Source: a phage. Taken from it: a DNA stretch of 64,000 nt. This document shows positions 1 to 64,000 of the stretch, one piece after another; positions within the stretch are counted from its first letter, which is position 1; each line of letters begins with the position of its first letter. The notes below the pieces were generated by a model. The model did not search any database, was not told the DNA's origin, and worked only from the letters and a program-made list of their open reading frames with translations. Position numbers and translations under genes: made by a program. The stretch lies in NCBI GenBank assembly GCA_024683775.1, contig GCA_024683775.1_4106.1; one strand, given 5' to 3'.

Positions 1-19917: not shown

Positions 19918-21045
19918 TCAAAAAGGTAAATCAATTTGCTTAGTAATAATAGTATCTAACGGTATTGAACACAATGAGAAATTCTTTCCACCCGTATTTT
20001 CAGGATTATATCCATTCATCCATACATTATTACCTTCGTAAAATGTATTCCAGTATAAAGACCCACTATATCGTGTATTCGAATTGAACGATGTAAAATT
20101 GAATTCTTGAAATGCTGTAAAATATGGAAGGGAACTTGAACTACTTCCCGTAAATGGGGTATGCCCAGTTGCTATTAGTTTGTTTGTATCTGCATTAATT
20201 AAAAATACAACACTAGTCGAATAGTCCAACGAATCAGGATGATATATATTACTCATATCACCTATAGTAAAACCAACATCAAAAACTTTACTATGTGCAC
20301 CACTACCAGCAAAAGTAGTTCCAGTTGCATATATTTTATTATCAGATGTTATCATTACAAAACCAACACCAGAAACAAAACTGCATTTTATATCATAAGA
20401 TATATCATCAAACAACGGAACAAATGTGGTTGCATCACCCGATGTTGCTTTAACTTGAAAGCTGTTATTTGAACCTGAACCATATACAGTTCCATCGTTT
20501 TTAATCTTAAACAATGTATCGCCAAGGTAACCGCCAAATATATTATCCACATTAGTGTCAAGTACAGTCCACGCTGAAACATAATTTTTATGTCCTAAAC
20601 CTAATGTACCACTTCGATTCCATCCTCTTCCATAAAGTGTTCCGTCTTTCATTAATATAAATGCTGTATAACCACATAACATTTTTTTAATTTGGGTAAC
20701 ATCTATACCAGTGAAATACACAGCCCAGTCAGTATATCCTTGTTGGAAAGTATTAGAATTCGTGAATGCATATGTTGAACCTGAACCATATATTTTATCA
20801 CCTTTAATAACAACGGAAAACGATCCTAACCATAAGTCATCAACTTCAGTTGTGATTTGTTGAACTGCTCCTAACGATACAAACTGTGTACTTAAACCCG
20901 CATTATAGTTTGAATCTTCACCGTGTGCATATACAGTGCCATCTTGCATTAGAAACATTTCAAGAGTGTAACTAACAACACTTTTCTTTATATTATTAAC
21001 TTCGATTATATTCCCATAATCAAACATTCTAACAAAAGGTAACAT
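19918..21045 (-). CDS. RCC1-like beta-propeller repeat protein, array member 16
   Basis: 375-aa ORF; N-term MLPFVRMFDYGN. Confidence 0.85.
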   Translation of the reverse strand: MLPFVRMFDYGNIIEVNNIKKSVVSYTLEMFLMQDGTVYAHGEDSNYNAGLSTQFVSLGAVQQITTEVDDLWLGSFSVVIKGDKIYGSGSTYAFTNSNTFQQGYTDWAVYFTGIDVTQIKKMLCGYTAFILMKDGTLYGRGWNRSGTLGLGHKNYVSAWTVLDTNVDNIFGGYLGDTLFKIKNDGTVYGSGSNNSFQVKATSGDATTFVPLFDDISYDIKCSFVSGVGFVMITSDNKIYATGTTFAGSGAHSKVFDVGFTIGDMSNIYHPDSLDYSTSVVFLINADTNKLIATGHTPFTGSSSSSLPYFTAFQEFNFTSFNSNTRYSGSLYWNTFYEGNNVWMNGYNPENTGGKNFSLCSIPLDTIITKQIDLPF

Positions 21046-21087
21046 AATTCCCTCCTTTATTCATTATACTATATTTAATCAAAAAAA

Positions 21088-21106
21088 GCCAGTATCAAGT
21101 ACTGGC
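21088..21106. terminator. hairpin terminator (array cassette)
   Basis: GCCAGTATCAAGTACTGGC. Confidence 0.55.
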
Positions 21107-21114
21107 ATATTAAT

Positions 21115-22263
21115 TTACTGCACAAATGACATATCGACTTCGGTATAATTAAGAACGTTCTGTCCAGCACTACCACCCATTACTACAAATGAAGCACCCG
21201 AATAATATAACTTCGAAGTGTCAGTAAGTATAAGTGAACCAGATGGAGTGCGTACCAAATTACACGAAGTATTAAACGAAGTATATGAAGGAGTATAGGA
21301 GTACTGATTATTATTATTACCAACACCTAATTGCCCAAACCTATTCGATCCAGAAGCATATAGAACTTCATCTGCTTTGACAATATGTGATGCCATGTTA
21401 CCAACACAAGTATATAGAGTATAAACTCCTGAACTCAATAATGTCGGAGTTTTATATTGTATATCAGTAGAAGAGGAAGTACCACCTGTACCAAATTCGT
21501 TCCCATATTGTGCACCGAACTGTTTACCACAAGCGTACAAATTATTATCCGATTTGATAAAAAATGTACTCTGATAACTTACATTAAAATCTATAACATC
21601 CGAAGAAATCATCGTCACCCCAGTAATAGAAGTTTGATTGCCCGTGCCCAACTGGTAGTAATAGTTAAAACCACAACCCCATAAAGTATTATCTTCTCGC
21701 AAATAAATGTTACCAACAGCCTTTTTAACCGAAGTTATAGTATCTACTCTTTTGAATGTGTTAAAAGAATTAATGTTTGTGCCATCACCAAATGATGATA
21801 TGTTCGATATATTGTTAGCTCCACAACAATACAATGTACCATCGTTTGTTATCAAATTCACCTTCATATCATAAAAACTACTCATGTATTTTATATCAGA
21901 AACATTAATACCACTTGATGTTATCCACGTAGTACAGTCCGTCCACAAAGTTTTTCTATCAGTTACACCAGTGAATGCCTTCGTGTTACCAGTGATAAAA
22001 ACTTTTCCAGTACCTTTCTCTTCATACAATTGACAATCACTACTGTTATCTTCCAATAGAACTCGTTTAACATTCTCCGCACAAAGAATAAATTTACTCG
22101 ATGCTACACCTGTACCAGTACCCCAATTCGTCGCAGAAGATGCATACAACTTGTCAGTATAAGTATCATGAAGATACATAGAATCACTGGAATATATTTT
22201 ATAACGACCAGAGTTGGTAGGAGCTTCATTTCCATAATCAAACATTCTTACAAAAGGTAACAT
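21115..22263 (-). CDS. RCC1-like beta-propeller repeat protein, array member 17
   Basis: Start at conserved MLPFVRMFDYGN (22263), SD GGGAGGGAAT; repeats YYQLGTGNQ. Confidence 0.85.
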   Translation of the reverse strand: MLPFVRMFDYGNEAPTNSGRYKIYSSDSMYLHDTYTDKLYASSATNWGTGTGVASSKFILCAENVKRVLLEDNSSDCQLYEEKGTGKVFITGNTKAFTGVTDRKTLWTDCTTWITSSGINVSDIKYMSSFYDMKVNLITNDGTLYCCGANNISNISSFGDGTNINSFNTFKRVDTITSVKKAVGNIYLREDNTLWGCGFNYYYQLGTGNQTSITGVTMISSDVIDFNVSYQSTFFIKSDNNLYACGKQFGAQYGNEFGTGGTSSSTDIQYKTPTLLSSGVYTLYTCVGNMASHIVKADEVLYASGSNRFGQLGVGNNNNQYSYTPSYTSFNTSCNLVRTPSGSLILTDTSKLYYSGASFVVMGGSAGQNVLNYTEVDMSFVQ

Positions 22264-22307
22264 ATTCCCTCCCTTATTCATTATACTATATTTAATCAAA
22301 AAGAAAA

Positions 22308-22326
22308 GCCAGTACTCAAGTACTGG
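22308..22326. terminator. hairpin terminator (array cassette)
   Basis: GCCAGTACTCAAGTACTGGC. Confidence 0.55.
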
Positions 22327-22333
22327 CCTGTAT

Positions 22334-23470
22334 TTAAATTATTGTTGGTAATGGTAATGGTATAAATTCATCACTCGATGGCAAACCATATAACGTAGTT
22401 GCATTTCCAGAATAATACCATCCAGTTGAATCTTGCACTATAGATAGATAGGCTAACGATACCACCTTTGTTATATCATTAAACCCGTGTGGTACTTCTT
22501 TGAATGCAGATGAATATTCAACACCAGGATCACCAGAAGATAGTGTATTGTTAGTACCAGCATAATATAAAGTATTGCCATCTGTGCTTATAGCAAAAGA
22601 AAGAACAGAGTTATTCATATCACTCCACAAATCCCTAAACCTGCCTCTATATCCGGTTAATTCTGTATACGAATATACGTTTGTGGTATTTGAAGAAGAA
22701 TTACCTAGTTGATAATTTCTATTTTGACCTGCTATAACATATCTAGTGATACCATTAGTATCATAATATAATATACCAGAGTTTAATGTTGACATACCAA
22801 CTGCACATTCGGATGCAAATTCGGGAGCAGAGTACAAATTATAAGAAGTTAAATTTGTGCTAGTACCCAATGCTCCAGTATTGCTTATACCACAGCGGTA
22901 GTAACCACCAGTAGTACTAGAATATATAGTACCAGATAGAGAAGTGTAGAATTTTGAAACATTTGACGCAACTAATACAGCATTAACTTTGCTTGTTGAA
23001 CCACCAAATGATTGGTTATTATCATATCCTTTAGCATATAATCTATTATCATTTGTAAGTAATCCTACACAATAATAAGTTATTTTCATTTCACGAACTG
23101 TGCTTAGATTCACTGCACTAAATTGTGTCGTAACATCTTTCCATGTAACAACTTTAGAACTTGTCGAACCACCAGATTCAAACCATTGATCACCACAGTA
23201 GAAAATTTTATTATCTACAGTTAATACAACGCATACTAAATTACTAGCACAAGCAAACTTAACATCATCTCTAACTTTAGTCCACTCGGTTACATTCACT
23301 ATAGTATCAGTTCCTATACCTAATTTGCCATACGCATTATTACCACGCACCCATAATTCATTATCCTCGGTTATTAGTAATAATGAATTAGCACCTGCAA
23401 CAATATCACGTATTTTTAGTTTATCTGGTGCTACGTTCCCGTACTTAACCATTCTTGCAAAAGGTAACAT
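22334..23470 (-). CDS. RCC1-like beta-propeller repeat protein, array member 18 (first transcribed)
   Basis: 378-aa ORF; N-term MLPFARMVKYGN; YGKLGIGTDT repeat. Confidence 0.85.
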   Translation of the reverse strand: MLPFARMVKYGNVAPDKLKIRDIVAGANSLLLITEDNELWVRGNNAYGKLGIGTDTIVNVTEWTKVRDDVKFACASNLVCVVLTVDNKIFYCGDQWFESGGSTSSKVVTWKDVTTQFSAVNLSTVREMKITYYCVGLLTNDNRLYAKGYDNNQSFGGSTSKVNAVLVASNVSKFYTSLSGTIYSSTTGGYYRCGISNTGALGTSTNLTSYNLYSAPEFASECAVGMSTLNSGILYYDTNGITRYVIAGQNRNYQLGNSSSNTTNVYSYTELTGYRGRFRDLWSDMNNSVLSFAISTDGNTLYYAGTNNTLSSGDPGVEYSSAFKEVPHGFNDITKVVSLAYLSIVQDSTGWYYSGNATTLYGLPSSDEFIPLPLPTII

Positions 23471-23520
23471 ATTTCTTCTCCTTTATTCATTATATCATAT
23501 TTACCTCAAAAAGAAAACCC

Positions 23521-23549
23521 TTGACACCCTTTCAGTACTGATGTACTAT
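23521..23549 (+). promoter_or_regulatory. sigma70-like promoter driving the small-gene array (divergent from RCC1 array)
   Basis: TTGACA (23521-26), 17-bp spacer, TACTAT (23544-49); AAGGAG SD at 23561; ATG 23575. Confidence 0.5.
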
Positions 23550-23574
23550 AGAAGGAATATAAGGAGAACTGCAC

Positions 23575-23802
23575 ATGACAAATACTTTTAAGTACTACCT
23601 CAATACTCTAAATGAACTAGAGTACGCGAAGTTTCTCGCGGATAGTTCGTGGCTAATTGAGCTAAAAACACATAACAGTACTGGATGTAACCTTATGCTG
23701 AACAATGCACTTGATACCCTTGTAGTGAGTATTTTACACAGCACCATCTGCGGGGATAGCAATAAACAATTATCAAAAATCTTAGTACTGGTAGCTCTAT
23801 GA
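23575..23802 (+). CDS. small hypothetical protein (75 aa), first gene of small-gene array
   Basis: ORF with AAGGAG SD; downstream genes overlap or abut. Confidence 0.6.
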   Translation: MTNTFKYYLNTLNELEYAKFLADSSWLIELKTHNSTGCNLMLNNALDTLVVSILHSTICGDSNKQLSKILVLVAL

Positions 23803-24011
23803 ACACTATGAACATTGAACAGTACTACATTGATGCACTACCAACAAAAGGTCTACGAGAAAGCCTACTGTATACACAAAATAATTATATAAACTTCAAA
23901 CATTGTCCTAAACTCTTGAACTCGTACAGGAATAATAAAATAAGAAATGCTGTACAAGGGGTAGAAAGTATGCAATACTATTACATCCTAACCCTTTTAA
24001 TCGAGCACTAA
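23799..24011 (+). CDS. small hypothetical protein (70 aa); paralog of 24210
   Basis: ATGA start/stop overlap; N-term MNTMNIEQYYIDALP similar to 24210 MKTMNIHQYYLDILP. Confidence 0.6.
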   Translation: MNTMNIEQYYIDALPTKGLRESLLYTQNNYINFKHCPKLLNSYRNNKIRNAVQGVESMQYYYILTLLIEH

Positions 24012-24012
24012 T

Positions 24013-24198
24013 ATGTATAAAGAATTCTACTGTAGTAAGCTGCACAAACAATACAGAGATTCATTTCCCAATGAACCTATGGATATGAATAGTCCCTTTT
24101 ATAAATTTGACTTCAGACTGGAGACACGTTATGCAATAGAACATCAATTTCCTGAAACTAAGTACTTATCTATCATGAACCTCATCTTTAAGTTCTAA
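24013..24198 (+). CDS. small hypothetical protein (61 aa)
   Basis: ORF 1 nt after previous stop; N-term MYKEFY. Confidence 0.55.
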   Translation: MYKEFYCSKLHKQYRDSFPNEPMDMNSPFYKFDFRLETRYAIEHQFPETKYLSIMNLIFKF

Positions 24199-24209
24199 AA
24201 GAGTACTAT

Positions 24210-24422
24210 ATGAAAACTATGAACATACACCAGTACTACTTAGATATTCTCCCTAAAGATGTACAGTTCATCCTTAAACAAGAATACAGTACTTTAAAAA
24301 ACCTTAAAAGAACCGCACCGAATGTATTAATCCTGCACCAAGAAAATGTAGTTGATAATATTCTACAAGGTGTACCAGGGACCGAGTACTTTAACATAAT
24401 AAGGCTAATTACATTACCATGA
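24210..24422 (+). CDS. small hypothetical protein (70 aa); paralog of 23799
   Basis: Sequence similarity to 23799 ORF. Confidence 0.6.
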   Translation: MKTMNIHQYYLDILPKDVQFILKQEYSTLKNLKRTAPNVLILHQENVVDNILQGVPGTEYFNIIRLITLP

Positions 24423-24604
24423 ATCATATATTATACTATTACCAAAATCTATCCGACAGGGACAAGTACACCCACAACTCCAATGTATGGTACTACAAAC
24501 GCGGTAGTATAAGAGACAAACAACATTACTTCTGTATTGCTATAAAAGAAGCACTAACAACTAAGTACACGTACAGAGCAGTACTGAAACTTATTGATAT
24601 GTAA
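24419..24604 (+). CDS. small hypothetical protein, C-terminus YRAVLKLIDM (subfamily A)
   Basis: ATGA overlap with previous gene; conserved C-terminal motif. Confidence 0.6.
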   Translation: MNHILYYYQNLSDRDKYTHNSNVWYYKRGSIRDKQHYFCIAIKEALTTKYTYRAVLKLIDM

Positions 24605-24614
24605 AGAGAATACT

Positions 24615-24797
24615 ATGAGCATTGAATTGTACTTAAGTAAATTACAGCCTGGCGATAGATTCATCTACAATAAGTTCGAATTCAACTACAAGAACGGGAG
24701 CAACAAATATCGTCGAGGATACCTATATACAAGCACAAGAGATGCACAAAACGAAAAGTACACATACAGAGAAGTACTTAAACTAATCTCTATTTGA
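24615..24797 (+). CDS. small hypothetical protein, C-terminus YTYREVLKLISI (subfamily A)
   Basis: Start moved to ATG 24615 (tracked ORF begins at TTG); conserved C-terminus. Confidence 0.6.
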   Translation: MSIELYLSKLQPGDRFIYNKFEFNYKNGSNKYRRGYLYTSTRDAQNEKYTYREVLKLISI

Positions 24798-24805
24798 GGT
24801 AATAT

Positions 24806-24991
24806 ATGAATACATTTGAGTACTATACAAATAAACTATCTATGCCTGAAAGATCTCATCTCTATGTGTGGAGAAATGCGTATAAAAGCGGCAATAAACT
24901 TATACAAAGAAATTCCCTTACAGTGTGTACAAATTTAATTAAAGCAGAGTACCGCACATATATTGAAGTACTCAAACTGATAGCAATATAA
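24806..24991 (+). CDS. small hypothetical protein, C-terminus YIEVLKLIAI (subfamily A)
   Basis: 61-aa ORF; conserved C-terminus. Confidence 0.6.
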   Translation: MNTFEYYTNKLSMPERSHLYVWRNAYKSGNKLIQRNSLTVCTNLIKAEYRTYIEVLKLIAI

Positions 24992-24999
24992 GGTACTCT

Positions 25000-25179
25000 A
25001 TGCAAGAATTCTATATCTATAACCTCCAGCACAAAGATAGATACAACTATAATAAATTCCAAAGGTACTACACAGTCGGGAACAAAAGAGATAAAAAACG
25101 TTATCTACTCTCGTGTACAGTAGAAGCACAAAACGAAAAGTACACGTACAGAGAAGTACTTAAACTAATCTTAATCTAA
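25000..25179 (+). CDS. small hypothetical protein (59 aa), C-terminus YTYREVLKLILI (subfamily A)
   Basis: ORF below the 60-aa track cutoff, found by reading the sequence (ATG 25000, TAA 25177-79). Confidence 0.55.
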   Translation: MQEFYIYNLQHKDRYNYNKFQRYYTVGNKRDKKRYLLSCTVEAQNEKYTYREVLKLILI

Positions 25180-25186
25180 GGTAGAC

Positions 25187-25375
25187 ATGAACACTTTTGA
25201 GTACTACTTCAATAAACTAAACCACATAGAACAAAGTATGCACAACTCATTTATTCAGCACCATCAATCATCTGCACATGGAATTAAAAATATATCGATT
25301 GAGATTATCACTACCCGTGTACTGTCATCTGAACGTTATATGTATATTGATGTACTGAAACTCATCTCTATGTAA
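25187..25375 (+). CDS. small hypothetical protein, C-terminus YIDVLKLISM (subfamily A)
   Basis: 62-aa ORF; conserved C-terminus. Confidence 0.6.
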   Translation: MNTFEYYFNKLNHIEQSMHNSFIQHHQSSAHGIKNISIEIITTRVLSSERYMYIDVLKLISM

Positions 25376-25383
25376 GGAATAAT

Positions 25384-25563
25384 ATGCAAGAATACTATAT
25401 AGAACACATAAGCATTAAAGACCGTTTCATGTACGACACCTTCGTGAAGTACTACAACCTGGCAACTAATAGTACTAAAAATATTAATCTCAATAGCTGC
25501 ATTCATCACGCACTAACAAAAGATAATCCCTTCAGGGAAATCCTCGCTCTCGCATCTGTATAA
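25384..25563 (+). CDS. small hypothetical protein (59 aa), MQEYYIEH..
   Basis: ORF below track cutoff found by reading (ATG 25384, TAA 25561-63); N-terminus resembles 25000 ORF. Confidence 0.5.
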   Translation: MQEYYIEHISIKDRFMYDTFVKYYNLATNSTKNINLNSCIHHALTKDNPFREILALASV

Positions 25564-25574
25564 AGGAAAACCAA

Positions 25575-26234
25575 ATGAAACTTAATGCACACAGCAAACA
25601 ATACCTTAAGCACTTTAAATACCTCAACAGTATTCAAGCAGAATCTTTTACACCAGCATATACGTATCACCCAAATGTACTAAAGAAACGAAATAAAAAG
25701 AAAAAATCCAGAAATGTTCTCGTATCTAAGAACCTCAAATCGTACTTGAAGAAAAATAGTATAGCTCTTGCTTTTATTAATATCTATAATACTGATTTAA
25801 AAGTATTGAGTACTAATACCAGCACAAAAGCACTAAAGAATGCATCTATCTATATACACATTGATAATATCCCGTGCACTATAATTCTATCTTTCGGGAA
25901 TGTATACTTCTTCGGGAATTGTAATAGCACCCATGATATCAGTACTGCACAATTCCAAATCGGCGATATGTACTGCATGGGTTCAGAAAAAATACACGAT
26001 AACATGCACTTCTTCCAAAAGCAACGTACTAACGAAACTGATACAGTACTGCAATTCCTCAAAGAACTAGAACACAAAGAATTATCCGAGGAAGAAGAAT
26101 TCATGTACAGTACTGTAATCGATAATCCAGGACTCTATAAAAACGCGTACAAACTAACAAAACATGTACAGGAACTTATCAGTACTGATAAGAAATTTCA
26201 TCACCTCATTACGTATATTTCAAACTATGTATAA
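25575..26234 (+). CDS. hypothetical protein (219 aa), lysine-rich N-terminal region, C-terminal EEEEFMYSTVIDNP motif (EE-FQ family outlier)
   Basis: ORF with SD AAAGGAAAA; motif shared with 2164 and the 55.6-64 kb family. Confidence 0.65.
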   Translation: MKLNAHSKQYLKHFKYLNSIQAESFTPAYTYHPNVLKKRNKKKKSRNVLVSKNLKSYLKKNSIALAFINIYNTDLKVLSTNTSTKALKNASIYIHIDNIPCTIILSFGNVYFFGNCNSTHDISTAQFQIGDMYCMGSEKIHDNMHFFQKQRTNETDTVLQFLKELEHKELSEEEEFMYSTVIDNPGLYKNAYKLTKHVQELISTDKKFHHLITYISNYV

Positions 26235-26409
26235 AGAATACTACAAAGATAAAATCCCAATGCATCTACAACACCATATACCAAACGTTGCATTGGGTAT
26301 CAAAGATCACGCAAAGATAATGTTCCAACAATGTACTAAGTACACGCTCATATACGATGATAATCCATATATGCTGTACTACGTAGTAATGCTAACATTC
26401 AGGTACTAA
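26227..26409 (+). CDS. small hypothetical protein, MYKEYY... C-term LTFRY (subfamily B)
   Basis: Start at ATG 26227 overlapping previous stop; family N- and C-terminal motifs. Confidence 0.55.
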   Translation: MYKEYYKDKIPMHLQHHIPNVALGIKDHAKIMFQQCTKYTLIYDDNPYMLYYVVMLTFRY

Positions 26410-26410
26410 T

Positions 26411-26590
26411 ATGAATACTTATAAAGAATTCTACCTCTCGTACCTTAATTCCGATATAGTAACATCCAATACATTCAGTACTAAAATTATCTATAATGAA
26501 GTAATGAAAGAATGTATTAAAGGTGCTATTAACCCTAAAGATACGTATGACTTGTACTATGCAGTACTAACCCTTGTTTTCACGAAATAA
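26411..26590 (+). CDS. small hypothetical protein (59 aa), MNTYKEFY.. (subfamily B)
   Basis: ORF below track cutoff found by reading (ATG 26411, TAA 26588-90). Confidence 0.5.
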   Translation: MNTYKEFYLSYLNSDIVTSNTFSTKIIYNEVMKECIKGAINPKDTYDLYYAVLTLVFTK

Positions 26591-26598
26591 CACATAAT

Positions 26599-26790
26599 AT
26601 GAATAACCACAAAGAATACTACATAGAGAAACTCCCAATGTATCTCCAACACCTTGTACCAACAAAACAATTGAGTATAGAAAAAGACTACGAAAAAGAC
26701 TATTTCATTAAGTGCACTAAATCCTCGATAGATATTGAGGACTATAATAGAGTACTGTATCACATCCTTTTACTAATATATAAGTACTAA
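26599..26790 (+). CDS. small hypothetical protein, MNNHKEYY... LLIYKY (subfamily B)
   Basis: 63-aa ORF with family motifs. Confidence 0.6.
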   Translation: MNNHKEYYIEKLPMYLQHLVPTKQLSIEKDYEKDYFIKCTKSSIDIEDYNRVLYHILLLIYKY

Positions 26791-26791
26791 T

Positions 26792-26980
26792 ATGAATAAC
26801 CACAAAGAATACTACACACAATTTCTCCCCAGTATATTTGAACACTACGCCAGATATAAAGTCCCCCTGGATAACGATTTGGCAGTACTGGGATTCAATA
26901 ACTGCATAGAACGAAGTATAGAAAATAGTAGTAGCTATGACCAGCTATATAACACTATCCTACTTATATTCAGGTACTAA
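26792..26980 (+). CDS. small hypothetical protein, MNNHKEYY... LLIFRY (subfamily B)
   Basis: 62-aa ORF with family motifs. Confidence 0.6.
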   Translation: MNNHKEYYTQFLPSIFEHYARYKVPLDNDLAVLGFNNCIERSIENSSSYDQLYNTILLIFRY

Positions 26981-26981
26981 T

Positions 26982-27170
26982 ATGCATAAAGAATACTACA
27001 CAAAATATTTCCCAATGTACCTCAGTACTAATCTATTAGATAAACCTCGCGGTATCAATGCTCAAAACGATAAAGTGTACTTTACTATGTGCACTAAAGC
27101 ATGTATACTAGATTTTGATAGCTATCATCGAGTACTGTATCATACACTGTACCTAGCTTTCGTGTACTAA
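26982..27170 (+). CDS. small hypothetical protein, MHKEYY... LAFVY (subfamily B)
   Basis: Start at ATG 26982 right after previous stop (tracked ORF extends upstream into previous gene). Confidence 0.6.
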   Translation: MHKEYYTKYFPMYLSTNLLDKPRGINAQNDKVYFTMCTKACILDFDSYHRVLYHTLYLAFVY

Positions 27171-27180
27171 AGAGGCCAAT

Positions 27181-27387
27181 ATGAACGAACAGAAAGAATT
27201 TTACACCAAACACCTCAGTGCATCAGAACAAATGTTTCTAAGGAGTGTATCACCTTTAAGTTTAGATACACCACACGCCAGAGATTGCTTTAATAATTGT
27301 ATACGTATTACTCTAGAAGCTTTAGAAAACAATAACAAAAATATTCAATACTCAGGCGTAATGGGACTAATATTCTTCTATGAATAA
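27181..27387 (+). CDS. small hypothetical protein, MNEQKEFY.. (subfamily B); paralog of 27761
   Basis: 68-aa ORF; HLSASEQMFLRS vs HLSPTEQMFLRT in 27761. Confidence 0.6.
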   Translation: MNEQKEFYTKHLSASEQMFLRSVSPLSLDTPHARDCFNNCIRITLEALENNNKNIQYSGVMGLIFFYE

Positions 27388-27568
27388 CAAAGAATTCTAC
27401 TTAAACCATCTGGAACTAAACTCCCAAATGCTTATACCACTAAACCCAATAGATATCAAGGATAAGAAAAATACCAAACAATTCCACTACCACACACTAT
27501 GTGCTATCAACCCAGATTATAATACATATAAACTGTACTACATTCTCGCCCTAATATATAGGTACTGA
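27380..27568 (+). CDS. small hypothetical protein, MNNKEFY... LIYRY (subfamily B)
   Basis: 62-aa ORF overlapping previous by 8 nt. Confidence 0.6.
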   Translation: MNNKEFYLNHLELNSQMLIPLNPIDIKDKKNTKQFHYHTLCAINPDYNTYKLYYILALIYRY

Positions 27569-27569
27569 T

Positions 27570-27755
27570 ATGCATAGAGAATACTATATACAATTTGTTA
27601 AAGGGAACTACAAACACGCCGTCCCCGTAAACCCCTTAAATTCTAATGACCCAAGTACTATATTCTTGTTCCATGACGCAATACGTACAGTACTCAATAC
27701 TAAAGATGAACAGGTGCAGTACGTATTCTTACTATTACTTATATACAGACACTAA
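27570..27755 (+). CDS. small hypothetical protein, MHREYY... LIYRH (subfamily B)
   Basis: 61-aa ORF. Confidence 0.6.
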   Translation: MHREYYIQFVKGNYKHAVPVNPLNSNDPSTIFLFHDAIRTVLNTKDEQVQYVFLLLLIYRH

Positions 27756-27760
27756 CTAAT

Positions 27761-27970
27761 ATGAATAAAGAACATAAAGAATTCTATTCCAAACACCTCA
27801 GCCCCACAGAACAAATGTTTCTAAGGACTACTGCACCTTTAAGTACTGATACTTATTTCGGCAGAGTATGCTACAATAATTGTATTCAAATGACTTTAAA
27901 CGCAAACGACAATAATAACAGTACTAATATGTACTCCGGCATCATAGGTATACTATTCCTATATGAATAA
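27761..27970 (+). CDS. small hypothetical protein, MNKEHKEFY.. (subfamily B)
   Basis: 69-aa ORF; paralog of 27181. Confidence 0.6.
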   Translation: MNKEHKEFYSKHLSPTEQMFLRTTAPLSTDTYFGRVCYNNCIQMTLNANDNNNSTNMYSGIIGILFLYE

Positions 27971-28154
27971 AGAACATAAAGATTTCTATATAAGTAAACT
28001 AAAAGAAAACGAACAAGCATGGGTTAACAATTTAATCCCCCTGGCAATGACTCAATACGAATTTAATATGTGTACAAAGATTGTTTTAACTACTAATGAT
28101 ATCTCTAATACGTACTACTTCCTATTAAGAGTACTATATGGTACTTTGAAATAA
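27963..28154 (+). CDS. small hypothetical protein, MNKEHKDFY.. (subfamily B)
   Basis: 63-aa ORF. Confidence 0.6.
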   Translation: MNKEHKDFYISKLKENEQAWVNNLIPLAMTQYEFNMCTKIVLTTNDISNTYYFLLRVLYGTLK

Positions 28155-28165
28155 TAAGGTATACT

Positions 28166-28372
28166 ATGCAGAACATAAAAAACTATAAAGAGTACTATAT
28201 AAGTAAACTACCACCGACTGACCAAGCATGGATTAGATCTATAATAGTACTGGCATTTAATAGATATGCATTTAACAGATGTACCGAGATTGCTATAGAC
28301 CCTTATAATATTAAAGAGAATGTACAGCATAATCAGTACTACTATATGTTAATGCTTATATATAGGAAGTAA
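28166..28372 (+). CDS. small hypothetical protein, ...KEYY... LIYRK (subfamily B), last of array
   Basis: 68-aa ORF. Confidence 0.6.
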   Translation: MQNIKNYKEYYISKLPPTDQAWIRSIIVLAFNRYAFNRCTEIAIDPYNIKENVQHNQYYYMLMLIYRK

Positions 28373-28497
28373 TTCAACATATAGACAGGGGAAGCTCCGC
28401 AGGGAAAGCATTGGACAGGCTTTAACAATTAGAAGAATTGTTAAAATTCAGCCTGGACAAATGCGATCACTAGGATTCTCCCCAGGCTAAACCCCGT

Positions 28498-28570
28498 AAT
28501 CATATGTAGTCATAAGTAATCATATATAAACATTTAAGTAATCATTTATAATCACTACTGTGATTAGTAT
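28498..28570. repeat. iteron-like short direct repeats (GTAATCAT units)
   Basis: AAGTAATCAT repeated at least 3 times within ~60 bp, in a region with no ORFs. Confidence 0.4.
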
Positions 28571-29399
28571 TGAGTACTAGAGTGTAATAGAGTACAGGAA
28601 TGTGCTCGTTTAATCAAGAACGTAGCAGTACTGCCCCAAAAGTATTCAGTACTGAAGGTGTCGATATGCCACTAAGTAGGCAGAGGAAGTCTGCCGTACT
28701 TTGTAGTTTCCAAGCTCCTTTTCCATTTTGCAAATTACATCAAATGTAATCAAAAGTAATCACGCAATGATTAGTACTGAATTATTACTTTCACCTTAAT
28801 TTCAATTACCCTTTTACCCTTCGGGGTAAAATTCAATTACCCCTTGAGGCTCCAGCAAAAAGTTGGTTAGTACTCCATCCTAAATCTCGATCCTAAAAAT
28901 TTTGGAGTACCTATGAAATAAAAGTTGGATCTTCGAAAGTTGAAATTTACGTTGGGACGTTTATGATTTGTGGGATATAATGATGTTTGTAGTCGGGTAG
29001 TTCTCAAGAATATCAGTACTGAATGGTGAAAGAAAGTTATTGACATTATGATTCAGTACTGTATAATGTTCTACATAGGGTGATGAGTTGCTGCGAACAA
29101 TTCATTTACTCTACCTCCTGTCGTGAGACAGTACAGAAAAGATAGTTCCTCCTGTGGTGGTACATCTTTTTGAACCTCATATGAAAATCGTAATAACAGT
29201 ACTGATATTAACAGAATGGTATCAGTACTGATTTTAATCTAAAGCATTATGCCACCAGCACAAGCTGGTGGATTCCCTCTAACAGTATTCAGTACTACAT
29301 GATAGTCTTCATCCTCCTAGGGTAACATAGTGAGGGCTATGATGGCAGTACTGAATACTCCCTTTCAAAAGATAGATCTATGGTATAGTACTGACGGAT

Positions 29400-29590
29400 T
29401 TTGGGTGTAGTTACCCTGGATGGATTTTGGGCGTAGATATGTCTAGCCCTCCAGAAGTCTGGAAGTAAAGATGGCTATCCATCTAGACGGCTAAACGGCT
29501 AGATTTCTGGATGGCTGGATGGCTAGACGTTTGGACGGCTAAACTGCTAGATGGTTACACGTCTGGAAGTATAGACGGCTAAATCAAAAT
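29400..29590. repeat. cluster of short direct repeats (GGATTTTGGG[TC]GTAG; ACGGCTAAA; GGCTAGA; TCTGGAAGTA)
   Basis: Multiple 7-15 bp units repeated 2-4 times each; non-coding context. Confidence 0.5.
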
Positions 29591-30201
29591 TTTATTTTGT
29601 TTTTTCCAATAGTTCCCCTACCGCGTGGGGATAGTTTCCCCGCAGTATCTGGCGTTAGATTTTTCTGAATCTGGAATCATTATCTTATAAACTGGGGGCA
29701 ATGTCAACGACCTGGACGGATATTTTTAAAAATTTTTTCAGTACTGAATTTTGGGCGTAACTATGCACCCGGTGGGCTTGAGTCTTTCTCGACTTGATGG
29801 AACTATTATACAGTACTGAAAAAATAAAGCAATACCCTGGAAGCAAAAAAGTTTTAATTAATTTGCTTGCTATCCTGGGCCGGACTATGGTACTATATTT
29901 CAGTACTGAGAAAGTGCGTTTACCTGCTAGGGTGCGGGAGTGTATCCTTTTTTTATATCTTGAATTTTGGGCGGATCTTCCCACCCCCTGGGGTATCCGC
30001 TTTCTCGCGTCTATGTAGTAATTATACGCTTTTTCAGGATCAAGTCAATACCTAAAAACAAAATAATTGAAAATAATTTAACGCGTTTAAACGGCCTGTA
30101 AAGCCCTGGAATGATTGGAATGGTGCAAATGTATAGCTTATGTGTATTAATGCGTTAGAATGCGTCTGAGGCCGTTTTACGGGGTATAGGGATGATTTAG
30201 T

Positions 30202-30355
30202 GGATTGATTCAGTACTGAATAATAGTACTCCTATATAGAAAGATAGTTCCCCTGGATTGATTCAGTACTGAATAATAGTACTCCTATATAGAAAGATAG
30301 TTCCCCTGGATTGATTCAGTACTGAATAATAGTTCCCCTATATAGAAAGAAAACT
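30202..30355. repeat. three tandem direct repeats of 53 bp
   Basis: Unit GGATTGATTCAGTACTGAATAATAGTACTCCTATATAGAAAGATAGTTCCCCT at 30202, 30255 and (degenerate) 30308. Confidence 0.8.
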
Positions 30356-30381
30356 ATTTTAAAAGTATTTGTAGAAAGTAC

Positions 30382-30409
30382 TTGCACCGTACTGATAAAA
30401 GCGTATAAT
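30382..30409 (+). promoter_or_regulatory. early promoter (conserved type)
   Basis: AGTACTTGCAC -35-like (TTGCAC 30382-87), 16-bp spacer, TATAAT 30404-09, then GTTTTACATC start region. Confidence 0.65.
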
Positions 30410-30423
30410 GTTTTACATCGAGA

Positions 30424-30440
30424 GCGGGAACACTTCCCGC
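30424..30440 (+). promoter_or_regulatory. conserved GC-rich 5'UTR stem-loop
   Basis: GCGGGA-ACACT-TCCCGC immediately downstream of promoter start region and upstream of SD/ATG 30465. Confidence 0.6.
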
Positions 30441-30464
30441 TACACATTACGAGAGATTAAAACG

Positions 30465-30827
30465 ATGGCGACTCAAATCAATAAAATTATTGCTAACCTG
30501 GTTAACTTCCGCGACGAGATGAAAGATCTTCCGGCGGCAACGGTTAAAACTCACATTGACGCATACCGCGAACTGATTAAAATGCTGCCGCTTAAGCGTG
30601 AACAATACGCCGCTACCGTGATGCTTGATGCGATGATCCATAAGATGATCTCAAATGATTTGACGATGGTTTATCAGTATATGGGTGAAAATTTCGCGGT
30701 GTGCAGTAAGCCAGTACCAGGGATGGCAACAACTGAGGAATTGCACGGCTTAAACTTAAAACAAGATGCATGGGATAATATGCCTCGTTTCCTGGTATGG
30801 GCTGACAGTGGCAAAATTTACAAATAA
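30465..30827 (+). CDS. hypothetical early protein (120 aa)
   Basis: Start at ATG 30465; the tracked N-terminal extension MFYIESG... is translation of the promoter -10/hairpin. Confidence 0.7.
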   Translation: MATQINKIIANLVNFRDEMKDLPAATVKTHIDAYRELIKMLPLKREQYAATVMLDAMIHKMISNDLTMVYQYMGENFAVCSKPVPGMATTEELHGLNLKQDAWDNMPRFLVWADSGKIYK

Positions 30828-30841
30828 GTTTAATAAAGTAC

Positions 30842-30869
30842 TTGCAAACTATGTTTAATGGCGTATAAT
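30842..30869 (+). promoter_or_regulatory. early promoter (conserved type)
   Basis: TTGCAA 30842-47, 16-bp spacer, TATAAT 30864-69, GTTTTACATC, then stem-loop GGGGAATAGTTCCCC. Confidence 0.65.
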
Positions 30870-30919
30870 GTTTTACATCAGGTGGGGAATAGTTCCCCAC
30901 TATATAAGAGGATTAAAAA

Positions 30920-31159
30920 ATGGCTAAATCAAAAAAGTTCTTAGGTCACAAAAACAAAACTCATTGGAATGTAAGCCTTTGGATTAATAACGATGAGGGA
31001 TTGTATCGGTTGGCCCTGGATTTTATTAACGACAACACTAATCGCAATGATGCGGCCCGTCATATGATGTTATTTTTAGAACAGACTGGACAAGATAAAA
31101 CACCGGACGGATTCAAATATAGCACTACTGCGATCCGTGCGGCAATGGTTGGAATGTAA
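30920..31159 (+). CDS. hypothetical early protein (79 aa); paralog of 32960
   Basis: SD AGAGGA; shares GHKNKTHWNVSLWINN and PDGFKYSTTAIRAAMVGM with 32960 ORF. Confidence 0.7.
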   Translation: MAKSKKFLGHKNKTHWNVSLWINNDEGLYRLALDFINDNTNRNDAARHMMLFLEQTGQDKTPDGFKYSTTAIRAAMVGM

Positions 31160-31244
31160 TAGAATTTATTTAAAGTACTATCATTTTTTGCGATAGTACT
31201 TTATAATAGTGTTTTATTCATACACCAACGATAAGGGCAACAGC

Positions 31245-31511
31245 ATGAATATTAAGTATTTTGCGACGCGTGAACAAGCTCGGATCGCCGCACGCCAGGA
31301 CGGGGCAACGTTTAAAGATATGGGCGTACAATCGGAACGTGGTAAACGTTGGGCCATTGTAAAGCGTAGTACCGCCAGATCATTACAGTACTGGTTAGCG
31401 GCCTTAAAAAGTCCCGATAGTGTATCGCGTCGAGTGGTAGAAATAAAGCTCGACCGAAAGGGCAACCGCGTGACCGTGTACCGTACTAAAAAGATTGCAG
31501 TACTTGAATAA
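31245..31511 (+). CDS. hypothetical early protein (88 aa); paralog of 43401
   Basis: Start at ATG 31245 with AAGGG SD; shares FATREQARI..GETFKDMG..RKGNRVTVY with 43401 ORF. Confidence 0.7.
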   Translation: MNIKYFATREQARIAARQDGATFKDMGVQSERGKRWAIVKRSTARSLQYWLAALKSPDSVSRRVVEIKLDRKGNRVTVYRTKKIAVLE

Positions 31512-31598
31512 AAAGTACTTGCTAACTATGTTTAAAGGCGTATAATGTTTTACATCGAGAGCGGGAACTCTTCCCGCCTATAACCTGGAGTAATAAAA

Positions 31599-31829
31599 AT
31601 GACTAATATGTATATGACTGAAGTTAAAACCGTAAAAGATACTACCACGAATAAAACTACTTACTTACAGCGGATCTGTGGTGTATGGCAACGTATCAGC
31701 AAATCAAAGTACTTTAAATTAACATCATATGCAAATCGTTCGGATTCATTCAGTACTGAAATAAAAGGTAATAAAGTACACCAATACGGCACTTATTATT
31801 ATTACAGCCTGGACGCGATTGCAGTATAA
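31599..31829 (+). CDS. hypothetical early protein (76 aa)
   Basis: Promoter + stem-loop GCGGGAACTCTTCCCGC upstream; SD GGAG. Confidence 0.65.
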   Translation: MTNMYMTEVKTVKDTTTNKTTYLQRICGVWQRISKSKYFKLTSYANRSDSFSTEIKGNKVHQYGTYYYYSLDAIAV

Positions 31830-32257
31830 GCAGTTTACAAATCTTTACAATTGCCGGTATTGACTTATTTTGTCAGTACTGGCATAATGTATTCATTGGC
31901 AGATAAGCCGTAGCCCATAGGGTGCGGGAGTGTATCTATAGAAAAATTAGTTTAGTATAGTTACAATTGTGCACCCGGTGGGTTAGCTGTTGTCATGGGG
32001 TATATTATGCCAGTACTTGATAATGCTGTCAATACTTTTTTTTTACTATTCAGTACTGAAAACTATTTTTAAAAAGTACTTGTAAACTATGTTTAAAGGC
32101 GTATAATGTTTTACATCAGGACGGGGAACGAAATAAGTAACTTCCCGTTAAGTAGCCCAGGAGTAAGGCACACGAAAAACTCCCCTGATAAAATAGTTTG
32201 ACAATAGAAAGTAAAAGCGTATAATACTTACATCAACTACTGAATGAGGGTTACAAA

Positions 32258-32869
32258 ATGAAAACTATCACTACTACTACTTTTGTTATGGCTTTTTCTG
32301 AACTGAACGCAGAACAAAAAACGGCGGCTATCGAACTGGTTCGGGATCGTGAGCGTTCATGTGAGGATAATTTCTTTGCTGAGGGCGTTATCGAGTACTA
32401 TAAAGAAACAGTACTACCAGAATACGGCATAGATGAAGCTGAATTGCAATACAGTGGTTTTTGGTCGCAAGGTGACGGTGCATCAATCAGTACTGACCAC
32501 GTTGACGCAGTGAAGTTTTTACGCAAGGTAAGAGCATTAACTAAGTATCGCTCAATCCGTCACTTGCTGAATGAAGATGATTTGGCGATGAGTGTAGAAC
32601 GTTCACACTCTCGCTACGCACACGAAAACACGGTAAGCGGGTACATTGAATCGGCTTACACTGATTTAACCGCAAAACAAGAAACGTTAGTTAATGAGCT
32701 TGAGGAACTACTCACTGAAACTATTCGTGAATTGTCCCGCAAGTTGTACCGTGATTTAGAGAATGCATATGAGGATCAATTCACTACTGAAAACATTACG
32801 GCACTGATTGAGGGTAACGAATATCAATTCAATGTTATTGATGGCGTAGTGGAATCAATCGAATATTAA
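32258..32869 (+). CDS. hypothetical acidic early protein (203 aa)
   Basis: ORF with two upstream promoter-like boxes (32075-32110 and 32195-32230); SD GAGGG. Confidence 0.7.
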   Translation: MKTITTTTFVMAFSELNAEQKTAAIELVRDRERSCEDNFFAEGVIEYYKETVLPEYGIDEAELQYSGFWSQGDGASISTDHVDAVKFLRKVRALTKYRSIRHLLNEDDLAMSVERSHSRYAHENTVSGYIESAYTDLTAKQETLVNELEELLTETIRELSRKLYRDLENAYEDQFTTENITALIEGNEYQFNVIDGVVESIEY

Positions 32870-32881
32870 TTTAAAAAGTAC

Positions 32882-32909
32882 TTGCAAACTAAGTTTAAAA
32901 GCGTATAAT
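32882..32909 (+). promoter_or_regulatory. early promoter (conserved type)
   Basis: TTGCAA 32882-87, spacer, TATAAT 32904-09; stem-loop GCGGGGAATGGTTCCCCGC 32923-41. Confidence 0.65.
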
Positions 32910-32959
32910 ACTTTATATCGAGGCGGGGAATGGTTCCCCGCTCAAACGAGGATTTAAAA

Positions 32960-33199
32960 ATGGCTAGTACTAAAACTTACAACGGACACAAAAACAAAAC
33001 TCATTGGAATGTAAGCCTTTGGATTAATAACGGTGAGTCATTGTATCGGCTTGCACAAAGTTGCATCGCACAAAGTAGAACTAAAGATATTGCTGCGGAA
33101 TGTATGTACCGCAGATTAAAAGCCAACGGTACTACTACAACGCCGGACGGCTTTAAGTATAGCACTACTGCGATCCGTGCTGCAATGGTTGGAATGTAA
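32960..33199 (+). CDS. hypothetical early protein (79 aa); paralog of 30920
   Basis: Start at ATG 32960; conserved C-terminus identical to 30920 ORF. Confidence 0.7.
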   Translation: MASTKTYNGHKNKTHWNVSLWINNGESLYRLAQSCIAQSRTKDIAAECMYRRLKANGTTTTPDGFKYSTTAIRAAMVGM

Positions 33200-33256
33200 T
33201 ATTCAGTACTGAGATAATGGCGGGTAATAGTTCCCGCCTTTACTGAGGGTTATCTA

Positions 33257-33517
33257 ATGAGTAAAGTAATTAGCTATACAGCACTAAGCAAGACATTATC
33301 TATTAGCCAGTGCACCGATGGTTATTGGCTATTTGATGAAACGCGTGGCATGAATTTAGCCATGCGTGCAAAAACTGCTGAGGCGGCGTATCTTGAAGCA
33401 TTGGAATACTACCAGGAACGTTTAAAGGAAGTAGAAGAAGATTATAAAAGCCTCAAAGCGAAAGTAGATCATTTCGTCGGTCAATTCATCGAGGAAGACG
33501 ACGACAAACAATATTGA
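33257..33517 (+). CDS. hypothetical early protein (86 aa)
   Basis: ORF preceded by stem-loop GGCGGGTAATAGTTCCCGCC 33219-38 and SD GAGGG. Confidence 0.65.
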   Translation: MSKVISYTALSKTLSISQCTDGYWLFDETRGMNLAMRAKTAEAAYLEALEYYQERLKEVEEDYKSLKAKVDHFVGQFIEEDDDKQY

Positions 33518-33603
33518 AAAAGTACTTGCAATTAGTTTTCAGTACTGTATAATGGTTTACATCAAAGGGAGAAATGGTTCTCCCTGGTAATGAGGAAAAT
33601 AAA

Positions 33604-33825
33604 ATGGCTAATATCACTACTCTTTCCCAACTGGAAGCACTGGTTAAATCTATGCGGGAACATGCCGACAAAATCGGCGTACAAGATCCAGCCGTTTGCT
33701 TCTGCGACGAATTGAATGATGATACCCTGGTAATAGCAGAAGTCCAGGACGTTTCTAACTATTCCTCGCGTTACACTGGCGGCGTAGCAAATAAAGGCGA
33801 CTTCTGTTTATACCTTACAAAATAA
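33604..33825 (+). CDS. hypothetical early protein (73 aa)
   Basis: Start at ATG 33604 after promoter and stem-loop GGGAGAAATGGTTCTCCC; SD GAGGAAAA. Confidence 0.65.
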   Translation: MANITTLSQLEALVKSMREHADKIGVQDPAVCFCDELNDDTLVIAEVQDVSNYSSRYTGGVANKGDFCLYLTK

Positions 33826-33828
33826 CAA

Positions 33829-33860
33829 CGCGGGGAGATAATAACTCCCCGTTACTTTTT
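33829..33860 (+). terminator. rho-independent terminator
   Basis: CGGGGAG-ATAATAA-CTCCCCG stem-loop followed by TTACTTTTT. Confidence 0.6.
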
Positions 33861-34068
33861 CAGTACTGAATCATTTAATAGACGGATCTCGGCACCCGGT
33901 GGGTTAGTGACTGTTTCGTCTTGATGTAGTAATTATGCCAGTACTGGATGCACTTGTCAACAACTATTTTTCAAATACTTTTTATTAAAATACTTGCAAT
34001 TAGTTTTTAAACGCGTATAATGTTTTGCATAGGGGGAGCGGTTCCCCTGGTAACTAAGGAATAATAAA

Positions 34069-34305
34069 ATGCTTGAACAAATCAAATCAACGTCTGCGAA
34101 TGTAACGGGAACGGTAGTACACTTTACTAGTGATGAATCGCGGGGTGTACCCTATTGTGCTGTACATGTAAACACTGAGGGTAACTACTGGTTTACGGTT
34201 TACGGATCATATTCATTTGGACGACCAGGGCATCAAAAAATTCTGGATAAAGTACAGCCAACGGGTAAAAATATCACTGCTGAAATGTTTTATAAAAAAT
34301 CATAA
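34069..34305 (+). CDS. hypothetical early protein (78 aa)
   Basis: Promoter + stem-loop GGGGGAGCGGTTCCCC upstream; SD AAGGAA. Confidence 0.65.
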   Translation: MLEQIKSTSANVTGTVVHFTSDESRGVPYCAVHVNTEGNYWFTVYGSYSFGRPGHQKILDKVQPTGKNITAEMFYKKS

Positions 34306-34389
34306 AGTACTTGATAATAGTTTTTAGTACTGTATAATATTTTACATCGCAAGGGGGAGCGGTTCCCCCTGGTAACTAAGGATAATCAA

Positions 34390-34689
34390 ATGAAAATTAC
34401 AATCATCGCCCTGGCTTTATCTGTTTCCTCTTTCGCTGTTAATGCGTCATTAGATGTAAGTAGTGAAAAATTCATTCAGTGCACTGTTGCAATGACCGAT
34501 GAAAGTACTGGCGAGATTGTATTAAAGGATCTGGAGATTCAGCCGGAAGCATTTAAAAACGGCCCGTTCCATGAAGAAGACGAAAACGGTAGCACGACAA
34601 TTTATTATGATGCCAGTACTAAACGCGGTTCGGTCACTGTAATGGATACCGAGAAAGTAACTCATACCGGCGTTATTAATTGCCGTTGA
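34390..34689 (+). CDS. small secreted/periplasmic protein (99 aa) with N-terminal signal peptide
   Basis: N-term MKITIIALALSVSSFAVNASL: basic residue, hydrophobic core, A-x-A-like cleavage site (VNA-S); promoter + stem-loop upstream. Confidence 0.65.
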   Translation: MKITIIALALSVSSFAVNASLDVSSEKFIQCTVAMTDESTGEIVLKDLEIQPEAFKNGPFHEEDENGSTTIYYDASTKRGSVTVMDTEKVTHTGVINCR

Positions 34690-34710
34690 TAGATACTACG
34701 GGGTAACATC

Positions 34711-34941
34711 ATGACTAAGCGAATTGTTTTACTTAACGAAAGCAGTACTACACAACTACTTAACGCCGTGCATTATGATATTGAAACGAGCGTTAATCTT
34801 ATCAGTACTGTCGTACTGTTGGACACTGGAAAGGTCGCCAATGATAAAGCGATTGCAGGTATACTAACGGATCTTGAGCCTGGTAGCAGTGCACCAATAA
34901 CGTTAAATGGTAAAGTGTTTAATATTTTACTCACTGATTAA
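34711..34941 (+). CDS. hypothetical early protein (76 aa)
   Basis: ORF with SD; followed by terminator. Confidence 0.6.
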   Translation: MTKRIVLLNESSTTQLLNAVHYDIETSVNLISTVVLLDTGKVANDKAIAGILTDLEPGSSAPITLNGKVFNILLTD

Positions 34942-34947
34942 GTACAT

Positions 34948-34976
34948 AGCCCACCTGGTGGGCTTTTTTGTTTTTG
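34948..34976 (+). terminator. rho-independent terminator
   Basis: AGCCCACC-TGGTGGGCT palindrome followed by TTTTTTGTTTTTG. Confidence 0.75.
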
Positions 34977-35174
34977 TAGTATCGTAGTACTGAGATACTT
35001 TGAAAATAGTTTTAAGAAAGTAGTTGACATTACCGCAGAAAAGCGTAGAATGTATTACATCAAGACGGGGAGCACTAAGTAGACCGCCAGTAAGTCGAAC
35101 GAAAAACTGGACACGTCGAGAAAACTTTGATACACTAATAAACGTAAACTAAACTTTAATTGAGGATTTATAAA

Positions 35175-35657
35175 ATGGCTAATGTAAAATCATTCATCAA
35201 AGCACTGGTAGCAAATGAAACTAACGTCGCGGCTGAGATCCTGGCTGAACTGGATAACGATACCATGAAAGCGGTACGCAATAATTTTAACATCGCGTAC
35301 AGTACTGCGAAAGAACTACAAGCAAATAAAGCGGCAGAAATTGAAGCGGCAAAGGCGGCCCGTGAAGCAGAACTACAAGCAACAATCGAAAGTATTCAGG
35401 CGGCAGTAGTTGGATTGGATCTGGAAGTAGTTACAGAGATGGCACAAAAAGCCCTGGCGGTTAAGTATGGGGAAGACAAGCCAGAAGTAAAAGCCAAAAA
35501 ATGGATTCAGGAACGCGTAGCGGTAGTACTGGACAACGGGGAAGAATATCTGATTCCGGTGCGTGGTAACTGCATTGCGGTAGTACTGGATGCGATTAAC
35601 TCCAGTGGTATGACTCGCGAGGAATGGATCAAAGCTCATCGCAAAGTTGAAGCATAA
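35175..35657 (+). CDS. hypothetical early protein (160 aa), alanine/glutamate-rich, predicted helical
   Basis: Start at ATG 35175 with SD GAGGA; followed by terminator. Confidence 0.7.
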   Translation: MANVKSFIKALVANETNVAAEILAELDNDTMKAVRNNFNIAYSTAKELQANKAAEIEAAKAAREAELQATIESIQAAVVGLDLEVVTEMAQKALAVKYGEDKPEVKAKKWIQERVAVVLDNGEEYLIPVRGNCIAVVLDAINSSGMTREEWIKAHRKVEA

Positions 35658-35678
35658 CAATTAAAGTACTGAATCACT

Positions 35679-35710
35679 AGCCCACTGTATAAGTGGGCTT
35701 TTTTGTGTTT
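35679..35710 (+). terminator. rho-independent terminator
   Basis: AGCCCAC-TGTATAA-GTGGGCT stem-loop followed by TTTTTTGTGTTT. Confidence 0.75.
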
Positions 35711-35941
35711 ATCGTTTACCATGCCACCAGCACCGCCTAGAAACGATTCTAACGCATTAAACTGATTATCTGATGCATTGCCCTAGCTGGTGGCGTTAAG
35801 GCTGTAAGAACGCGATTGAGAGCGTTTAAAGTATTTTGCAAAAAGTAATAAAAAGTACTTGCACGATTAAGAGATTAGCGTATAATGTTTTACATCGAGA
35901 GGGGGAAACGGTTCTCCTTCCAAATCAAAGGAATTAAAACA

Positions 35942-36169
35942 ATGGCTATCGTAATCACTCGCGTAACTGGTACTACTGGCAATTCTTCTACTGTTGCTGT
36001 AATTACTAATAAGAAAGGTGCGGAATTGCATTTTGCAATGGATAAATGGGCCGTTAATGAGTTCGGTCAGTGGGCAAGTGTAGCATACATTGAAACCTAT
36101 CAAGTGCCGTCGATTAGTTTAACTGATTTGGGCGTTGAGCGTATCCTTTGCCTGGATGAATTAAATTAA
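35942..36169 (+). CDS. hypothetical early protein (75 aa)
   Basis: Start at ATG 35942 after promoter + stem-loop; tracked extension MFYIERGK is promoter-derived. Confidence 0.65.
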   Translation: MAIVITRVTGTTGNSSTVAVITNKKGAELHFAMDKWAVNEFGQWASVAYIETYQVPSISLTDLGVERILCLDELN

Positions 36170-36255
36170 AAAAGTACTTGCAAAGTAAATCAGATAAAGT
36201 ATAATACATTACATCAAGGGGAGAAATGGTTCTCCCTGATAATGAGGAAACTAAT

Positions 36256-36399
36256 ATGAAAACTTGTCAATGTGGTAAAAAATCTATTACTGGTTTAAAG
36301 CGGGGCGTTGCACTTTGCCAGTACCATTATAATTTACAAGTATGGGGTAAAGAATGGGCCGACCAGGTGGAAGCAGCAAAGAAAGCAAAAAGTAAGTAA
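36256..36399 (+). CDS. small cysteine-containing protein (47 aa)
   Basis: ORF below track cutoff found by reading; preceded by promoter, stem-loop GGGAGAAATGGTTCTCCC and SD GAGGAAA. Confidence 0.5.
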   Translation: MKTCQCGKKSITGLKRGVALCQYHYNLQVWGKEWADQVEAAKKAKSK

Positions 36400-36417
36400 A
36401 ATATTATCACAGTACTA

Positions 36418-36446
36418 TTGACATAGTTTGATAGTACTGGCATAAT
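36418..36446 (+). promoter_or_regulatory. sigma70 consensus-like promoter
   Basis: TTGACA 36418-23, 17-bp spacer, CATAAT 36441-46. Confidence 0.65.
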
Positions 36447-36489
36447 AGATTTTATCAAGACGACACATATTAATTTAAGGAATACTAAA

Positions 36490-36813
36490 ATGGCTAAAAC
36501 TATCATTAACACCGTTTCCCTGGCTGCAATCCGTGCAATCAATGTTGACGGTAAACGTTGGACTGATTCATATGGCAATACTTATCATTCTTGTCATGTA
36601 AGCGTTGAACTGGATAACGGTTTGAATGATCTGGCGGTTGAATCATTTACTTATGGCTATGAAGATGCATATCAACAAACGGCGTTAGATCTCTTAAAGG
36701 AATCAGTAGACGGGCTTAATACTGATGACACCTCCCTTACTCGTTTGTGCAATGATCTTAATATCCCGTTGCATTGTACTGTACAGAATGTTAAACGCAA
36801 AAAAGATCTTTAA
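36490..36813 (+). CDS. hypothetical early protein (107 aa); paralog of 42978
   Basis: Shares RWTDS.GNTYHSC.VS...FTYGY and C-terminal VKRKKD with 42978 ORF; SD AAGGAA. Confidence 0.7.
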   Translation: MAKTIINTVSLAAIRAINVDGKRWTDSYGNTYHSCHVSVELDNGLNDLAVESFTYGYEDAYQQTALDLLKESVDGLNTDDTSLTRLCNDLNIPLHCTVQNVKRKKDL

Positions 36814-36893
36814 TTAGCTTTACTTTATGCAGATACTTTGATATAGTGTCTGCATAGGGGAAAGAAATTAAATTAACTTAAGAGGAACGTATA

Positions 36894-37163
36894 ATGAAAA
36901 ATATCAGTACTTTAATCGACGCAGGTACACATGTTCGGCGGTCTATGGTTGCAACCAGTACTACAAAACAAGTACCAAGCGGTTATCTTGTATTTGTGCA
37001 CGATGGTAAACTCCTGGAACGTTCAATCAATTTTGATGTTAAAAACAATTGCCGTTTTATTATCTTTAAGCGTGAGCAATATAAAATTGATTTACCAGCA
37101 AAGCCCATAAGCGGGGCGTACAACGTGCAATCATTGTTTGAACGTCAACCATACACCTATTAA
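36894..37163 (+). CDS. hypothetical early protein (89 aa)
   Basis: ORF with SD AGAGGAA. Confidence 0.6.
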   Translation: MKNISTLIDAGTHVRRSMVATSTTKQVPSGYLVFVHDGKLLERSINFDVKNNCRFIIFKREQYKIDLPAKPISGAYNVQSLFERQPYTY

Positions 37164-37214
37164 TCAAAACATCGTTAGCGGTCGATTTAGGCCGCTTATA
37201 TTGGGGATTATACC

Positions 37215-37487
37215 ATGAACGTTAATCAAGTACTGAATGAGATCGAAAGCATCATTAAACCGATGAAGCGTACTGATGCTATGTTAACACCGGAAGAATG
37301 CCGCCTTTATGAGCGTTACAGCGTCGAACAAGTCCAGGCGATGGCTATGGCTACCCCAGCCGTTAAACCGCCTGAGAATGCGTTACAGGACGTTACAGGG
37401 GATTATATCATCAATCCAGTACTAGGGAAGATGGCTGCAATCACCGAAGATCAACAAGACTACTTAAGCCAGTACTTAAAAGGTTAA
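37215..37487 (+). CDS. hypothetical early protein (90 aa)
   Basis: ORF with SD GGGGA. Confidence 0.6.
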   Translation: MNVNQVLNEIESIIKPMKRTDAMLTPEECRLYERYSVEQVQAMAMATPAVKPPENALQDVTGDYIINPVLGKMAAITEDQQDYLSQYLKG

Positions 37488-37492
37488 TTAAT

Positions 37493-37702
37493 ATGCTTAC
37501 TGTACAGGATAAGATCGACATCTTAAAGGTTAATATGTATGTGATTGATGCAGTACCTGGTAAAGTATTTGCATACGATGACAGTACTGTAAGCGATTTC
37601 TACTATAGCCAGGCCGTGGGGGATCTTTCTGTACAGTCGGTTATTGAAAACGTAGTTAATGCAGCGTATGAGCATTTACTTTCAAATAGTACTTGCAATT
37701 AG
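37493..37702 (+). CDS. hypothetical early protein (69 aa)
   Basis: ORF 5 nt after previous stop; 3' end overlaps next promoter. Confidence 0.55.
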   Translation: MLTVQDKIDILKVNMYVIDAVPGKVFAYDDSTVSDFYYSQAVGDLSVQSVIENVVNAAYEHLLSNSTCN

Positions 37703-37720
37703 TTTTTAAACGCGTATAAT
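37693..37720 (+). promoter_or_regulatory. early promoter (conserved type)
   Basis: TTGCAA 37693-98, spacer, TATAAT 37715-20, GTTTTACATG; stem-loop GGGGAGAAATGATTCTCCCC 37733-52. Confidence 0.65.
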
Positions 37721-37771
37721 GTTTTACATGAAGGGGAGAAATGATTCTCCCCACTAATTAAGGAATATGAA

Positions 37772-37918
37772 ATGAAAGCATCAAAAAAGAGTACTAACAA
37801 GAAAGCACGTTCAACCTTAGATGGGGTATTCCCTTTACGTTTCGTTGATGAAGTAGTTTCCTACCCGCCGGGCCTTACTCCTGAGATGGTAGAAAGTTTG
37901 CGTAAATCTAAAAAATAG
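37772..37918 (+). CDS. small basic protein (48 aa)
   Basis: ORF below track cutoff; promoter + stem-loop + SD AAGGAA upstream. Confidence 0.5.
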   Translation: MKASKKSTNKKARSTLDGVFPLRFVDEVVSYPPGLTPEMVESLRKSKK

Positions 37919-37999
37919 TACTTGCAATTAGTTTTTAGTACTGTATAATGTTTTACATGAAGGGGAGAAATGATTCTCCCCAATAACAGGAGAAACAAA

Positions 38000-38152
38000 A
38001 TGAAACAATACAACGCTCGGTTTGATGTTACTATCGGTAACGGCAAAGGTCAATTCTCTTTCAGTACTCGCAAAAGTTATACAGAAAACTTCCTGCGTAA
38101 TTGTGCACTGACCGCCGCTCAAATTAAACATTATTTTCAGGCTAAAAAATGA
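38000..38152 (+). CDS. small hypothetical protein (50 aa)
   Basis: Start at ATG 38000 after promoter + stem-loop + SD AGGAGAAA. Confidence 0.55.
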   Translation: MKQYNARFDVTIGNGKGQFSFSTRKSYTENFLRNCALTAAQIKHYFQAKK

Positions 38153-38238
38153 GATCATTAGCTTATTACAGTTCGGCCCTGGTCGGTGCATTGATCGCGG
38201 CGTTGTTAGTAACCTATCTATTCTTTATGGTGATTTAA
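38149..38238 (+). CDS. putative 29-aa hydrophobic micro-protein
   Basis: ATGA overlap with upstream stop; sequence MRSLAYYSSALVGALIAALLVTYLFFMVI is a single TM-like helix. Confidence 0.35.
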   Translation: MRSLAYYSSALVGALIAALLVTYLFFMVI

Positions 38239-38382
38239 ATGAATCCAACAGGTTTAAACTATAAAAGTTGTTCGGCGTTTACGAAAGCAAATAAAGCGAA
38301 TGCACGTAAAGCGAAAGTACAGGAATACATCAAGCAAGGCATGACGCGAAAGGCGGCGATTCTAAAAGCTAAAAATAAATGA
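38239..38382 (+). CDS. putative 47-aa basic micro-protein
   Basis: TAAATG overlap with upstream stop; lysine-rich. Confidence 0.3.
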   Translation: MNPTGLNYKSCSAFTKANKANARKAKVQEYIKQGMTRKAAILKAKNK

Positions 38383-38384
38383 AA

Positions 38385-38420
38385 AAAGTGGTTGACTCCG
38401 GTCAGCCATTTTGCTATTAT
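38385..38420 (+). terminator. conserved hairpin of the recurrent intergenic module (copy 1)
   Basis: Near-palindrome GTGGTTGACTCCGGTCAGCCAT followed by TTTGCTATTATAT. Confidence 0.5.
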
Positions 38421-38593
38421 ATATTCATTGAGAGATAGCTCACTAGCCCACAGGGTGCATAAGTGTATCTATTATATGAGTATTGAGTACTGAAAACTAT
38501 TTGATAAAAAGTACTTGCAAACTATCTCAATAAGCGTATAATGTTTTACATCGAAAGGGGAAACGGTTTCCCCTGGTAATAAGGAAACGAATC

Positions 38594-38935
38594 ATGACTA
38601 TCTCAATTGCTCAATCTAACTTTGAAAATGAAATCATCGCCCAGGCACTGCGTTTAAATGATGGTCGGGCCGAAATTAATTACGGTTTCAATTCAGGCGG
38701 TTGCGAAAACTATCAGTACTTTGTAACGGCTGATGGCGGTGTCCTGGGTATCAATACAGTTATTGTAAACATCCAAAAAATTAATTTCAATGATCCAGAC
38801 GATAGCCAGTTTTACATCACTGGCGTAGACGTGAACTATGAGGATGACTCACTAACTGATGATTACACTGGCGAGCGGTTAGAAAGTGCATACGGTGAAG
38901 ATGATTATCAGTCCGGTCCAGAAGATTTCGAATAA
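38594..38935 (+). CDS. hypothetical acidic early protein (113 aa)
   Basis: Promoter + stem-loop GGGGAAACGGTTTCCCC + SD AAGGAAA. Confidence 0.7.
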   Translation: MTISIAQSNFENEIIAQALRLNDGRAEINYGFNSGGCENYQYFVTADGGVLGINTVIVNIQKINFNDPDDSQFYITGVDVNYEDDSLTDDYTGERLESAYGEDDYQSGPEDFE

Positions 38936-38948
38936 TATAAAAAAATAG

Positions 38949-38977
38949 TTTGACAATAGATTATAGTACTGTATAAT
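38949..38977 (+). promoter_or_regulatory. sigma70 consensus promoter
   Basis: TTGACA 38949-54, 17-bp spacer, TATAAT 38972-77; followed by GGGGAGAATAGTTCTCCCC stem-loop. Confidence 0.7.
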
Positions 38978-39028
38978 GTTTTACATGAAGGGGAGAATAG
39001 TTCTCCCCACTAACAGAGAGAAAACAAA

Positions 39029-39241
39029 ATGGCTAATATCTGCACTGTACTGAAAAATGCAAAACAAGTTTTATTTTCTGATCACGATCATTTAAACAAG
39101 GATATTACTGGCGTTCGGAATATCAAAGATGTAAAAAGTGTTATGGGTATCTATTGCAATATGAAACGTGTCGGCACGTTCGGCGATAAAGTACTATACC
39201 AGGCAGGGGATTACAATTTTACACTGACTATCATTAACTAA
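39029..39241 (+). CDS. hypothetical early protein (70 aa)
   Basis: ORF with promoter, stem-loop and SD upstream. Confidence 0.65.
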   Translation: MANICTVLKNAKQVLFSDHDHLNKDITGVRNIKDVKSVMGIYCNMKRVGTFGDKVLYQAGDYNFTLTIIN

Positions 39242-39324
39242 AAATATTATCACAGTACTATTGACATAGTTTTATAGTACTGACATAATAACTTTTATCA
39301 ACTACACTACTAAGGAATTAAAAA

Positions 39325-39504
39325 ATGGCTATCATCGCAAAAACTGAAATCGTTGGTCTGGATTCTATCATCATGACGTTTGAAGATCAAAAAGGTATGT
39401 ATGTAGTTTCATATGGTGATTATGTTCGGGAGTATGAAACGGTAGACGAAGCCTTTGAAAGTTATATTCGCCAGGTGAATAAAGCATACGACGACTACCG
39501 CTAA
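39325..39504 (+). CDS. hypothetical early protein (59 aa)
   Basis: ORF below track cutoff; TTGACA-N17-CATAAT promoter at 39261-89; SD AAGGAA. Confidence 0.5.
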   Translation: MAIIAKTEIVGLDSIIMTFEDQKGMYVVSYGDYVREYETVDEAFESYIRQVNKAYDDYR

Positions 39505-39594
39505 AATATATTACCAGTACTATTGACATTGTTTGATAGTACTGTATAATAAGTTTTATAAACAGTAGTTAACTTAACCTAAGAGAGAAATAAA

Positions 39595-39738
39595 ATGATC
39601 GCACTGGATTCATTCATCGACGCAGTACTGGCAAAAACTGGCGAGGATCTGACCGCAGAACAATACGCGATGATCGAGCAATGTCAGCAAAACGGTAAAT
39701 CGGTGAAAGATACTGTTAAGATTATCCGCAAGATGTAA
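39595..39738 (+). CDS. hypothetical early protein (47 aa)
   Basis: ORF below track cutoff; TTGACA..TATAAT promoter at 39523-50; SD AGAGAGAAA. Confidence 0.45.
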   Translation: MIALDSFIDAVLAKTGEDLTAEQYAMIEQCQQNGKSVKDTVKIIRKM

Positions 39739-39837
39739 TATTATAGCCCACTGGTTAACGCTGGTGGGCTATAATCATTTACCCTATACAATGCCAGTAC
39801 TCAACCGTTTATCTCGTTAGAATGCGTTACAGGACGT

Positions 39838-40041
39838 TTGACAATGATTAGCATGAAATCAGTACAAAAACAAATAGAAACATTATCAAAAATTAAACGT
39901 AAACAGTACTCGTTAGAATATACAATCAATGGTAACTATCATCTAATGAAAGAGAATAATTTCATTGTCATTGATGAATCATTGCAAGTTATTAGTATAG
40001 TACTGAAAGCATTAATCAATGACAGAAAAAAATTAAAATAA
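39838..40041 (+). CDS. hypothetical early protein (67 aa)
   Basis: ORF; weak SD. Confidence 0.45.
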   Translation: MTMISMKSVQKQIETLSKIKRKQYSLEYTINGNYHLMKENNFIVIDESLQVISIVLKALINDRKKLK

Positions 40042-40369
40042 TCTATTGACAATATCCTCCAGTACTGGCATAATACTTACATCAAGACGAGAACGTCACT
40101 AACCCATAGGGTGCACAAATGTAACTATATAATATCGATCAATAAATGATCAAAAAGTACTGGATCAATTTAGCATAAGGCGTATAATTCTGATCAATTC
40201 TTGATCAAAGGCAATATACGCAGTTGAATTTATATAGACAGTACAAAGGCGTTACTATCCGTGGTAATGCTGGTGGATATGTAGTATCATATGGTTTGAA
40301 TAAGATAAACACTAGTAGTATTATTGTAGCATTACAGTACTATAGTATTTTTATAATGAGGTTAAAATA

Positions 40370-40627
40370 ATGGCAGTAGGATACGCGAAAGACGGGGCCG
40401 AACAAGACGAGATTCACGCAGTGATTCAGGCAGCCGTTAACCACGCTAGAAAGCAAATTAACGCACAAAGAGAATCACTGGTACATTGCCTCGACTGCGG
40501 CGATAAAATCCCTGAGAATCGACGCCAGGCCGTTATAGGGTGCATGTATTGTATTACTTGCCAGGAGGATCATGATAGTACTTTTAAAAGAGATCCGCGT
40601 AATTGTTGGCATAGATCTATGAGATAA
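40370..40627 (+). CDS. TraR/DksA-like C4 zinc-finger protein
   Basis: C-x2-C-x17-C-x2-C (CLDCGDKIPENRRQAVIGCMYCITC) with the conserved IP.[AE]RR.A motif typical of TraR/DksA zinc fingers; SD GAGG. Confidence 0.6.
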   Translation: MAVGYAKDGAEQDEIHAVIQAAVNHARKQINAQRESLVHCLDCGDKIPENRRQAVIGCMYCITCQEDHDSTFKRDPRNCWHRSMR

Positions 40628-40690
40628 AAAGTATTGACAGTACTGAAAGATAGTGTATAATGTTTTATATCTTAACTGAGGATAGTAATC

Positions 40691-41047
40691 ATGGGAATAC
40701 AACATATCACGCGTACTACTGACAATGGCGAGATCACTGGTTATCAGGTACAGGGCAAAGTAGCACAATTGCAGTACTGGTTTGTTAAACGTGGAATCAT
40801 TGCACCGGATCTTGATTATGACCGTGTAGCGTTTATTGATTCTCTTTATGTTGATCCTGATAGTCGGGGCAATGGTGAAGGTAACGAATTAATGAATGCC
40901 TTTATTGATGCCGCCGATGATTCAGATTGTATCATCTTAGAATGCGATACGGGAGAAGATAACGCCTTTAATCTTAAAGAATGGTACGAAGGTTTCGGAT
41001 TCGAGGTACTGATCGATAGTGAATATCCTATCATGATTTTATCATAG
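40691..41047 (+). CDS. hypothetical protein with weak GNAT-acetyltransferase-like motif
   Basis: VDPDSRGNGEGNELM resembles the GNAT motif A ([QR]-x-x-G-x-[GA]); TTGACA..TATAAT promoter at 40633-60. Confidence 0.4.
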   Translation: MGIQHITRTTDNGEITGYQVQGKVAQLQYWFVKRGIIAPDLDYDRVAFIDSLYVDPDSRGNGEGNELMNAFIDAADDSDCIILECDTGEDNAFNLKEWYEGFGFEVLIDSEYPIMILS

Positions 41048-41125
41048 TACTTGCATTTAGTTTTCAGTACTGTTATAGTACTTGCATCAAGGGGAAACAT
41101 CTTCCCCTACTAAGAGGAAATAAAA

Positions 41126-41314
41126 ATGGAAAACTTATCAAGTATTTTAGTACAAGATGATTTCGGTAATCCTGGAAGTGCTATCATTGTTCGGGGCAAT
41201 AAAGCAACGTTTGTTATTGCTGGTGGACCCGTACAGCGTAGCATTAAAAATAATGCTGTTACCATTAATAATGTACGCTATCGCTTAGATAAAGAATTAA
41301 TTCATAAACTGTAA
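41126..41314 (+). CDS. hypothetical early protein (62 aa)
   Basis: Promoter-like box + stem-loop GGGGAAACATCTTCCCC + SD GAGGAAA. Confidence 0.6.
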   Translation: MENLSSILVQDDFGNPGSAIIVRGNKATFVIAGGPVQRSIKNNAVTINNVRYRLDKELIHKL

Positions 41315-41399
41315 AAAAGTACTGGACAATAGATTATAGTACTGTATAATAGTTTACATGAAGGGGAGAAATGATTCTCCCCACTAAGAGGAAAGAAAA

Positions 41400-41612
41400 A
41401 TGCAAGGTCAACTAATCGTTCGTAAATGGTCTGATACTAACGAAAAACCGTGGGATGTACAATACATCGCCCCAAATGGTGAATCCAGATATCAACCAGG
41501 TGTAACGCATAGTACTGAGCAATTCGCCGCCGCTCATCGCGAACGTCTGTTACAATCAATGCAGCACGGTTCCGGTGAAAAATTCATTCAGGATCATTGG
41601 CTGAAAGATTAA
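41400..41612 (+). CDS. hypothetical early protein (70 aa)
   Basis: Promoter + stem-loop GGGGAGAAATGATTCTCCCC + SD. Confidence 0.65.
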   Translation: MQGQLIVRKWSDTNEKPWDVQYIAPNGESRYQPGVTHSTEQFAAAHRERLLQSMQHGSGEKFIQDHWLKD

Positions 41613-41698
41613 AAAGTACTTGCACAGTACTGAATAAAGTGTATAATGTTTTATATCGGAAGGGGAATAGTTCCCCTCCTAACAAAGAGGAAAGTATA

Positions 41699-41872
41699 AT
41701 GGTCCAGGTAGAATTAACAGTACTGAAAGATCTGTTTTATCGGATTGGTACTACTGGCGAATATCCGAAGGGTGATAATGCAAAACTTTACGTATCACTC
41801 GACTTATGGCAACGCGAACAATTAGCAACGGCCTGGCGTAAAGGCAAAGCAGATAGCGAGGTGAAAGCATGA
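41699..41872 (+). CDS. hypothetical early protein (57 aa)
   Basis: Start at ATG 41699 after promoter + stem-loop GGGGAATAGTTCCCC + SD AGAGGAAA. Confidence 0.55.
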   Translation: MVQVELTVLKDLFYRIGTTGEYPKGDNAKLYVSLDLWQREQLATAWRKGKADSEVKA

Positions 41873-42018
41873 AAGAATTCTTATTTGAAGTAGTGTTTCA
41901 AGGTGTCGGTAATAACCAACTGATTCGATCAAGTGGTTATAATGTTAACCAGGCATGGAATAACATTAAACAAATGTACCCGAACGCTATCACATATCGC
42001 AACCCGAAAGAAGTTTAA
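41869..42018 (+). CDS. hypothetical early protein (49 aa)
   Basis: ATGA overlap with previous stop; ORF below track cutoff. Confidence 0.4.
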   Translation: MKEFLFEVVFQGVGNNQLIRSSGYNVNQAWNNIKQMYPNAITYRNPKEV

Positions 42019-42030
42019 AAATAATTGAAA

Positions 42031-42056
42031 AAGGGATTGACTCCGGTCAGTCCCTT
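42031..42056 (+). terminator. conserved hairpin of the recurrent intergenic module (copy 2)
   Basis: AAGGGATTGACTCCGGTCAGTCCCTT near-palindrome followed by TGCTATTATATA. Confidence 0.5.
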
Positions 42057-42343
42057 TGCTATTATATACGCATAGAAACAAATTAGCCCACCGGGTGCAT
42101 AAATGTATCTATTGTTTGCTGGTGGCTAGTACTATCAAGTACTGAAAACTATTTTTAAAAAAGTACTTGCAAAGTATCACGATAAGCGTATAATGTTTTA
42201 CATCAGGACGGGGAACGAAATAAGTAACCCCGTTAAGTAGTCCAGGAGTAAGACATACGAAAAACTCCCCTGATAAAATAGTTTGACAATAGAAAGTAAA
42301 CGAGTATAATACTTACATCAACCACTGATAAGGAAACATTAAA

Positions 42344-42619
42344 ATGCGGACTTTACTTACAGCTAACGAAATCGAGCAAGTACTGACTACTAATCTGGAA
42401 CAATGGAAACGTGAAGCAGATATCCAGGCGGTTCAATGCCTTAACGATAAGTTAACGCCAGATGACTTAAGCACGATTGTTGATCCACAATTTTATGAAG
42501 ATATTCACGACACGTCTTTAAGCGTCGAGGATGTACTTGATAAGCACTACATTGATACTGATTTACATGTTTACGGTCGTAAAAACTTTATCACTATTCA
42601 CGACATTTACAATACTTAA
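42344..42619 (+). CDS. hypothetical early protein (91 aa)
   Basis: Two promoter-like boxes upstream (42165-42200, 42280-42315); SD AAGGAAA. Confidence 0.65.
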   Translation: MRTLLTANEIEQVLTTNLEQWKREADIQAVQCLNDKLTPDDLSTIVDPQFYEDIHDTSLSVEDVLDKHYIDTDLHVYGRKNFITIHDIYNT

Positions 42620-42707
42620 GTATTGACAAAGTATCTTAGTACTGTATAATAGTTTACATCAAGTGAGGGGAAACGGTTCCCCTCCTAACAAAGAGAGAGA
42701 AATTAAA

Positions 42708-42890
42708 ATGGCTAAGTGCACTATCTGTAAGAAAGAAATCGTATTAGTTCCAAGTGCCCGTGAACGTGCCGCTCGGTTCGGTGGCAAAGCGTCAGACTAT
42801 ACAAAAATGTTTACTGCCCATGCAGCTTGTCAAGTAGCAAAACGTTCACAAGAAAGCGTAGAATTAATGCGTAAACTTTCCAAAAAATAA
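42708..42890 (+). CDS. hypothetical early protein (60 aa), cysteine pair CTIC + CQ
   Basis: Start at ATG 42708; promoter + stem-loop GAGGGGAAACGGTTCCCCTC upstream. Confidence 0.6.
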   Translation: MAKCTICKKEIVLVPSARERAARFGGKASDYTKMFTAHAACQVAKRSQESVELMRKLSKK

Positions 42891-42977
42891 GTATTGACAA
42901 AGTATCTTAGTACTGTATAATAGTTTACATCAAGCGAGGGGAATGGTTCCCCTCCTAACAAAGAGAGAGAAATAAAA

Positions 42978-43301
42978 ATGGCTATGATCCTTACCCAGAA
43001 AGTAGAACTGAAAATTGTAACCTCCTTTGACATTAAAGTTAATCGGTGGACTGATAGCCACGGCAATACTTACCACTCCTGCTACGTGTCCGCATTGATT
43101 GGTGATCGCTGGGAAGACCTGGGACACGAAACCTTTACATACGGTTACGGCACACAAGGTGAGTACACGGGTTTAGAAATCATTAAGGAAACTGTAATAG
43201 GTTTCAACCCGAAAGAGAAAGTACTACACAGAATTGAGAAAGAGATCAACAAAGAAATTACAGTTCGCTACTACGATGTAAAACGTAAGAAAGACATGTA
43301 A
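42978..43301 (+). CDS. hypothetical early protein (107 aa); paralog of 36490
   Basis: Promoter + stem-loop + SD; similarity to 36490 ORF. Confidence 0.7.
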   Translation: MAMILTQKVELKIVTSFDIKVNRWTDSHGNTYHSCYVSALIGDRWEDLGHETFTYGYGTQGEYTGLEIIKETVIGFNPKEKVLHRIEKEINKEITVRYYDVKRKKDM

Positions 43302-43400
43302 TAGAATCCATTTAAAGTACTATTTGACATTGCCCAGATAGTACTTTATAATAGACTCTAACTTGTAGTACTAATTAACTTAACTAATAGGATGTACACC

Positions 43401-43796
43401 ATGATTACTAAATTCTTCGCTACCCGTGAACAAGCTCGCATCGTTGCCCGTGAGGAAGGTGAAACATTTAAAGACATGGGTAAAGATTCTCCTACTGGTA
43501 AACGCTGGGCGGTACAGTTCAAAGAGATCTCTGATATTGTGAATTCACCTGAGCCTGTACTTACAGCAGCAGAACTAAAGCAAGCTCAAGAACTGGCTGA
43601 AGTACTGAACGCTCAAGATGACTTCTTGAAAGGTTCTGATATTGAAGTTACAGTTAACGCAAATGCATGGACTCACGCGGATCACCTGGCAAACCTTAAG
43701 CGTCCAAGTGAACTGATTCGCAACCAGAAAGAGATCCGACACGACCGTAAGGGTAATCGTGTAACAGTATACAGTAAACGCCGCCAGGTTATCTAA
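43401..43796 (+). CDS. hypothetical early protein (131 aa); paralog of 31245
   Basis: Start chosen at ATG 43401 (AGGA SD 9 nt upstream); similarity to 31245 ORF. Confidence 0.65.
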   Translation: MITKFFATREQARIVAREEGETFKDMGKDSPTGKRWAVQFKEISDIVNSPEPVLTAAELKQAQELAEVLNAQDDFLKGSDIEVTVNANAWTHADHLANLKRPSELIRNQKEIRHDRKGNRVTVYSKRRQVI

Positions 43797-43818
43797 TAAC
43801 TTGCAGTACTAACAACAC

Positions 43819-43843
43819 GGCGGGATCAGTTCCCGCCTTTTTT
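43819..43843 (+). terminator. rho-independent terminator
   Basis: GGCGGGA-TCAGT-TCCCGCC followed by TTTTTTA. Confidence 0.7.
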
Positions 43844-43857
43844 ATAGGACAAACAAA

Positions 43858-44112
43858 ATGATTAAGGTTCAACTATATAAAGATAACATCTTACGGGTAC
43901 ACTATAAAGCACCTCAGAGAATCATCACAAAGGCCGTACAGCTTGCTAATGAGTTTATTAATGGTAACCTATTACCTAGGAAGTTAAGCAACGGGAAACT
44001 GCGTGTAATCGACGTGGACACTAACAACAGGATAGTAATCGAGAACACAGGAAAGATAAACCTTTATGAGCATCAACAATACAATAAGAAAATAAAACTA
44101 ATATCACGTTGA
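43858..44112 (+). CDS. hypothetical protein (84 aa)
   Basis: ORF with SD AGGA. Confidence 0.55.
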   Translation: MIKVQLYKDNILRVHYKAPQRIITKAVQLANEFINGNLLPRKLSNGKLRVIDVDTNNRIVIENTGKINLYEHQQYNKKIKLISR

Positions 44113-44165
44113 CAGTACTCAATTGTTTTAGTACTATGTACACATACCAACACGGGAGAAACAAA

Positions 44166-44384
44166 ATGAAATTATCTAAAATCGAAAAGAAAACTATTGA
44201 TGAAGCAGTTAAGCACGGTTATACCTTTCGTAATGATTCACATTTTACCAATTTTCAACAAGGGTATCGTACTATTAAAAAACTAATTGACAAAGGTTTA
44301 TTAGTTGAAGTCAATAACGGTAACGGTATCGAGTATCAACCAACACAAGACGCATTTTATTTTAAGAAATATAATATTATCTAA
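44166..44384 (+). CDS. hypothetical protein (72 aa)
   Basis: Start at ATG 44166 with SD GGGAGAAA. Confidence 0.55.
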   Translation: MKLSKIEKKTIDEAVKHGYTFRNDSHFTNFQQGYRTIKKLIDKGLLVEVNNGNGIEYQPTQDAFYFKKYNII

Positions 44385-44442
44385 TTGACAGTACTCAATT
44401 GTTTTAGTATTATGTACACATACCAACACGGGGGGAAACAAA

Positions 44443-44685
44443 ATGATTACTTTAGAAAAACGTATCAAAGAAACTACATCGCTGGTGGAACTGTTAACAG
44501 TACTCAAATGTAAAACAACACCATTCAGCACGCCGGACTTTATTAATATGGTTGATGTTAATGGTCGCTATCGTATCACGGTCGAACAAGGAGCGGCGAA
44601 AGTATTCAGTACTAAAAACACTAAGGAAGTGATCCACGCCGTTAATGTTAAAAAAGTAGTTGCCATTGATAGTAAAGTACTGTAA
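44443..44685 (+). CDS. hypothetical protein (80 aa)
   Basis: SD GGGGGGAAA; upstream region duplicates that of 44166 (TTGACAGTACTCAATTGTTTTAGTA.TATGTACACATACCAACACGGG). Confidence 0.55.
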   Translation: MITLEKRIKETTSLVELLTVLKCKTTPFSTPDFINMVDVNGRYRITVEQGAAKVFSTKNTKEVIHAVNVKKVVAIDSKVL

Positions 44686-44716
44686 TATAGTTTCATTAAC
44701 TCAAGGAGAACATGCA

Positions 44717-45301
44717 ATGCGTAAATATACTAAATTCATCCGTACACTGTCAGAAATGGAAACCAACAAAGAGATCCTTTCAGCTTGTCGGTTAGCTGGC
44801 CTGGAGATCATCGGTGCTGGTTCTTCCCGTATAGTATTCGCTTTAAATGATCGGTTAGTGATTAAGGTCGCGAATTGTGATGCGGGTGTCGAACAAAATG
44901 AAACTGAATGTAAGGTATGGAATTTTTTAGACTATGACCGCCCTCAGTTGAAACAGTACTTTGCAAAGGTGCATATGCATTTATGCGATCCTGATAATAT
45001 GTTTATCGTTATGGATCGGTTGAGTACTGCAAGCAAAGGCAGTGTGAAGCACGTAAACGCGTGCAATGAATTAAAGTACAATATTAAACGTAATGCAATC
45101 GAACGCCAGCACCGCTTTGCTGATGCACTACAACACGTTGATGATACATTATCAACACTAACGATAAGAGATATCAGAAAACAGAATATCGGCCAGGATC
45201 GTAATGGACTTATTAAAGTACTTGATTACGGTTTAACCAGCAATATCTGGAATCAGTACTATAAAAAGCGTGATGTGGCAGCAAGTAAGGTAACACGATA
45301 A
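44717..45301 (+). CDS. putative protein kinase-like protein (194 aa)
   Basis: Motif order matches a kinase fold: GAGSSRIV (Gly-rich loop), VIKVA (VAIK-like Lys), IRDIRKQN (catalytic loop D..N), LDYG (DFG-like); SD AAGGAGAA. Confidence 0.5.
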   Translation: MRKYTKFIRTLSEMETNKEILSACRLAGLEIIGAGSSRIVFALNDRLVIKVANCDAGVEQNETECKVWNFLDYDRPQLKQYFAKVHMHLCDPDNMFIVMDRLSTASKGSVKHVNACNELKYNIKRNAIERQHRFADALQHVDDTLSTLTIRDIRKQNIGQDRNGLIKVLDYGLTSNIWNQYYKKRDVAASKVTR

Positions 45302-45312
45302 AAAAGATTAAA

Positions 45313-45340
45313 AAAGGGATTGACTCCGGTCAGTCCCTTT
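45313..45340 (+). terminator. conserved hairpin of the recurrent intergenic module (copy 3)
   Basis: AAGGGATTGACTCCGGTCAGTCCCTTT then GCTATTATATAT. Confidence 0.5.
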
Positions 45341-45525
45341 GCTATTATATATCCATTGAGAGATAACTCACTGACCCATAGGGTGCGGAAGTGTATCTAT
45401 TATATAAGTATTCAGTACTGAAAACTATTTGATAAAAAGTACTTGCAAACTATCTCAATGAGCGTATAATGTTTTATATCGAGAGGGGGAAATGGTTCTC
45501 CCTGGTACTAAAAGGAATCAAGACG

Positions 45526-45747
45526 ATGACTACTATGACCTGCGTTCACGCTTCAAATCTTCTGAATGATGCAGCATTTAAAGCAGGTGAAGAATATCAA
45601 TGCTATCGGGATGAAAATAAAAAAGTTTTCGTCGTTGATGCTAACGGTTTCCATATTGAATTGCAATCCGGCTTCACTGGTTTAAATGGTAAATCAGTAT
45701 GGGGCGTTAATGATGATAATGGTCTTTATCACTTTATCCGTAATTAA
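45526..45747 (+). CDS. hypothetical early protein (73 aa)
   Basis: Start at ATG 45526 after promoter + stem-loop GGGGGAAATGGTTCTCCC + SD AAAGGAA. Confidence 0.6.
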   Translation: MTTMTCVHASNLLNDAAFKAGEEYQCYRDENKKVFVVDANGFHIELQSGFTGLNGKSVWGVNDDNGLYHFIRN

Positions 45748-45751
45748 GTAT

Positions 45752-45779
45752 TTGACAAAGTATATCAGTACTGTATAAT
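45752..45779 (+). promoter_or_regulatory. sigma70 consensus promoter
   Basis: TTGACA 45752-57, 16-bp spacer, TATAAT 45774-79; stem-loop GGGGAGAATAGTTCTCCCC 45792-45810. Confidence 0.7.
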
Positions 45780-45831
45780 AGTTTACATCAAGGGGAGAAT
45801 AGTTCTCCCCGATACTAAAAGGAATAAAATC

Positions 45832-46239
45832 ATGACTACTACCAATCAAGCTCGGAACATCACCAACGATAAAAATCATGCTGCAATGGTCGCTGGATAC
45901 ATTGAAGCTATGCAATTCAGTACTGTATACAATGAGAACGGCGATTACCTGGAAGATTATGAATTATCAGAGCAAGCCCATCAAGCGGCAGTGATTGCAT
46001 GTTCACGTTTCCTTGCTGTACATGGTGAAGATATGGAAACAGTACAAAAACACCATAATCCTGATTATACTTATAGTCATGCAGGTCATGATCTCTTTCT
46101 TACTCGCGAAGGTCACGGCACTGGTTTTTGGGATCGTGGTTTAGGTCACTATGGCGATGTATTCACGAAGTACTGCGAAGAAATCAACGTTTGCGATCCC
46201 TATGTAGGCGATGATAACTTAATCTATATGGGCGAATAA
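45832..46239 (+). CDS. hypothetical early protein (135 aa), His/Gly-rich C-terminal half
   Basis: ORF with promoter, stem-loop, SD AAAGGAA. Confidence 0.7.
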   Translation: MTTTNQARNITNDKNHAAMVAGYIEAMQFSTVYNENGDYLEDYELSEQAHQAAVIACSRFLAVHGEDMETVQKHHNPDYTYSHAGHDLFLTREGHGTGFWDRGLGHYGDVFTKYCEEINVCDPYVGDDNLIYMGE

Positions 46240-46328
46240 AAGTATTTGACAAAGTATATCAGTACTGTATAATAGTTTACATCAAGGGGAGAATAGTTCT
46301 CCCCACACCAATAAAAGGAAACAAAATT

Positions 46329-46601
46329 ATGTCCAGCTACTCCGCTACTATGATCATTAAAGATATGAACGGTAATCCTACTTCTGCTGGTGGATCATTT
46401 GGAAATATTAACTTAGATGGGCGGTTATCCATGCAATCAGCCATCGATGCAGCGAAAGAAGTTTTTAAGAATGAATGTACTGTTAGTAAGCTGGATTATA
46501 TGGGTTTCGCTATCGAGAAAACTACTCGTTTTGTGAACTACAAAAATCCACTGATGATTGATACTAACCTGAAAGCTAACGAAGTGGGGTACTTATTATG
46601 A
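46329..46601 (+). CDS. hypothetical early protein (90 aa)
   Basis: Upstream region (46243-46300) is a near-copy of the 45752 promoter/stem-loop; SD AAAGGAA. Confidence 0.7.
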   Translation: MSSYSATMIIKDMNGNPTSAGGSFGNINLDGRLSMQSAIDAAKEVFKNECTVSKLDYMGFAIEKTTRFVNYKNPLMIDTNLKANEVGYLL

Positions 46602-46789
46602 CAGTAGAAGAAGTAAAAAAAGTACTGGCAGTACTACGATATCATAATCATTGCAAGGTGAAGAATGATCCTGATTATCTTGATTCATCCCTGGAGGAAG
46701 ACACCTTGAACGCTATAAGCCATATGCAGACATTAGCAAAGCGTATGACTGAAAAGAACATGCCGGACTATATCGGAAATAAAATTTAA
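46598..46789 (+). CDS. hypothetical early protein (63 aa)
   Basis: ATGA overlap with previous gene. Confidence 0.55.
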   Translation: MTVEEVKKVLAVLRYHNHCKVKNDPDYLDSSLEEDTLNAISHMQTLAKRMTEKNMPDYIGNKI

Positions 46790-46876
46790 AAAGTACTTGC
46801 ATTGTAGTTAGATTAACGTATAATGTTTTATATCGAGAGGGGGAAATGGTTTCCCCTCAAGTCCAGGAGATACACC

Positions 46877-47140
46877 ATGAACACTATCGAAATCACTATC
46901 AATGCACACGTATACGACAACGTAGTACTGCAAACTACTATGACCGCCAATGATACCAGTACTTTGCGGAATACTGTTATTAGTGCCGTATGTGCCGCTA
47001 TCGGTGATGTCGCCCTGGAAAATGCAAAACACGTAAACGATGGTTTCACTATGTGCAAACGTGATAACGCAAAACATATCATCGTGGAAGGTTACGGCGG
47101 TGTAGAATTTAATGTTTATATGAAAAAAGTACTTGCATAA
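46877..47140 (+). CDS. hypothetical early protein (87 aa)
   Basis: Start at ATG 46877 after promoter + stem-loop GGGGGAAATGGTTTCCCC + SD AGGAGA. Confidence 0.65.
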   Translation: MNTIEITINAHVYDNVVLQTTMTANDTSTLRNTVISAVCAAIGDVALENAKHVNDGFTMCKRDNAKHIIVEGYGGVEFNVYMKKVLA

Positions 47141-47207
47141 TAACTAAAACAAAGTATAATGTTTTGCATAGGGGGAGATATCCTCCCCCACTAAAAGGAG
47201 TAATAAA

Positions 47208-47432
47208 ATGGCTAACTTTGATGAACTGATGCGGGAAGTAGCTAACCTGGCAGAAGAGAAGAAATCATTCGATTCTATCTATAACACCGCTCACCGTGAT
47301 TCAGTACTGGCATGTAACCAGGATCAAAAAGATGAACTAATCGCCACCTATCATGAAGCATGGAAGTACTACCGACAATGGGAGAAAGAAGAAAGTGAGT
47401 CTACCATTGACGGCCTCAATAATCTAATCTAA
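47208..47432 (+). CDS. hypothetical early protein (74 aa)
   Basis: Promoter + stem-loop GGGGGAGATATCCTCCCCC + SD AAGGAG. Confidence 0.65.
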   Translation: MANFDELMREVANLAEEKKSFDSIYNTAHRDSVLACNQDQKDELIATYHEAWKYYRQWEKEESESTIDGLNNLI

Positions 47433-47508
47433 AAGTTTTATTTCAGTACTATTGACATAGCTTGATAGTACTGATGTAATAACTTTACTAACTACAAGGG
47501 GAAACATA

Positions 47509-47766
47509 ATGGATCAGTTCACACAATATCGGGTAAATCCTCAAGCTATGGCCTACGTAGAAGACCATAAAACGTTACCAGTACTGCAACCAGTTAAAGG
47601 CCATATCTATCGTGCAATGTCGTGGTGTACGGCCCAGGATGGCTATAAAACCGTAGCCGTGGGTATGTATTGCGGTGATGGTGAATGGTTTGATCCAAAT
47701 AATCCGGTATCCATTGACAGTACTGAAAAAATGAAATGGGCCGACTACATCGAAGATATTTCATAA
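47509..47766 (+). CDS. hypothetical early protein (85 aa)
   Basis: TTGACA 47452-57 / TGTAAT promoter; SD AAGGGGAAA. Confidence 0.65.
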   Translation: MDQFTQYRVNPQAMAYVEDHKTLPVLQPVKGHIYRAMSWCTAQDGYKTVAVGMYCGDGEWFDPNNPVSIDSTEKMKWADYIEDIS

Positions 47767-47856
47767 AAACTATTTGACAGTACTAACCAGTAATGTATAA
47801 TGTTTTACATAGAGCGGGGGAATAGTTCTCCCGCCAATAGTTTGGAGTAAAACATT

Positions 47857-48057
47857 ATGTCTATCGCTATCGCCCTGGTTGAAGTACTGAAAGAAGCTAA
47901 AGCCAACCAGATCGACGTAAAGATCCAGGAACTACAAAACGGCTTAATCGGCTGTACTTGTACCGCTGGTGGAGCGGCAGACTATCGAGAACACGAATCA
48001 CTCGAATCACTGGTTCGGTATCTTACCATGATCGTTGATGATTGGAGAATCATCTAA
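47857..48057 (+). CDS. hypothetical early protein (66 aa)
   Basis: Promoter + stem-loop GCGGGGGAATAGTTCTCCCGCC + SD GGAG. Confidence 0.65.
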   Translation: MSIAIALVEVLKEAKANQIDVKIQELQNGLIGCTCTAGGAADYREHESLESLVRYLTMIVDDWRII

Positions 48058-48071
48058 CAAAAAAGAATAAA

Positions 48072-48098
48072 AAAAGGGATTGACTCCGGTCAGTCCTT
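48072..48098 (+). terminator. conserved hairpin of the recurrent intergenic module (copy 4)
   Basis: AAGGGATTGACTCCGGTCAGTCCTTTT then GCTATTATATA. Confidence 0.5.
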
Positions 48099-48302
48099 TT
48101 GCTATTATATACGCATAGACAAAAACTAGCCCACAGGGTGCATAGGTGTATCCAAAATATATAGTTAATAACGGTGAGTAACTATCTGCTGGTGGAACTA
48201 AAACTATTAATAAAAAAGTATTGACAAAGTATATCAGTACTGCAATAATGTATCTCGTAGGGCGGCAATGGTGCGACGGCCCACAAAGTTAGGAGATTCA
48301 AA

Positions 48303-48638
48303 ATGACTACTTCAATCGCTATCGTTAAAGCTTTCATCCGTACTAATGTTTCCTCTGTATTCATCGACGGCCTCGACCGTAACGTAGAATACTCAATCAT
48401 TATCGCACAAACGGCAAACGGTTCTCGGTACATCCTGAATGATAGTGAAGCAAATCACTACTACTTCACTAAAGCCACTGGCTTTAAACGCATCGATGCT
48501 GATGTAGTATACGCTAAGATGAATAAGCTGGTAGACAAGATTAACGCGAAAGGTACTATCGATTTACAGTACTGGACCGAAACCGATCCAGAGTATGGAT
48601 CTCACCGCTACCTGAATCCAGGTATTAAAATGAAATAG
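48303..48638 (+). CDS. hypothetical early protein (111 aa)
   Basis: TTGACA..(spacer)..GCAATAAT promoter-like box at 48223-48250; SD AGGAGA. Confidence 0.65.
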   Translation: MTTSIAIVKAFIRTNVSSVFIDGLDRNVEYSIIIAQTANGSRYILNDSEANHYYFTKATGFKRIDADVVYAKMNKLVDKINAKGTIDLQYWTETDPEYGSHRYLNPGIKMK

Positions 48639-48723
48639 TACTTGCATAGTACTTAGATTCATGTATAATGTTTTACATAGAGAGGGGGAAATGGTTCTCC
48701 CTCCTAAATTAAGGAGTTTTATC

Positions 48724-49125
48724 ATGACCTTCTCAATCACTTCCTTCGCTGACGTTTTAGTACTGGCCCGGACTTTTGGTAAAGCTGGCCTTGAACACGC
48801 TGTAAGTAATGGTCATATGCACCCTGAATATTGCCGCATCATTGGAAGCTGCAAACGTTGGGCAGTGTCCCGTAATATTGAGATTGAAAACTTCAATGAC
48901 GGCAACAACGAATATACAGTTGATGCAGTATTCGAAGCCGTTGATCTCGGCGGTATCTATAACACTAACCTGAATGATGTGCGTATCGTTCGCACGGGGT
49001 TCGGTGCTTATGATGTATCTATCCGTGAAGCTATGGACAAGGGATACATTAGCAAGGACCAGTTAGCTTACATCATGCAGCAAACTAAGGAGCGTAATGA
49101 AGCACGTACTATCTTAGGGCTGTAA
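48724..49125 (+). CDS. hypothetical early protein (133 aa)
   Basis: Start at ATG 48724 after promoter + stem-loop GGGGGAAATGGTTCTCCC + SD AAGGAG. Confidence 0.7.
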   Translation: MTFSITSFADVLVLARTFGKAGLEHAVSNGHMHPEYCRIIGSCKRWAVSRNIEIENFNDGNNEYTVDAVFEAVDLGGIYNTNLNDVRIVRTGFGAYDVSIREAMDKGYISKDQLAYIMQQTKERNEARTILGL

Positions 49126-49148
49126 GCAATACACATCACCAAACATCA

Positions 49149-49168
49149 TAGGCCGCTCTCTAGCGGCC
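49149..49168 (+). other. GC-rich hairpin (possible terminator or processing site)
   Basis: AGGCCGCT-CTCT-AGCGGCCT perfect 8-bp stem; no T-run after it. Confidence 0.4.
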
Positions 49169-49193
49169 TTAACTATATCAGGAGTACATACAC

Positions 49194-49403
49194 ATGATCT
49201 ATACAGTATATAGCGTTCTAGGCACTATTGCAGGCGTACATGATAACGTCGATGGTGCTATGCGTACAGTACTGCAACAGGTTCCACTAAAGCCTAAGAC
49301 CATTAAGCAGATGACAGCACGACTAACCAGGGCGACGGCTGGCGTGGAAGTATGGCAGGACTATGGGGATACACAGATAATCGTAAGCGTAACGAAGGAT
49401 TAA
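49194..49403 (+). CDS. hypothetical protein (69 aa)
   Basis: ORF with SD AGGAG. Confidence 0.6.
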   Translation: MIYTVYSVLGTIAGVHDNVDGAMRTVLQQVPLKPKTIKQMTARLTRATAGVEVWQDYGDTQIIVSVTKD

Positions 49404-49432
49404 TGCGTAAAAGGATTTAGTACTGAATCATA

Positions 49433-49512
49433 AAAAAGTCAAGGCATTTTTAAACTTCAGCGTTAAAAAAATGCATAGGTAATCCCTTGACTTTTATGAA
49501 TAAAAAGGGATT
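49433..49512. other. nested inverted-repeat element at the boundary of the early region and the LGTNYQ array
   Basis: AAAAGTCAAGG (49433-44) pairs with CCTTGACTTTT (49485-95); inner GCATTTTTA/TAAAAATGC; adjacent AATCCCTT..AAGGGATT (49481-49512). Confidence 0.5.
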
Positions 49513-49652
49513 GGACTATGGCAAAATGCGTAGGGGGCTAAAGGGCGGGTAACCTTAGCGACTTCGATAAAGGGGTATTACTTATAAAATGTTATTGACT
49601 TTTTATATGAATCGTATATTATTGGATTGATATTATTTTTAATGGAGTCCCT

Positions 49653-49850
49653 ATGCGTATTTTAACTCAAGAAGAGCACAACCACACACTCATATCCAAC
49701 ATGGCATATATCCTACATATGTCACATATCCGTGGTATTGCATATAAGCGTGAATTGGTTATGAAACTTTTCATAGGAACTAACTATCAAGAAAAGTATA
49801 TCGAACTATACTTACAAGAATTACGAAGGGACATAAAAGGTAGACTATGA
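49653..49850 (+). CDS. LGTNYQ-family small protein, member 1
   Basis: 65-aa ORF; SD GGAG; core FIGTNYQEKY. Confidence 0.65.
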   Translation: MRILTQEEHNHTLISNMAYILHMSHIRGIAYKRELVMKLFIGTNYQEKYIELYLQELRRDIKGRL

Positions 49851-50047
49851 AAATGCGTATTTTAAATAAAGAAGATTATCAAGAACTGTTACGTAAAAAC
49901 ATGGTAAAGATTTATAACACAGACACAAACTTAGAACGAATTGAGTTATACCTTTTGATTACATTGGGAACAAGCTATCAGGGAAGATGGGTGATTCAAT
50001 ATATGGATGCATTGAAAAATGAAATATTATCCACGAGGAAACAATGA
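49847..50047 (+). CDS. LGTNYQ-family small protein, member 2
   Basis: ATGA overlap with previous stop; core LGTSYQGRW. Confidence 0.65.
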   Translation: MKMRILNKEDYQELLRKNMVKIYNTDTNLERIELYLLITLGTSYQGRWVIQYMDALKNEILSTRKQ

Positions 50048-50253
50048 AAACTATAACACGAACCCAATCATACGGTCTTATCTTGAGATACATGGACTTA
50101 ATGTTGGATATCAGAAAAGACCTTCCTAAAACTGCAATTGAAGTTGCAAGAGCAGAGATCCGCATGTTGGCTGTACTGAACACAAACCATCAGGAAGAGT
50201 ATGTTGACGATTGGATTCGATTTTTAATAGAAGATATTAAGAGGAAACTATGA
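50044..50253 (+). CDS. LGTNYQ-family small protein, member 3
   Basis: ATGA overlap; core VLNTNHQEEY. Confidence 0.65.
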   Translation: MKTITRTQSYGLILRYMDLMLDIRKDLPKTAIEVARAEIRMLAVLNTNHQEEYVDDWIRFLIEDIKRKL

Positions 50254-50462
50254 TTTTTTTAACACCAGAAGAATATAAGATACGTTTTGTTTCTGTCCAG
50301 AATAAAATCTTAATTATATACAATTCAAATGCAGACCTTAACTTATCAAGGGTATTAGAAAAAGATTTACTTATGGGTGCATTTTTGGATACAGACTTTC
50401 AGGTGTATTATGTAGGGGAATACTTAATTGCACTCCAGAATTACATTAAGAGTAAACTATGA
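50250..50462 (+). CDS. LGTNYQ-family small protein, member 4
   Basis: ATGA overlap; core FLDTDFQVYY; C-term ALQNYIKSKL. Confidence 0.65.
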   Translation: MIFLTPEEYKIRFVSVQNKILIIYNSNADLNLSRVLEKDLLMGAFLDTDFQVYYVGEYLIALQNYIKSKL

Positions 50463-50671
50463 ATAGCATTAACTCAAATCTATATACCGAACGCGTCGCT
50501 GCAAGACAACTTGAAATTCTCATAGTATATGAAGAGACTGATGATTTGAACTTAGCATTAGTATTGGAAAATGATATACTATTGGGTGCATTCCTCGGCA
50601 CAGATTATCAGGAGCACTTCTTGAATGAGTATATAATTGCACTCCAGAAATACATTAAGAGCAAACTATGA
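50459..50671 (+). CDS. LGTNYQ-family small protein, member 5
   Basis: ATGA overlap; core FLGTDYQEHF; close paralog of member 4. Confidence 0.65.
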   Translation: MNSINSNLYTERVAARQLEILIVYEETDDLNLALVLENDILLGAFLGTDYQEHFLNEYIIALQKYIKSKL

Positions 50672-50886
50672 AACATTTAAGTAATTCCGAGAAGAATAAA
50701 ATTATCATTGCTGCAATAAACAAATATTTTACACTTCCTCACACAGAAGGTTTATGTGTAAGGGAACACAGGATAAACACCACCGATATACGCATGATGG
50801 CTGTACTGGGGACGAACTTTCAGGAAGAGTATGTTGTTGCACACATAGTTGCCCTCACTGATCTAATAAGGGACAAATGTAAATGA
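50668..50886 (+). CDS. LGTNYQ-family small protein, member 6
   Basis: ATGA overlap; core VLGTNFQEEY. Confidence 0.65.
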   Translation: MKHLSNSEKNKIIIAAINKYFTLPHTEGLCVREHRINTTDIRMMAVLGTNFQEEYVVAHIVALTDLIRDKCK

Positions 50887-51140
50887 AACACTTAACACTA
50901 GATGAATATGAAACTATAGTCCGTAAACTAACCCCTATAGCAAGGATAGTCTACGATGACCCCAGCCTTACATGGAACCAAATGCGAGCTAAAGTTAATG
51001 AGCTATGGTTGCTGTACTTTATGGGGACTCAATATCAAGATAAGTTTTGCACAGAATATGTCGAACAATTAATGAATGTTATACAGGATAAACTAGATGA
51101 TTATTGGCTCACAAAACATGAAGACTTTATCAGGAGTTGA
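50883..51140 (+). CDS. LGTNYQ-family small protein, member 7
   Basis: ATGA overlap; core FMGTQYQDKF. Confidence 0.6.
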   Translation: MKHLTLDEYETIVRKLTPIARIVYDDPSLTWNQMRAKVNELWLLYFMGTQYQDKFCTEYVEQLMNVIQDKLDDYWLTKHEDFIRS

Positions 51141-51369
51141 GTATCAAACTGCCCTATTCTCTTTAATCCATACCCTTAGAAAAAACAATGCCTTACATGG
51201 TGCACCTGAAGTGGATGTTATCAACGGTGAACTTTATCTTATGAAATTCATTGGAACAAACTATCAAGATCTGTTCATTCAACGATACTTATCAGCATTA
51301 AGAAACCAAATCCAATATAAAACCATCAAGGCCAAAAAAGAATGGAATAAACAATGCGACACAGACTAA
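51118..51369 (+). CDS. LGTNYQ-family small protein, member 8
   Basis: Start chosen at ATG 51118 (tracked ORF starts 51097); core FIGTNYQDLF. Confidence 0.6.
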   Translation: MKTLSGVEYQTALFSLIHTLRKNNALHGAPEVDVINGELYLMKFIGTNYQDLFIQRYLSALRNQIQYKTIKAKKEWNKQCDTD

Positions 51370-51605
51370 ATCACAAAATGTATTGTAAACTATTACAGAC
51401 ACTGGCACAGAAACACTATGACACGGTATCTGGAATATTACCCTATGATATCATGCGTTTACTTCACTGTGAGGCCGAGATGCTTGTACTGATGACAGGC
51501 ACTGATAAAAAAGCAATTGTCAAATCAATAGATATGTTCATCGAAGCACAATGTCAACACATTAGAACCGAGATATGGAGGCGAGAGAATGATAACCCTA
51601 AATGA
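51354..51605 (+). CDS. LGTNYQ-family small protein, member 9 (divergent core LMTGTDKK)
   Basis: ORF in array; start uncertain. Confidence 0.5.
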   Translation: MRHRLNHKMYCKLLQTLAQKHYDTVSGILPYDIMRLLHCEAEMLVLMTGTDKKAIVKSIDMFIEAQCQHIRTEIWRRENDNPK

Positions 51606-51804
51606 GTTTCAGTATCATTGGAGATTACAAGCTATAAGAAGGAAAGTTGTTAGTATTTCTTTAGACAAGTCTATTGCACAAGAGGACAAATGTGTTATAA
51701 TAGCTGAAATGAAGTTGGGTGCTTTCGTAGGGACAAACTATCAAAACATCTACACTGACGTATTGTTAAGTGCCTTACGTAACAAGGTGATATCAAAAGA
51801 ATGA
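51589..51804 (+). CDS. LGTNYQ-family small protein, member 10
   Basis: core FVGTNYQNIY. Confidence 0.65.
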   Translation: MITLNEFQYHWRLQAIRRKVVSISLDKSIAQEDKCVIIAEMKLGAFVGTNYQNIYTDVLLSALRNKVISKE

Positions 51805-52019
51805 GAAAATTACAAGGCTTTGAATACATCAGACTCCTGAAAACATGCACCAGCAGAAGGAAAATCTTATCAAGCAACAAGAGCATCCCTGCCAACCTAA
51901 AACATGCAATGATAGCTGAACTCTATGTAGAAGCACTCATAGGGACAAACTATCAACAAATGTATATAGACATGTGGGTTGATGCATTAGTCAAGGAGAT
52001 CAAAAGTAAATGCAAATGA
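51801..52019 (+). CDS. LGTNYQ-family small protein, member 11
   Basis: ATGA overlap; core LIGTNYQQMY. Confidence 0.65.
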   Translation: MRKLQGFEYIRLLKTCTSRRKILSSNKSIPANLKHAMIAELYVEALIGTNYQQMYIDMWVDALVKEIKSKCK

Positions 52020-52228
52020 TTAATTTAAGTAAAGATGAATATTATGATCGTCTTGCAAAAACTTATCCAGCACGTAACGCCGTTTATAATAGTAACATTA
52101 TTGAACGCTCAAAGAAGTTGATTGTAGTAAATGAGATTAAGATGCTTTCAGTCTTAGGAACAAACTATCAAGAGAATGCTGTACTGTTGTTAATTGATGC
52201 CCTCAAGAGAGAGATACAAAGTAAATGA
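52010..52228 (+). CDS. LGTNYQ-family small protein, member 12
   Basis: core VLGTNYQENA. Confidence 0.65.
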   Translation: MQMINLSKDEYYDRLAKTYPARNAVYNSNIIERSKKLIVVNEIKMLSVLGTNYQENAVLLLIDALKREIQSK

Positions 52229-52461
52229 TTCATTTATCTTACCATGATTATCAAAAACGTTTAAATGCATCAAGGGATATAAGGATTCAAATCTTCAATA
52301 ACAAAAAATTGAAACCTGATAACAGAAGAATCAAAATGATAGAAGCAGAGTTATGCAACTTCCTGGGGACGAACTATCAGGCAGGTAAGGTAAAAAACTA
52401 TCTTAGAGAACTAATGAATTGTATCGAAAATAAATGCGATGCTTTGGAGAATAAAAAATGA
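52225..52461 (+). CDS. LGTNYQ-family small protein, member 13
   Basis: ATGA overlap; core FLGTNYQAGK. Confidence 0.65.
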   Translation: MIHLSYHDYQKRLNASRDIRIQIFNNKKLKPDNRRIKMIEAELCNFLGTNYQAGKVKNYLRELMNCIENKCDALENKK

Positions 52462-52715
52462 TCAATTTAAGTAAAGATGAATATACCGAGCGTATGACAA
52501 AAATTACACACAAACGTAATACAATCTATCACAACCAAAAAATTCAACACAGTAAGAAAATGATTATGATGCGTGAGTTAAAGATGGGTGTATTCTTGGG
52601 AACAAACTATCAAGAGCCAGAAGTAAATCGATTAATTGATGAGTTACTATTGGAAATCAAAGGTAAGCTGTACTTTTATCAAATGACCCGTCCACTAAGG
52701 TGTACTGATCGATGA
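52458..52715 (+). CDS. LGTNYQ-family small protein, member 14
   Basis: ATGA overlap; core FLGTNYQEPE; N-term MINLSKDEY like member 12. Confidence 0.65.
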   Translation: MINLSKDEYTERMTKITHKRNTIYHNQKIQHSKKMIMMRELKMGVFLGTNYQEPEVNRLIDELLLEIKGKLYFYQMTRPLRCTDR

Positions 52716-52954
52716 ATATTGTGAATAACATCAGATTAGCAGAAAGATTTGATAGAATTGGGGAAGCTATGAGAAGATACGATAAAGAATATGGTCATTT
52801 AAGCTTTACGATAGAAAAGAGATATGAACTTGAAGCAGAGTTTAAAATGCAGTTCCTTTTAGGTACACAGTATCAAAACCAATATGTAGAAAAATGGATT
52901 TCACTTTTAATCCAGACAATTTACGTAAGGAACATTAAATGCAAAATGAAATGA
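52712..52954 (+). CDS. LGTNYQ-family small protein, member 15
   Basis: ATGA overlap; core LLGTQYQNQY. Confidence 0.65.
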   Translation: MNIVNNIRLAERFDRIGEAMRRYDKEYGHLSFTIEKRYELEAEFKMQFLLGTQYQNQYVEKWISLLIQTIYVRNIKCKMK

Positions 52955-53175
52955 TATACTTAACACATGATGAGTTAACAGAAAGACTAGATAAATCCAA
53001 AAAACTTACAAAATATCTTCCACACAACCCAAACCAAACCCCAGCAGAAAGGAGTGCAGAAGTTTTATTCCAAACATTACCATACCTTCTTGGAACTGAT
53101 AGGCAAGAGTATCATATTGAACGTATAATTAAATATCTCAAAATTACTATTATGGAAAAAGTAAATGCAAAGTGA
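52939..53175 (+). CDS. LGTNYQ-family small protein, member 16
   Basis: core LLGTDRQEYH; N-term MQNEMIYLTHDEL. Confidence 0.6.
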   Translation: MQNEMIYLTHDELTERLDKSKKLTKYLPHNPNQTPAERSAEVLFQTLPYLLGTDRQEYHIERIIKYLKITIMEKVNAK

Positions 53176-53395
53176 AATGATATACTTAACGAATGAAGAA
53201 TTTCAAGAGAAGATGTTAAAAGCCAATAACATTACTCTTAAGTTCGTTCCAAATCAATCAATATATGAAATGTCTGCGAATGTATTGTTTCAGAAGCTAC
53301 CATACGTTCTTGGAACTGATAAACAAGAATTTATGGTTCAAAATATGATTGAACATCTTGTAATGAGTATTAAGGAAAAAGTAAATGCAAAATGA
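53165..53395 (+). CDS. LGTNYQ-family small protein, member 17
   Basis: core VLGTDKQEFM; N-term MQSEMIYLTNEEF; start could be the second ATG (53177). Confidence 0.6.
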   Translation: MQSEMIYLTNEEFQEKMLKANNITLKFVPNQSIYEMSANVLFQKLPYVLGTDKQEFMVQNMIEHLVMSIKEKVNAK

Positions 53396-53642
53396 AATGA
53401 AATACTTAACAGACGATGAGTTAAAAGAACGATTAATTAAATCCAGAAAACTTACAAATCAACTTCCAAACGACACAAACAAGTCACCTGCCGAAAGGAG
53501 TGCAGAAGTTTTATACATTCAACTCATGTACTTTCTTGGAACTGACAGACAAGAGTATTACATTGAAAGTATGCTTCGATATCTTAAATTCTCTATAAAG
53601 GAAAAGATACATGCTCAAGAATTTAAAAATCCTAACAGTTAA
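53385..53642 (+). CDS. LGTNYQ-family small protein, member 18
   Basis: core FLGTDRQEYY; paralog of member 16. Confidence 0.6.
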   Translation: MQNEMKYLTDDELKERLIKSRKLTNQLPNDTNKSPAERSAEVLYIQLMYFLGTDRQEYYIESMLRYLKFSIKEKIHAQEFKNPNS

Positions 53643-53868
53643 TGAATATCATAAGATTGTAATGAAAACTAATAGTGCAATTTCTAAAAAATCAAACCCA
53701 AAGTACATACTGGAACACACATTTGAAGAACGTCAATTAGCTTTAGTTGAAGCAAAACTTCTTGCACTCCTAGGAACAAACTATCAGGAAGAATACATCA
53801 GAAAACTAATATACCTTTTAACTAAACACATCAGGAAAAGAAAAAAGCATGAAGCACTTGACAGATGA
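53611..53868 (+). CDS. LGTNYQ-family small protein, member 19
   Basis: core LLGTNYQEEY. Confidence 0.6.
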   Translation: MLKNLKILTVNEYHKIVMKTNSAISKKSNPKYILEHTFEERQLALVEAKLLALLGTNYQEEYIRKLIYLLTKHIRKRKKHEALDR

Positions 53869-54079
53869 TGAACATGGGCTTATAGTAATGGATGTAATCA
53901 ACATCGAATACAAAAAGTTGATACGCTACCGTTGTTATGAAGATAAGCAACTCGTTCTAGCAGAACAGAAGTTGTTTCGACTCTTAAACACAAACTTCCA
54001 AGCACAATACGAAGAATCGTATATGTACCTTTTGGCGAGGAAAGCAAAAAGAGATTATGAAAATTTTAAGCCACAGTGA
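53849..54079 (+). CDS. LGTNYQ-family small protein, member 20
   Basis: core LLNTNFQAQY. Confidence 0.6.
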   Translation: MKHLTDDEHGLIVMDVINIEYKKLIRYRCYEDKQLVLAEQKLFRLLNTNFQAQYEESYMYLLARKAKRDYENFKPQ

Positions 54080-54272
54080 ACAAACAGAATTGTTAATCTT
54101 TAATACAAGTAAATTCTTAAACATAACATTGTCTGATATAGATGAGGATGAAAAAGAGTTACTTAGAGCAGATTTAAGAGTTCTTTTATATATTGGAACT
54201 AACTTCCAAGAGCAATTCGTTGAGGACTACATCGATGAACTTAAAGAATCTGTACTGAGAACATGCAAATGA
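54057..54272 (+). CDS. LGTNYQ-family small protein, member 21
   Basis: core YIGTNFQEQF. Confidence 0.6.
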   Translation: MKILSHSEQTELLIFNTSKFLNITLSDIDEDEKELLRADLRVLLYIGTNFQEQFVEDYIDELKESVLRTCK

Positions 54273-54505
54273 AAATCCTTTCACCAAGTGAATACCACGA
54301 ACTATTAAGTAGTTTAATTCTAAAATTGTATATAGCAAAGACCACAGATTTACCTGATGAAGAAAAAAATATTCTAATGAGTGAAATCTATGTTAATTCT
54401 ACCCTAGGGACTAACTATCAAGAATGTAATATTAATGATTACATCAAAGAACTAAAAAGGTTTATCCAATGCAAATGCGAATCATTACTGAAACAGAATA
54501 CCTAA
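54263..54505 (+). CDS. LGTNYQ-family small protein, member 22
   Basis: core TLGTNYQECN; N-term MQMKILSPSEY. Confidence 0.6.
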   Translation: MQMKILSPSEYHELLSSLILKLYIAKTTDLPDEEKNILMSEIYVNSTLGTNYQECNINDYIKELKRFIQCKCESLLKQNT

Positions 54506-54711
54506 CAATCTTAAATGGACTGTTTTTGAAGTTATTTGCCATTAACACATCAAAACTACCAGATACTGATAAAATTATTAAGTTAAATGAAATCTATGTT
54601 CAAGCTACACTGGGAACTAACTATCAAGAAGCCAATGTGTATAATTACATTAATACACTCAAAAGGGTAATAAAATTAAAATGCACAAACAGCCAATACA
54701 CAAACCCCTAG
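54469..54711 (+). CDS. LGTNYQ-family small protein, member 23
   Basis: core TLGTNYQEAN; close paralog of member 22. Confidence 0.6.
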   Translation: MQMRIITETEYLTILNGLFLKLFAINTSKLPDTDKIIKLNEIYVQATLGTNYQEANVYNYINTLKRVIKLKCTNSQYTNP

Positions 54712-54911
54712 GAACAGCAGAATACATTGAACTAATGGCTGCAAACTTCTCATCCTTTAAGAAACTGATGCAAGAATCAAATAATGATTTAGAATATCAC
54801 ATCAAAAGTTCAGATTTAAGATTGCTACTCACTCTAGGAACAGATTCCCAAGAGCGATTTGTCAATGAGCATATTAGAGCACTTTTAAATGGCATCAGGA
54901 ATAAACTATGA
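54681..54911 (+). CDS. LGTNYQ-family small protein, member 24
   Basis: core TLGTDSQERF. Confidence 0.6.
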   Translation: MHKQPIHKPLGTAEYIELMAANFSSFKKLMQESNNDLEYHIKSSDLRLLLTLGTDSQERFVNEHIRALLNGIRNKL

Positions 54912-55123
54912 AGGAAATATCAAATCAAGAGTACTTGGCACTATTCAGGAAGAATAATCACAAATATATGGCACTTGATTCAAGAACTGATATAAGTGAA
55001 CTTCAGAAAAATCTTTTGCGTTCAGAGATGATAGTACTGACACTCTTAGGAACACAGCATCAAGAGAGAACTGTTAATTCACACATAGAGATTCTTATGC
55101 AGATAGTACAGGAAAAGATATGA
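54908..55123 (+). CDS. LGTNYQ-family small protein, member 25
   Basis: ATGA overlap; core LLGTQHQERT. Confidence 0.65.
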   Translation: MKEISNQEYLALFRKNNHKYMALDSRTDISELQKNLLRSEMIVLTLLGTQHQERTVNSHIEILMQIVQEKI

Positions 55124-55341
55124 GAATCATAACACAACAAGATATTCTTAAGTTCACAAGGGTTCATGCATCTGAATTTGATGCTATATTATCAAAAAGT
55201 TACAACAACCCTTATACAGAAGATGTACATTACAGTGAATTATGGATGTATATACTTTTAGGTACAAATAAGCAAGAGCAAGCAGTACAGAAGTATTTGA
55301 CAGCTTTACGTGATGCTACAGCTAATGGAGTACGTGTTTAA
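55120..55341 (+). CDS. LGTNYQ-family small protein, member 26
   Basis: ATGA overlap; core LLGTNKQEQA. Confidence 0.65.
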   Translation: MRIITQQDILKFTRVHASEFDAILSKSYNNPYTEDVHYSELWMYILLGTNKQEQAVQKYLTALRDATANGVRV

Positions 55342-55342
55342 T

Positions 55343-55594
55343 ATGAAAGTACTGACAGAACTAGAAATGTATCATAGATTTAATAAGTACTATCATTTAC
55401 TTAAGCCTATACAGAGGATTAAATGTCCATTTGAAGAGAAACAGGTTTTAATCTATGAGCACAAGTTCTTTGTATCATTAGGTACAGATCAACAAGAGTA
55501 CTATTTGACGTTGTACTTGATTACATTAATAGATTTCATTCACTATAAAACCACACAATCTAAACAAGCTAATAAAGAGAAATATGAAAACTAA
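55343..55594 (+). CDS. LGTNYQ-family small protein, member 27
   Basis: Start chosen at ATG 55343 right after previous stop (tracked ORF starts 55310); core SLGTDQQEYY. Confidence 0.6.
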   Translation: MKVLTELEMYHRFNKYYHLLKPIQRIKCPFEEKQVLIYEHKFFVSLGTDQQEYYLTLYLITLIDFIHYKTTQSKQANKEKYEN

Positions 55595-55922
55595 TATAAA
55601 ACTCAAGGTATATAAATCATTTGCAAGTACATACATCAAATGCCATACATGTAACTCTGTAATGGACTACAAAGGTAAGCCATTTGCACTTACTTATGAT
55701 AATACAAGAGGTTTTTATATATCTTTTGCTGATTACAAATATAACATGTACGAACACATTGACATTGAAGATTTAAGTACTTTATCTGAAGAGGAATACT
55801 TTCAAGAATCATTAGTATGGGATTTGGAGTTTCCTATGCCATTAGTACATAAAATGATAGTACTAATAAAAGAAACTAAACCTGTACCTAATGGTTATGA
55901 AGAACACATTATTGAGTATTAA
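55584..55922 (+). CDS. EE-FQ family protein (112 aa); near-duplicate of 55937
   Basis: C-terminal half DLSTLSEEEYFQESLVWDLEFPMPLVHKMIVLIKETKP almost identical to the next gene; cysteines C-x2-C near N-terminus. Confidence 0.65.
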   Translation: MKTNIKLKVYKSFASTYIKCHTCNSVMDYKGKPFALTYDNTRGFYISFADYKYNMYEHIDIEDLSTLSEEEYFQESLVWDLEFPMPLVHKMIVLIKETKPVPNGYEEHIIEY

Positions 55923-55936
55923 TATATAAGGTAACT

Positions 55937-56278
55937 ATGAAAACTAATATACAACTCAATGTATACAGTTCAGAAGAACATACATATATCAAATGCAGTC
56001 TATGTAAAGATGTAATGGACTACAAAGGTAAGCCATTCACAATTACTTATGATTCTGATGTTAATGATTTATATATATCATTTCTTAATTACGAAAAGAA
56101 AATATACAAGCACGTTGATATTAAAGATTTAAGTACTTTATCAGCAGAGGAATACTTTCAAGAATCATTAGTATGGGATTTAGAATTTCCTATGCCATTA
56201 GTACATAAAATGGTAGTCCTAATGAAAGAAGCTAAACCGGAGTTTAATGGTTATGAAGAACACATCGTTGAGTACTGA
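55937..56278 (+). CDS. EE-FQ family protein (113 aa); near-duplicate of 55584
   Basis: SD AAGG; C-terminal half near-identical to the previous gene. Confidence 0.65.
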   Translation: MKTNIQLNVYSSEEHTYIKCSLCKDVMDYKGKPFTITYDSDVNDLYISFLNYEKKIYKHVDIKDLSTLSAEEYFQESLVWDLEFPMPLVHKMVVLMKEAKPEFNGYEEHIVEY

Positions 56279-56281
56279 ACA

Positions 56282-56497
56282 ATGAAAATATTATCATACG
56301 AAGATTACCGCAAGCTTCGCGGTATTTTGCGACCAGAAATTCAAAGAATTAATTCTCTTCCTATATCTAATGCAGAATGTTCAGTACTGAAAGATGAGTT
56401 AATATTAAAACACACAGTAGGAACTAACTATCAAGCTGATAGTGTTCGATATCTAATTTGGGGATTAATATGCATAGTAAAGGAAAAACAAGCTTGA
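56282..56497 (+). CDS. LGTNYQ-family small protein, member 28
   Basis: 71-aa ORF; core TVGTNYQADS. Confidence 0.6.
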   Translation: MKILSYEDYRKLRGILRPEIQRINSLPISNAECSVLKDELILKHTVGTNYQADSVRYLIWGLICIVKEKQA

Positions 56498-56553
56498 CAG
56501 TACTTTTCATTACTGATATAGTACCTGTACGTTAATCATTAGGGTAGAAAATT

Positions 56554-56799
56554 ATGTTGAATTTTTTAAATTTCCTTATCGTCTTGTGTATTGTTCTTGG
56601 GATTGCACCATTTGTATTGTATTTCATGGATTCCGATGAAATGCAAAAGATGAATTGCACAAGGACAGGACAGAGTAGAGAAGAGACGATTCTTATGCCT
56701 GTTACCGTTATTGTTAATAATATGCCCATTACAAACATGGTCCCTACCCTAACGACAACGTACCAGTACTCTTGTACAGACGGAGAGAGGTGGAGATAA
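56554..56799 (+). CDS. small membrane protein (81 aa), N-terminal TM helix
   Basis: N-term MLNFLNFLIVLCIVLGIAPFVLYF; promoter-like CTTGACA at 56505; SD AGGGTAGAAAA. Confidence 0.55.
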   Translation: MLNFLNFLIVLCIVLGIAPFVLYFMDSDEMQKMNCTRTGQSREETILMPVTVIVNNMPITNMVPTLTTTYQYSCTDGERWR

Positions 56800-57122
56800 T
56801 GCGTAAGTTCAATTGTATTGTACGTAAGAATTCATGTTACATTGTAGTAGCTGATTTTAATACAGGTTCTGGGTTGAAGATATTTGAGTACAGAAAATGC
56901 AATAATTCTTTTCATTGGAAATTGGGTGCAAGAAAAGCAAAAACAATTTCAGTACCGAATTTATGTTCTATCTCTGAAGAAGAAGAGTTTCAGTACTTGT
57001 TAGTACATGATGATTCTTTAGGATTTACATTCGAAGATATGAAGGAAGTACAAAAGCAGATGATTGCACATTGTCATCTTCCACCGAATTTTGTTCAACG
57101 CGTATGTGAATTCTACATATAA
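56799..57122 (+). CDS. EE-FQ family protein (107 aa)
   Basis: Start chosen at ATG 56799 overlapping the upstream TAA, SD GGAGAGAGGTGGAG; motif EEEEFQYLLVHDDSLGF. Confidence 0.6.
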   Translation: MRKFNCIVRKNSCYIVVADFNTGSGLKIFEYRKCNNSFHWKLGARKAKTISVPNLCSISEEEEFQYLLVHDDSLGFTFEDMKEVQKQMIAHCHLPPNFVQRVCEFYI

Positions 57123-57131
57123 GAGAAGAAT

Positions 57132-57443
57132 ATGAAATTTAATATAGCAAAAACATCGAGTATATGTATTTTTGGTTATGCAGAAGAGTTAGGTGATATT
57201 GACATTCTTTTGTACAAAAAGGATGGTGTTATGCATTTCAAGTACCAGGATGAAGAGGCAGACAATTATCTTTTACCTAATTTAGTACAAATGCAGGAAG
57301 AGGAATTATTCCAGTACAGCTTAATATACGACATTGATATTTGCACGATGCCAGTATTAATTAGTATTCAAAAAGTGATGCTCGATATGTATGATAATTT
57401 AATACAAGGTACAGCAGGGATAACCAAACATGTCAATATATAA
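57132..57443 (+). CDS. EE-FQ family protein (103 aa)
   Basis: SD AGAGAAGAA; motif EEELFQYSLIYDIDICTMP. Confidence 0.6.
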   Translation: MKFNIAKTSSICIFGYAEELGDIDILLYKKDGVMHFKYQDEEADNYLLPNLVQMQEEELFQYSLIYDIDICTMPVLISIQKVMLDMYDNLIQGTAGITKHVNI

Positions 57444-57636
57444 GGATTTACCTAATGCATATATGTTGAAGTATAAAGAGTTTATTAAAGATGTATATGT
57501 AGATCCGTTCAATATAAAATTATCAGAGTTCGATGTATCATTTTATCTAGGGACAATAGTACAGGAACAATACGTTGATAAGCTCATAAGGTGCATGAAA
57601 AATGAGATTCGATGGAGATTAGATGCAAATGTATAA
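57430..57636 (+). CDS. LGTNYQ-family-like small protein, member 29 (core YLGTIVQEQY)
   Basis: 68-aa ORF with a divergent family core. Confidence 0.55.
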   Translation: MSIYKDLPNAYMLKYKEFIKDVYVDPFNIKLSEFDVSFYLGTIVQEQYVDKLIRCMKNEIRWRLDANV

Positions 57637-57880
57637 AAAGATAGATGCTTATTTGTATGCTTCAAAGTACAGGGATTTTTGTTTACGAGGGGGAGAGGAA
57701 GATTTCGCTCTGAGATTATCTGAATTTAATATGTTATTTTATCTTGGTACAAAAGAACAAGAAGATACAGTACAGAAATTTCTCAATCATCTTGTACAAA
57801 AAATTAATATGCAAATTTTGATGCTTAAGTTACAGAATGAGATAAATGAATATGAATCCAGAAATAGTTCAGGATCTTAA
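57623..57880 (+). CDS. LGTNYQ-family-like small protein, member 30 (core YLGTKEQEDT)
   Basis: 85-aa ORF, paralog of 57430. Confidence 0.55.
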   Translation: MQMYKKIDAYLYASKYRDFCLRGGEEDFALRLSEFNMLFYLGTKEQEDTVQKFLNHLVQKINMQILMLKLQNEINEYESRNSSGS

Positions 57881-58256
57881 AAAAGTAATATTTCTTTTGA
57901 ATACAAGAAGCTCTTTATATAAGGAGTTCAAGGATATTAAAACATCGTGTAATATAGATTTTTTTGAAACCATACATGCGGAGTTTCGTGATTTAATTGC
58001 AGATGCATTGTTTGAATTTTCCGAGAAATATCAAGGTACAGTCTTCGGTGTTAAGAATGTTCTTCGTCCAAGTACAGGTACAAGGAAGATTGAGTTATCA
58101 CATTTTACAATTGGTAACAACGATTTATTCAGTTATAACCCCAGTACATCTTTATATTTTATTCCTGTTTCAGACAAAAATCATCCTATTCATTACGGAT
58201 GGATTATATCTTATACAATAAATGGAACGGAGTATCCTATCAAATGGCACGATTAG
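57846..58256 (+). CDS. hypothetical protein (136 aa)
   Basis: ORF overlapping the previous gene's 3' end. Confidence 0.5.
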   Translation: MNMNPEIVQDLKKVIFLLNTRSSLYKEFKDIKTSCNIDFFETIHAEFRDLIADALFEFSEKYQGTVFGVKNVLRPSTGTRKIELSHFTIGNNDLFSYNPSTSLYFIPVSDKNHPIHYGWIISYTINGTEYPIKWHD

Positions 58257-58396
58257 GGTGTGAAGATTATAATATGAATATATTATTAAGAAATATTAAT
58301 GCAGATTATTGTGTATGGGTTAAGAATAGAGATATGATGTATTATGATTTTTATTTAGATTGTGCCATTAAGCGTTATTTGAGGGAAGAATTTTAA
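58244..58396 (+). CDS. small hypothetical protein (50 aa)
   Basis: Start chosen at ATG 58244 overlapping the upstream stop (tracked ORF starts 58199 inside the previous gene); uncertain. Confidence 0.35.
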   Translation: MARLGCEDYNMNILLRNINADYCVWVKNRDMMYYDFYLDCAIKRYLREEF

Positions 58397-58578
58397 TGAA
58401 ATCATATGAAGCAAGAACATTTGATGATTTAAATAATTCATTGATTACAAGCATTAAGATGTATTACAATATACATTTAAAGGGTGGAATTAATGATTTT
58501 AGTTATTATCTTAGTGCAATATTACAAGAGCATTTAAATTATCAAGATCGTTTATTACATCCAAATCCACCAAATTAA
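58396..58578 (+). CDS. small hypothetical protein (60 aa)
   Basis: ORF overlapping the previous stop (TAATG). Confidence 0.45.
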   Translation: MKSYEARTFDDLNNSLITSIKMYYNIHLKGGINDFSYYLSAILQEHLNYQDRLLHPNPPN

Positions 58579-58589
58579 GGAATACCAAT

Positions 58590-59150
58590 ATGAATGATAT
58601 TGAGTTATTGGTACATAAGATTTGCACAATATCGTTAGTGCTGAACAATGCGAATACAGTACAGAGTTCCCTTTTAAGAATTAATAAAGTTGGGAGTAGT
58701 TTATATTTGGAAGTAAAAGCTGGTTTTGCAGGACAGTACAATGATAAAATCAAAGAAGAAGTTAAGGGAAATGAAGATGCTTTCATTGAGGTTTGTGCAA
58801 CAGTTGGTTCAAATCCAATTTCAGTATCACCTTTAATGCGAAATGAAAATTCAGAATTTGATTCCAGTTTTGAAGGTTATTTGTGGTACAATTATGGTGA
58901 TGATTATTTTATATATCAAAATTCCAAAACGGATTATAGTGAAGAAGGTATAAAATTCATTGATCCTTACAATGAAGCAGAAGTATTTCAGACATCCCTA
59001 ATATACAATACAAATCAAATGAAGTATCTTATGTTGTTTAGTACAATGCATTTGAATCCATTGAAAGATAATTTAAAATTTTTCATTCGTTTAGAATTAG
59101 TTGATATTGCTTATGATCTTTTAATGCAAGGATATAGTTATGAAGTATAA
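58590..59150 (+). CDS. EE-FQ family protein (186 aa)
   Basis: SD AAGGAATA; motif EAEVFQTSLIYNTNQM. Confidence 0.6.
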   Translation: MNDIELLVHKICTISLVLNNANTVQSSLLRINKVGSSLYLEVKAGFAGQYNDKIKEEVKGNEDAFIEVCATVGSNPISVSPLMRNENSEFDSSFEGYLWYNYGDDYFIYQNSKTDYSEEGIKFIDPYNEAEVFQTSLIYNTNQMKYLMLFSTMHLNPLKDNLKFFIRLELVDIAYDLLMQGYSYEV

Positions 59151-59451
59151 AATGCTGTATACATTAACATTAATATATGTAGAATTAGAATCCGATTCAG
59201 ATGCATGGAATTTGGTTAAAGAGGTCGATACCAATCAATGGTACATGGCAAATTTAGACGAACATGTTGTTACGGATTATTTTATAGATTTTAATACATT
59301 ATCTGAAGAAGAATTTTTCCAAATGCAATTGGTGGTTGACATGTACGGACATGACATGGTAACATTAAGAAATATACAGAAAGTCGTTAATGAATTCCAA
59401 AGCAAGAAAGATTATGAGGTAGGAGCGTATTATGACATCGACGTACAGTGA
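59140..59451 (+). CDS. EE-FQ family protein (103 aa); paralog of 59457
   Basis: Motif LSEEEFFQMQLVVDMYGHD; N-term MKYKMLYTLTLIYVELESD. Confidence 0.6.
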   Translation: MKYKMLYTLTLIYVELESDSDAWNLVKEVDTNQWYMANLDEHVVTDYFIDFNTLSEEEFFQMQLVVDMYGHDMVTLRNIQKVVNEFQSKKDYEVGAYYDIDVQ

Positions 59452-59456
59452 AAGCA

Positions 59457-59798
59457 ATGAGTACAATAGTTATGATATATAAAATGCTTTATACAGTATC
59501 GGGGATATATGTAGAATTAGAACCCGATTATCCAGATGGATGGAATTTTATTAAACGCTCCGAAAGAAATACATGGCACATGGCACATTTGGATAATGAC
59601 GTAATATTAGACAATTTTGTGGATTTTAATACATTATCAGAAGAAGAATTCTTCCAAATGCAATGTGTGCTTGACACAAAAGGATTTGATGTGCTATTAT
59701 TAAAGAATATACAGAAAGCTGTTAACGAATTAATATCCAATGACGAGTTAGGCAAAGTGAGGCTGTTCCATGATCTCGAAGTACCGTACCAGCAATGA
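59457..59798 (+). CDS. EE-FQ family protein (~113 aa); paralog of 59140
   Basis: Tracked ORF begins at GTG 59448; first ATG is 59457, and ATG 59472 (MIYKMLYTV) is also possible; motif LSEEEFFQMQCVLDTKGFD. Confidence 0.55.
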   Translation: MSTIVMIYKMLYTVSGIYVELEPDYPDGWNFIKRSERNTWHMAHLDNDVILDNFVDFNTLSEEEFFQMQCVLDTKGFDVLLLKNIQKAVNELISNDELGKVRLFHDLEVPYQQ

Positions 59799-60339
59799 AA
59801 TTCAGTACACCTACGCTAATGCAATCCTAATGGGACAAAAGTTAGCTTGTATTGTTGCAGCCTTATATAATGTACAAAAAGCAGCACATAATAAAAAACC
59901 ATATACAAGAATCATTAACGCATTCATGGGGTTTAAACCATCTGATTTTGATTCACATATTGCGTGCACAAGTTATTTTGACAAACGATTCAATACACCT
60001 GATACCCCAAATGCCCGTAGTGTTATTAGTCTTTTACAGTTTAATCCAACACCAGTTATATCAAAGAATGATTTGGATTACACATGGTACAATTCAAATC
60101 AAGATTCATTTTATTCTAATGATCAATCGATTGAATATAATAAAATTAAATCAGAGGAAGCATTTTTTCAGGAATCATTATTTACACATGAACGTTCTTT
60201 GTTTTATAGTGTTATGTTGAGTACAGTATACAATAGTCCATTACACAAGAATAACAAAATTAATTTCAGTTTTTGTGCTTATGCGATTGATGGTGTTTAT
60301 GAGTGCTTAATGGAGGTATTGAGTTATGAAGCTGAATAA
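59770..60339 (+). CDS. EE-FQ family protein (189 aa)
   Basis: Motif EEAFFQESLFTHERSLF; overlaps previous gene by 29 nt. Confidence 0.55.
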   Translation: MISKYRTSNEIQYTYANAILMGQKLACIVAALYNVQKAAHNKKPYTRIINAFMGFKPSDFDSHIACTSYFDKRFNTPDTPNARSVISLLQFNPTPVISKNDLDYTWYNSNQDSFYSNDQSIEYNKIKSEEAFFQESLFTHERSLFYSVMLSTVYNSPLHKNNKINFSFCAYAIDGVYECLMEVLSYEAE

Positions 60340-60667
60340 TACATTTGATATTAAGAAGTTAAGAGAATGGTTTTATAGTATTGAAATTGAAGCCATTCCT
60401 TATCATAGATATGAACAAAGTGATTTACAAAGTATTGATATCAGAGAGTTGTACAAATATTATCAGAGTGCATTAGAGATGCATAAGTTATTTTTGAGTA
60501 CAAATTTCATTCTAAATTACAATTTTGAGGAATTTAATAATTATAATTTAGTACAGAAATATGTAGTAGCAAAGTACATGTACAATCAAGGTATCAAAGG
60601 TTGCCTCGAATTCAATACCGTTCTTATTTTAGTTGAGGTAATTTTATGCACCGCATGTCTGATTTAG
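60326..60667 (+). CDS. hypothetical protein (113 aa)
   Basis: ORF overlapping neighbours on both sides. Confidence 0.5.
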   Translation: MKLNNTFDIKKLREWFYSIEIEAIPYHRYEQSDLQSIDIRELYKYYQSALEMHKLFLSTNFILNYNFEEFNNYNLVQKYVVAKYMYNQGIKGCLEFNTVLILVEVILCTACLI

Positions 60668-61143
60668 AGTTCAGTTTAGATGCAGCCTTTAAATTTGTTC
60701 ACAAAATTGAAACAATATATCGTACATTATGTGCAATAACATCAGTATCAAAAGAGTTTGATGTTGGTGAAAGGTATCAGGTGTGGAATAATTCATTTTA
60801 TAATAAAGAACATTCTGCGACGGCATTTTATATTTTAGCATTTAATCCCAGCAATTGTTACCCAGAGAAGCATGAACGTTATCCAAATGACGACATGTGG
60901 TTTGAGTACAAAGAAGATGCTGATATGTCGTCAATTGTAGTTCCTGATGATTTTAATGCACAAGATTTAACAGAAGAGTGGTGGTTCCAGCAGAATTTAG
61001 TACATGATGATATTGATTTATTTTTCTATATTGCATTTAAAATGCTTTATCACAACAATATAGTTAAAGAAAGTTTATCGTTTTCATGTCTATATATTGA
61101 TGATTTGTACAATGAAATTCAAATAAACATGCCTGTATCGTAA
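60646..61143 (+). CDS. EE-FQ family protein (165 aa)
   Basis: Motif EEWWFQQNLVHDDIDLFFY. Confidence 0.6.
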   Translation: MHRMSDLEFSLDAAFKFVHKIETIYRTLCAITSVSKEFDVGERYQVWNNSFYNKEHSATAFYILAFNPSNCYPEKHERYPNDDMWFEYKEDADMSSIVVPDDFNAQDLTEEWWFQQNLVHDDIDLFFYIAFKMLYHNNIVKESLSFSCLYIDDLYNEIQINMPVS

Positions 61144-61215
61144 GATATGGGCTTTTTTTGTTTGACACGAGTACAAATGCATGGTACAATGTGTAATCAT
61201 TTTAAGGAGATACCT

Positions 61216-61791
61216 ATGGAAAATTTTAAAATACCAGATGATTTCAATTCAGTACAAGAGATTGTACACAAGGTTCATTATATTTTTAATGAATTAATTA
61301 TTGCCAATTCATCCGGTATGCAAATTGAGTTAAAGGATATTGATAGAGAAGAAGTTTTTTTGGGTTCCCCAAATTCAATCATTCCTTTTTATGGACAAGA
61401 TCGTTTATGGTTCATGAGAGATACCCCAATTGACAAATACAAAATACAAACAAAATCAGAGTTTTATTCTATTTTTGAATATCTTAATATTACATTACAA
61501 ACACAAGATATAAATGCAATAAGTGCCATGAGTGCTGAGGAATATTTTCAGTACAGTACATTGCATAGTCCAGAAGAAATCTTTGTTGTTATGCTCGTTG
61601 CAAAATTAAGTACAGTTGATTTTGGGACGTACCCAAATAAATCATTCAAGATTATTATTCCTGCATTCGTTGATCTTTATGATTTCATTGTGCACAAGAA
61701 AGAAAGTACAGTGTACGATATGTATCGTTCAAATATCAGTTTATTTGCATCAAGTGCAGTAAATGCAGTGATTACAGGGGAATTAAAATGA
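61216..61791 (+). CDS. EE-FQ family protein (191 aa)
   Basis: Start chosen at ATG 61216 after TTTGACA-N17-TACAAT promoter-like box (61163-61191) and AAGGAG SD; motif AEEYFQYSTLHSPEEIF. Confidence 0.65.
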   Translation: MENFKIPDDFNSVQEIVHKVHYIFNELIIANSSGMQIELKDIDREEVFLGSPNSIIPFYGQDRLWFMRDTPIDKYKIQTKSEFYSIFEYLNITLQTQDINAISAMSAEEYFQYSTLHSPEEIFVVMLVAKLSTVDFGTYPNKSFKIIIPAFVDLYDFIVHKKESTVYDMYRSNISLFASSAVNAVITGELK

Positions 61792-62396
61792 ACATAGACC
61801 AATTAATGAAGTACAGTACAAGTGCAATCACAGTGCTAAGTAAAGCATTAGATTCATTCAATGCTAAGTACCCTGAAGGTTCAGAGTTAAATATTCCTTT
61901 TACCACAGAGGGGATTGTTGATACGTACATTGTAAACATCAGTAGTACAGGTATTGTTTTGAAGCAAAAGTACGGCGAAAGTGAATATTATGGATTGAAG
62001 CTGGATAATATTTCAGGAGAGAAGACACCTTATGAGTTTTGGGTTCCGAATAACATTGAGTCATGGAAAACAAATATTAATAAGAGAGACGAAAGAAATT
62101 TACCTCTTGTACAAAATAATGAAAAAAGAATTGATGTATTTTATTATTACAGTACAGCCCAGTTTCCAGAAGAGATTTATTTAAATTCAGAGGTGCATGA
62201 AGATATTGAATCATTTTTCTTTCAGTTATCATTGGTACAGGATATCATGCCTGTGCAAATGTTCAGGGATGAAATAAATTTAGCGAAAGAGATTTCGGAT
62301 ATGTTACCTGAATTTAGTGTTCTTTATGGTAGTAGAGCTTTACCTGAAAATGTTTACAAAGAATTTATTTCCATTGTTAAAGGGTTGAATATATAA
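61788..62396 (+). CDS. EE-FQ family protein (202 aa)
   Basis: ATGA overlap; motif ESFFFQLSLVQDIMPV. Confidence 0.6.
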   Translation: MNIDQLMKYSTSAITVLSKALDSFNAKYPEGSELNIPFTTEGIVDTYIVNISSTGIVLKQKYGESEYYGLKLDNISGEKTPYEFWVPNNIESWKTNINKRDERNLPLVQNNEKRIDVFYYYSTAQFPEEIYLNSEVHEDIESFFFQLSLVQDIMPVQMFRDEINLAKEISDMLPEFSVLYGSRALPENVYKEFISIVKGLNI

Positions 62397-62397
62397 T

Positions 62398-62592
62398 ATG
62401 ACCGCCTATGATATCAAACAAAGGCATACGAAGTTTGATTTGTTCACATACCAATTCCACAATGATATAGTGAATTTTAACATCAATGCGTCATTGCATC
62501 CTACATCACAAGATGATTTTGACAACAGAGTGCTTAACATCGTGGTGCTTTTGTGTTATAATCATTTCAGTGAATATTTTAACACAAGATAA
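62398..62592 (+). CDS. small hypothetical protein (64 aa)
   Basis: ORF 1 nt after previous stop. Confidence 0.45.
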   Translation: MTAYDIKQRHTKFDLFTYQFHNDIVNFNINASLHPTSQDDFDNRVLNIVVLLCYNHFSEYFNTR

Positions 62593-62605
62593 GGTTGAGG
62601 CACAC

Positions 62606-63124
62606 ATGTATCAGGCCAAGTACAATACATCATATGCATTTGCACACAACATTTTGAAGATCATCAAAGCGTTAGAGGGTGGATTGCTTAGTCATAAGTA
62701 CACCAAAGTAGGTGACAATTGGTTCAGAAATGATGATGAGTTCAGAAGTCATAAGATTGTTTACAGCAATAATTACAGTGCTAATTACCTTCAGGATGTT
62801 GCTATGTGCTTCGAATACGTGTTACAGTTCAGGGGTTCCATCAGTCCTGAGCTAAGAGAACACATGTACATTCGATACCTACCAATGCTTAAGGATGAGA
62901 AAACAATATTCAATTCAGTACACCACAGAGTACGAGAGAGAACATTCAGGGATATTTTAGAAGATGAAGCTGCATATTTCCAGCAATCATTGATTGATGC
63001 TCCTGATGTGTTACAGATGCAGAATTTGTATAATGTATTAGATGCGAACATCGATACGGATATCTTTTTTTCCTTAAGTGATTATGAAACATTTTTGGAA
63101 GATTTAAAGGAAATAGGATTATGA
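62606..63124 (+). CDS. EE-FQ family protein (172 aa)
   Basis: Start chosen at ATG 62606 with SD AAGGTTGAGG; motif EAAYFQQSLIDAPDVL. Confidence 0.6.
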   Translation: MYQAKYNTSYAFAHNILKIIKALEGGLLSHKYTKVGDNWFRNDDEFRSHKIVYSNNYSANYLQDVAMCFEYVLQFRGSISPELREHMYIRYLPMLKDEKTIFNSVHHRVRERTFRDILEDEAAYFQQSLIDAPDVLQMQNLYNVLDANIDTDIFFSLSDYETFLEDLKEIGL

Positions 63125-63465
63125 GTAGATTTTCAGTTTATATAGTAAACGTCAGTAAAGATGGTAGTTTAATTGAATTTGATGTAGTTGATGACAATGA
63201 TAATTCATATGGTATTAAGGTACAGGACAATGATGTACAGTTCAGTACAAGGACAAATTTTGAGAATCCAGTCCAAGTTCCGAATTTCATAGAAGATGAA
63301 GCTGCACGATTCCAATACGAAACGGCCTTTGATAATTTAGCGATGCATATTATTATGCAACAAAGTTTAGTTCAATTGCTTCAGGTATTCAGACAAAATA
63401 TATATGTACATGAAGTGTCGATTAATGGCATTCAAAGTTCCGTTTTGTTCGGTACAAATATGTAA
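63121..63465 (+). CDS. EE-FQ family protein (114 aa)
   Basis: ATGA overlap; motif EAARFQYETAFDNLAM. Confidence 0.55.
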   Translation: MSRFSVYIVNVSKDGSLIEFDVVDDNDNSYGIKVQDNDVQFSTRTNFENPVQVPNFIEDEAARFQYETAFDNLAMHIIMQQSLVQLLQVFRQNIYVHEVSINGIQSSVLFGTNM

Positions 63466-63475
63466 GGAAAGTACA

Positions 63476-64000: not shown

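Follow-up and report, generated by a model that had tools for sequence, protein, structure and literature searches.

A Small Protein with a Predicted Sec Signal Peptide, Encoded in the Terminal Repeat of an Asteriusvirus Jumbo Coliphage, Is a Candidate for Superinfection Exclusion at the Envelope

RESULTS

The gene lies in the direct terminal repeat of an Asteriusvirus jumbo coliphage

The stretch of phage DNA analyzed here (64,000 nucleotides, referred to as the window) derives from an Asteriusvirus jumbo coliphage of the PBECO4/121Q/phAPEC6 group. The region is 94 to 99% identical to about 30 Escherichia and Salmonella Asteriusvirus jumbo phages with genomes of 320 to 386 kb, including PBECO4, 121Q, phAPEC6, fEgEco12, vB_Ec-M-J, and others, and the closest genome is that of WPEC5 (98.7% identity). 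The open reading frame (ORF) under study occupies positions 34390..34689 on the + strand, starts with ATG, and comprises 99 codons, with a translation that begins MKITIIALALSVSSFAVNASLDVSSEKF; the position and sequence given for it in the first-pass annotation are right. Its orthologue in vB_Ec-M-J (6067-6366) is located within an annotated direct terminal repeat of 21,525 bp. When this repeat is projected onto the window, its left end falls at ~28,675 and its right end at ~49,555 (direct terminal repeat, 28675..49555, ends assigned by homology to vB_Ec-M-J). The 64-kb window thus spans the entire ~21-kb repeat and runs without a break across its junction with the unique sequence at the right genome end, and the target gene is found ~5.7 kb from the left edge of the repeat, which is the physical genome end. 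For the related phage fEgEco12, a repeat of 20,993 bp has been confirmed experimentally by restriction mapping, and the supplement of that study enters the orthologue twice, as Gp10 and Gp624 (PMC13070987). Given its location in a direct terminal repeat, the gene should be present in two copies per packaged virion DNA and, since the repeat is found at both ends, one copy would lie on whichever end enters the cell first.

A promoter cassette confined to the repeat suggests early expression

Upstream of the gene, we found a σ70-type promoter (34311..34338, + strand) that consists of the −35 element TTGATA (34311-34316), a 16-nt spacer, and the −10 element TATAAT (34333-34338), and that agrees with the σ70 consensus at 11 of 12 positions. 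It is preceded by an A-rich/AAAGTAC element that is common to the promoter cassettes of the repeat, which follow the scheme AAAGTAC-TTG(C/A)(A/C)A-N16-TATAAT-GTTTTACATC-GC-rich hairpin-...AAGGA...ATG. A pattern search for the cassette promoter revealed 35 matches between positions 29,040 and 48,642, i.e., inside the repeat, about 30 of which carry the leader hairpin; the three matches outside the repeat all lack the leader. At the target gene, this leader is a GC-rich hairpin near the predicted mRNA 5′ end (34349..34373, + strand; core stem GGGGGAG/UUCCCCC), with a folding energy of −14.1 kcal/mol and a z score of −1.2 when taken on its own; an equivalent hairpin was seen in about 23 other leaders of the repeat. 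The Shine-Dalgarno motif AAGGA (34378..34382, + strand), read from the sequence 7 nt 5′ of the ATG, and the AUG itself stay unpaired in the predicted leader, and there is no T-run 3′ of the hairpin. A search against Rfam over 28 to 52 kb matched no family, the leader hairpin included. As the stems of the leader hairpins were misaligned, their MAFFT/RNAalifold consensus was poor, and we therefore make no claim of covariation.

The predicted transcription unit also includes a downstream ORF of 76 aa (34711..34941, + strand), for which we found neither a signal peptide nor a family match, and this two-gene unit is closed by an intrinsic-terminator-like hairpin, AGCCCACCTGGTGGGCT followed by TTTTTTGTTTT (34948..34972, + strand). 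We considered the downstream ORF as a conserved operon partner, but 121Q lacks it and a different sequence takes its place in EJP2, and it is therefore not an obligate partner.

Two related jumbo phages bear on the time of expression. For phage CBB, early expression has been proposed for regions, the repeat among them, in which short ORFs accompany RpoD-like promoters (PMC5259590), and RNA sequencing of PA5oct revealed strong early transcription of terminal-repeat genes (PMC7318152). Together with the promoter class, these observations make early expression of the target gene a well-founded prediction. The proposal that the gene sits in an early-type region is thus supported in silico by its own σ70 promoter, by a roughly 30-fold cassette class confined to the repeat, and by the precedent of PA5oct. 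With respect to the early terminal-repeat genes of Rak2-like jumbo phages as a class, both location and promoter class agree, while the timing is assigned by analogy with PA5oct and CBB.

The N terminus has the features of a Sec signal peptide

The first 19 codons (34390..34446, + strand) encode a predicted Sec signal peptide, MKITIIALALSVSSFAVNA, which is composed of the n-region MK, the h-region ITIIALALSVSSFAV, and the c-region V-N-A, with predicted cleavage by signal peptidase I (SPase I) after A19 and S20 at position +1. The h-region (I3-V17) contains 15 uncharged residues and reaches a peak 11-residue Kyte-Doolittle mean of 2.4. The protein carries no twin-arginine (RR) motif and no lipobox, and there is no cysteine before residue 31. 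Signal calls were made with our own rule-based detector, which was run on the 149 nonoverlapping ORFs of the window that start with ATG and encode at least 45 aa. Only two were flagged, the target and ORF 56554..56799, the latter of which has no positively charged n-region and resembles a membrane anchor; by these rules, the target carries the sole canonical Sec/SPase I signal among the 149 ORFs. When the target protein was shuffled, 15 of 20,000 shuffles reached its signal score. These outcomes of the detector and the shuffling argue that the signal is real and not a chance effect of composition.

The signal is also a property of the family as a whole (see below), since either the signal rule or a lipobox applies to all 17 members, down to ~30% identity and despite differing N termini. 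For the homologue of Klebsiella phage Muenster, the depositors' own annotation reads “putative secreted protein,” based on InterPro/SignalP. The Sec signal peptide that the first-pass annotation had proposed thus holds up in silico, in that the charged n-region (MK), the 15-residue h-region, and the small residues at −3 and −1 (VNA|S) are all in place and the feature is retained in 17 of 17 relatives. That annotation had further expected a mature periplasmic protein of ~78 aa; a small exported protein is what we predict as well, but its length after A19 is 80 aa. As judged from sequence features, the assignment of the product as a small, Sec-exported periplasmic protein is well supported in silico.

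The mature protein is predicted to form a β domain with a putative disulfide

The mature part (34447..34689, + strand, including the stop codon) is 80 aa long, has a mass of 8.8 kDa and a pI of 4.5, and contains 15 acidic and 7 basic residues. In an AlphaFold2 (AF2) model built from an 8-sequence alignment, pLDDT values are 91 to 94 in most 10-residue blocks of residues 31 to 99 (one block reaches 85) and below 50 for residues 1 to 26, which comprise the signal peptide and a linker. The model shows strands at residues 29-37, 43-50, 60-64, 67-74, 79-85, and 90-98 and one short helix at 52-55, so that the mature fold is predicted to be a six-strand β meander or barrel. The two motifs of the window protein, FHEED-xx-GSTT (residues 60-70) and KRGS-VTVMD (78-86), include the conserved HEED/GSTT block, which forms the β3-β4 hairpin of the model. 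Of the two invariant cysteines, C31 is located at the start of the first strand, β1, and C98 at the end of β6. Their invariance and their fit with the model suggest that a C31-C98 disulfide closes the small barrel. Comparison of the model with the PDB by Foldseek yielded no match at an E value of ≤0.001 (best E = 0.034), and the sequence of the window protein had no match in the PDB at an E value of ≤10. A fold search of the BFVD returned family members exclusively.

The family is conserved across several groups of phages and one rare prophage type

Among the family libraries, the sole match of the window protein is PHROG 31669, a family of phage proteins without an assigned function, to which residues 1-98 align over positions 1-98 of the 99-position profile (E = 2.1e-61). 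A word-indexed search returned only orthologues, at 67 to 97% identity and in every Asteriusvirus genome matched; aligning them shows an invariant signal peptide as well as invariant C31 and C98. Using this alignment as the query, we then searched 1.84 billion representatives exhaustively with HMMER, and 15 proteins matched at an E value of ≤1e-3; one outlier of 1,099 aa was left out, and the remaining matches are 96 to 149 aa long. In the resulting 17-sequence alignment, C31, G94, and C98 are invariant, and a strongly conserved block reads Y-H-E-E-D-x-T-G-S-T-T ... G-(K/R)-G-S-(I/V)-T-(I/V)-M-D. Every family member has an even number of mature cysteines (2 or 4), as expected for periplasmic disulfides. 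The distant relatives, at 30 to 37% identity, are those of Muenster, Munch, 7t3, SE_PL, fENko-Kae01, Hallingskeid, SSBI34, and A73 and the prophage lipoproteins. Compared with these relatives, the window protein represents the minimal form, a signal peptide followed by the β domain, whereas most of the distant ones have either a lipid anchor or an N-terminal extension of 25 to 55 residues, which in some cases comes with a second pair of cysteines.

Pairwise dN/dS values of 0.03 to 0.23 (15 comparisons among six Asteriusvirus orthologues) show that the target is a real coding gene under purifying selection, with dN in residues 20 to 58 being 1.4 to 2.8 times that in residues 59 to 99. The protein shares 79% identity with its orthologue in 121Q and 67% with that in EJP2, while most of its neighbors are 80 to 98% identical to their counterparts in 121Q. 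Among the repeat-encoded proteins, it thus lies at the divergent end without being an outlier.

A tblastn search with a distant member retrieved 46 phage records, from Asteriusvirus, Muenster, fENko-Kae01, Munch, 7t3, SE_PL, Hallingskeid, and SSBI34. In the Klebsiella phage Muenster (Alcyoneusvirus), the gene is located within the PhageTerm-predicted terminal repeat, and in Klebsiella phage fENko-Kae01 it likewise lies in the terminal repeat. It is also present in the Salmonella phages Munch, 7t3, and SE_PL and in Erwinia phage Hallingskeid; within the Vequintavirinae, it occurs in a small-ORF region of SSBI34, and phage A73 and a 153-kb phiTE-like metagenomic contig carry it in small-ORF arrays. 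The window and Muenster have several repeat genes in common, but the gene for the secreted protein sits between different neighbors in the two, suggesting that it moves as its own cassette.

The bacterial matches all belong to one rare prophage type, which is found in Escherichia coli, Escherichia fergusonii, and Citrobacter (in 2 of 5,426 complete E. coli genomes) and is characterized by a large serine recombinase, a GpA-type terminase, a Phage_portal_2 portal, and an S78 protease-capsid fusion, so that the family as a whole is confined to phages and prophages. Its family members are 129 to 153 aa long and are often lipoproteins with the lipobox L-[ST]-G-C and A, S, or T at position +2; by the +2 rule, these lipoprotein forms are predicted to be sorted to the outer membrane. 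The prophage gene lies 2 to 4 genes upstream of the small terminase gene, next to genes for one or two other exported proteins, and these neighbors have no PHROG match. A lysis cassette at this location was considered but found no support, as the two or three adjoining genes encode exported proteins and not holins or endolysins.

Searches of Pfam, NCBIfam, and PADLOC gave nothing above threshold for the family, and neither these nor the PDB sequence search tie it by homology to any function, as the results were either empty or limited to the signal peptide. The subthreshold matches were to DUF4969 (E = 0.04) and to BhsA, TrbK, OsmE, and Cor, most of them restricted to the signal or lipobox region. 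In the literature, we found no experimental work on the family.

The “protein spackle” label of one orthologue is not supported

The orthologue of fEgEco12 (g10, XBS49092.1) bears the GenBank name “protein spackle,” which would make the family homologous to T4 Spackle (gp61.3) and imply inhibition of the tail lysozyme in the same way. At first glance, the two proteins have much in common: the precursors are of similar length (99 versus 97 aa), and both proteins are small, Sec-exported by a cleavable signal, acidic in the mature form, predicted to be early, and equipped with one cysteine pair, and both come from a virulent myovirus with a lysozyme in its virion. Under closer inspection, however, BLASTP of the target against T4 Spackle (sequence from AF158101) produced no alignment at an E value of ≤100, and hhalign of the family profile against T4 Sp aligned only 14 columns of the signal peptide, with a probability of 24%. 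The Pfam model T4_Spackle (PF25676) left the window protein unmatched and reached 1 of its 17 relatives at an E value of 0.27, and the PDB sequence search described above was equally without support. T4 Spackle is a compact α-helical bundle of 75 aa (PMC7677548), whereas the AF2 model of the window protein consists of six β strands and a single 4-residue helix, and of the two, only Spackle is known to bind a lysozyme. The label itself goes back to an HHpred match to 6X6O_A with an E value of 3.9 and a probability of 69.8 (PMC13070987, supplement). With neither sequence nor predicted fold in favor, we reject membership in the Spackle family; true homology is exceedingly improbable, and Spackle can serve at most as a functional analogy. 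The first-pass annotation, which had cited Spackle as an example and claimed no sequence similarity, was correct on this point, given the missing BLASTP alignment, the signal-only hhalign result, and an all-β as opposed to a helical fold. The name on the fEgEco12 homologue is thus unsupported and should not spread further.

DISCUSSION

The gene was already present in dozens of GenBank records as a “hypothetical protein,” with one homologue annotated as secreted and one mislabeled as Spackle. To this, the present analysis adds a delineation of the wider family and of what is invariant in it; it also shows that the genes consistently lie in terminal-repeat or early regions or in prophage clusters encoding exported proteins, predicts a fold that has no solved relatives, and refutes the Spackle label. 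The protein is best filed among the small early exported phage proteins. Rak2-like jumbo phages have genomes of 350 to 380 kb with ~80% unknown genes, including ~50 terminal-repeat genes, and their takeover of the host is almost unexplored. As the sole canonically secreted product in the 64-kb window, the target is the clearest candidate there for a function in the envelope, e.g., in phage exclusion.

Those early exported proteins that have been characterized in virulent coliphages, such as T4 Imm, RI, and T5 Llp, are known to act in superinfection exclusion or sensing. T4 Sp, too, is an early exported coliphage protein that acts in superinfection exclusion (PMC7677548). On the strength of this precedent, we rate superinfection exclusion at the envelope, or protection of the infected cell, as the most likely purpose of the target, a tentative preference that stops somewhat short of an even chance and that divides roughly evenly between the inhibition of a peptidoglycan hydrolase and the masking of a receptor or channel. 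The analogy is drawn from T4 Spackle, from T5 Llp and Cor, and from PliC versus MliC, and the family itself lies outside all of these. According to our proposal, the protein would be made within minutes of infection from a host-type σ70 promoter, and the 99-aa precursor would be exported via Sec and cut by SPase I after A19. The 80-aa acidic mature protein would accumulate in the periplasm, with its fold locked by the C31-C98 disulfide, and would bind its partner through the conserved, negatively charged YHEED-x-TGSTT β-hairpin, while specificity may be adjusted by the N-terminal half (residues 20-58), which evolves faster. To exclude other phages, the protein would either neutralize an enzyme with which incoming virions degrade peptidoglycan or occupy a component of the envelope that DNA entry requires. 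It is unlikely to be structural, since the paper on the 62-protein virion proteome of phAPEC6 names the homologue of that phage, gp530c, neither in its text nor in its tables.

An inhibitor of periplasmic peptidoglycan hydrolases, with a Spackle-like role and a PliC/MliC-like architecture, might plug the lysozyme cleft of a superinfecting virion with its acidic hairpin, or it might keep a muramidase, either that of the phage itself or one of the host, in check until lysis. [quoted passage not shown] Possible targets would also be at hand, as phAPEC6 virions contain a 96-kDa lysozyme-family protein, gp241, whose gene lies near a baseplate wedge gene, and Asteriusvirus genomes encode a GH24 lysozyme. 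Like PliC and MliC, which together with PliG, PliI, and Ivy are small periplasmic β-sheet proteins, the family further comprises both soluble and lipoprotein forms. However, it is phage encoded and not host chromosomal, MliC/PliC form an eight-strand barrel as opposed to the six strands predicted here, and the Pfam models of MliC/PliC, Ivy, PliG, and PliI had no match at an E value of ≤1 in any of the 17 members. The family is moreover common to phages with very different tails, namely, jumbo myoviruses, Vequintavirinae, and a prophage with a lambda-like head module, which argues for a target in the host envelope and against a phage-specific tail enzyme. Taken by itself, hydrolase inhibition is therefore unlikely, if far from negligible. 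The same distribution favors a masking protein with a role resembling that of Llp and Cor: by attaching to an outer-membrane receptor from the periplasmic side, or to a component of the inner membrane that serves in DNA entry, it would block injection by later phages and shield progeny from cell debris. Like T5 Llp and the Cor proteins of phi80 and N15, the target is small, exported, and phage encoded (in T5, from an early gene), and its prophage relatives, which lie among other exported “moron”-type genes, are lipoproteins with A, S, or T at +2 and are predicted to reside in the outer membrane, as Cor and Llp do. The lipoprotein forms weakly match TrbK, an entry-exclusion protein (E = 0.01, below the cutoff), and the Cor family PHROG 1119 (E = 8e-4), but these matches are limited to the signal peptide and lipobox region (residues 1-36 in the case of Cor). 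Lacking a lipobox, the window protein itself would be soluble, and its mature domain bears no similarity to Llp or Cor, so that neither hallmark of that group applies to it; masking, too, is an unlikely explanation when considered singly.

Two further readings do without superinfection. The protein could modulate the host periplasm, as an inhibitor of a protease or nuclease, by interfering with the envelope stress response, or by timing lysis in the manner of an antiholin. Being early, exported, and conserved in several phage groups is consistent with such a role, and the H-E-E-D cluster could serve as a binding site for a metal ion or for an enzyme with a basic surface. The prophage gene, moreover, lies just upstream of the terminase genes, which is where lambdoid phages carry their lysis cassette. 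Yet no holin, endolysin, or spanin was recognized beside the prophage copies, the jumbo phage gene is located in the early repeat and not with the late genes, and there is no similarity to any known inhibitor, all of which makes this reading rather improbable. We give very little weight to a different kind of explanation, in which the ORF is not expressed or the N terminus is not cleaved and instead anchors a bitopic protein in the inner membrane. The sole 19-residue window with a Kyte-Doolittle mean of at least 1.8 does start at residue 3 (mean 1.89), but the 15-residue uncharged h-region is short for a membrane span and is directly followed by a canonical V-x-A site, and in some relatives a lipobox takes the place of the signal, likewise implying release from the inner membrane. 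A strong promoter, a Shine-Dalgarno motif, purifying selection, and the wide conservation of the gene are hard to reconcile with a dead ORF.

Coming back to exclusion at the envelope, it is tempting to speculate that the family represents a new and structurally distinct type of phage periplasmic immunity protein, in which a disulfide-locked six-strand β domain with its conserved, acidic HEED-GSTT hairpin blocks superinfection. We regard this broader reading as doubtful but possible. It would imply that the family was recruited independently by jumbo phages, where it is encoded in the terminal repeat that enters first, by the Vequintavirinae, and by the prophage lineage, there as an outer-membrane lipoprotein, and that it forms a β-fold counterpart of Spackle and Llp directed at a target conserved across the Enterobacterales. 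Should an exclusion role of the protein be confirmed, the periplasmic exclusion or inhibitor proteins, very few of which have been characterized, would gain a new fold, and the finding would be relevant to phage cocktails in which Asteriusvirus is mixed with other phages.

A stereotyped promoter-leader cassette in the terminal repeat

With TTGNNN, 16-17 nt, TA[T/G]AAT as the search pattern for sigma-70 promoters, we obtained 35 matches between 29040 and 48642 (+), all of which lie within the terminal repeat (~28675-49555). About 30 of the 35 represent one stereotyped cassette, composed in order of AAAGTAC, TTGCAA or TTGACA, N16, TATAAT, GTTTTACATC, a GC-rich hairpin and then AAGGA with an ATG, and one copy of this cassette precedes nearly every small gene of the repeat. 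The leader hairpin is kept across copies and its stem sequences vary; no T-run was found 3' of it, nor did any Rfam family match it. Such a hairpin could stabilise the mRNA at its 5' end or, alternatively, could be the feature through which the early-class genes are shut off in concert.

Some of the mechanically listed open reading frames (window 33574, 36226, 32930 and similar) start at an ATG within this conserved hairpin, with N-termini such as MVLPGNEENKM..., MVLPDNEETNM... and MVPRSNEDLKM.... Their true start is probably the next ATG past AAGGA, in which case the products are ~10 residues shorter than listed.

Other genes of the terminal repeat

The 76-aa ORF at 34711-34941 (+), predicted to be co-transcribed with the secreted protein, had no match in Pfam, PHROG, NCBIfam or PADLOC. 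Its presence varies among the compared phages: 121Q lacks it, EJP2 has another ORF, of 89 aa, in its place, and G17, Sharanji and the SD phages, whose alignments are split in two, apparently lack it too. Further along the repeat, two ORFs resemble proteins of Klebsiella phage Muenster. The one at 43858-44112 (+) shares 65% identity with Muenster_041, which the depositors of that genome describe as a putative YafQ-like ribonuclease toxin. The one at 44660-45301 (+) shares 34% identity with Muenster_043, in their annotation a putative protein kinase; a Pfam search with this second ORF gave no match.

Homologues of the secreted protein and their annotation

The homologue in phage fEgEco12 (g10, also Gp624; XBS49092.1; 3492-3791 of its record) is publicly annotated as 'protein spackle', a label that stems from an HHpred match to 6X6O_A with E = 3.9 (PMC13070987 supplement). 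Sequence and fold tests contradict this label, which is at risk of being propagated.

A lipoprotein relative of the family occurs in a rare prophage of E. coli and E. fergusonii that carries a large serine recombinase. There, the family member adjoins other exported proteins, with the small terminase 2-4 genes downstream. At one locus (L008, 7049-8459), the family member comes last of three successive exported proteins, after a lipoprotein (126 aa) and, directly before it, a signal-peptide protein (~129 aa); at the other (L004, 7624-8462), the neighbour seen is only the adjoining 125-aa signal-peptide protein. No PHROG match was found among the neighbours at either locus.

ORFs outside the terminal repeat

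Beyond the repeat, an 81-aa ORF (56554-56799, +) has a very hydrophobic N-terminus (MLNFLNFLIVLCIVLGIAPFVLYF...) that lacks a positive n-region, and is probably a small membrane protein. On the minus strand, 962-23470 holds an array of ~18 successive ORFs of 264-449 aa each that look like paralogues, and two of the three tested matched RCC1-like repeat/beta-propeller models (PF25390, PF00415).

Follow-up and report, generated by a model that had tools for sequence, protein, structure and literature searches.

Predicted terminator hairpins with a built-in promoter, and an apparently undescribed non-coding unit, in the terminal-repeat region of a RaK2-like jumbo coliphage

The closest described counterparts of the intergenic modules considered here are the PeSL (promoter-early stem-loop) cassettes of the T4-type phages RB49/phi1, T4/PST and KVP40/nt-1 (Arbiol et al. 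2010, PMC2839356; Comeau et al. 2014, PMC4122927). For the PeSLs of RB49/phi1 with the stem-loop between -35 and -10, both promoter and terminator activities have been assayed (PMC2839356, PMC4122927). The likeness is extensive: in both cases repeated intergenic composites of ~100 bp combine a strong sigma70-like early promoter and its AT-rich upstream stretch with a stable stem-loop, which is mostly found between -35 and -10 and at which transcription from upstream stops (predicted for the modules). Small ORFs without known function are flanked, the early regions are plastic, an SD sequence stands at the end, and repeat-bounded indels separate close relatives (here with repeats shorter than the modules, at 42714-42888 and 45834-46240 of the 64,000-nt window, that is, the whole stretch of DNA analysed). 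The modules differ in belonging to Asteriusvirus rather than Tevenvirinae and in lying within a direct terminal repeat of ~21 kb; their stem carries a UNCG tetraloop and holds the -35 element in one arm, each has a second promoter ~120 bp downstream, and between the two promoters lies a conserved unit of which PMC2839356 and PMC4122927 contain no description. PeSL-like cassettes as the building blocks of this region would extend a mechanism known only from T4-type phages to a distant group, and would explain the insulation and exchange of its early ORFs.

A second point of comparison is the jumbo phage PA5oct, whose 39-kb direct terminal repeat contains highly transcribed ncRNAs (Lood et al. 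2020, PMC7318152). Common to both phages are non-coding transcripts (predicted here) among the early genes of a long terminal repeat, membership of the same wider clade and the use of host RNA polymerase. The PA5oct ncRNAs differ in being single-copy and 236-451 nt long, and they were ruled out as relatives of the unit, the covariance model of which reaches 7.6 bits at best in the PA5oct repeat. The host-takeover regions of T5 and SPO1 are likewise long direct terminal repeats, in which small genes are crowded together with strong early promoters of host type; no conserved multi-copy non-coding unit is known in them.

The window shows 90-98% identity with Asteriusvirus genomes, which points to an Asteriusvirus-type (RaK2-like) jumbo coliphage as its source. 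In vB_Ec-M-J, a direct terminal repeat of 21,525 bp is annotated, with which window positions 28,675 to ~49,555 align, so that the four modules are placed, by alignment, in the counterpart of the ~21-kb direct terminal repeat of the relatives, the presumptive immediate-early region. Transcription in RaK2-like jumbo phages relies on the RNA polymerase of the host, and small early genes without known function are found by the dozen in their ~21-kb terminal repeats. The layout of this region has no earlier description, and no transcript, 5'-end or 3'-end data for Asteriusvirus or RaK2-like phages were found in the literature searched. A tRNA/tmRNA search of the window gave none. All coordinates are window positions; the predicted features of the four modules are as follows.

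38385..38412, plus strand: module 1, terminator hairpin with 12-bp stem and UCCG loop, 3 nt past the stop of the ORF at 38239-38382.
38392-38397, plus strand: module 1, -35 element of promoter P1, within the 5' arm of the hairpin.
38392..38420, plus strand: module 1, P1, TTGACT-17-TATTAT with TG extended -10, predicted start ~38427.
38427..38475, plus strand: module 1, conserved unit, covariance model 52.6 bits, with 5' hairpin (~38429-38442), CUAG, core CCCACAGGGTGC (38447-38458), hairpin H2 (38454-38469) and UAUUAU.
38486..38502, plus strand: module 1, AGTACTGAAAACTATTT with AGTACT palindrome.
38515-38542, plus strand: module 1, standard early promoter P2, TTGCAA-16-TATAAT.
38515..38596, plus strand: module 1, block from P2 onward, repeat families D1/D4, with 5' stem-loop (38557-38573), SD (38582-38586) and ATG (38594).
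42030..42065, plus strand: module 2, terminator hairpin (42030-42057) with embedded P1 (-35 at 42037-42042, -10 at 42060-42065).
42072..42120, plus strand: module 2, unit of type A (5' hairpin lacking, AUAGAAACAAAUUAG rich in A), core 42087-42098, 46.7 bits.
42118..42125, plus strand: module 2, Chi octamer GCTGGTGG.
42138..42346, plus strand: module 2, AGTACTGAAAACTATTT, P2 (42167-42194), structured leader of ~85 nt, third promoter (42283-42310) and ATG (42344).
45313..45348, plus strand: module 3, terminator hairpin (45313-45340) with embedded P1 (-35 at 45320-45325, -10 at 45343-45348).
45355..45408, plus strand: module 3, unit with 5' hairpin, core CCCATAGGGTGC (45375-45386), 51.7 bits.
45414..45528, plus strand: module 3, AGTACTGAAAACTATTT, P2 (45443-45470), 5' stem-loop, SD and ATG (45526).
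48073..48108, plus strand: module 4, terminator hairpin (48073-48100) with embedded P1 (-35 at 48080-48085, -10 at 48103-48108).
48115..48163, plus strand: module 4, unit of type A, core 48130-48141, 50.9 bits.
48188..48305, plus strand: module 4, Chi (48188-48195), promoter TTGACA-17-AATAAT (48221-48249), stem-loop and ATG (48303).

A preliminary description of this DNA had claimed at least four copies of the module, and alignment recovered all the segments it named at the four positions. The count is correct but too low: the core motif is present in nine full copies and one truncated copy, and a partial module at 32044-32243 shares 90% identity with the 42138..42346 part of module 2. The 20-mer GGATTGACTCCGGTCAGTCC occurs three times, as does the 25-mer AGCCCACAGGGTGCATAAGTGTATC with up to 3 mismatches allowed, vs 0 expected for each from shuffles; in copy 1 the palindrome takes a compensated form, AAAGTGGTTGACTCCGGTCAGCCATTTT, and the motif of copy 3, with more than 3 mismatches to the 25-mer, retains the core CCCATAGGGTGC. 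Over the first ~85 nt, from the hairpin through the motif hairpin, pairwise alignment gave 79-90% identity in all six module pairs, vs 50% on average and at most 58% for 86-nt pairs drawn at random from the same region; the similarity is not confined to the promoter consensus. The near-identity described for copies 1 and 3 extends over their whole ~200 bp, SD region included, at 85-86% (repeat family D14, 202 nt, 88% identity), but all other pairs diverge past the motif, where identity is 44-59%. Copy 4 lacks AGTACTGAAAACTATTT and has a different promoter (TTGACA-17-AATAAT) and a different stem-loop. The flanking ORFs are unrelated, with no significant protein similarity that would make them paralogues, and therefore the modules were copied independently of their genes, as had been considered. 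The 85-88% identity of copies 1 and 3 beside unrelated genes further indicates that recent copying or gene conversion occurs.

The modules had been regarded as boundary elements composed of a terminator and the next promoter, which agrees with their layout: they directly follow stop codons, and a terminator-like hairpin is followed by promoters. All four module hairpins were called in a terminator scan (G+C-containing hairpin and U-tract), and the G17 (ARNOLD-based) and UE-S1 records have terminator annotations for the same hairpin. The U-tract is short, UUU or UUUU followed by GCUAUUAU, and weaker than canonical. What had gone unrecognised is that the near-palindrome together with GCTATTATATA is also a strong predicted sigma70-type promoter, TTGACT-17-TGcTATTAT, preceded by A6-7 (AT-rich upstream). 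Each module consequently has two tandem promoters, the second being P2, TTGCAA-16-TATAAT, preceded by AAAAAGTAC. Hairpin-type P1 sites lie at most 45 nt past the end of a co-directional ORF in 53 of 55 cases, vs 28 of 62 for plain promoters. Among 21 distinct hairpin versions (-13 to -19.5 kcal/mol, 12-14 bp, mostly UNCG loops), the stems are compensated (GGGA/TCCC, GTGG/CCAT, GTAC/GTAC, GGGG/CCCC, GGC/GCC), TTGAC is kept in the 5' arm of every one, and the -10 is TATTAT or TATACT. The hairpin and motif part of the module is thus predicted to be a terminator with a built-in promoter driving a short conserved non-coding RNA element. The possibility that transcription also leaves the TATCTATTATA segment from a promoter on the minus strand was ruled out, neither a -35 nor a TG element being present.

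The AGCCCACAGGGTGC motif, previously treated as a part of the terminator/promoter boundary, is instead a separately conserved promoter-proximal unit. It measures ~45 nt, is composed of an optional 5' hairpin, CUAR, a near-invariant CCCAYAGGGUGC and a G·U-rich hairpin, and also follows different promoters, in either strand orientation, in RaK2, GAP32 and CBB-like phages. Its covariance model gives 10 matches in the window, on both strands and all within the 29.7-48.2 kb repeat portion, no match in 43 kb of flanks, and 94 and 63 matches in related loci. Altogether, 119 context-distinct copies were collected from RaK2-like phages and metagenomes; in 117 of them a promoter with 9 or more of 12 matching positions has its -10 ending 19-30 nt upstream, and the distance from the predicted start to the unit is always 14-21 nt. 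The 12-mer is near invariant over about 109 distinct cores. Within the window, the unit occurs outside the four modules in the following arrangements.

29743..29840, minus strand: mirror-image module, unit core 29776-29765, then TTCAGTACTGAA and a leftward promoter on the same strand.
29928..29957, plus strand: truncated unit without CCCAYA, in which H2 followed by T7 forms a canonical intrinsic terminator.
31860..32032, both strands: convergent unit pair, with promoter 31860-31888 and core 31914-31925 on the plus strand, and promoter 32032-32004 and core 31982-31971 on the minus strand.
33822..33960, minus strand: stand-alone unit, promoter TTGACA-17-CATAAT (33960-33932), core 33903-33892, TTCAGTACTGAA, terminator 33851-33831.
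40046..40136, plus strand: unit with plain promoter TTGACA-17-CATAAT, core 40103-40114.

G17 and UE-S1 lack the segment 40042-40359. The occurrences listed bear on the proposal of the preliminary description that the modules are plain duplicated boundary elements; on such a reading the motif would be functionless and common through recent block copying. Copies 1 and 3, alike over ~200 bp, SD region included, beside unrelated genes, are what such copying would produce. As a general account it is nevertheless very improbable, since the motif is kept in RaK2, GAP32, CBB-like and metagenomic phages in which divergence has reached promoters, 5' hairpin and downstream sequence alike, and since in the window itself it is found with unrelated promoters and on the opposite strand.

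At least 20 unit copies, including that at 33822-33960, combine a predicted promoter of their own and a predicted intrinsic terminator with the lack of any ORF. The 33822-33960 unit has its terminator in common with the convergent upstream gene, and its predicted RNA is ~100 nt long. The same geometry recurs in 19 of 20 terminated units, which face a convergent ORF and end at a shared terminator at a fixed distance; 24 units form convergent pairs, and a direct 5' UTR position was seen in one case (L018 12611). The units of the four modules have no terminator before P2. The unit is regarded as an independent genetic element, predicted to occur also, both in this region and in related phages, as stand-alone ~100-nt RNAs facing the 3' end of the preceding gene, and as convergent pairs. 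The OOP RNA of phage lambda, which is single-copy and overlaps the cII coding end, offers a partial parallel, being likewise a short promoter-to-terminator RNA convergent on its neighbour's 3' end, as at 33822-33960; the units differ in overlapping the shared terminator only, and in their multi-copy conserved core.

Rfam 15 gave no match in the whole 64 kb at gathering thresholds, and nothing on the unit core motif at E up to 10 within 29.0-49.5 kb. The sole weak overlap with a module, rpsL_ricks at 41911-42068 (30.2 bits vs a gathering score of 60, E 6.7), is confined to the hairpin/P1 of module 2. In a search for mimicry or a counterpart in hosts, a 26-nt pattern had no match in 185,579 bacterial and archaeal genomes, and the CsrA GGA core is absent from the unit. 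The unit, present in about ten copies per repeat throughout the RaK2-like phage group, is apparently undescribed: a multi-copy, strongly conserved, promoter-driven and non-coding element with neither an Rfam family nor a bacterial counterpart, for which coordinates, consensus and a covariance model are now available.

With regard to RNA structure, the 5' segments of all 33 type-B units fold into a hairpin of constant location and highly varied stems (3-5 bp, A/G-rich loop), vs none of the 13 type-A units, and the spacing between unit and promoter varies by the exact length of this covarying hairpin. The CCCAYAGGGUGC core can enter two overlapping hairpins, RCCC-AYA-GGGU or GGUGCR-NNNN-UGUAUC (H2), which have GGGU in common and are mutually exclusive. 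H2 pairing amounts to 89-90%, vs 23-54% with the partner slid, and its variation is wobble-compatible, including two C-G to G-C swaps; its covariation did not exceed that of shuffle controls. The alternative hairpin shows one CCU/AGG compensation, in a single sequence, and loops of 3 or 4 nt. Covariation lends weak support to either core hairpin, because the core motif is almost invariant. Predicted folds of the whole transcript are marginally better than shuffles (z -1.4 to -1.6). A long-range helix between 5' AUAGA/AGAUA and 3' UAUCUAU, seen in many single-sequence folds, was rejected after a pairing test in which matched segments from the 5' and 3' ends gave -3.63 kcal/mol, no better than the -3.47 kcal/mol of mismatched ones (p = 0.2 by permutation). 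Nor does the leader seem to encode a mini-ORF, the candidate GUG and AUG codons not being conserved.

The position of the unit, always 14-21 nt from the predicted start, is what would be expected of a cis-acting leader affecting its own transcript or polymerase. The put RNAs of HK022, which are cis-acting promoter-proximal antiterminators acting on downstream operons, illustrate this reading: likened by description, both are short structured RNAs just past early promoters, multi-copy and dependent on host RNA polymerase. A put-like leader would let the P1 polymerase pass the terminator of the next cassette while the P2 polymerase stops; alternatively, the leader would be an attenuator that alternates between the overlapping hairpin pair, or an element for processing or stability. 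Mutually exclusive core hairpins sharing GGGU would also account for the frozen sequence; in the truncated copy at 29928, H2 and T7 make up a canonical terminator, in some relatives U5-U7 follows H2, and the unit does lie upstream of genes in the four modules and in the direct 5' UTR at L018 12611. However, many copies, unlike put, face gene ends or each other: 19 of 20 terminated units aim at the 3' end of a convergent gene and have no downstream gene of their own, and in the 24 units of convergent pairs there is nothing for a leader to regulate. A place upstream of controlled genes, as expected of an antiterminator or attenuator, is found for module-type copies only. Furthermore, strong dedicated terminators follow 20-24 nt past the core, so that termination does not depend on H2 (at least 17 units have such a separate terminator, which makes H2 unlikely as the general unit terminator), and the first hairpin is missing in type-A units. 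Taken together, a cis-acting leader is considered unlikely.

It is less likely still that the motif acts as DNA, whether as an operator or roadblock bound by a DNA-binding protein of phage or host, as a middle-type promoter box (CCCAYA-17 bp-TATWNT), or as a T4-like R-loop replication origin made up of promoter, G-cluster and AT-rich unwinding region. A 12-mer near invariant over about 109 distinct cores is unusual in a purely structural RNA, a -10-like TATWNT does lie 17 bp past CCCAYA, the motif occurs in either orientation and always at gene boundaries, and T4-like replication genes are present in phages of the RaK2-like group (PMC5259590). Against a DNA-level role, 117 of 119 units have their own promoter at a near-fixed distance, the spacing of which differs by precisely the length of a covarying RNA hairpin, and only in the sense-strand RNA do the H2 variants allow G·U pairing. 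The motif is also non-palindromic, the key positions of the -10-like element are only 60-77% conserved, and such a promoter in the antisense units would yield merely an RNA of terminator length.

The architecture regarded as probable is that of a terminator with an embedded promoter, a separate conserved transcribed unit and a second promoter. In the first step, the 12-bp UCCG-loop hairpin and its U-tract would end transcription of the upstream gene, as the T4-type PeSL precedent suggests. The same DNA would then serve as the sigma70 promoter P1, with the -35 TTGACT in the ascending arm, a 17-bp spacer formed by the descending arm and the U-tract, and TGcTATTAT as extended -10; host RNA polymerase would therefore restart exactly at its stopping point. 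From P1, the ~45-nt non-coding unit, for which conservation is observed and a function is presumed, would be transcribed. Next come the AGTACT palindrome and, in two of the four copies, Chi, after which P2, the 5' stem-loop and the SD would drive the next gene. In the four modules the unit would double as a long 5' leader, and a discrete small RNA would require processing or read-through, because the module units have no terminator of their own.

As for the product, the chances that the unit RNA acts in trans are put at about even. Orientation independence favours an RNA product of this kind, which would be abundant right after DNA entry and recognised by sequence by a protein or RNA partner, as a regulatory or decoy small RNA. 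Given about 10 copies in each terminal repeat, the genome of a virion would contain about 20, all preceded by a host-type promoter close to consensus. Such an RNA would rank among the first and most abundant phage products, which makes it a candidate for RNA-level host takeover or counter-defence. A more speculative extension, put forward tentatively, is that the unit represents a new class of immediate-early phage RNA, recognised by sequence by a host or phage factor and serving in host takeover or anti-defence at the RNA level, perhaps as a decoy that titrates an RNA-binding protein, a nuclease or a defence sensor, or else by reprogramming its own polymerase.

The modules had also been proposed as substrates for recombination that shuffles early-gene cassettes. 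Cassette-sized indels between relatives do occur at repeats in this region, but none has an endpoint in the ~200-bp modules. At all four modules the window is collinear with vB_Ec-M-J, as it is with every other relative compared. The indels at 42714-42888 and 45834-46240 are bounded by repeated promoter/stem-loop sequences of ~85-100 bp (family D15); UE-S1 and 121Q lack both segments, and the ends of the alignments overlap there. The Chi octamer GCTGGTGG is over-represented, with 13 sites vs 0.72 expected, and is oriented toward the DNA end: 10 of the 11 plus-strand sites fall within 29.2-48.2 kb, and the complement is found at 29252, close to the left boundary. This oriented Chi cluster in the repeat suggests RecBCD protection or recombination of the long repeats.

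The repeated modules at 38385-38597, 42031-42240, 45313-45525 and 48072-48250 (modules 1-4) are real. All of the segments listed for them in the preliminary description are found, far beyond chance (0 expected), and in 6/6 pairs the four copies are 79-90% identical across the initial ~85 nt, a segment that opens with the hairpin and closes with the motif hairpin; random pairs drawn from the same region average 50% and reach at most 58%. The proposed repeat length of ~200 bp holds for modules 1 and 3, which stay 85% identical down to the start codon, but the other pairs fall to 44-59%; in copy 4 the second promoter differs and AGTACTGAAAACTATTT is absent. The ORFs flanking the four modules share no protein similarity, so the modules recur independently of the adjacent genes. 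Modules 1 and 3 constitute repeat family D14, with 85-88% identity beside unrelated genes, and a second gene-independent repeated cassette is formed by 32044-32243 and 42130-42330 (the downstream half of module 2), with 90% identity over 200 nt; together, these identities show past gene-independent copying. The second cassette comprises an early promoter, a ~85-nt leader, a further consensus promoter (TTGACA-16-TATAAT) and then an ATG, the leader being predicted to fold as a pair of hairpins under one long closing stem (consensus, -18 kcal/mol).

A sequence search with the region 38,000-46,000 gives 92 phage matches, with Asteriusvirus jumbo coliphages at the top: vB_Ec-M-J (94.7% over 100%), 121Q, G17, UE-S1 and others. 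In the alignment, base 1 of vB_Ec-M-J corresponds to window position 28,675 and the collinear match extends to ~49,555, which is precisely the 21,525-bp direct terminal repeat annotated in that record; in the related phage fEgEco12, a 20,993-bp repeat has been verified by experiment (PMC13070987). Consequently, the promoter-dense stretch that carries the modules is the terminal-repeat early region. The promoter scan finds 102 sigma70-like sites at 29.5-49.4 kb, compared with 64.5 expected in shuffles, and ~45 of the 102 score at least 10/12. Since both repeat ends, at 28675 and ~49555, have their counterparts inside the window, with unique sequence on either side, the source record appears to have been assembled in collapsed or permuted form. 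Non-coding sequence at the left end of the terminal repeat carries two short tandem arrays, of 24 bp x 3.0 copies (29482-29553) and 22 bp x 2.7 copies (28496-28551).

The near-palindrome that opens each module begins 3-16 nt past a stop codon and satisfies the terminator-scan rule (stem 12 bp, loop 4 nt); its counterparts in the G17 and UE-S1 records carry terminator annotation, those of G17 being ARNOLD predictions. The same DNA also reads as a promoter: TTGACT-17 bp-TATTAT, in which the -10 is TG-extended and an A-tract lies upstream. In related phages the hairpin takes 21 distinct forms (-13 to -19.5 kcal/mol), with differing but compensated outer stems (GGGA/TCCC, GTGG/CCAT, GTAC/GTAC, GGGG/CCCC, AAGG/CCTT, GGC/GCC), mainly UNCG loops (UCCG, UUCG, UACG) and, in every form, a TATTAT or TATACT -10 after the U-tract. 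TTGAC is constant in the 5' arm and wobble-pair variation is confined to the 3' arm, an asymmetry that should be expected of a stem doubling as a -35 element. Hairpin-type promoter sites lie within 45 nt past the end of a co-directional ORF in 53/55 cases; for plain promoters of the same units the figure is 28/62. The module hairpin is therefore best described as a predicted terminator and promoter in one. This layout, as predicted from sequence, is the one described for the promoter-early stem-loops (PeSLs) of T4-type phages, composite terminator/promoter motifs whose stem-loop usually lies between -35 and -10 and whose two activities have both been demonstrated experimentally (PMC2839356, PMC4122927). 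The earlier reading of the modules as boundary elements is thus essentially the known PeSL concept, here probably in a new phage group and a new two-promoter form, and it gives no account of the conserved RNA unit that follows the embedded promoter.

This motif is a separate promoter-proximal unit of ~45 nt, predicted to be transcribed. The window carries 9 copies of its core, CCCAYMGGGTGC, spread over both strands (0.21 expected), and 9/9 have a good same-strand promoter, of differing types, with its -10 ~20-30 nt upstream. A covariance model built on 59 cores gives 10 window matches, nine full (32-53 bits) and one truncated, and confines them to 29.7-48.2 kb; below these the highest score is 13.6 bits, and the 43 kb of window outside the repeat give no match. 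The model yields 94 and 63 matches in related loci. An IMG/VR pattern scan places the motif in eight contigs, mostly of ~345-378 kb (two are shorter, 109 kb and 5.8 kb), and a metagenome scan adds 20 further loci.

Two types of unit, A and B, are told apart by the 5' segment. In 33/33 distinct type B segments, folding gives an equally placed hairpin of 3-5 bp whose A/G-rich loop measures 6-8 nt, and the many unrelated stems show clear compensation; in place of a hairpin, the 13 distinct type A segments have just an A-rich tract. There follow CUAR, the 12-mer CCCAYAGGGUGC, RGARR, UGUAUC and UAUA. Across ~109 distinct cores the 12-mer is near-invariant: GGGUGG replaces the consensus GGGUGC in three sequences, two of which switch the partner in hairpin H2 (GGUGCR-NNNN-UGUAUC) from G to C, and GGGUGU in one; another has CCU...AGG for CCC...GGG, and several have a loop of 4 nt rather than 3 nt. 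These exceptions make two overlapping hairpins possible, H2 and an RCCC-AYA-GGGU alternative. H2 is 89-90% paired, compared with 23-54% when the partner is slid, and its variants are wobble-compatible in the sense RNA only. Neither hairpin convincingly exceeds shuffle controls, because one side hardly varies; what is conserved in the core is chiefly its sequence. A 5'-3' helix closing the unit was tested and rejected.

That the motif is a site acting at the DNA level is quite improbable, since it is accompanied by its own promoter (at least 9/12 positions, -10 ending 19-30 nt upstream) in 117/119 context-distinct copies, and the spacing, with modes at 21 and 26-28 nt from the -10, shifts by the length of the RNA hairpin. 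Of 88 context-distinct copies, roughly classified, 24 precede an inverted second unit, as convergent pairs at fixed spacing, at least 21 precede the next early promoter, as in the modules, 17 run into a strong intrinsic terminator at a constant distance of 20-24 nt, and one is directly followed by SD and ATG. A second, slightly broader scan shows terminated copies directed at the 3' end of a convergent ORF in 19/20 cases; these end at a shared terminator, 2-14 nt from the stop codon of the ORF. The window example is:

33822-33960, minus strand, convergent terminated unit

The slot of the unit is always between the terminator of a gene and the next early promoter, in either orientation, an arrangement that favours a product RNA over a leader acting purely in cis. 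A cis-acting leader is accordingly considered unlikely, and we infer, at roughly even chance, an RNA product that acts in trans. Two canonical terminators, at 34948-34964 and 35679-35699, have AGCCCAC...GTGGGCT stems followed by T6, the palindromic counterpart of the unit's AGCCCAC, and may be what is left of convergent unit pairs after collapse; the second overlaps a weak covariance-model match (35675-35693, 13.6 bits).

The unit is not accounted for by anything described. No Rfam family matches it, the 26-nt unit pattern has zero matches in 185,579 bacterial and archaeal genomes, and the genome papers on CBB, RaK2 and fEgEco12, which report RpoD-like promoters and terminators at most, do not mention it; the literature search found no transcriptome of this phage group. 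The terminal repeat of the more distant phage PA5oct encodes two abundant ncRNAs (PMC7318152). These are unrelated to the unit, and the covariance model has no match in that repeat.

The modules had also been proposed as substrates for recombination. All compared relatives are collinear across the four ~200-bp modules, but at shorter repeats the gaps in relatives probably reflect gain and loss of PeSL-like cassettes. Window segments 42714-42888 and 45834-46240 are absent from UE-S1 and 121Q, with alignment ends overlapping by ~85-96 nt within promoter/stem-loop family D15 at both gaps, and 40042-40359, containing one entire unit, is absent from G17 and UE-S1. The window has 13 copies of the E. 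coli Chi octamer, GCTGGTGG (0.72 expected):

29264, 35786, 39760, 40269, 41219, 42118, 44481, 46386, 47965, 48188, and also 2287, plus strand, Chi sites
29252, 35724, minus strand, Chi sites

Of the plus-strand sites, ten are in the terminal-repeat part, the nearest ~1.4 kb from its right end (~49.6 kb), and their orientation would suit RecBCD entering there; on the complementary strand, the site at 29252 lies ~0.6 kb from the left boundary. In vB_Ec-M-J, 11/11 Chi sites fall within the repeat and none in the following 8.4 kb, and related loci hold 144 in 315 kb (~10 expected), often in spacers of unit promoters.

AGTACT occurs 254 times in the whole window (~22 expected by base composition), most densely at 24000-48000, and the 12-bp palindrome TTCAGTACTGAA, with at most 1 mismatch, 28 times (0.26 expected).

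29737, 30209, 30262, 30315, 31749, 32049, 33859, 45411, example positions of these palindromes

Their locations are promoter spacers (CAGTACTGTATAAT, CAGTACTGGCATAAT), sequence preceding -35 elements (AAAAAGTACTTGCAA) and the interval separating the conserved unit from the feature that follows; they could be dimeric-regulator binding sites or elements of promoter architecture. Both occur in each copy of a non-coding 53-bp tandem repeat (30201-30350; 2.8 copies, 97% identity) just upstream of the first rightward early promoter; the copy number of this repeat differs from that in vB_Ec-M-J. On the minus strand, 3900-23500 holds ~14 tandem paralogous genes at ~1.2 kb spacing, with a conserved start region (plus-strand …AAAGGTAACAT = ATGTTACCTTT…) and conserved upstream sequence (families D3, D6, D9 and D10). 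On the plus strand, 50500-54650 holds a tandem series of ~11 small paralogous ORFs, each ~70 aa and spaced at ~210 bp, that have an ...GGnACAAACTATCAA segment in common (family D8); they are tightly packed, without individual promoters, and the first lies directly past the repeat boundary.

Follow-up and report, generated by a model that had tools for sequence, protein, structure and literature searches.

The gene considered here occupies positions 40370..40627 on the + strand of a phage DNA stretch of 64,000 nucleotides (the window, i.e. the whole stretch that was analysed) and, according to the list of open reading frames, encodes a zinc-finger protein of 85 aa, with the stop codon lying within these coordinates. 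The full reading of 40370..40627 (+) is MAVGYAKDGAEQDEIHAVIQAAVNHARKQINAQRESLVHCLDCGDKIPENRRQAVIGCMYCITCQEDHDSTFKRDPRNCWHRSMR. The 3 kb around the gene are 98.9% identical to Escherichia phage fEgEco12 and share 90-99% identity with numerous further jumbo coliphages of the genus Asteriusvirus (121Q/PBECO4 group, 350-385 kb), and the 64-kb window belongs to an Asteriusvirus jumbo coliphage of the 121Q group. The protein itself is 100% identical to a product of phage Ecwhy_1 labelled 'C-4 type zinc finger protein' and to a product of fEgEco12 labelled 'DksA-like zinc-finger protein'. Since these identical proteins carry annotations, the finding is an ordinary one that re-discovers what had already been deposited, and its novelty is low because both the family and this member of it stand in public records. 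The features of the locus are as follows.

28675..49555, + strand: counterpart of the direct terminal repeat (20,993 bp) of fEgEco12, containing the zinc-finger gene (BLASTN mapping onto both fEgEco12 ends)
40046..40074, + strand: sigma-70-type promoter closest to the gene on its 5' side, TTGACA-17-CATAAT with TG extension (11/12 matches; hexamers conserved in six phages)
40081..40223, + strand: leader of ~145 nt (first ~100 nt nearly invariant among relatives; five GATCAA repeats at 40137-40208)
40224..40370, + strand: upstream 48-aa ORF with a TTG start (phrog_38664, E = 3.7e-31; annotated in fEgEco12 and 121Q)
40358-40361, + strand: Shine-Dalgarno sequence GAGG, 8 nt 5' of the ATG (read from the sequence; invariant in six related phages)
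40370..40627, + strand: coding sequence of the 85-aa DksA/TraR-family (YbiI-type) C4 zinc-finger protein (ORF; Pfam, PHROG and NCBIfam matches; identical annotated protein; dN/dS)
40370..40414, + strand: N-terminal motif MAVGYAKDGAEQDEI, residues 1-15, a family-specific tip in place of the TraR DxxDxA (47-sequence alignment)
40385..40453, + strand: predicted long N-terminal helix, residues 6-28 (AlphaFold2 model; equivalent to the TraR N-helix 2-27, PMC6970531)
40487..40561, + strand: C4 zinc-binding motif C40-x2-C43-x17-C61-x2-C64, including IPExRR (I47 P48 E49 R51 R52; invariant columns; hhalign)
40583..40624, + strand: phage-clade-specific C-terminal tail FKRDPRNCWHRSMR, residues 72-85 (predicted disordered, pLDDT ~51)
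40634-40661, + strand: next consensus promoter 3' of the zinc-finger gene, preceding a GNAT acetyltransferase gene

Terminal repeat and predicted early expression

Window position 28675 maps to base 1 of fEgEco12 and position 49555 to its last base, so that the interval between them is the equivalent of the terminal repeat of this closest relative, in which the repeat was confirmed by restriction digests (PMC13070987). In the source assembly of the window the repeat is collapsed. The zinc-finger gene is annotated inside 'Direct Terminal Repeats' in vB_Ec-M-J and appears twice in fEgEco12, as g030 and g644; due to its location in the repeat, the gene is present twice per packaged genome.

Small genes on the + strand make up the repeat region as one block, in which consensus promoters recur. 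A promoter scan with a threshold of at least 11/12 matches returned 21 sigma-70-type promoters between 29040 and 48221, all on the + strand, whereas 1-29 kb contains none and 48.3-64 kb contains five. Common to most of these promoters is an extended module, AAAGTAyTa-TTGACA-N16-(AGTACTG)TATAAT-agTTTACATCAAG, with a GC hairpin after it, and the discriminators in the repeat region are AT-rich (~23% GC). From these near-consensus promoters, which all point in the direction of the gene, early expression of the zinc-finger gene is likely, and the preliminary description of the gene as lying 'among early genes' agrees with this genomic context, on which the prediction rests. Our literature search on the timing of Asteriusvirus transcription returned no transcriptome, only promoter predictions for the related phage CBB. 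For the Rak2-like relatives, early promoters of the RpoD type and a late sigma factor resembling gp55 of T4 have been described (PMC5259590), from which it follows that these phages rely on the core polymerase of the host. The T4-like phages carry the homologue either within tk-mobD-nrdC or next to mrh and an RNA polymerase ADP-ribosylase gene, and these sites are likewise early regions.

The promoter at 40046..40074 probably drives a bicistronic unit, and no terminator-like site was predicted between it and the zinc-finger gene. The stop codon of the upstream 48-aa ORF and the start codon of the zinc-finger gene share one base (TAATG), suggesting that the two are probably translationally coupled and part of one transcription unit. 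The 48-aa protein is conserved in SHEFM2K and E9.1 despite diverged DNA. The leader preceding it folds with z = -1.9, while the stretch 40296-40395 folds no better than its shuffles (z = +0.78), arguing that the ribosome-binding site of the zinc-finger gene is not hidden in RNA structure. Known RNA families and tRNAs were not found in the window. An internal promoter with TATAAT at 40352-40357 was rejected as a standard sigma-70 promoter, since it lacks a -35 hexamer spaced by 16-18 and TTGTAG (40324) lies 22 nt from it. A functional link to the downstream GNAT acetyltransferase was also discarded, since synteny is lost in the T4-like phages.

Conservation and family membership

The preliminary description had quoted the string CLDCGDKIPENRRQAVIGCMYCITC, which corresponds to nt 40487-40561, as a C-x2-C-x17-C-x2-C zinc finger with an IP..RR signature, and had assigned the protein to the TraR/DksA family. 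Both elements are present, namely as C40-x2-C43-x17-C61-x2-C64 and as I47, P48, R51 and R52, the latter four being invariant in 47 homologues. A six-frame scan for CxxC-x15-20-CxxC without a stop codon found two occurrences in the 64-kb window, compared to a mean of 0.2 in 50 mononucleotide shuffles. The family assignment was borne out by profile searches, with the Pfam model PF01258 (zf-dskA_traR) matching the protein with 36.9 bits (E = 3.7e-9), above the curated gathering score of 24.9, and PHROG 54 ('DksA-like zinc-finger protein') with E = 8e-19. The cysteines, whose lack of conservation in homologues had been named as grounds against the assignment, proved to be invariant (C40, C43, C61 and C64 in all 47).

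These 47 homologues come from a search of 5.8 billion clustered proteins and comprise Asteriusvirus copies with 88-96% identity, a large set with 62-72% identity from ~170-kb T4-like phages and metagenomes, and bacterial proteins of 88 aa with 42-51% identity. Citrobacter phage Moon, Escherichia phage vB_EcoM_RZ and the Yersinia phages MHG19 and fHe-Yen9-01 are among the named T4-like carriers. With tblastn against a phage collection, 954 records match, about 150 of them at ≥60% identity, and among 1.84 billion 50%-cluster representatives a profile search gave 2526 matches at E ≤ 0.001; the DksA/TraR zinc-finger family is very common in phages and proteobacteria. Apart from the four cysteines and the four IP..RR residues, the invariant columns of the 47-sequence alignment are M1, A2, G4, A17, A26, R27, G57, Q65, D69 and R77. 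Of the best 150 representatives of 50% clusters, 117 show the x17 spacing between the CxxC pairs. A fifth cysteine between the knuckles, C58, is not conserved (C in 57% and V in 43% of the phage homologues), and a second metal site formed by C58, C79 and H81 was rejected because of this substitution by V.

One could ask whether a reading frame of this size is simply a chance or decaying ORF without function, as the T4-like phage ST0 indeed carries a truncated chimeric remnant. Against this stand the full-length homologues with 62-96% identity in many jumbo and T4-like phages, the invariance of the functional columns, the good Shine-Dalgarno sequence and dN/dS values of 0.08-0.25 across six Asteriusvirus orthologues. 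As such, there is next to no chance that this explanation holds, and the conservation data effectively refute it. The gene is real and conserved, and it is under purifying selection. Its start codon is right as well, given that MAVG aligns with the N-terminal MA(G/S)G of the bacterial homologues.

Comparison with YbiI, TraR and DksA

The preliminary description had regarded the protein as more similar to TraR than to full-length DksA owing to its short N-terminal part. With 39 residues before the first cysteine, compared to 36 in TraR and 113 in DksA, this holds true. By sequence comparison, however, the nearest relative is the chromosomal YbiI and not the TraR of conjugative plasmids. The best NCBIfam model is NF008243 (PRK11019, YbiI type) with 78.6 bits over residues 1-73, still below its equivalog cut-off of 96 bits, while the TraR models TIGR02419 (49.1 vs 59.7) and NF010268 (31.6 vs 108) and the DksA model NF033459 (14.2 bits vs 105) also remain under their cut-offs. 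Similarly, the best solved relative by sequence is E. coli YbiI (PDB 2KGO, E = 2.4e-11, residues 1-69), whereas TraR in the RNA polymerase complexes 6N57 and 5W1S is matched with E = 5e-6 over residues 18-68 only.

For pairwise profile alignments we used a TraR sequence that had been checked against thousands of annotated traR genes, Orf73 from lambda, and YbiI and DksA from E. coli K-12. The alignment with TraR, which had been proposed as a check, reached a probability of 98.6% in hhalign (residues 21-71 vs 18-68), compared to 98.1% for lambda Orf73 (residues 29-73 vs 24-68) and 86% for DksA (residues 33-69 vs 107-143, zinc finger only). In all three cases residues 1-20 were left unaligned. 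An AlphaFold2 model of moderate confidence (pLDDT 70.9) consists of a helix at residues 6-28, two zinc knuckles, a short helix at residues 62-68 and a poorly defined tail, and its top Foldseek matches in the PDB are YbiI, TraR, Chlamydia DksA and E. coli DksA.

YbiI (b0803) aligns with the phage protein from residue 1 to 69 with 42% identity. The two proteins have in common the N-terminal MA-G-[FWY]-A-x-D-x-A, the C4 spacing, IPxxRR, Q65 and D69, and the succession of helix, zinc ribbon, short helix, linker and a conserved basic C-terminal tail that ends in R. They differ in the tail itself, which reads FKRxPRNCWHRSMR in the phages and [YFI]NRRGSKDSQLR in YbiI, in the linker, which is four residues shorter in the phage protein, and at position 11, which is E in the phages and V in the bacteria. 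They further differ in their genetic setting, YbiI being the product of a chromosomal, RpoS-dependent host gene and the phage copy that of a predicted early gene of a virulent phage.

The similarity to TraR and lambda Orf73 comprises the small size (85 aa in total, compared to ~73 residues in TraR), a single N-terminal helix of equal length, a C4 zinc ribbon with identical spacing and the IPE-RR segment with its contact residues for the rim helices and Si3. In addition, all are genes of mobile elements expressed during takeover of the cell, which for the phage copy is a prediction, and lambda Orf73 also has an extra cysteine (GCxxCxxC). The alignment extends to TraR residue 68. On the other hand, the modelled C-terminal helix spans residues 62-68 (58-73 in TraR) and is followed by the low-confidence, unrelated tail. 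The characterised phage homologues of TraR moreover stem from temperate phages, while the group of the source phage was isolated as lytic. To DksA, the relationship is limited to the shared zinc-finger family PF01258 and weak hhalign and Foldseek matches; with 151 residues DksA is longer, and the phage protein has neither its two-helix coiled coil nor its ppGpp-binding residues and DxxDxA tip.

At the N-terminus, MAxG[FYW]AKDGAxQ is nearly invariant and common to phage and bacterial YbiI-type members. Residues A6, K7, D8, G9, A10 and Q12 show ≥90% conservation across the 47 sequences, 108 of the best 150 representatives of 50% clusters have the YbiI-type motif, and the segment reads MAVGYAKDGA in the phage protein and MASGWANDDA in K-12 YbiI. 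The canonical DxxDxA is absent from this segment, the sequence being M-A-V-G-Y-A-K-D-G-A-E-Q-D-E (D8-G-A-E11-Q-D13). In the ungapped register (query i = TraR i-3), TraR D3, D6 and A8 correspond to A6, G9 and E11. Attempts to align the N-terminus directly with the DxxDxA motifs of TraR, Orf73 and DksA were given up, since hhalign leaves residues 1-20 unaligned and the gaps placed by MAFFT are arbitrary, and the register D8-x-A10 = D6-x-A8 was set aside as it would be out of step with the helix anchor by one residue.

The polymerase-contact residues of the globular domain are kept. TraR E46, R48 and R49 correspond in the alignment to E49, R51 and R52 of the phage protein, of which the two arginines do not vary and E49 reaches a conservation of at least 92%. 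In the tail of the 35 phage homologues, R74 and R77-M84 are invariant, and F72, K73, P76 and R85 are conserved to 91-97%. This FKRxPRNCWHRSMR tail is fixed although the 35 sequences are only 62-96% identical to the query overall. Bacterial YbiI proteins, in turn, have a variable linker followed by the ultra-conserved [YFI]NRRGSKDSQLR, which in the phage protein is replaced by RDPRNCWHRSMR such that only R77 and the terminal R are common to both.

Possible modes of action

TraR homologues of temperate phages have already been shown to reprogram host transcription (PMC9239242). In TraR, the N-terminal helix (residues 2-27) carries the DxxDxA tip to the active site (PMC9239242, PMC6970531), with the N-terminus adjoining the active-site Mg2+ (PMC6970531). 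R48 of the globular zinc domain binds the beta-prime rim helices, E46, R49 and K50 contact beta-prime Si3, and the C-terminal helix (58-73) binds the beta lobe-Si1 (PMC9239242, PMC6970531). DxxDxA is critical for the activity of both TraR and lambda Orf73, for five phage homologues of TraR both binding to RNA polymerase and complementation of a dksA deletion have been shown, lambda Orf73 raises the phage yield 3- to 4-fold, and other phage TraR homologues inhibit rRNA and ribosomal-protein promoters in vitro (PMC9239242). For YbiI, we found in the literature on its function and on DksA-like proteins of virulent phages only a remark from 2009 and the RpoS dependence of ybiI. The remark, given as 'data not shown', states that YbiI at high level rescues the auxotrophy of a dksA deletion, and its authors thought a role in iron metabolism more likely (PMC2613031). 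The gene is RpoS-dependent, without an assigned function, and adjacent to the iron-uptake genes ybiX-fiu.

From our point of view, the phage protein is fairly likely to act as a TraR-like, ppGpp-independent binder of the secondary channel of the host RNA polymerase that is made immediately after infection. We infer by analogy that members of the YbiI subfamily would bind the polymerase and reprogram host transcription. In this scenario, the host RNA polymerase would transcribe the two-gene unit, with the zinc-finger gene in second place, directly after infection, and the protein would then bind that same polymerase as TraR and lambda Orf73 do. Its globular zinc domain could dock on the beta-prime rim helices and Si3 via E49, R51 and R52, while the long helix at the N-terminus would extend through the secondary channel and place the invariant MAVG-Y-AKDGA near the active site. 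As such, and with no requirement for ppGpp, open complexes might be destabilised at short-lived host promoters such as those for rRNA and ribosomal proteins, leaving the polymerase free for the phage's own consensus promoters with their AT-rich discriminators. The invariant basic tail would probably provide an extra contact in place of most of the TraR C-terminal helix; that its partner is the beta lobe-Si1 is a guess.

The invariance of the N-terminus (M1, A2, G4 and D8-G-A10) fits an insertion into a confined site and hence speaks for this TraR-like mechanism. It is also favoured by the family assignment and the modelled fold, the kept contact residues, the activities described for the relatives, the position among consensus promoters in the terminal repeat and the purifying selection. 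Several points speak against it, namely the lack of a canonical DxxDxA together with the unaligned residues 1-20, the short predicted C-terminal helix and the unrelated tail, the observation that some intermediate-length zinc-finger homologues without DxxDxA do not act like DksA, the moderate confidence of the model, and the fact that the support from YbiI is a 'data not shown' remark whose authors favoured iron metabolism.

The same contact residues would also be compatible with a protein that merely occupies the secondary channel via its globular domain, without remodelling initiation itself, and so shuts out DksA/ppGpp, GreA and GreB, the consequence being that neither a stringent response nor the rescue of backtracked complexes could take place. 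That E49, R51 and R52 are kept while the canonical tip motif is absent would suit such a role, and Rnk, a Gre-family protein that binds the secondary channel and only competes, is a precedent. However, the N-terminus is the most conserved part common to the whole YbiI family, which argues that the tip does something specific, and overexpressed YbiI was reported to rescue rather than mimic the loss of DksA (PMC2613031). We therefore regard simple competition for the channel as improbable.

Alternatively, the zinc ribbon could be a scaffold and the N-terminus and basic tail could bind a target other than the polymerase, for example nucleic acid, the ribosome or a phage or host protein. The missing canonical DxxDxA and the short predicted C-terminal helix are in line with this idea, as are the conserved tails (phage PRNCWHRSMR and bacterial NRRGSKDSQLR), for which TraR has no counterpart. 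Not every C4 zinc-finger homologue works like DksA, and the description of YbiI as an RpoS-dependent protein of unassigned function encoded next to ybiX-fiu points in the same direction. The residues equivalent to the rim-helix and Si3 contacts of TraR are nevertheless retained, the helix length and overall fold of the model match TraR, and the neighbourhood of the gene in T4-like phages includes modifiers of host transcription. On balance, a function unrelated to the polymerase appears unlikely to us, if slightly less so than mere competition for the channel.

If the TraR-like mechanism is true, lytic phages would mimic the stringent response independently of ppGpp and thereby free polymerase from the rRNA operons. 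The modest value of the present protein lies in its location in the terminal repeat and in the branch it represents, since the YbiI-type proteins of virulent jumbo and T4-like phages do not contain the motif that is considered essential for TraR activity and have an invariant N-terminus and tail of their own. The phage protein might also reveal the role of the host YbiI.

Lastly, one could speculate that YbiI-type proteins represent a mechanistically distinct class of effectors of the polymerase, or of another target, rather than simple copies of TraR, with the invariant, glycine-rich MAVG-F/Y-AKDGA taking the place of DxxDxA and the invariant basic PRNCWHRSMR that of the Si1-binding helix, and that virulent phages deploy them from their terminal repeats in the first minutes of infection. 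We consider this doubtful, albeit conceivable. Possible actions of such proteins would be to block the secondary channel to DksA/ppGpp and the Gre factors or to engage a second target via the tail, and the class would include the phage clade that occurs in Asteriusvirus jumbo phages and many T4-like phages.

Promoters and GATC repeats of the terminal-repeat block

The region 28675-49555 of the window corresponds to the direct terminal repeat (~21 kb) of fEgEco12, the closest relative of this phage, and contains 21 near-perfect sigma-70 promoters on the plus strand (29040-48221), in an arrangement that resembles the pre-early terminal repeat of T5. Most of these promoters are built on one long repeated module (AAAGTAyTa-TTGACA-N16 ending AGTACTG-TATAAT-agTTTACATCAAG), and a GC-rich hairpin, for example GGGGAGAATAGTTCTCCCC, follows it within the transcribed leader; these leader hairpins are conserved.

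Across the whole window, GATC is scarcer than expected from base composition (139 sites observed versus about 208 expected), and the sites cluster in the terminal-repeat block, where each 4 kb contains 12-23 of them, compared with 2-9 elsewhere in the window. The densest cluster of the window lies in the conserved leader that precedes the two-gene unit, made up of a small ORF and the zinc-finger gene (40370-40627, plus strand, encoding the DksA/TraR-family protein). The features of this locus are:

40137-40208: five GATCAA repeats within about 70 nt of the leader
40224-40370, plus strand: 48-aa ORF (phrog_38664), directly upstream of the zinc-finger gene
40691-41047: 118-aa GNAT acetyltransferase (PF00583, E = 4e-9), directly downstream of the zinc-finger gene

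Related phages retain four to five of the GATC sites in this cluster. The last of the five repeats forms the palindrome TTGATCAA, and one GATCAA occupies the position that the -35 hexamer would have in a decayed promoter module (AAAAAGTACTG-GATCAA-N15-TATAAT). From our point of view, three roles of the repeats are possible, namely as Dam or SeqA sites, as a protein-binding array, or as RNA hairpins; the RNA fold of the leader gave z = -1.9.

Neighbors of the zinc-finger gene

The 48-aa ORF has a YVVSYG core in common with a 59-aa ORF at 39325-39504, which may be its paralogue. According to our reading of the phage alignment, SHEFM2K and E9.1, two related phages, have kept the 48-aa protein despite diverged DNA, and their records carry another, shorter ORF annotation in its place. 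The DNA of its final ~65 nt (40313-40370) is identical in all six phages aligned. The downstream GNAT gene has a perfect consensus promoter of its own (40634-40661), and its adjacency to the zinc-finger gene is retained in Asteriusvirus but not in T4-like phages.

The minus-strand RCC1-like array

962-23470, minus strand: ~18 paralogous genes in tandem, roughly 360-450 aa each

RCC1-like beta-propeller repeats (Pfam PF25390/PF00415) were matched by five of the six array genes sampled, and the product name in relatives is 'chromosome condensation regulator'. Since 4006-13837 has no long match in fEgEco12, we regard the array as a variable region adjoining the terminal repeat.

C-terminal tails and product names

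L015:653-820: 55-aa ORF of Escherichia phage ST0 (Mosigvirus)

Of the phage zinc-finger proteins, this ORF retains no more than the second CxxC knuckle together with the invariant tail (…VIYCVGCQSMHDEIFKREPRNCWHRSMR), preceded by an unrelated acidic N-terminus, which explains the partial match to phrog_25948. Either recombination left the ORF behind as a remnant, or it indicates that the tail module is functional by itself. YbiI-type proteins of diverse bacteria (P0049-P0197) end, after a variable linker, in an almost invariant [YFI]NRRGSKDSQLR, a C-terminal peptide for which we found no described function in the literature searched.

Within the single GenBank record of fEgEco12, the two terminal-repeat copies of the zinc-finger gene, g030 (L009:11479-11736) and g644 (L010:40220-40477), differ in their annotated product ('DksA-like zinc-finger protein' versus 'pro-lysogenic factor'), an inconsistency of annotation.

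Follow-up and report, generated by a model that had tools for sequence, protein, structure and literature searches.

A nested inverted repeat separates the last early gene from the LGTNYQ array

The DNA analysed here is a stretch of 64,000 nucleotides (NCBI GenBank assembly GCA_024683775.1, contig GCA_024683775.1_4106.1; hereafter the window), which is from Asteriusvirus, a jumbo coliphage of the 121Q/PBECO4 type. At the locus under study, a module of early genes ends with a small gene that is followed by a nested inverted repeat, a conserved non-coding element and the promoter of the LGTNYQ array (Table 1). The direct terminal repeat (DTR) that closes at this locus harbours many small early genes, each placed behind a strong host-type promoter, in a cassette of ~50 early genes. 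Pfam and PHROG searches assigned the neighbouring genes exclusively to families of unknown function.

Table 1. Features at the right end of the terminal repeat and at its left boundary (window coordinates; ^ marks the cut)
Feature	Position	Strand	Remarks
Left DTR boundary	28668..28676	-	CT^TAGTGGC, inverted counterpart of the right cut motif; repeat starts at 28675
Last DTR gene	49194..49403	+	69 aa, phrog_17833; syntenic with the terminus in all genera examined
Outer left arm TCATAAAAAAGTCAAGG	49428..49444	+	Perfect core 49434-49444; carries the inverted GTCAA half-site
Inner imperfect palindrome	49444..49474	+	GCATTTTT 49444-49451 / AAAAATGC 49467-49474; 15-nt loop
Right arm with 5' flank AGGTAATCCCTTGACTTTT	49477..49495	+	First conserved block of the terminal element
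Second inverted repeat AATCCCTT / AAGGGATT	49481..49512	+	Overlaps the right arm
Conserved block GATTGGACTATG	49509..49520	+	Ends 35 nt before the cut; unique in the window
Terminus-bearing segment AAAATGCGTAGGGGGCTAAAGGGCGGGTAACCT^TAGCGACTT	49523..49564	+	Gapped direct repeat of 49468-49493 (AAAATGCATAGGTAATCCCTTGACTT)
Right-end cut motif CT^TAGCGAC	49554..49562	+	Mature DNA ends after 49555
LGTNYQ array promoter, sigma-70 type	49595..49622	+	TTGACT-16-TATTAT; third TTGACTTTT copy; outside the DTR

The first-pass annotation had described two overlapping pairs of inverted repeats with an inner palindrome and TTGAC half-sites, and this architecture largely held up. Reading of the sequence places the outer arms within ±1 nt of the original proposal, with AAAAGTCAAGG at 49434-49444 facing CCTTGACTTTT at 49485-49495; the left arm was thought to start at 49433, and the extra A indeed continues the run, but it is unpaired in this genome. 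A repeat search delimits arms of 15 nt (49434-49448 and 49481-49495) that are 93% complementary with 32 nt between them, and the predicted fold lengthens the stem to TCATAAA(AA)AGTCAAGG paired with CCTTGACT-TTTATGA, that is 49428-49444 with 49485-49499. The adjacent pair, formed by 49481-49488 and 49505-49512, is likewise present; its pairing competes with the outer stem, and its occurrence is confined to the main Asteriusvirus lineage. Of the inner palindrome, GCATTTTTA is found as the left half at 49444-49452, but the exact 9-mer TAAAAATGC is absent, as T is followed by A7 and then by TGC; the palindrome is thus an imperfect one with abundant A and T runs in its spacer. The TTGAC half-sites are indeed present. 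The longer word TTGACTTTT occurs only three times in the 64 kb, each time inside one 170-bp stretch, although the count as such is not unusual (21/100 shuffles). Copies 2 and 3 share a similar spacer, TTGACTTTT(TAT)ATGAAT.

The nested inverted repeat is real and non-random. A 96-nt RNA folds with -21.2 kcal/mol as compared to -12.0±2.7 for shuffled sequences (z -3.5; 1/200 shuffles as good); the minus strand (z -3.4) and single-stranded DNA (z -4.4) behave similarly. In a context of 149 nt the RNA value weakens to z -1.5 because alternative pairings compete. Counting inverted repeats whose perfect arms measure 11 nt or more and lie no further than 60 nt apart gives 16 for the window vs 1.6±1.1 for dinucleotide shuffles, a ~10-fold excess. 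Extrusion of a cruciform from duplex DNA is unlikely given the 40-nt spacer.

Among the TTGACT copies, only the one at 49595 qualifies as part of a sigma-70 promoter, which is kept across Asteriusvirus and deleted in the Salmonella SD phages. The copy at 49487(+) has no -10 hexamer at 16-18 bp, the nearest candidate being GACTAT, 21 bp off, and the copy at 49442(-) faces TAAATC, in which the final T is missing. The minus-strand copy resembles the early promoter at 29040 (TTGAC.TT..ATGATTCAGTACT), but the likeness stops before the -10 region. Two further candidates were rejected. A small peptide, MNKKGLDYGKMRRGLKGG (49496-49552), lacks its start codon in the E9.1-type sequence and is thus not conserved, and a MITE-like insertion with flanking direct repeats of the AAAGGATT type was discarded as these repeats do not abut the arms.

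The repeat is situated just within the right end of virion DNA

The boundary between the early module and the array, as it had been called, is genuine: it is the inner edge of the DTR, which spans window positions 28675-49555 (20,881 bp, ~20.9 kb). Mature DNA ends after 49555, that is 60 nt past the right arm, and this base represents both the physical right end of virion DNA and the inner DTR boundary. Eight independent Asteriusvirus records in GenBank end at the homologous base, although such record termini come from PhageTerm or coverage calls, which makes a systematic offset of a few nt possible. Six of them (vB_Ec-M-J, fEgEco12, E9.1, CRJP21, BF17 and G17) all end at ...GGGCGGGTAACCT, and WPEC3 and WPEC5 show the same 152-nt offset between the stop codon of the last gene and the record end that is found throughout the eight. 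The DTR annotated for vB_Ec-M-J (1..21525) ends at the homologue of 49555, and the first 29 nt of this record match window positions 28675-28703 exactly. For fEgEco12, termini called by PhageTerm delimit a repeat of 20,993 bp with which restriction digests are concordant (PMC13070987), and this is the exact value predicted from our alignment. Coverage of G17 indicated a redundancy of ~20 kb. The homologous ends of fENko-Kae01, Hallingskeid and Kaldavass fall on the same base. The whole nested repeat sits 43-127 bases inside the right end of the chromosome.

At the left boundary the cut motif is found again in opposite orientation, and CTTAGYGRC has just these two matches in the window, at 49554(+) and 28668(-). 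Similarly, the junctions of fENko-Kae01 and BF read GCTA^ on the left and ^TAGC on the right. The segment that bears the terminus is moreover related to DNA within the nested repeat: its alignment with 49468-49493 reaches a Smith-Waterman score of 22.5, which was attained by 0/2000 shuffles and 10/2548 other windows, and AATGCRTAGG is found in the window only at 49470 and 49525. No second copy of the conserved right-arm block is present near the left boundary, where the likeness is confined to the cut motif. Hence, the block is not the sole recognition signal for both cuts.

The right arm belongs to an element kept in fixed register with the cut

The alignments show that AGGTAATCCCTTGACTTTT, GATTGGACTATG and the cut region TAAAGG..GTAAC-CT^TAGC form one non-coding element of ~80 bp. 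Twelve lineages from about five genera have preserved both its sequence and its spacing to the cut, and they can be stacked without gaps to give a consensus from -80 to the cut; the records of Hallingskeid and Kaldavass stop at the homologous base of this stack. The block AGGTAATCCCTTGACTTTT is unique in the window even when three mismatches are allowed. Erwinia phage Kaldavass and Xanthomonas phage XbC2 share it without any change, and fENko-Kae01, Hallingskeid, BF and EJP2 have a near-identical copy; in each case the distance to the cut is the same. The TTGAC of the right arm starts at -68 in the window and at -69 in fENko-Kae01. Likewise, in the window, JNE01 and fENko-Kae01 the end of GGACTATG lies at -35, and this motif is kept in most lineages.

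This conservation exceeds that of the surrounding coding DNA. When fENko-Kae01 DNA including the neighbouring gene served as query, Eneladusvirus matched only over the non-coding stretch of ~100 nt that precedes the terminus (79-80% identity), and the neighbouring protein is only 35-40% identical across the genera that keep the element. Within closer relatives, the 271-nt intergenic region is 100% identical as compared to 95.9% for the surrounding 1.5 kb in Ecwhy_1, with corresponding values of 94.5% vs 90.5% in E9.1 and 91.5% vs 86.8% in 121Q. The gene downstream of the DTR varies among genera while the element stays. A scan of IMG/VR for TTGACTTTT-N(10-30)-GGACTATG returned 89 loci, nearly all of which are chance matches or unrelated promoter families (match lengths 36 and 27 nt); only three Eneladusvirus-like contigs and 121Q were gained.

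The upstream part of the repeat is more variable. Most genera possess an upstream TTGAC/GTCAA site; there are one or two further upstream TTGAC sites and two to three TTGAC/GTCAA sites per lineage in total. Depending on the lineage, there is an inverted partner at -49, -44 or -28, a direct one at -28, or none. In the present genome it is inverted at -49, which results in a hairpin-capable repeat. The left arm is invariant within the main Asteriusvirus lineage and otherwise placed or oriented in other genera. In JNE01/Turkey5 it has been replaced and ACCTTAGCG occupies the position of the right arm; at almost the same site, JNE01 carries a nested repeat that is different but comparable in size, and fENko-Kae01 has four 15-mer repeats. 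As JNE01/Turkey5 and EJP2 lack the inverted partner, the hairpin as such is dispensable or replaceable.

A candidate recognition site for the terminus-generating machinery

Like cos- and pac-type sites, the element adjoins a mature DNA end, is conserved as non-coding DNA in fixed register with the cut and contains repeated motifs. Since the right arm belongs to the ~80-base element kept across jumbo-phage genera, the repeat is more likely part of a site for DNA-end recognition and packaging than a plain transcription terminator. More specifically, the repeat may represent a cluster of binding sites for the terminus-generating (terminase) machinery, possibly with weak termination as a side effect; judged by position and conservation, from which any functional assignment of the element is drawn, we consider this proposal evenly poised between right and wrong.

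According to this proposal, the nested repeat would be the upstream part of a cis-acting DNA element located just inside the right chromosome end. Its TTGAC-containing repeats would be putative sites for the machinery that recognizes and cuts concatemers, i.e. the small terminase subunit or an accessory protein, and the spacer with its A and T runs may allow these sites to be bound together. The nuclease would thereby be positioned about 68 bp downstream at CT^TAGC, and the same nuclease may act in opposite orientation at the left boundary. Hairpin potential would be secondary, even though partial termination, or a stable 3' end of early transcripts leaving the DTR, is still possible. Upstream sites whose sequence persists while orientation and spacing shift are more readily understood as binding sites than as parts of an obligatory hairpin. 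The hairpin itself is probably incidental; it is the right-arm sequence that matters. A fixed helical phase of the half-sites initially seemed suggestive, as the spacings in the window (49 bp) and in fENko-Kae01 (28 bp) are two turns apart, but it was refuted by the 44 bp of Hallingskeid and Kaldavass and by the direct copies at -28; the spacings -28, -44 and -49 have no common helical phase.

Alternative functions of the repeat

The first-pass annotation had offered a strong terminator, a regulatory switch and an origin-like structure as possible functions. The first of these finds no support in its strong form, as the stem is AT-rich, surrounds 40 nt and was missed by a terminator scan. That the repeat serves as a Rho-independent terminator or as a hairpin stabilizing RNA 3' ends, and in this way insulates the early DTR genes from the LGTNYQ array, is nonetheless a possibility to be taken seriously, albeit not the one we would expect to prevail. 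The repeat starts 25 nt after the last DTR gene, the plus-strand RNA folds well (-21 kcal/mol, z -3.5), and an A-run, a stem and a U-run follow one another; in the E9.1/121Q/PBECO4 type, perfect arms of 13 bp are followed by U6. Kaldavass and XbC2 even carry a tighter GTCAAC-9-GTTGAC-TTTT hairpin at the equivalent place, and the array is served by a conserved promoter of its own, 100 nt downstream.

However, the stem core has only four G-C pairs and encloses 40 nt, unlike the GC-rich stem and 3-8-nt loop expected of a terminator, and the scan that missed it did detect GC-rich hairpins with T6-7 tails at 33830, 34948, 35679 and 43819. In the window the U-run reads UUUUAU and lies mostly within the stem, where its bases, like the U6 of the E9.1/121Q type, pair with the A-run; in JNE01/Turkey5 the repeat is followed by G7 instead. 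The stem of fENko-Kae01 is very weak (seven AT-rich pairs, 23-nt loop), while a canonical terminator is located elsewhere, just outside its DTR. Serratia phage BF and EJP2 have kept the right-arm sequence but have no comparable hairpin. In the Salmonella SD phages, which are devoid of the array promoter, the array needs read-through. Nor does termination explain why sequence is conserved at a fixed distance from the cut site.

Within Asteriusvirus, the 5' arm of the inner palindrome varies by C49445T in vB_Ec-M-J and by A49446G in the E9.1 group, neither of which is compensated. Both stem substitutions retain pairing only in plus-strand RNA (U-A to G-U and A-U to G-U), which mildly favours a role at the RNA level and counts for a terminator. 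Covariation on the predicted stem is not significant (88/500 shuffles), in a test comprising only four distinct haplotypes with one double change (U-A to G-U). Searching the whole window against Rfam 15 gave no match at the gathering score, and a permissive search returned only snoR74 (23 bits vs a gathering score of 44; E 0.22), i.e. a chance match.

An origin-like structure at the DNA level comes nearest to the evidence among the three functions originally offered, but the features of an origin are lacking: consensus DnaA boxes and IHF sites are absent, with scans for IHF, DnaA and Fis-like consensus sequences being negative, and the switch in GC skew and gene orientation as well as a large repeat-rich non-coding region are found at the left boundary (about 28.4-30.4 kb). 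Alternatively, a fold-back hairpin could prime regeneration of the DTR during concatemer processing, as proposed for T7, where an inverted repeat at the right end has reportedly been implicated in a hairpin intermediate. The AT-rich DNA, the nested repeats, the position beside the genome end and the good fold of single-stranded DNA (z -4.4) would suit a replication element of either kind. Yet priming from a hairpin situated 60-127 nt before the end would allow no more than ~100 nt to be copied and not the 21-kb DTR, and the hairpin is not conserved, which renders such a role unlikely.

Marginally less credible still is an operator or switch, in which a DNA-binding protein of the phage or the host, bound to the inverted TTGAC half-sites, controls the 49595 promoter or read-through into the array. 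This idea draws on the clustering of three TTGACTTTT copies in 170 bp, the third of which is the -35 box of the array promoter, and on the spacer likeness between copies 2 and 3. What speaks against it is a conserved block that keeps register with the DNA cut site and not with the promoter, whose distance and sequence differ among genera and which is deleted in the SD phages, as well as the retention of the element where the gene downstream of the DTR is a different one.

In a further reading, the repeat, whose position matches that of Repeat Region 3 of phage T5 (bioRxiv 10.1101/866236), would act as an injection-stop or hand-over signal that pauses DNA entry once the DTR is inside the cell. 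However, the T5-type paired DnaA boxes are missing, as TTWTNCACA does not occur on either strand in 49300-49700 and only one relaxed match was found; the element comprises about 130 bp as compared to 1.2-1.6 kb in T5, two-step transfer is not known from these myoviruses, and an element in fixed register to the cut site would be more in keeping with cutting than with stalling. We therefore consider a T5-like signal improbable, and equally improbable the wider notion that the boundary element acts in DNA entry, not (or not only) in packaging, and holds the chromosome after ~21 kb. If true, the latter would imply two-step DNA transfer via a DnaA-independent signal in the Rak2/121Q group of jumbo myoviruses.

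Just as improbable is that the repeat has no function of its own and arose from duplication and decay of promoter- or terminus-like words (TTGAC, AAGGGATT, AATGCRTAGG): although these words recur in hairpin-promoter elements at 38385, 42030, 45313 and 48073, the left arm turns over between lineages and a mosaic breakpoint lies at about 49430, the arms do not vary in any main-lineage Asteriusvirus genome, unlike the flanking genes, most genera have an upstream site, and in JNE01 another nested repeat of comparable size has evolved at almost the same site.

Comparison with known systems

As a putative recognition site for the cutting machinery, the element can be compared with cosB of phage lambda, in which the gpNu1 sites R3 and R2 are reportedly inverted around the IHF bend I1, beside cosN. 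Both have repeated sites, although here they are putative, two of which are inverted ~50 bp apart at 50-120 bp from the cleavage site, a spacer that could bend DNA, and a cleavage site with partial two-fold character. In contrast to lambda, where a single site yields 12-nt cohesive ends, two cuts 20.9 kb apart generate a long DTR, and there is neither an IHF consensus nor sequence similarity to cosB. The packaging signals at the concatemer junctions of T7 and T3, where pac sites, a hairpin intermediate and a transcription pause have been described, form a second parallel. Shared with these phages are exact direct terminal repeats with sequence-specific cuts at both boundaries, cis signals including an inverted repeat within ~200 bp of the right end, and transcription signals intermixed with packaging signals. 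On the other hand, the T7 repeat measures 160 bp as compared to about 21 kb, T7 relies on its own RNA polymerase and a class II pause site, sequence similarity is absent, and the inverted repeat described here lies inside the terminal repeat.

Repeat Region 3 of T5 is untranslated, repeat-rich and conserved, and is located where a long terminal repeat carrying the earliest genes has its inner end (bioRxiv 10.1101/866236). It resembles our locus in that nested inverted repeats and palindromes straddle the inner DTR boundary and are better conserved than neighbouring coding DNA, but its eight paired DnaA boxes have no counterpart. Similarity also exists to bidirectional intrinsic terminators, i.e. 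an A6 run, a GUCAAGG/CCUUGAC stem and a run of U4-6 right after the last gene, from which the repeat differs by the 40 nt between its arms, the low G-C content, the negative terminator scan and the lack of conservation of hairpin and U-run in relatives. Finally, the terminal redundancy of SPO1 is reportedly a host-takeover module, and the genomic context is alike, that is a long direct terminal repeat full of small early genes with strong host-type promoters; we know of no equivalent boundary element described for SPO1.

Implications for the Rak2/121Q-like jumbo phages

Exact terminal repeats of ~20 kb are now reported for several Rak2/121Q-like jumbo phages, whereas the recognition and cutting of their ends are not described in the literature that we found. 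Our analysis offers a candidate, which consists of the ~80-bp element ending in CT^TAGC, the TTGAC repeats upstream of it and the inverted cut motif at the other boundary. If correct, the ends and the DTR length of jumbo-phage assemblies that were collapsed or opened arbitrarily could be set from sequence alone. The element would further provide a handle on the site specificity acquired by a T4-related packaging motor, and it would define the cis element needed for packageable vectors.

The inverted repeat lies just inside the right end of the chromosome

The nested inverted repeat that the first-pass annotation had read from the sequence stands as an observation: its outer arms and second pair are present, and its inner palindrome exists as an imperfect pair, while the 9-mer TAAAAATGC assigned to the latter is absent because the A run consists of seven A's (see table). 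An inverted-repeat search and the predicted fold extend the arms further. Folding was compared with shuffled sequences, as the annotation had proposed, yielding -21.2 versus -12.0±2.7 kcal/mol for the plus-strand RNA (z -3.5) and z scores of -3.4 for the minus-strand RNA and -4.4 for single-stranded DNA. Perfect inverted repeats (arms of 11 nt or more, no more than 60 nt apart) occur 16 times in the window versus 1.6±1.1 times in shuffles.

The region is 87-96% identical to the Asteriusvirus jumbo coliphages Ecwhy_1, EC.P1, fEgEco12, vB_Ec-M-J, 121Q, PBECO4 and phAPEC6. In vB_Ec-M-J, "Direct Terminal Repeats" are annotated at 1..21525, the last base being homologous to window position 49555, and the records of vB_Ec-M-J, fEgEco12, E9.1, CRJP21, BF17 and G17 share the end ...GGGCGGGTAACCT, located 152 nt past the stop codon of a 69-aa gene; the offset is identical in WPEC3 and WPEC5. 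For fEgEco12, whose termini were determined by PhageTerm with restriction digests in support, the repeat length predicted by our alignment, 20,993 bp, is exactly the one published (PMC13070987). A redundancy of ~20 kb was deduced from coverage for G17 (PMC6563267). The terminal repeat of Sharanji measures 20,668 bp. With its ends placed at 28675 (left) and 49555 (right), the terminal repeat here comprises 20,881 bp. The boundary noted initially is genuine, but the "early module" on its inner side is the terminal repeat, and the nested repeat is found 43-127 nt inward of the chromosome's right physical end.

Features of the right chromosome end and its surroundings (window positions unless another stretch is named)
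Feature	Position	Sequence or description
Outer arms	49434-49444 / 49485-49495	AAAAGTCAAGG / CCTTGACTTTT
Second pair	49481-49488 / 49505-49512	AATCCCTT / AAGGGATT
Inner imperfect pair	49444-51 / 49467-74	GCATTTTT / AAAAATGC
Arms, inverted-repeat search	49434-49448 / 49481-49495	15 nt, 93%
Stem, predicted fold	49428-49444 / 49485-49499	2-nt bulge
69-aa gene	49194-49403	
Terminal repeat	28675-49555	
Internal gapped direct repeat	49468-49493	AAAATGCATAGGTAATCCCTTGACTT
Terminus segment	49523-49564	AAAATGCGTAGG, 13 nt, GGTAACCTTAGCGACTT
Inverted GTCAA, upstream of conserved block	-49; -44; -28	window; Hallingskeid, Kaldavass; fENko-Kae01
Direct TTGACTTTT, upstream of conserved block	-28	BF, pEa, IMG/VR contigs, Kaldavass, XbC2
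Canonical terminators in terminal repeat	33830, 34948, 35679, 43819	GC-rich hairpins, T6-7 tails
Terminator of fENko-Kae01	L016:549-588	CTGATATGT-7-ACATATCGG-T7
Terminator-like hairpins, e.g.	2819-2844, 12663-12688, 22305-22330	(A)ATGCCAGTACTnnAGTACTGGCAT
Four-copy 28-nt hairpin	38385-38412, 42030-42057, 45313-45340, 48073-48100	AAAGGGATTGACTCCGGTCAGTCCCTTT, 12-bp stem
GC-rich hairpin	49150-49169	AGGCCGCT-CTCT-AGCGGCCT
Left-end non-coding region	28373-30407	~2 kb
GTAATCA-type repeats	28496-28554, 28739-28762	
24-nt repeat	29482-29553	three copies
53-nt tandem repeat	30201-30350	2.8 copies, 97% identical
Left-end hairpin	28675-28695	GGCAGA-ggaag-TCTGCC
Left-end hairpin, fENko-Kae01	L017:1-23	TATCTTCT-ctgtata-AGAAGATA
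Tandem duplication, Turkey5	L011:506-665	80 bp, AAGGATTAATGCGTAAAAGGATTTAGTACTGATGCATTTT...
Deletion, SD-15_S21	49568-49646	~80 bp
LGTNYQ array	49653-54100	>20 genes

Conservation of the boundary element

Among Asteriusvirus genomes, the sequence around the intergenic region varies more than the region itself. The main lineage shows no change in either arm or anywhere in the 3' half (49460-49495), its differences being concentrated in the loop and the 5' half. Up to the end of the last repeat gene, JNE01 and Turkey5 match the window at 97-100%; from ~49435 onward identity falls to 37-60%, and over all the sequence beyond the inverted repeat, through the array, it is 10-60%. This drop marks a mosaic breakpoint at ~49430. 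Conserved islands persist inside the divergent stretch (AGGGATTGGACTATG, ATGCGTGGGGG, GGGTAACCTTAGC). Both phages lack GTCAA/TTGAC and carry their own nested repeat of similar size (ACGCAAAAAAAC / GTTTTTATGCGT, 41 nt between arms), which is followed by G7 rather than U's; the right-arm position is taken by ACCTTAGCG, a copy of the cut-site sequence. In Turkey5, the final part of the last repeat gene is duplicated in tandem together with the intergenic start. In four Salmonella SD phages, a deletion has removed the array promoter and brought the first array gene directly up against post-terminus sequence.

PhageTerm assigns a 19,736-bp repeat to the Klebsiella phage fENko-Kae01 (PMC11218385). 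Its last repeat protein is 37.5% identical, and its right boundary is recognisably the same (AAGTCAA...TTGACTTTT, arms 23 nt apart), with GATTGGACTATG ending 35 nt short of the cut, TGCCT^TAGCC. A query with this region matched Eneladusvirus (Serratia BF and six Erwinia pEa phages) only over a ~100-nt non-coding stretch (79-80%), as well as the very start of the Hallingskeid record. EJP2, Kaldavass and XbC2 were added via the neighbouring protein. Stacking the 125 nt that precede the cut in 12 lineages, without gaps, gave the consensus tAgGtaATcccTTgACTTTT.Tg...gGACTATGcaAAA...TAAAGGccgGtaAtcCT^TAGC, and the Hallingskeid and Kaldavass records stop exactly at the homologous base. The 19-mer AGGTAATCCCTTGACTTTT, that is the right arm plus flank, occurs once in the window and is identical in Kaldavass and XbC2. 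Position, conservation and a fixed register to the cut are established for the element. Upstream of the conserved block the lineages diverge, and the GTCAA/TTGAC site varies in placement and orientation, nothing obvious being found for JNE01 and EJP2.

A symmetric cut motif at both boundaries

The right boundary reads AACCT^TAGCGAC and the reverse complement of the left boundary CCTACT^TAGTGGC; CTTAGYGRC occurs in the window only at these two sites. In fENko-Kae01 and BF, the left junctions are ...CCGCTA^TATCTTCTC and the right junctions ...CT^TAGC, and therefore the repeat is bracketed by GCTA^...^TAGC in three genera. Such an inverted motif is what a single nuclease acting in opposite orientations at the two boundaries would be expected to leave. 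The combined chance of the pattern is roughly in the 10^-3 range, and the agreement is suggestive rather than proof, given how short the motif is and that the sites it describes partly served to derive it. Beside the cluster of TTGAC repeats, the element contains a gapped direct repeat of the terminus segment, whose score was reached by 0/2000 shuffles and 10/2548 other windows. In each of the two genera checked, the terminal repeat opens with a small hairpin, the sequences differing.

Termination and other readings

A primarily RNA or terminator role, one of the options raised initially, is in our view less likely than packaging recognition. In its favour, in the E9.1 type 13 perfect pairs are followed by U6, and two stem substitutions retain pairing in the plus-strand RNA only, which is not significant since there are just four haplotypes. 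However, hairpin and U-run are not conserved among relatives, and a terminator scan called canonical terminators inside the terminal repeat, leaving the nested repeat uncalled. Moreover, the SD phages lack the array promoter, so that their array needs read-through. In fENko-Kae01, a canonical terminator lies 12-50 nt outside the terminal repeat, overlapping the -35 of the next promoter; termination and boundary element are therefore physically separate there.

A replication-related element, an operator, an entry-stop signal and a repeat without function share the remaining probability. A T5-type stop signal, although analogous in position, is improbable, its defining DnaA-box pairs being absent. 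A replication origin is improbable too: a consensus scan found neither DnaA nor IHF sites at the repeat, and a skew switch with a large repeat-rich non-coding region lies at the left boundary instead. A sigma-70 promoter at the TTGACT copies of the repeat was dismissed, a -10 being present only at the 49595 copy, and Rfam revealed no known structured RNA. For each of these classes, terminators included, the element lacks at least one defining feature.

Neighbouring sequence features

The palindrome AGTACT is strongly over-represented across the terminal repeat (25-34 sites per 4 kb in window 24000-49424; 254 sites in the whole window), ending abruptly at 49419, with the next site at 54930. It forms part of early promoters, either as AAAAAGTACTTGCAA at -35 or as TTGACA-N9-AGTACTGTATAAT just 5' of -10, the latter giving a TG-extended -10. 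Terminator-like hairpins follow many minus-strand genes in window 1-23000, so the word is re-used in their stems. The left arm of the four-copy hairpin holds the -35 of a TTGACT-17-TATTAT promoter, and these copies, situated between early genes, resemble elements that combine a hairpin with a promoter (or serve RNA processing); their words AAAGGGATTG.ACT recur at 49503-49516. The GC-rich hairpin between the last two repeat genes has no plus-strand U-run and no promoter after it, and may serve processing or stability instead of termination.

The repeat-bearing non-coding region at the left terminal-repeat end, which GTAATCA-type repeats straddle, has no convincing ORF, and gene orientation and GC skew switch within it; an origin and a left-end packaging function are candidate roles for this region. 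Immediately outside the right end begins the array of tandem, mostly overlapping 65-90-aa LGTNYQ paralogues (phrog_4148, function unknown; no Pfam match), with a lower G+C (0.30-0.35 versus 0.38-0.41).

A putative terminase recognition region

Position, conservation and repeat architecture fit the general class of terminase recognition regions, to which we putatively assign the element. The explanation by packaging recognition, taken as a whole, stands in our view about evenly poised. The TTGAC-containing repeats would be bound by the small terminase subunit or by an accessory protein, with joint binding permitted by the A/T-run spacer, and the nuclease would be positioned ~68 bp downstream, at CT^TAGC; the mirror-image site at 28675 would supply the second cut needed for a 20.9-kb repeat. 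Here the upstream site happens to lie inverted, hence the hairpin-capable repeat, which may additionally provide the last early transcript with partial termination or a stable 3' end. Among the closest functional analogues are lambda cosB, in which inverted gpNu1 sites surround a bend with cosN adjacent, and the concatemer-junction signals of T7/T3; T5 Repeat Region 3 is an analogue by position. While the terminal repeats themselves are published, no description of the boundary element occurs in the papers found. The element would allow the ends to be assigned in the many collapsed jumbo-phage assemblies and would give work on site-specific packaging in these phages a well-defined substrate.

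Follow-up and report, generated by a model that had tools for sequence, protein, structure and literature searches.

A tandem array of small paralogous proteins beside the terminal repeat of an Asteriusvirus jumbo coliphage

An Asteriusvirus (PBECO4/121Q-like) jumbo coliphage carries thirty paralogous genes on its plus strand, each encoding a protein of about 70 amino acids; 27 of them are contiguous (49653-55594) and three follow at 56282, 57430 and 57623. All positions refer to the window, that is, the whole stretch of 64,000 nucleotides that was analysed. The products are diverged copies of one cytoplasmic protein of about 70 residues; they arose in RaK2-like jumbo phages through recurrent local tandem duplications. 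The explanation that we favour, though tentatively and with less than even confidence, is that the array is a multigene family whose products, made early and by coupled translation, are diversified binders directed against host or competitor factors.

Thirty paralogs and their packing

Open reading frames are present at all positions that a sequence-only reading of this DNA had listed for the thirty paralogs, and the frame is intact in each of them. A search of all six-frame ORFs of the window with an HMM of the 30 members finds only these 30 at E<0.1. Leave-one-out HMMs recover 29 of the 30 at E<=1e-8, and phrog_4148, an independent PHROGs model, matches all six members tested. Member 9 (51354-51605), which has kept the GT of the core but has K instead of Q51, fails in the leave-one-out scan (E=4.9). 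It is aligned to the family by hhalign with 94% probability (E=1e-7), and its AlphaFold model has the same helical topology (pLDDT 82.7); it is a divergent homolog. The HMM scans, the leave-one-out tests and the PHROGs model are concordant, and the family is real and protein-coding.

In the contiguous block, which has no intergenic space, member 1 (65 aa, 49653-49850; leave-one-out E=8.6e-12, as for the E-values that follow) is preceded by a GGAG Shine-Dalgarno sequence. Member 2 (49853-50047, alternative start 49847; E=7.7e-13) shares an ATGA overlap with member 3 (50044-50253; E=2.2e-14), and member 4 (50250-50462; E=5.1e-15) has its nearest paralog, with 51% identity, in member 5 (50459-50671; E=6.2e-13). 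After member 6 (50668-50886; E=9.2e-16) come member 7 (50883-51140; E=7.3e-18), which phrog_4148 matches at E=6e-21, and member 8 (51118-51369, alternative start 51097; E=6.3e-12). The divergent member 9 is followed by member 10 (51589-51804; E=3.3e-13), member 11 (51801-52019; E=8.3e-18), also matched by phrog_4148, and member 12 (52016-52228, alternative start 52010; E=1.2e-19). Member 13 (52225-52461; E=2e-18) is detected by tblastn in 36 of 36 Asteriusvirus records. Members 14 (52458-52715; E=2.3e-19) and 15 (52712-52954; E=6.7e-11) precede a related trio, in which member 16 (52951-53175, alternative start 52939; E=1.8e-13) is 64% identical to member 18 (53397-53642, alternative start 53385; E=6.4e-18), with member 17 (53177-53395, alternative start 53165; E=6.6e-13) between them. 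The block continues with members 19 (53611-53868; E=1.3e-15), 20 (53849-54079; E=9.9e-9) and 21 (54057-54272; E=8.8e-19), the modelled member 22 (54269-54505, alternative start 54263; E=1e-20) and member 23 (54475-54711, alternative start 54469; E=8.5e-19), and it ends with members 24 (54681-54911; E=8.9e-14), 25 (54908-55123; E=2.5e-16), 26 (55120-55341; E=1.4e-11) and 27 (55343-55594, alternative GTG start 55310; E=4.2e-11). Between the block and member 28 (56282-56497; E=3.1e-9) lie two genes that belong to a second paralog family. The N-terminus is divergent in both member 29 (57430-57636; E=9e-9; phrog_4148 match E=1e-4) and member 30 (57623-57880; E=5.7e-9).

With start codons aligned across the family, the 26 junctions of the block consist of 14 ATGA overlaps, eight overlaps of 13-31 nt and four gaps of +1/+2 nt. 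Shine-Dalgarno sequences are weak or absent at many array genes. This packing suggests that the genes form a translationally coupled unit, and a single transcript probably spans the array.

Boundary, promoter-like and terminator-like sites

The array starts about 100 bp into the unique region and adjoins the 20.9-kb direct terminal repeat, of which the window holds a collapsed copy directly upstream (28675-49555). The left physical end of phage vB_Ec-M-J corresponds to position 28675 and its right physical end, ...GGGCGGGTAACCT, to about 49555; the terminal repeat of fEgEco12, 20,993 bp long and confirmed by restriction digests (PMC13070987), puts the boundary at the same place. The repeat contains small early-type genes with spacers of about 85 nt. 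Those adjoining the array include genes for a DksA-like protein and an acetyltransferase, while kinase and toxin/antitoxin-like genes are annotated at the matching place in relatives.

Large inverted repeats had been proposed for 49430-49640. A repeat does exist at 49430-49500, but it is modest: the arms of this element, I3, measure 15 nt and are 93% complementary, and the fold centroid forms the I3 hairpin at 49434-49495 on the plus strand with a z-score of -2.05. This imperfect hairpin precedes a T run and probably terminates transcription of the repeat's last gene. A sigma-70-like promoter, TTGACT-N16-TATTAT, lies 40 bp into the unique region (49595-49622, plus strand; 10/12 consensus positions in a promoter scan). 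The promoter-like element of the sequence-only reading is thereby located, but its status as the single one is uncertain, since sites at 53858 and 56494 also agree with the consensus at 11/12 positions; across the region, promoter-like matches show no enrichment over shuffled sequence. The element at 49595 is kept in six other Asteriusvirus genomes, while in PBECO4, in A4 and in the distant contig L014 the array is preceded by a TTGACA promoter, a different one in each case; a TTGAC[AT] promoter occurs upstream of it in every lineage examined. Downstream, the earliest convincing intrinsic-terminator-like site is at 61131-61152 on the plus strand, a 9-bp stem followed by TTTTTTTGTT, and may be the 3' end of the unit that begins at 49595. 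From 49600 to 61131 this strand has just one other terminator-like site, at 55168, with a weak 5-bp stem. Taken together, the repeat boundary near 49555, the promoter at 49595, the conserved TTGAC[AT] and the neighbouring repeat genes point to early expression of the array.

Conserved scaffold, variable surface

T48 is the same in all of 244 members from nine phages, 90% of which have G47 and 97% Q51, and the motif described earlier is conserved in its core, its N-terminal L-[TS]-x-x-E-Y and its C-terminal Lys. Low-entropy columns are the core hydrophobics together with E8, E39, G47, T48 and Q51, most others exceeding 3.3 bits. From the paralog alignment alone, AlphaFold predicts for member 22 a four-helix domain (pLDDT 97.5, pTM 0.82), in keeping with the small helical bundle that had been guessed; a fold search of the PDB yields no relative of it. 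According to the model the scaffold contains two helix N-capping boxes, [TS]5-x-x-E8 and G47-T48-x-x-Q51 ("LGTNYQE").

The L-G-T turn and the long helix after it bear a superficial resemblance to a helix-turn-helix, and many members have basic C-termini. The proteins could be imagined as small regulators that bind DNA or RNA, perhaps through an LGT-x-x-Q turn of helix-turn-helix type, with a different target site for each. This is quite improbable: at E<=1 Pfam gives no helix-turn-helix or other nucleic-acid-binding match, and although the median pI is 8.1, values range from 4.4 to 9.9 and one third of the members are acidic.

Synonymous sites in the core are themselves constrained. Asn49 is encoded 15 times by AAC and once by AAT (background 39:70) and Tyr50 15 times by TAT and never by TAC (background 72:47), while other conserved Tyr and Glu columns have no bias and a general N-Y codon-pair preference is absent. 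The periodic unit might thus be a nucleic-acid signal, GGnACnAACTATCAAGA about every 215 bp, with incidental reading frames. However, the bias is limited to two codons, alongside which synonymous sites vary freely, and it is missing in L014 and in Klebsiella phage Muenster, whose arrays have kept only G-[TS]-x-x-Q at the protein level. Rfam gives no family match, and the dN/dS values, the confident fold and the conserved hydrophobic periodicity show that selection acts on the protein, which makes such a signal highly improbable.

Pooled ortholog dN/dS against eight other genomes is 0.27-0.42, with each member below 1; the orthologs are under purifying selection, with omega around 0.4. Per column, pN/pS is 0.02-0.16 at E39, G47, T48, Q51 and L62 and about 0.8 at column 60 and at columns 7, 11 and 15, which form one face of helix 1; it exceeds 1 nowhere. 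The scaffold is tightly conserved and the surfaces vary almost freely; a relaxation of constraint, and not an arms race, could account for the surface variation. Neighbouring members have a mean identity of 0.30, compared with 0.24 for distant ones (permutation p=5e-5), and the pairs and trio singled out before (4/5, 16/17/18 and 22/23) are mutual nearest relatives, which bears out repeated local duplication. The copies are old (mean identity 24%), and the array is not a recent accordion response.

These patterns also bear on the possibility that most of the array is dispensable duplicated DNA: unequal recombination beside the terminal repeat would have amplified a small gene, and the copies would drift under weak selection, adding to genome length but contributing little function. 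Such a view corresponds to that of Hua et al. 2017 (PMC5646251), "genome expansion by tandem duplication"; a sentence there, the sole published remark, takes arrays of this kind purely as evidence that duplication occurred. That sentence may already mention this array; as it carries no coordinates, it could instead refer to the RCC1-like array that the same genome also contains. Similarity that follows adjacency, variable copy number, near-neutral surface positions and an omega twice that of the adjoining repeat genes (about 0.2) are in its favour. Yet copies without selection would have become pseudogenes, and despite divergence to about 24% identity all 30 frames are intact with every omega below 1. 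The scaffold columns are strongly constrained, the tight ATGA packing is kept and the family persists in several lineages, and we regard dispensability as rather unlikely.

Distribution and possible role

A profile search of 1.84 billion proteins matches only 94 clusters, and all those whose context was examined sit in RaK2-like jumbo phages. The matches are 52-122 aa long, apart from one 269-aa fusion, and the proteins are not decayed fragments of a longer one. Nine Asteriusvirus genomes have 21, 23, 25, 27, 28, 29, 30, 30 and 31 copies, and three more distant RaK2-like phages 16-17, about 12 and 6; the family is kept in at least four RaK2-like lineages. Within one phage pair ortholog identity spans 47% to 100%, and against phage Turkey5 dS is 2.06 in the array and 0.18 in the adjoining repeat genes. 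Phages of E. coli and Salmonella largely share one gene order, in which no pattern specific to the host is seen. The locus behaves as an accessory one with fast turnover. The proteins belong to no characterised family: Pfam, the PDB (sequence and fold) and PADLOC contain no match, and neither sequence nor fold links them to any anti-defence, immunity or antitoxin family already known. The family is uncharacterised, but to call it undescribed was an overstatement, as phrog_4148 already exists under "unknown function".

The paralogs might instead serve the phage's own programme, as adaptors or regulators with a common partner or as subunits of mixed oligomers; specificity subunits for a phage or host enzyme and timers of early-to-middle expression would be examples. 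The charged residues E8, E39, E52 and K69, conserved across the 244 members, fit a shared docking site and, if surface-exposed, may indicate one shared partner rather than many. Furthermore, a coupled operon with near-equal co-expression would suit complexes, most genomes keep the gene order, and no site class has omega above 1. On the other hand, the conserved polar residues fall at helix N-capping positions in the model and may therefore be purely structural. The span of 6 to 31 copies among relatives is hard to square with a fixed assembly, the wide pI range also speaks against it, and no member is detected in the virion of phAPEC6. Such a role seems unlikely. Mass spectrometry of the phAPEC6 virion identified 62 proteins (PMC7247149 Table 1), none of them from the gene range of the array, which suggests that the family is not structural.

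Diversified binders or inhibitors, as put forward in the sequence-only reading, fit the conserved scaffold, the variable surface and the spread in pI, but no group of sites has omega above 1. In this scheme, host sigma-70 RNA polymerase would initiate at 49595-49622 upon entry of the phage DNA, 40 bp past the inner edge of the left repeat, and produce one long polycistronic mRNA. Ribosomes would move between cistrons by termination-reinitiation at the ATGA and overlap junctions, and all paralogs would therefore be produced together, early in infection. The products would share one scaffold, made up of a hydrophobic core and the two N-capping boxes, while the exposed faces of helices 1, 2 and 4 would differ by copy and net charge would go from strongly acidic to strongly basic. 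Each copy could then act on its own host factor, or on its own variant of a single factor, by neutralising or redirecting it; candidates are defence proteins, toxins and takeover targets, and factors of competitor phages are also conceivable. Amplified anti-defence loci have a phage precedent in T6 (PMC13096335). As close analogues, the array may be likened to the terminal multigene families of large eukaryotic DNA viruses and to bacterial polyimmunity loci.

Gene layout and position of the array

The window is best placed in the genus Asteriusvirus, among the PBECO4/121Q/phAPEC6-like, 'RaK2-like' jumbo myophages of E. coli and Salmonella. Its nearest records in megablast are Ecwhy_1 and WPEC5 (96.5% identity), and all features annotated beneath the match are 'hypothetical protein'. 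A sequence-only reading had described thirty small paralogs of about 70 amino acids, running from 49653 to 55594 with three more at 56282, 57430 and 57623; the ORF list gives the same genes at these coordinates, all on the plus strand and 27 of them contiguous. When starts are set at the family-aligned methionine, several annotated N-terminal extensions vanish. The array makes up about 2% of the genome.

Pairwise identity among the 30 products averages 24% (range 12-64%) in the family alignment, whose columns are used for numbering here; T48 is invariant and G47, Q51 and L62 are nearly so. A family HMM built from the 30 members recovers the same 30 ORFs, and none other below E=0.1, from the six-frame ORFs of the 64-kb window. 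Leave-one-out HMMs, run to remove the circularity of that search, retrieve 29 of the 30 at E<=1e-8. Each of six members tested also matches phrog_4148, an independent model from PHROGs, over its full 74-position profile (E=1e-4 to 3e-23); distant fused members of the family match it too. Only the ninth gene of the array, member 9 (51354-51605), is not retrieved when left out. Its ortholog profile aligns to the remaining family with 94% probability in hhalign and its AlphaFold model has an identical helix order (pLDDT 82.7); judged by profile and predicted fold, it is a divergent family member.

The overlapping starts and stops reported for these genes are indeed present. The 26 junctions of the contiguous block consist of 14 ATGA overlaps, four junctions at +1/+2 nt and eight overlaps of 13-31 nt, every one of them being spaced by <=2 nt, with zero intergenic space. 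A good Shine-Dalgarno motif is missing at many starts, and no intergenic promoters were found within the array. This is the gene layout of a translationally coupled polycistronic operon, the coupling itself being predicted. Furthermore, identity is higher between adjacent genes than between distant ones (0.30 vs 0.24, permutation p=5e-5), which confirms the local duplication that had been proposed.

The position of the array can be defined from relatives with known ends. Phage vB_Ec-M-J was deposited with its physical ends and has a direct terminal repeat of 21,525 bp; its left end corresponds to window position 28675 and its right end stops at ...GGGCGGGTAACCT, at about 49555. The terminal repeat of fEgEco12 (20,993 bp), for which both PhageTerm and restriction digestion gave confirmation (PMC13070987), yields an identical inner boundary on coordinate transfer. 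These two sets of ends imply that the window holds a collapsed copy of the repeat of ~20.9 kb (28675-49555), and that the array, which starts at 49653, outside the repeat and about 100 bp from its boundary, forms the first transcription unit on the unique side of the left repeat. The inner boundary lies within a GC-rich sequence, between GCGTAGGGGGCTAAAGGGCGGGTAACCT and TAGCGACTTCG, that is kept in most Asteriusvirus genomes examined, including the divergent Turkey5, and that may be a terminase or repeat-generation site.

PBECO4 and A4 each carry an additional gene at the repeat boundary. The insertion in A4 (4996-5814 of that genome) encodes a 272-aa endonuclease-like protein (phrog_681), possibly a homing endonuclease, and sits precisely at the junction of terminal repeat and array; at the matching spot PBECO4 has a different, 121-aa orphan gene (4152-4517).

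The repeat interior contains small unrelated genes with spacers of about 85 nt, and from 49653 on the packing is gapless. Several repeat spacers, three of them at 45752, 46246 and 47774, hold perfect TTGACA-N16-TATAAT promoters. Terminator-promoter units also occur in repeat spacers at 45313-45348 and 48073-48108, each with a 12-bp-stem hairpin AAAGGGATTGACTCCGGTCAGTCCCTTT, a TTGACT -35 box in the 5' arm and TATTAT 17 nt on. Among the products of the genes at 40370-40627, 40691-41047 and 44717-45301 are a DksA-like zinc-finger protein, an acetyltransferase and one protein that relatives annotate as a Ser/Thr kinase, and the gene content of the repeat fits an early host-manipulation module. The corresponding repeat region of Klebsiella relatives carries YeeU-like antitoxin, YafQ-like toxin and ParE-like genes.

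Ahead of the array is a 249-nt gap that contains, in this order, a hairpin with a T-run, the conserved GC-rich repeat boundary and a promoter. The sequence-only reading had placed a promoter-like region and large inverted repeats here. The promoter-like region stands, as a sigma-70-like TTGACT-N16-TATTAT promoter on the plus strand (49595-49622, promoter scan), while the inverted repeats come down to the modest hairpin with its T-run. Six other Asteriusvirus genomes have kept this promoter; PBECO4, A4 and the distant metagenomic contig L014 have a different one, of the TTGACA type, ahead of the array. The terminator scan found no convincing plus-strand terminator between the array promoter and 61131, the first convincing intrinsic terminator past the array being the one at 61131-61152 (plus strand). 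The array transcription unit probably also covers the paralog families downstream.

Such further families are partly interleaved with the array and partly follow it. One of them has six proteins of ~103-116 aa (phrog_13866/33987; 55584-55922, 55937-56278, 56772-57122, 57132-57443, 59140-59451 and 59457-59798), the first two copies showing 80-86% DNA identity; another has two or three proteins of ~165-189 aa (phrog_19795/22855; 58590-59150, 59770-60339 and 60646-61143). The whole stretch of 49.6-62 kb is a run of tandem gene families without assigned function.

Predicted fold, selection and codon usage

The small helical bundle guessed from sequence is supported by an AlphaFold2 model of member 22 (54269-54505), computed from an alignment of the 30 paralogs only: a four-helix fold is predicted (pLDDT 97.5, pTM 0.82), with helices spanning residues 6-15, 17-24, 30-44 and 51-77 and a beta-bridge of a single residue joining residue 2 to residue 47. 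Each of the two conserved polar motifs lies where a helix begins: [TS]5-x-x-E8 precedes helix 1, and G47-T48-x-x-Q51 precedes helix 4. N-terminal helix-capping boxes follow established rules, and by these rules both motifs would have the form of capping boxes. Given that form, the LGTNYQE core signature is most simply read, on the model, as a fold determinant rather than an active site. Across nine phages, which supply 244 members, entropy is low at the core hydrophobic positions and at E8, E39, G47, T48 and Q51, and is above 3.3 bits in most other columns. The proteins carry net charges between -7 and +9 and have pI values of 4.4-9.9, about one third of them being acidic; in no member is there a hydrophobic segment long enough for a membrane protein.

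The scaffold appears to stand alone. None of six members matched Pfam at E<=1, immunity-protein families (SUKH/Imm) included. No relative was found in a PDB sequence-profile search (best E=0.48) or by Foldseek against the PDB (best E=2.8), the matches in a viral structure library were Asteriusvirus paralogs only, and PADLOC returned scattered single-member noise only. Neither sequence nor fold similarity was seen to characterised inhibitors, comprising Acb2, Tad1/2, Ocr, anti-CRISPRs and others with solved structures. DAM-like and LEM domains were rejected as sub-threshold Pfam noise in one member. DUF3885, the UniRef name of one ortholog cluster, was set aside as well: the precomputed annotation of that row includes no Pfam domain, and the six window members scanned are likewise without a Pfam match. 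Decay of a longer protein family, which the sequence-only reading had named as one outcome that would overturn it, is not what the homologs suggest, as these are 52-122 aa long apart from one 269-aa fusion, and the single domain is predicted to fold alone.

A helix-turn-helix or other DNA-binding regulator was rejected as a candidate, with no Pfam match, no DNA-binding fold above background and a pI of 4.4-9.9; that the paralogs are nucleic-acid-binding regulators is judged very unlikely. A virion or ejected protein was likewise rejected: the 62-protein mass-spectrometric proteome of phAPEC6 (PMC7247149 Table 1) has no product from the array gene range, which in that phage includes the family member gp481c. 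A role as adaptor or complex component internal to the phage is regarded as unlikely.

Selection was followed through orthologs. Reciprocal-best orthologs are mostly syntenic across genomes, with mosaic identity; against PBECO4, member 20 (53849-54079) is 100% identical and member 15 (52712-52954) only 47%. Pooled dN/dS (Nei-Gojobori) is 0.27-0.42 and below 1 for each member, as compared with about 0.2 in the adjacent terminal-repeat genes and 0.33-0.48 in the genes downstream of the array. Per-column pN/pS is 0.02-0.16 at E39, G47, T48, Q51 and L62, and about 0.8 at column 60 and at columns 7, 11 and 15, which form an i, i+4, i+8 stripe on helix 1. The scaffold is thus under purifying selection; positive selection was not detected, pooled per-column pN/pS never rising above about 0.84. 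It could be imagined that the array is largely neutral duplicated ballast, a reading with which the local duplication would agree and the constraint on the scaffold would not, and which we hold to be quite improbable.

The array and the repeat differ in the depth of their allele ancestry. Against Turkey5, dS is 2.06 in the array and 0.18 in the repeat genes, which places the array within a hyperdivergent accessory region whose alleles have a much deeper ancestry than the neighbouring repeat. Recombinational exchange of old alleles would be expected to produce such a pattern.

A synonymous bias was noticed in the core motif of the Asteriusvirus arrays. Asn49 is encoded by AAC in 15 of 16 cases (15:1, background 39:70) and Tyr50 by TAT in 15 of 15 (15:0, background 72:47), as for example at 51733-51738 and 52160-52165. 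The bias is confined to codons 49 and 50; nothing comparable was found in other conserved Tyr/Glu columns, in flanking codons or in N-Y pairs elsewhere in the window. A gene-conversion tract was rejected as its cause, flanking synonymous sites not being homogenised. Since the bias is absent from the arrays of L014 and of Klebsiella phage Muenster, it was rejected as a deep signal. A nucleic-acid signal, in which the DNA or RNA rather than the protein would be what is maintained, could draw on this bias; its restriction to two codons and its absence from both distant arrays led us to reject the array as primarily a DNA/RNA repeat, Rfam gave no match over 48-64 kb, and the idea now seems extremely improbable.

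Distribution, copy number and earlier records

The distribution of the family is narrow as far as sequence searches reach. By tblastn it is present in 36 of 36 Asteriusvirus records and nowhere else in the phage collection. A word-indexed search of 5.8 billion proteins gave 124 matches, all in ~350-kb Asteriusvirus-type contigs or short fragments, and exhaustive HMMER over 1.84 billion cluster representatives, the broad search by which the family had been proposed to be checked, gave 94 proteins at E<=1e-3, all of 52-122 aa except one 269-aa C-terminal fusion. Many matches of the word-indexed search lie in assemblies deposited as E. coli isolates; likewise, L010-L012 (GCA_036253055.1, GCA_036253035.1 and GCA_036254115.1) are complete Asteriusvirus-sized contigs of 345-360 kb deposited as E. 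coli isolates. This suggests that Asteriusvirus is often carried along with, or within, cultured isolates.

Tracing of the weak matches showed that the family is older than the genus. Contig L014 (101 kb), which is about equally far from Klebsiella RaK2-type phages and Asteriusvirus, has 16-17 members and, like the window, spaced early genes followed by a packed array. In Klebsiella phage Muenster (Alcyoneusvirus) about 12 members, grouped in twos and threes, lie in the 17 kb that follow its terminal repeat of 20,030 bp, the first two genes past the repeat being family members. Six members are found in L017, a distant RaK2-like relative of 29% GC. Within Asteriusvirus, HMM counts run from 21 in Turkey5, 23 in A4, 25 in 121Q, 27 in SD-15_S21 and 28 in UE-S1 to 29 in vB_Ec-M-J, 30 in this window, 30 in ph0011 and 31 in PBECO4.

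Some members are fused. One of the 27 in Salmonella phage SD-15_S21 (9016-9351 of that genome) has two family domains in tandem in one reading frame. The 269-aa protein P0195 (L010, 10001-10810) joins an N-terminal family domain to an unrecognisable C-terminal region of ~200 aa, and is present in several ~350-kb contigs. The extra regions of P0195 and of two further distant fused proteins, P0196 and P0204, had no Pfam or PHROGs match.

Was the family described before? phrog_4148 represents the same protein family, labelled 'unknown function'; it is an automatic cluster only, unnamed and lacking a structure, a function and any account of its genomic setting, and it does not record the tandem organisation. 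Hua et al. 2017 (PMC5646251) remarked on '>30 very similar genes', read as tandem duplication, a statement repeated in PMC13282480 and echoed by the phAPEC6 paper and a 2026 review. Phage 121Q is a close relative with the orthologous array. The remark is a single sentence without coordinates, family definition or function, and the members here are not 'very similar', given their mean identity of 24%. It may refer instead to an RCC1-like array of the same genome: its target is ambiguous because no coordinates are given and this second large array exists. In the window, the RCC1-like array consists of 18 consecutive minus-strand genes of about 260-450 aa (962-23470; PHROGs 'regulator of chromosome condensation'), mutually related and of the beta-propeller type, with match identities around 30%. 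In phAPEC6 its homologs, of which eleven were counted, belong to the virion and carry the annotation 'DNA condensation protein'.

Phage G is named alongside 121Q in the same remark. No traced member comes from it, and tblastn over the phage collection matched Asteriusvirus records only. A link to phage G through the low-GC contigs L013 and L017 was rejected, L017 being RaK2-like and L013 matching no record of the phage collection. In the literature we found no paper defining the family, its repeat-boundary position, fold, distribution or function, and no transcriptome, ribosome-profiling or gene-essentiality data for any Asteriusvirus. The claim that the family is undescribed thus holds for a known function or family, and gives way in that it was already clustered as phrog_4148 and perhaps mentioned by Hua et al. 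In general, the observation of the sequence-only reading is confirmed and its interpretation only partly supported.

Related strategies and possible roles

The array is a viral tandem multigene family on an uncharacterised scaffold with no detectable relatives, and several known systems resemble it in organisation. African swine fever virus has terminal multigene families (MGF100/110/360/505). These, like the ankyrin/kelch families of poxviruses, are near-end tandem paralog arrays with isolate-variable copy number, diverged paralogs on a common fold and non-structural products. There is no relation in sequence or fold, however, and the array members are far smaller (~70 aa) and packed for coupled translation; an immune-evasion role is shown for some of the eukaryotic-virus families and would be conjecture for the array. 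Poxviruses also provide the 'genomic accordions' (Elde et al. 2012, as cited in PMC13359090). With these and the terminal families the array shares tandem paralogs near a terminus, at 21-31 copies in Asteriusvirus and 6-17 in distant relatives. It lacks the recent near-identical copies of an accordion in the strict sense: identity has a mean of 24% and a maximum of 64%, and most orthologs are syntenic.

Amplification of phage genes under pressure from the host is a second parallel. T4 tifA/ToxIN is an amplified anti-defence locus. In T6, segmental amplification of an anti-defence locus is found for SegB/Septu (PMC13096335). These are likewise tandem phage gene expansions, there tied to overcoming host defence, but they are recent, nearly identical, unstable and laboratory-selected, whereas the array is ancient, diverged and stably inherited across the genus.

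A host-takeover module is formed by the terminal redundancy of SPO1. Another, also at a genome end, is formed by the pre-early genes of T5/BF23 (PMC10644984). Both have many tiny early genes at a repeat-bearing end that are served by the host polymerase, as the array would have if its presumed early timing holds. Their genes are inside the repeat, mutually unrelated and with promoters of their own, which fits window 28675-49400 and not the array; the latter lies just outside the repeat and is one family with no intergenic promoters or spacers.

Polyimmunity loci, tandem sets of diversified immunity proteins against polymorphic toxins (PMC3482391, PMC3113570), are also long arrays of small diverged paralogs on one scaffold that are read as panels of specific binders, and tandem diversified paralogs on one scaffold are what the array contains. 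They are found on bacterial chromosomes, while the array is on a virulent phage, with no adjacent toxin gene and no SUKH/Imm homology. Judged by sequence, the array is homologous to none of the accordion, T-even amplification or polyimmunity analogues.

On the basis of this information, it is possible to speculate about a mechanism. Host sigma-70 polymerase would transcribe from the promoter at 49595 once that part of the genome is accessible, presumably early, and a coupled train of translation would make all paralogs appear together. The products would be cytoplasmic and non-structural, with a common rigid four-helix scaffold and differing exposed faces and charge, and would act as inhibitors or adaptors against differing host factors or variants, such as defence effectors, toxins and takeover targets, or against factors of competitor phages. 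We favour such a panel, tentatively and at somewhat less than even chances, because one scaffold, many surfaces, a variable copy number, a position near the end and a deep mosaic ancestry match families of specific binders. A bolder proposal, rather doubtful at present, is that the array is the phage counterpart of giant-virus terminal multigene families or polyimmunity loci, with the four-helix scaffold, hitherto unrecognised, as a modular binder. Each paralog would then neutralise a different host defence effector or toxin variant; alternatively, the polar patch E8/E39/Q51/E52/K69 would dock all copies on one host machine (e.g., a protease or RNA polymerase), and the variable faces would recruit different victims.

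The interest of the array is limited in that its existence was glimpsed before, positive selection was undetected and its function is conjecture. Its size, order, position, clade-wide persistence and very confident orphan fold nonetheless make it a good experimental target. Genes of jumbo phages are mostly of unknown function, and to our knowledge their counters to enterobacterial defences are largely unknown outside the nucleus-forming group. Therapeutic use of Asteriusvirus-type phages against pathogenic E. coli and Salmonella is under development, a setting in which the determinants of host range are important. Its sequence context appears to put the array where the first genes to be expressed would lie, and across the phage clade the array is conserved but differs in copy number. 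If dispensable, it would be a clean example of duplication inflating jumbo genomes. If the paralogs are diversified inhibitors, they would offer a whole set of new proteins for anti-defence or host takeover, a counterpart among bacterial viruses to the host-range multigene families of African swine fever virus and poxviruses, and a small natural scaffold on which binders could be engineered. Should the modular-binder proposal prove true, the array would be the first natural 'binder library' to be reported from a bacteriophage, and many new anti-defence proteins could be drawn from it.
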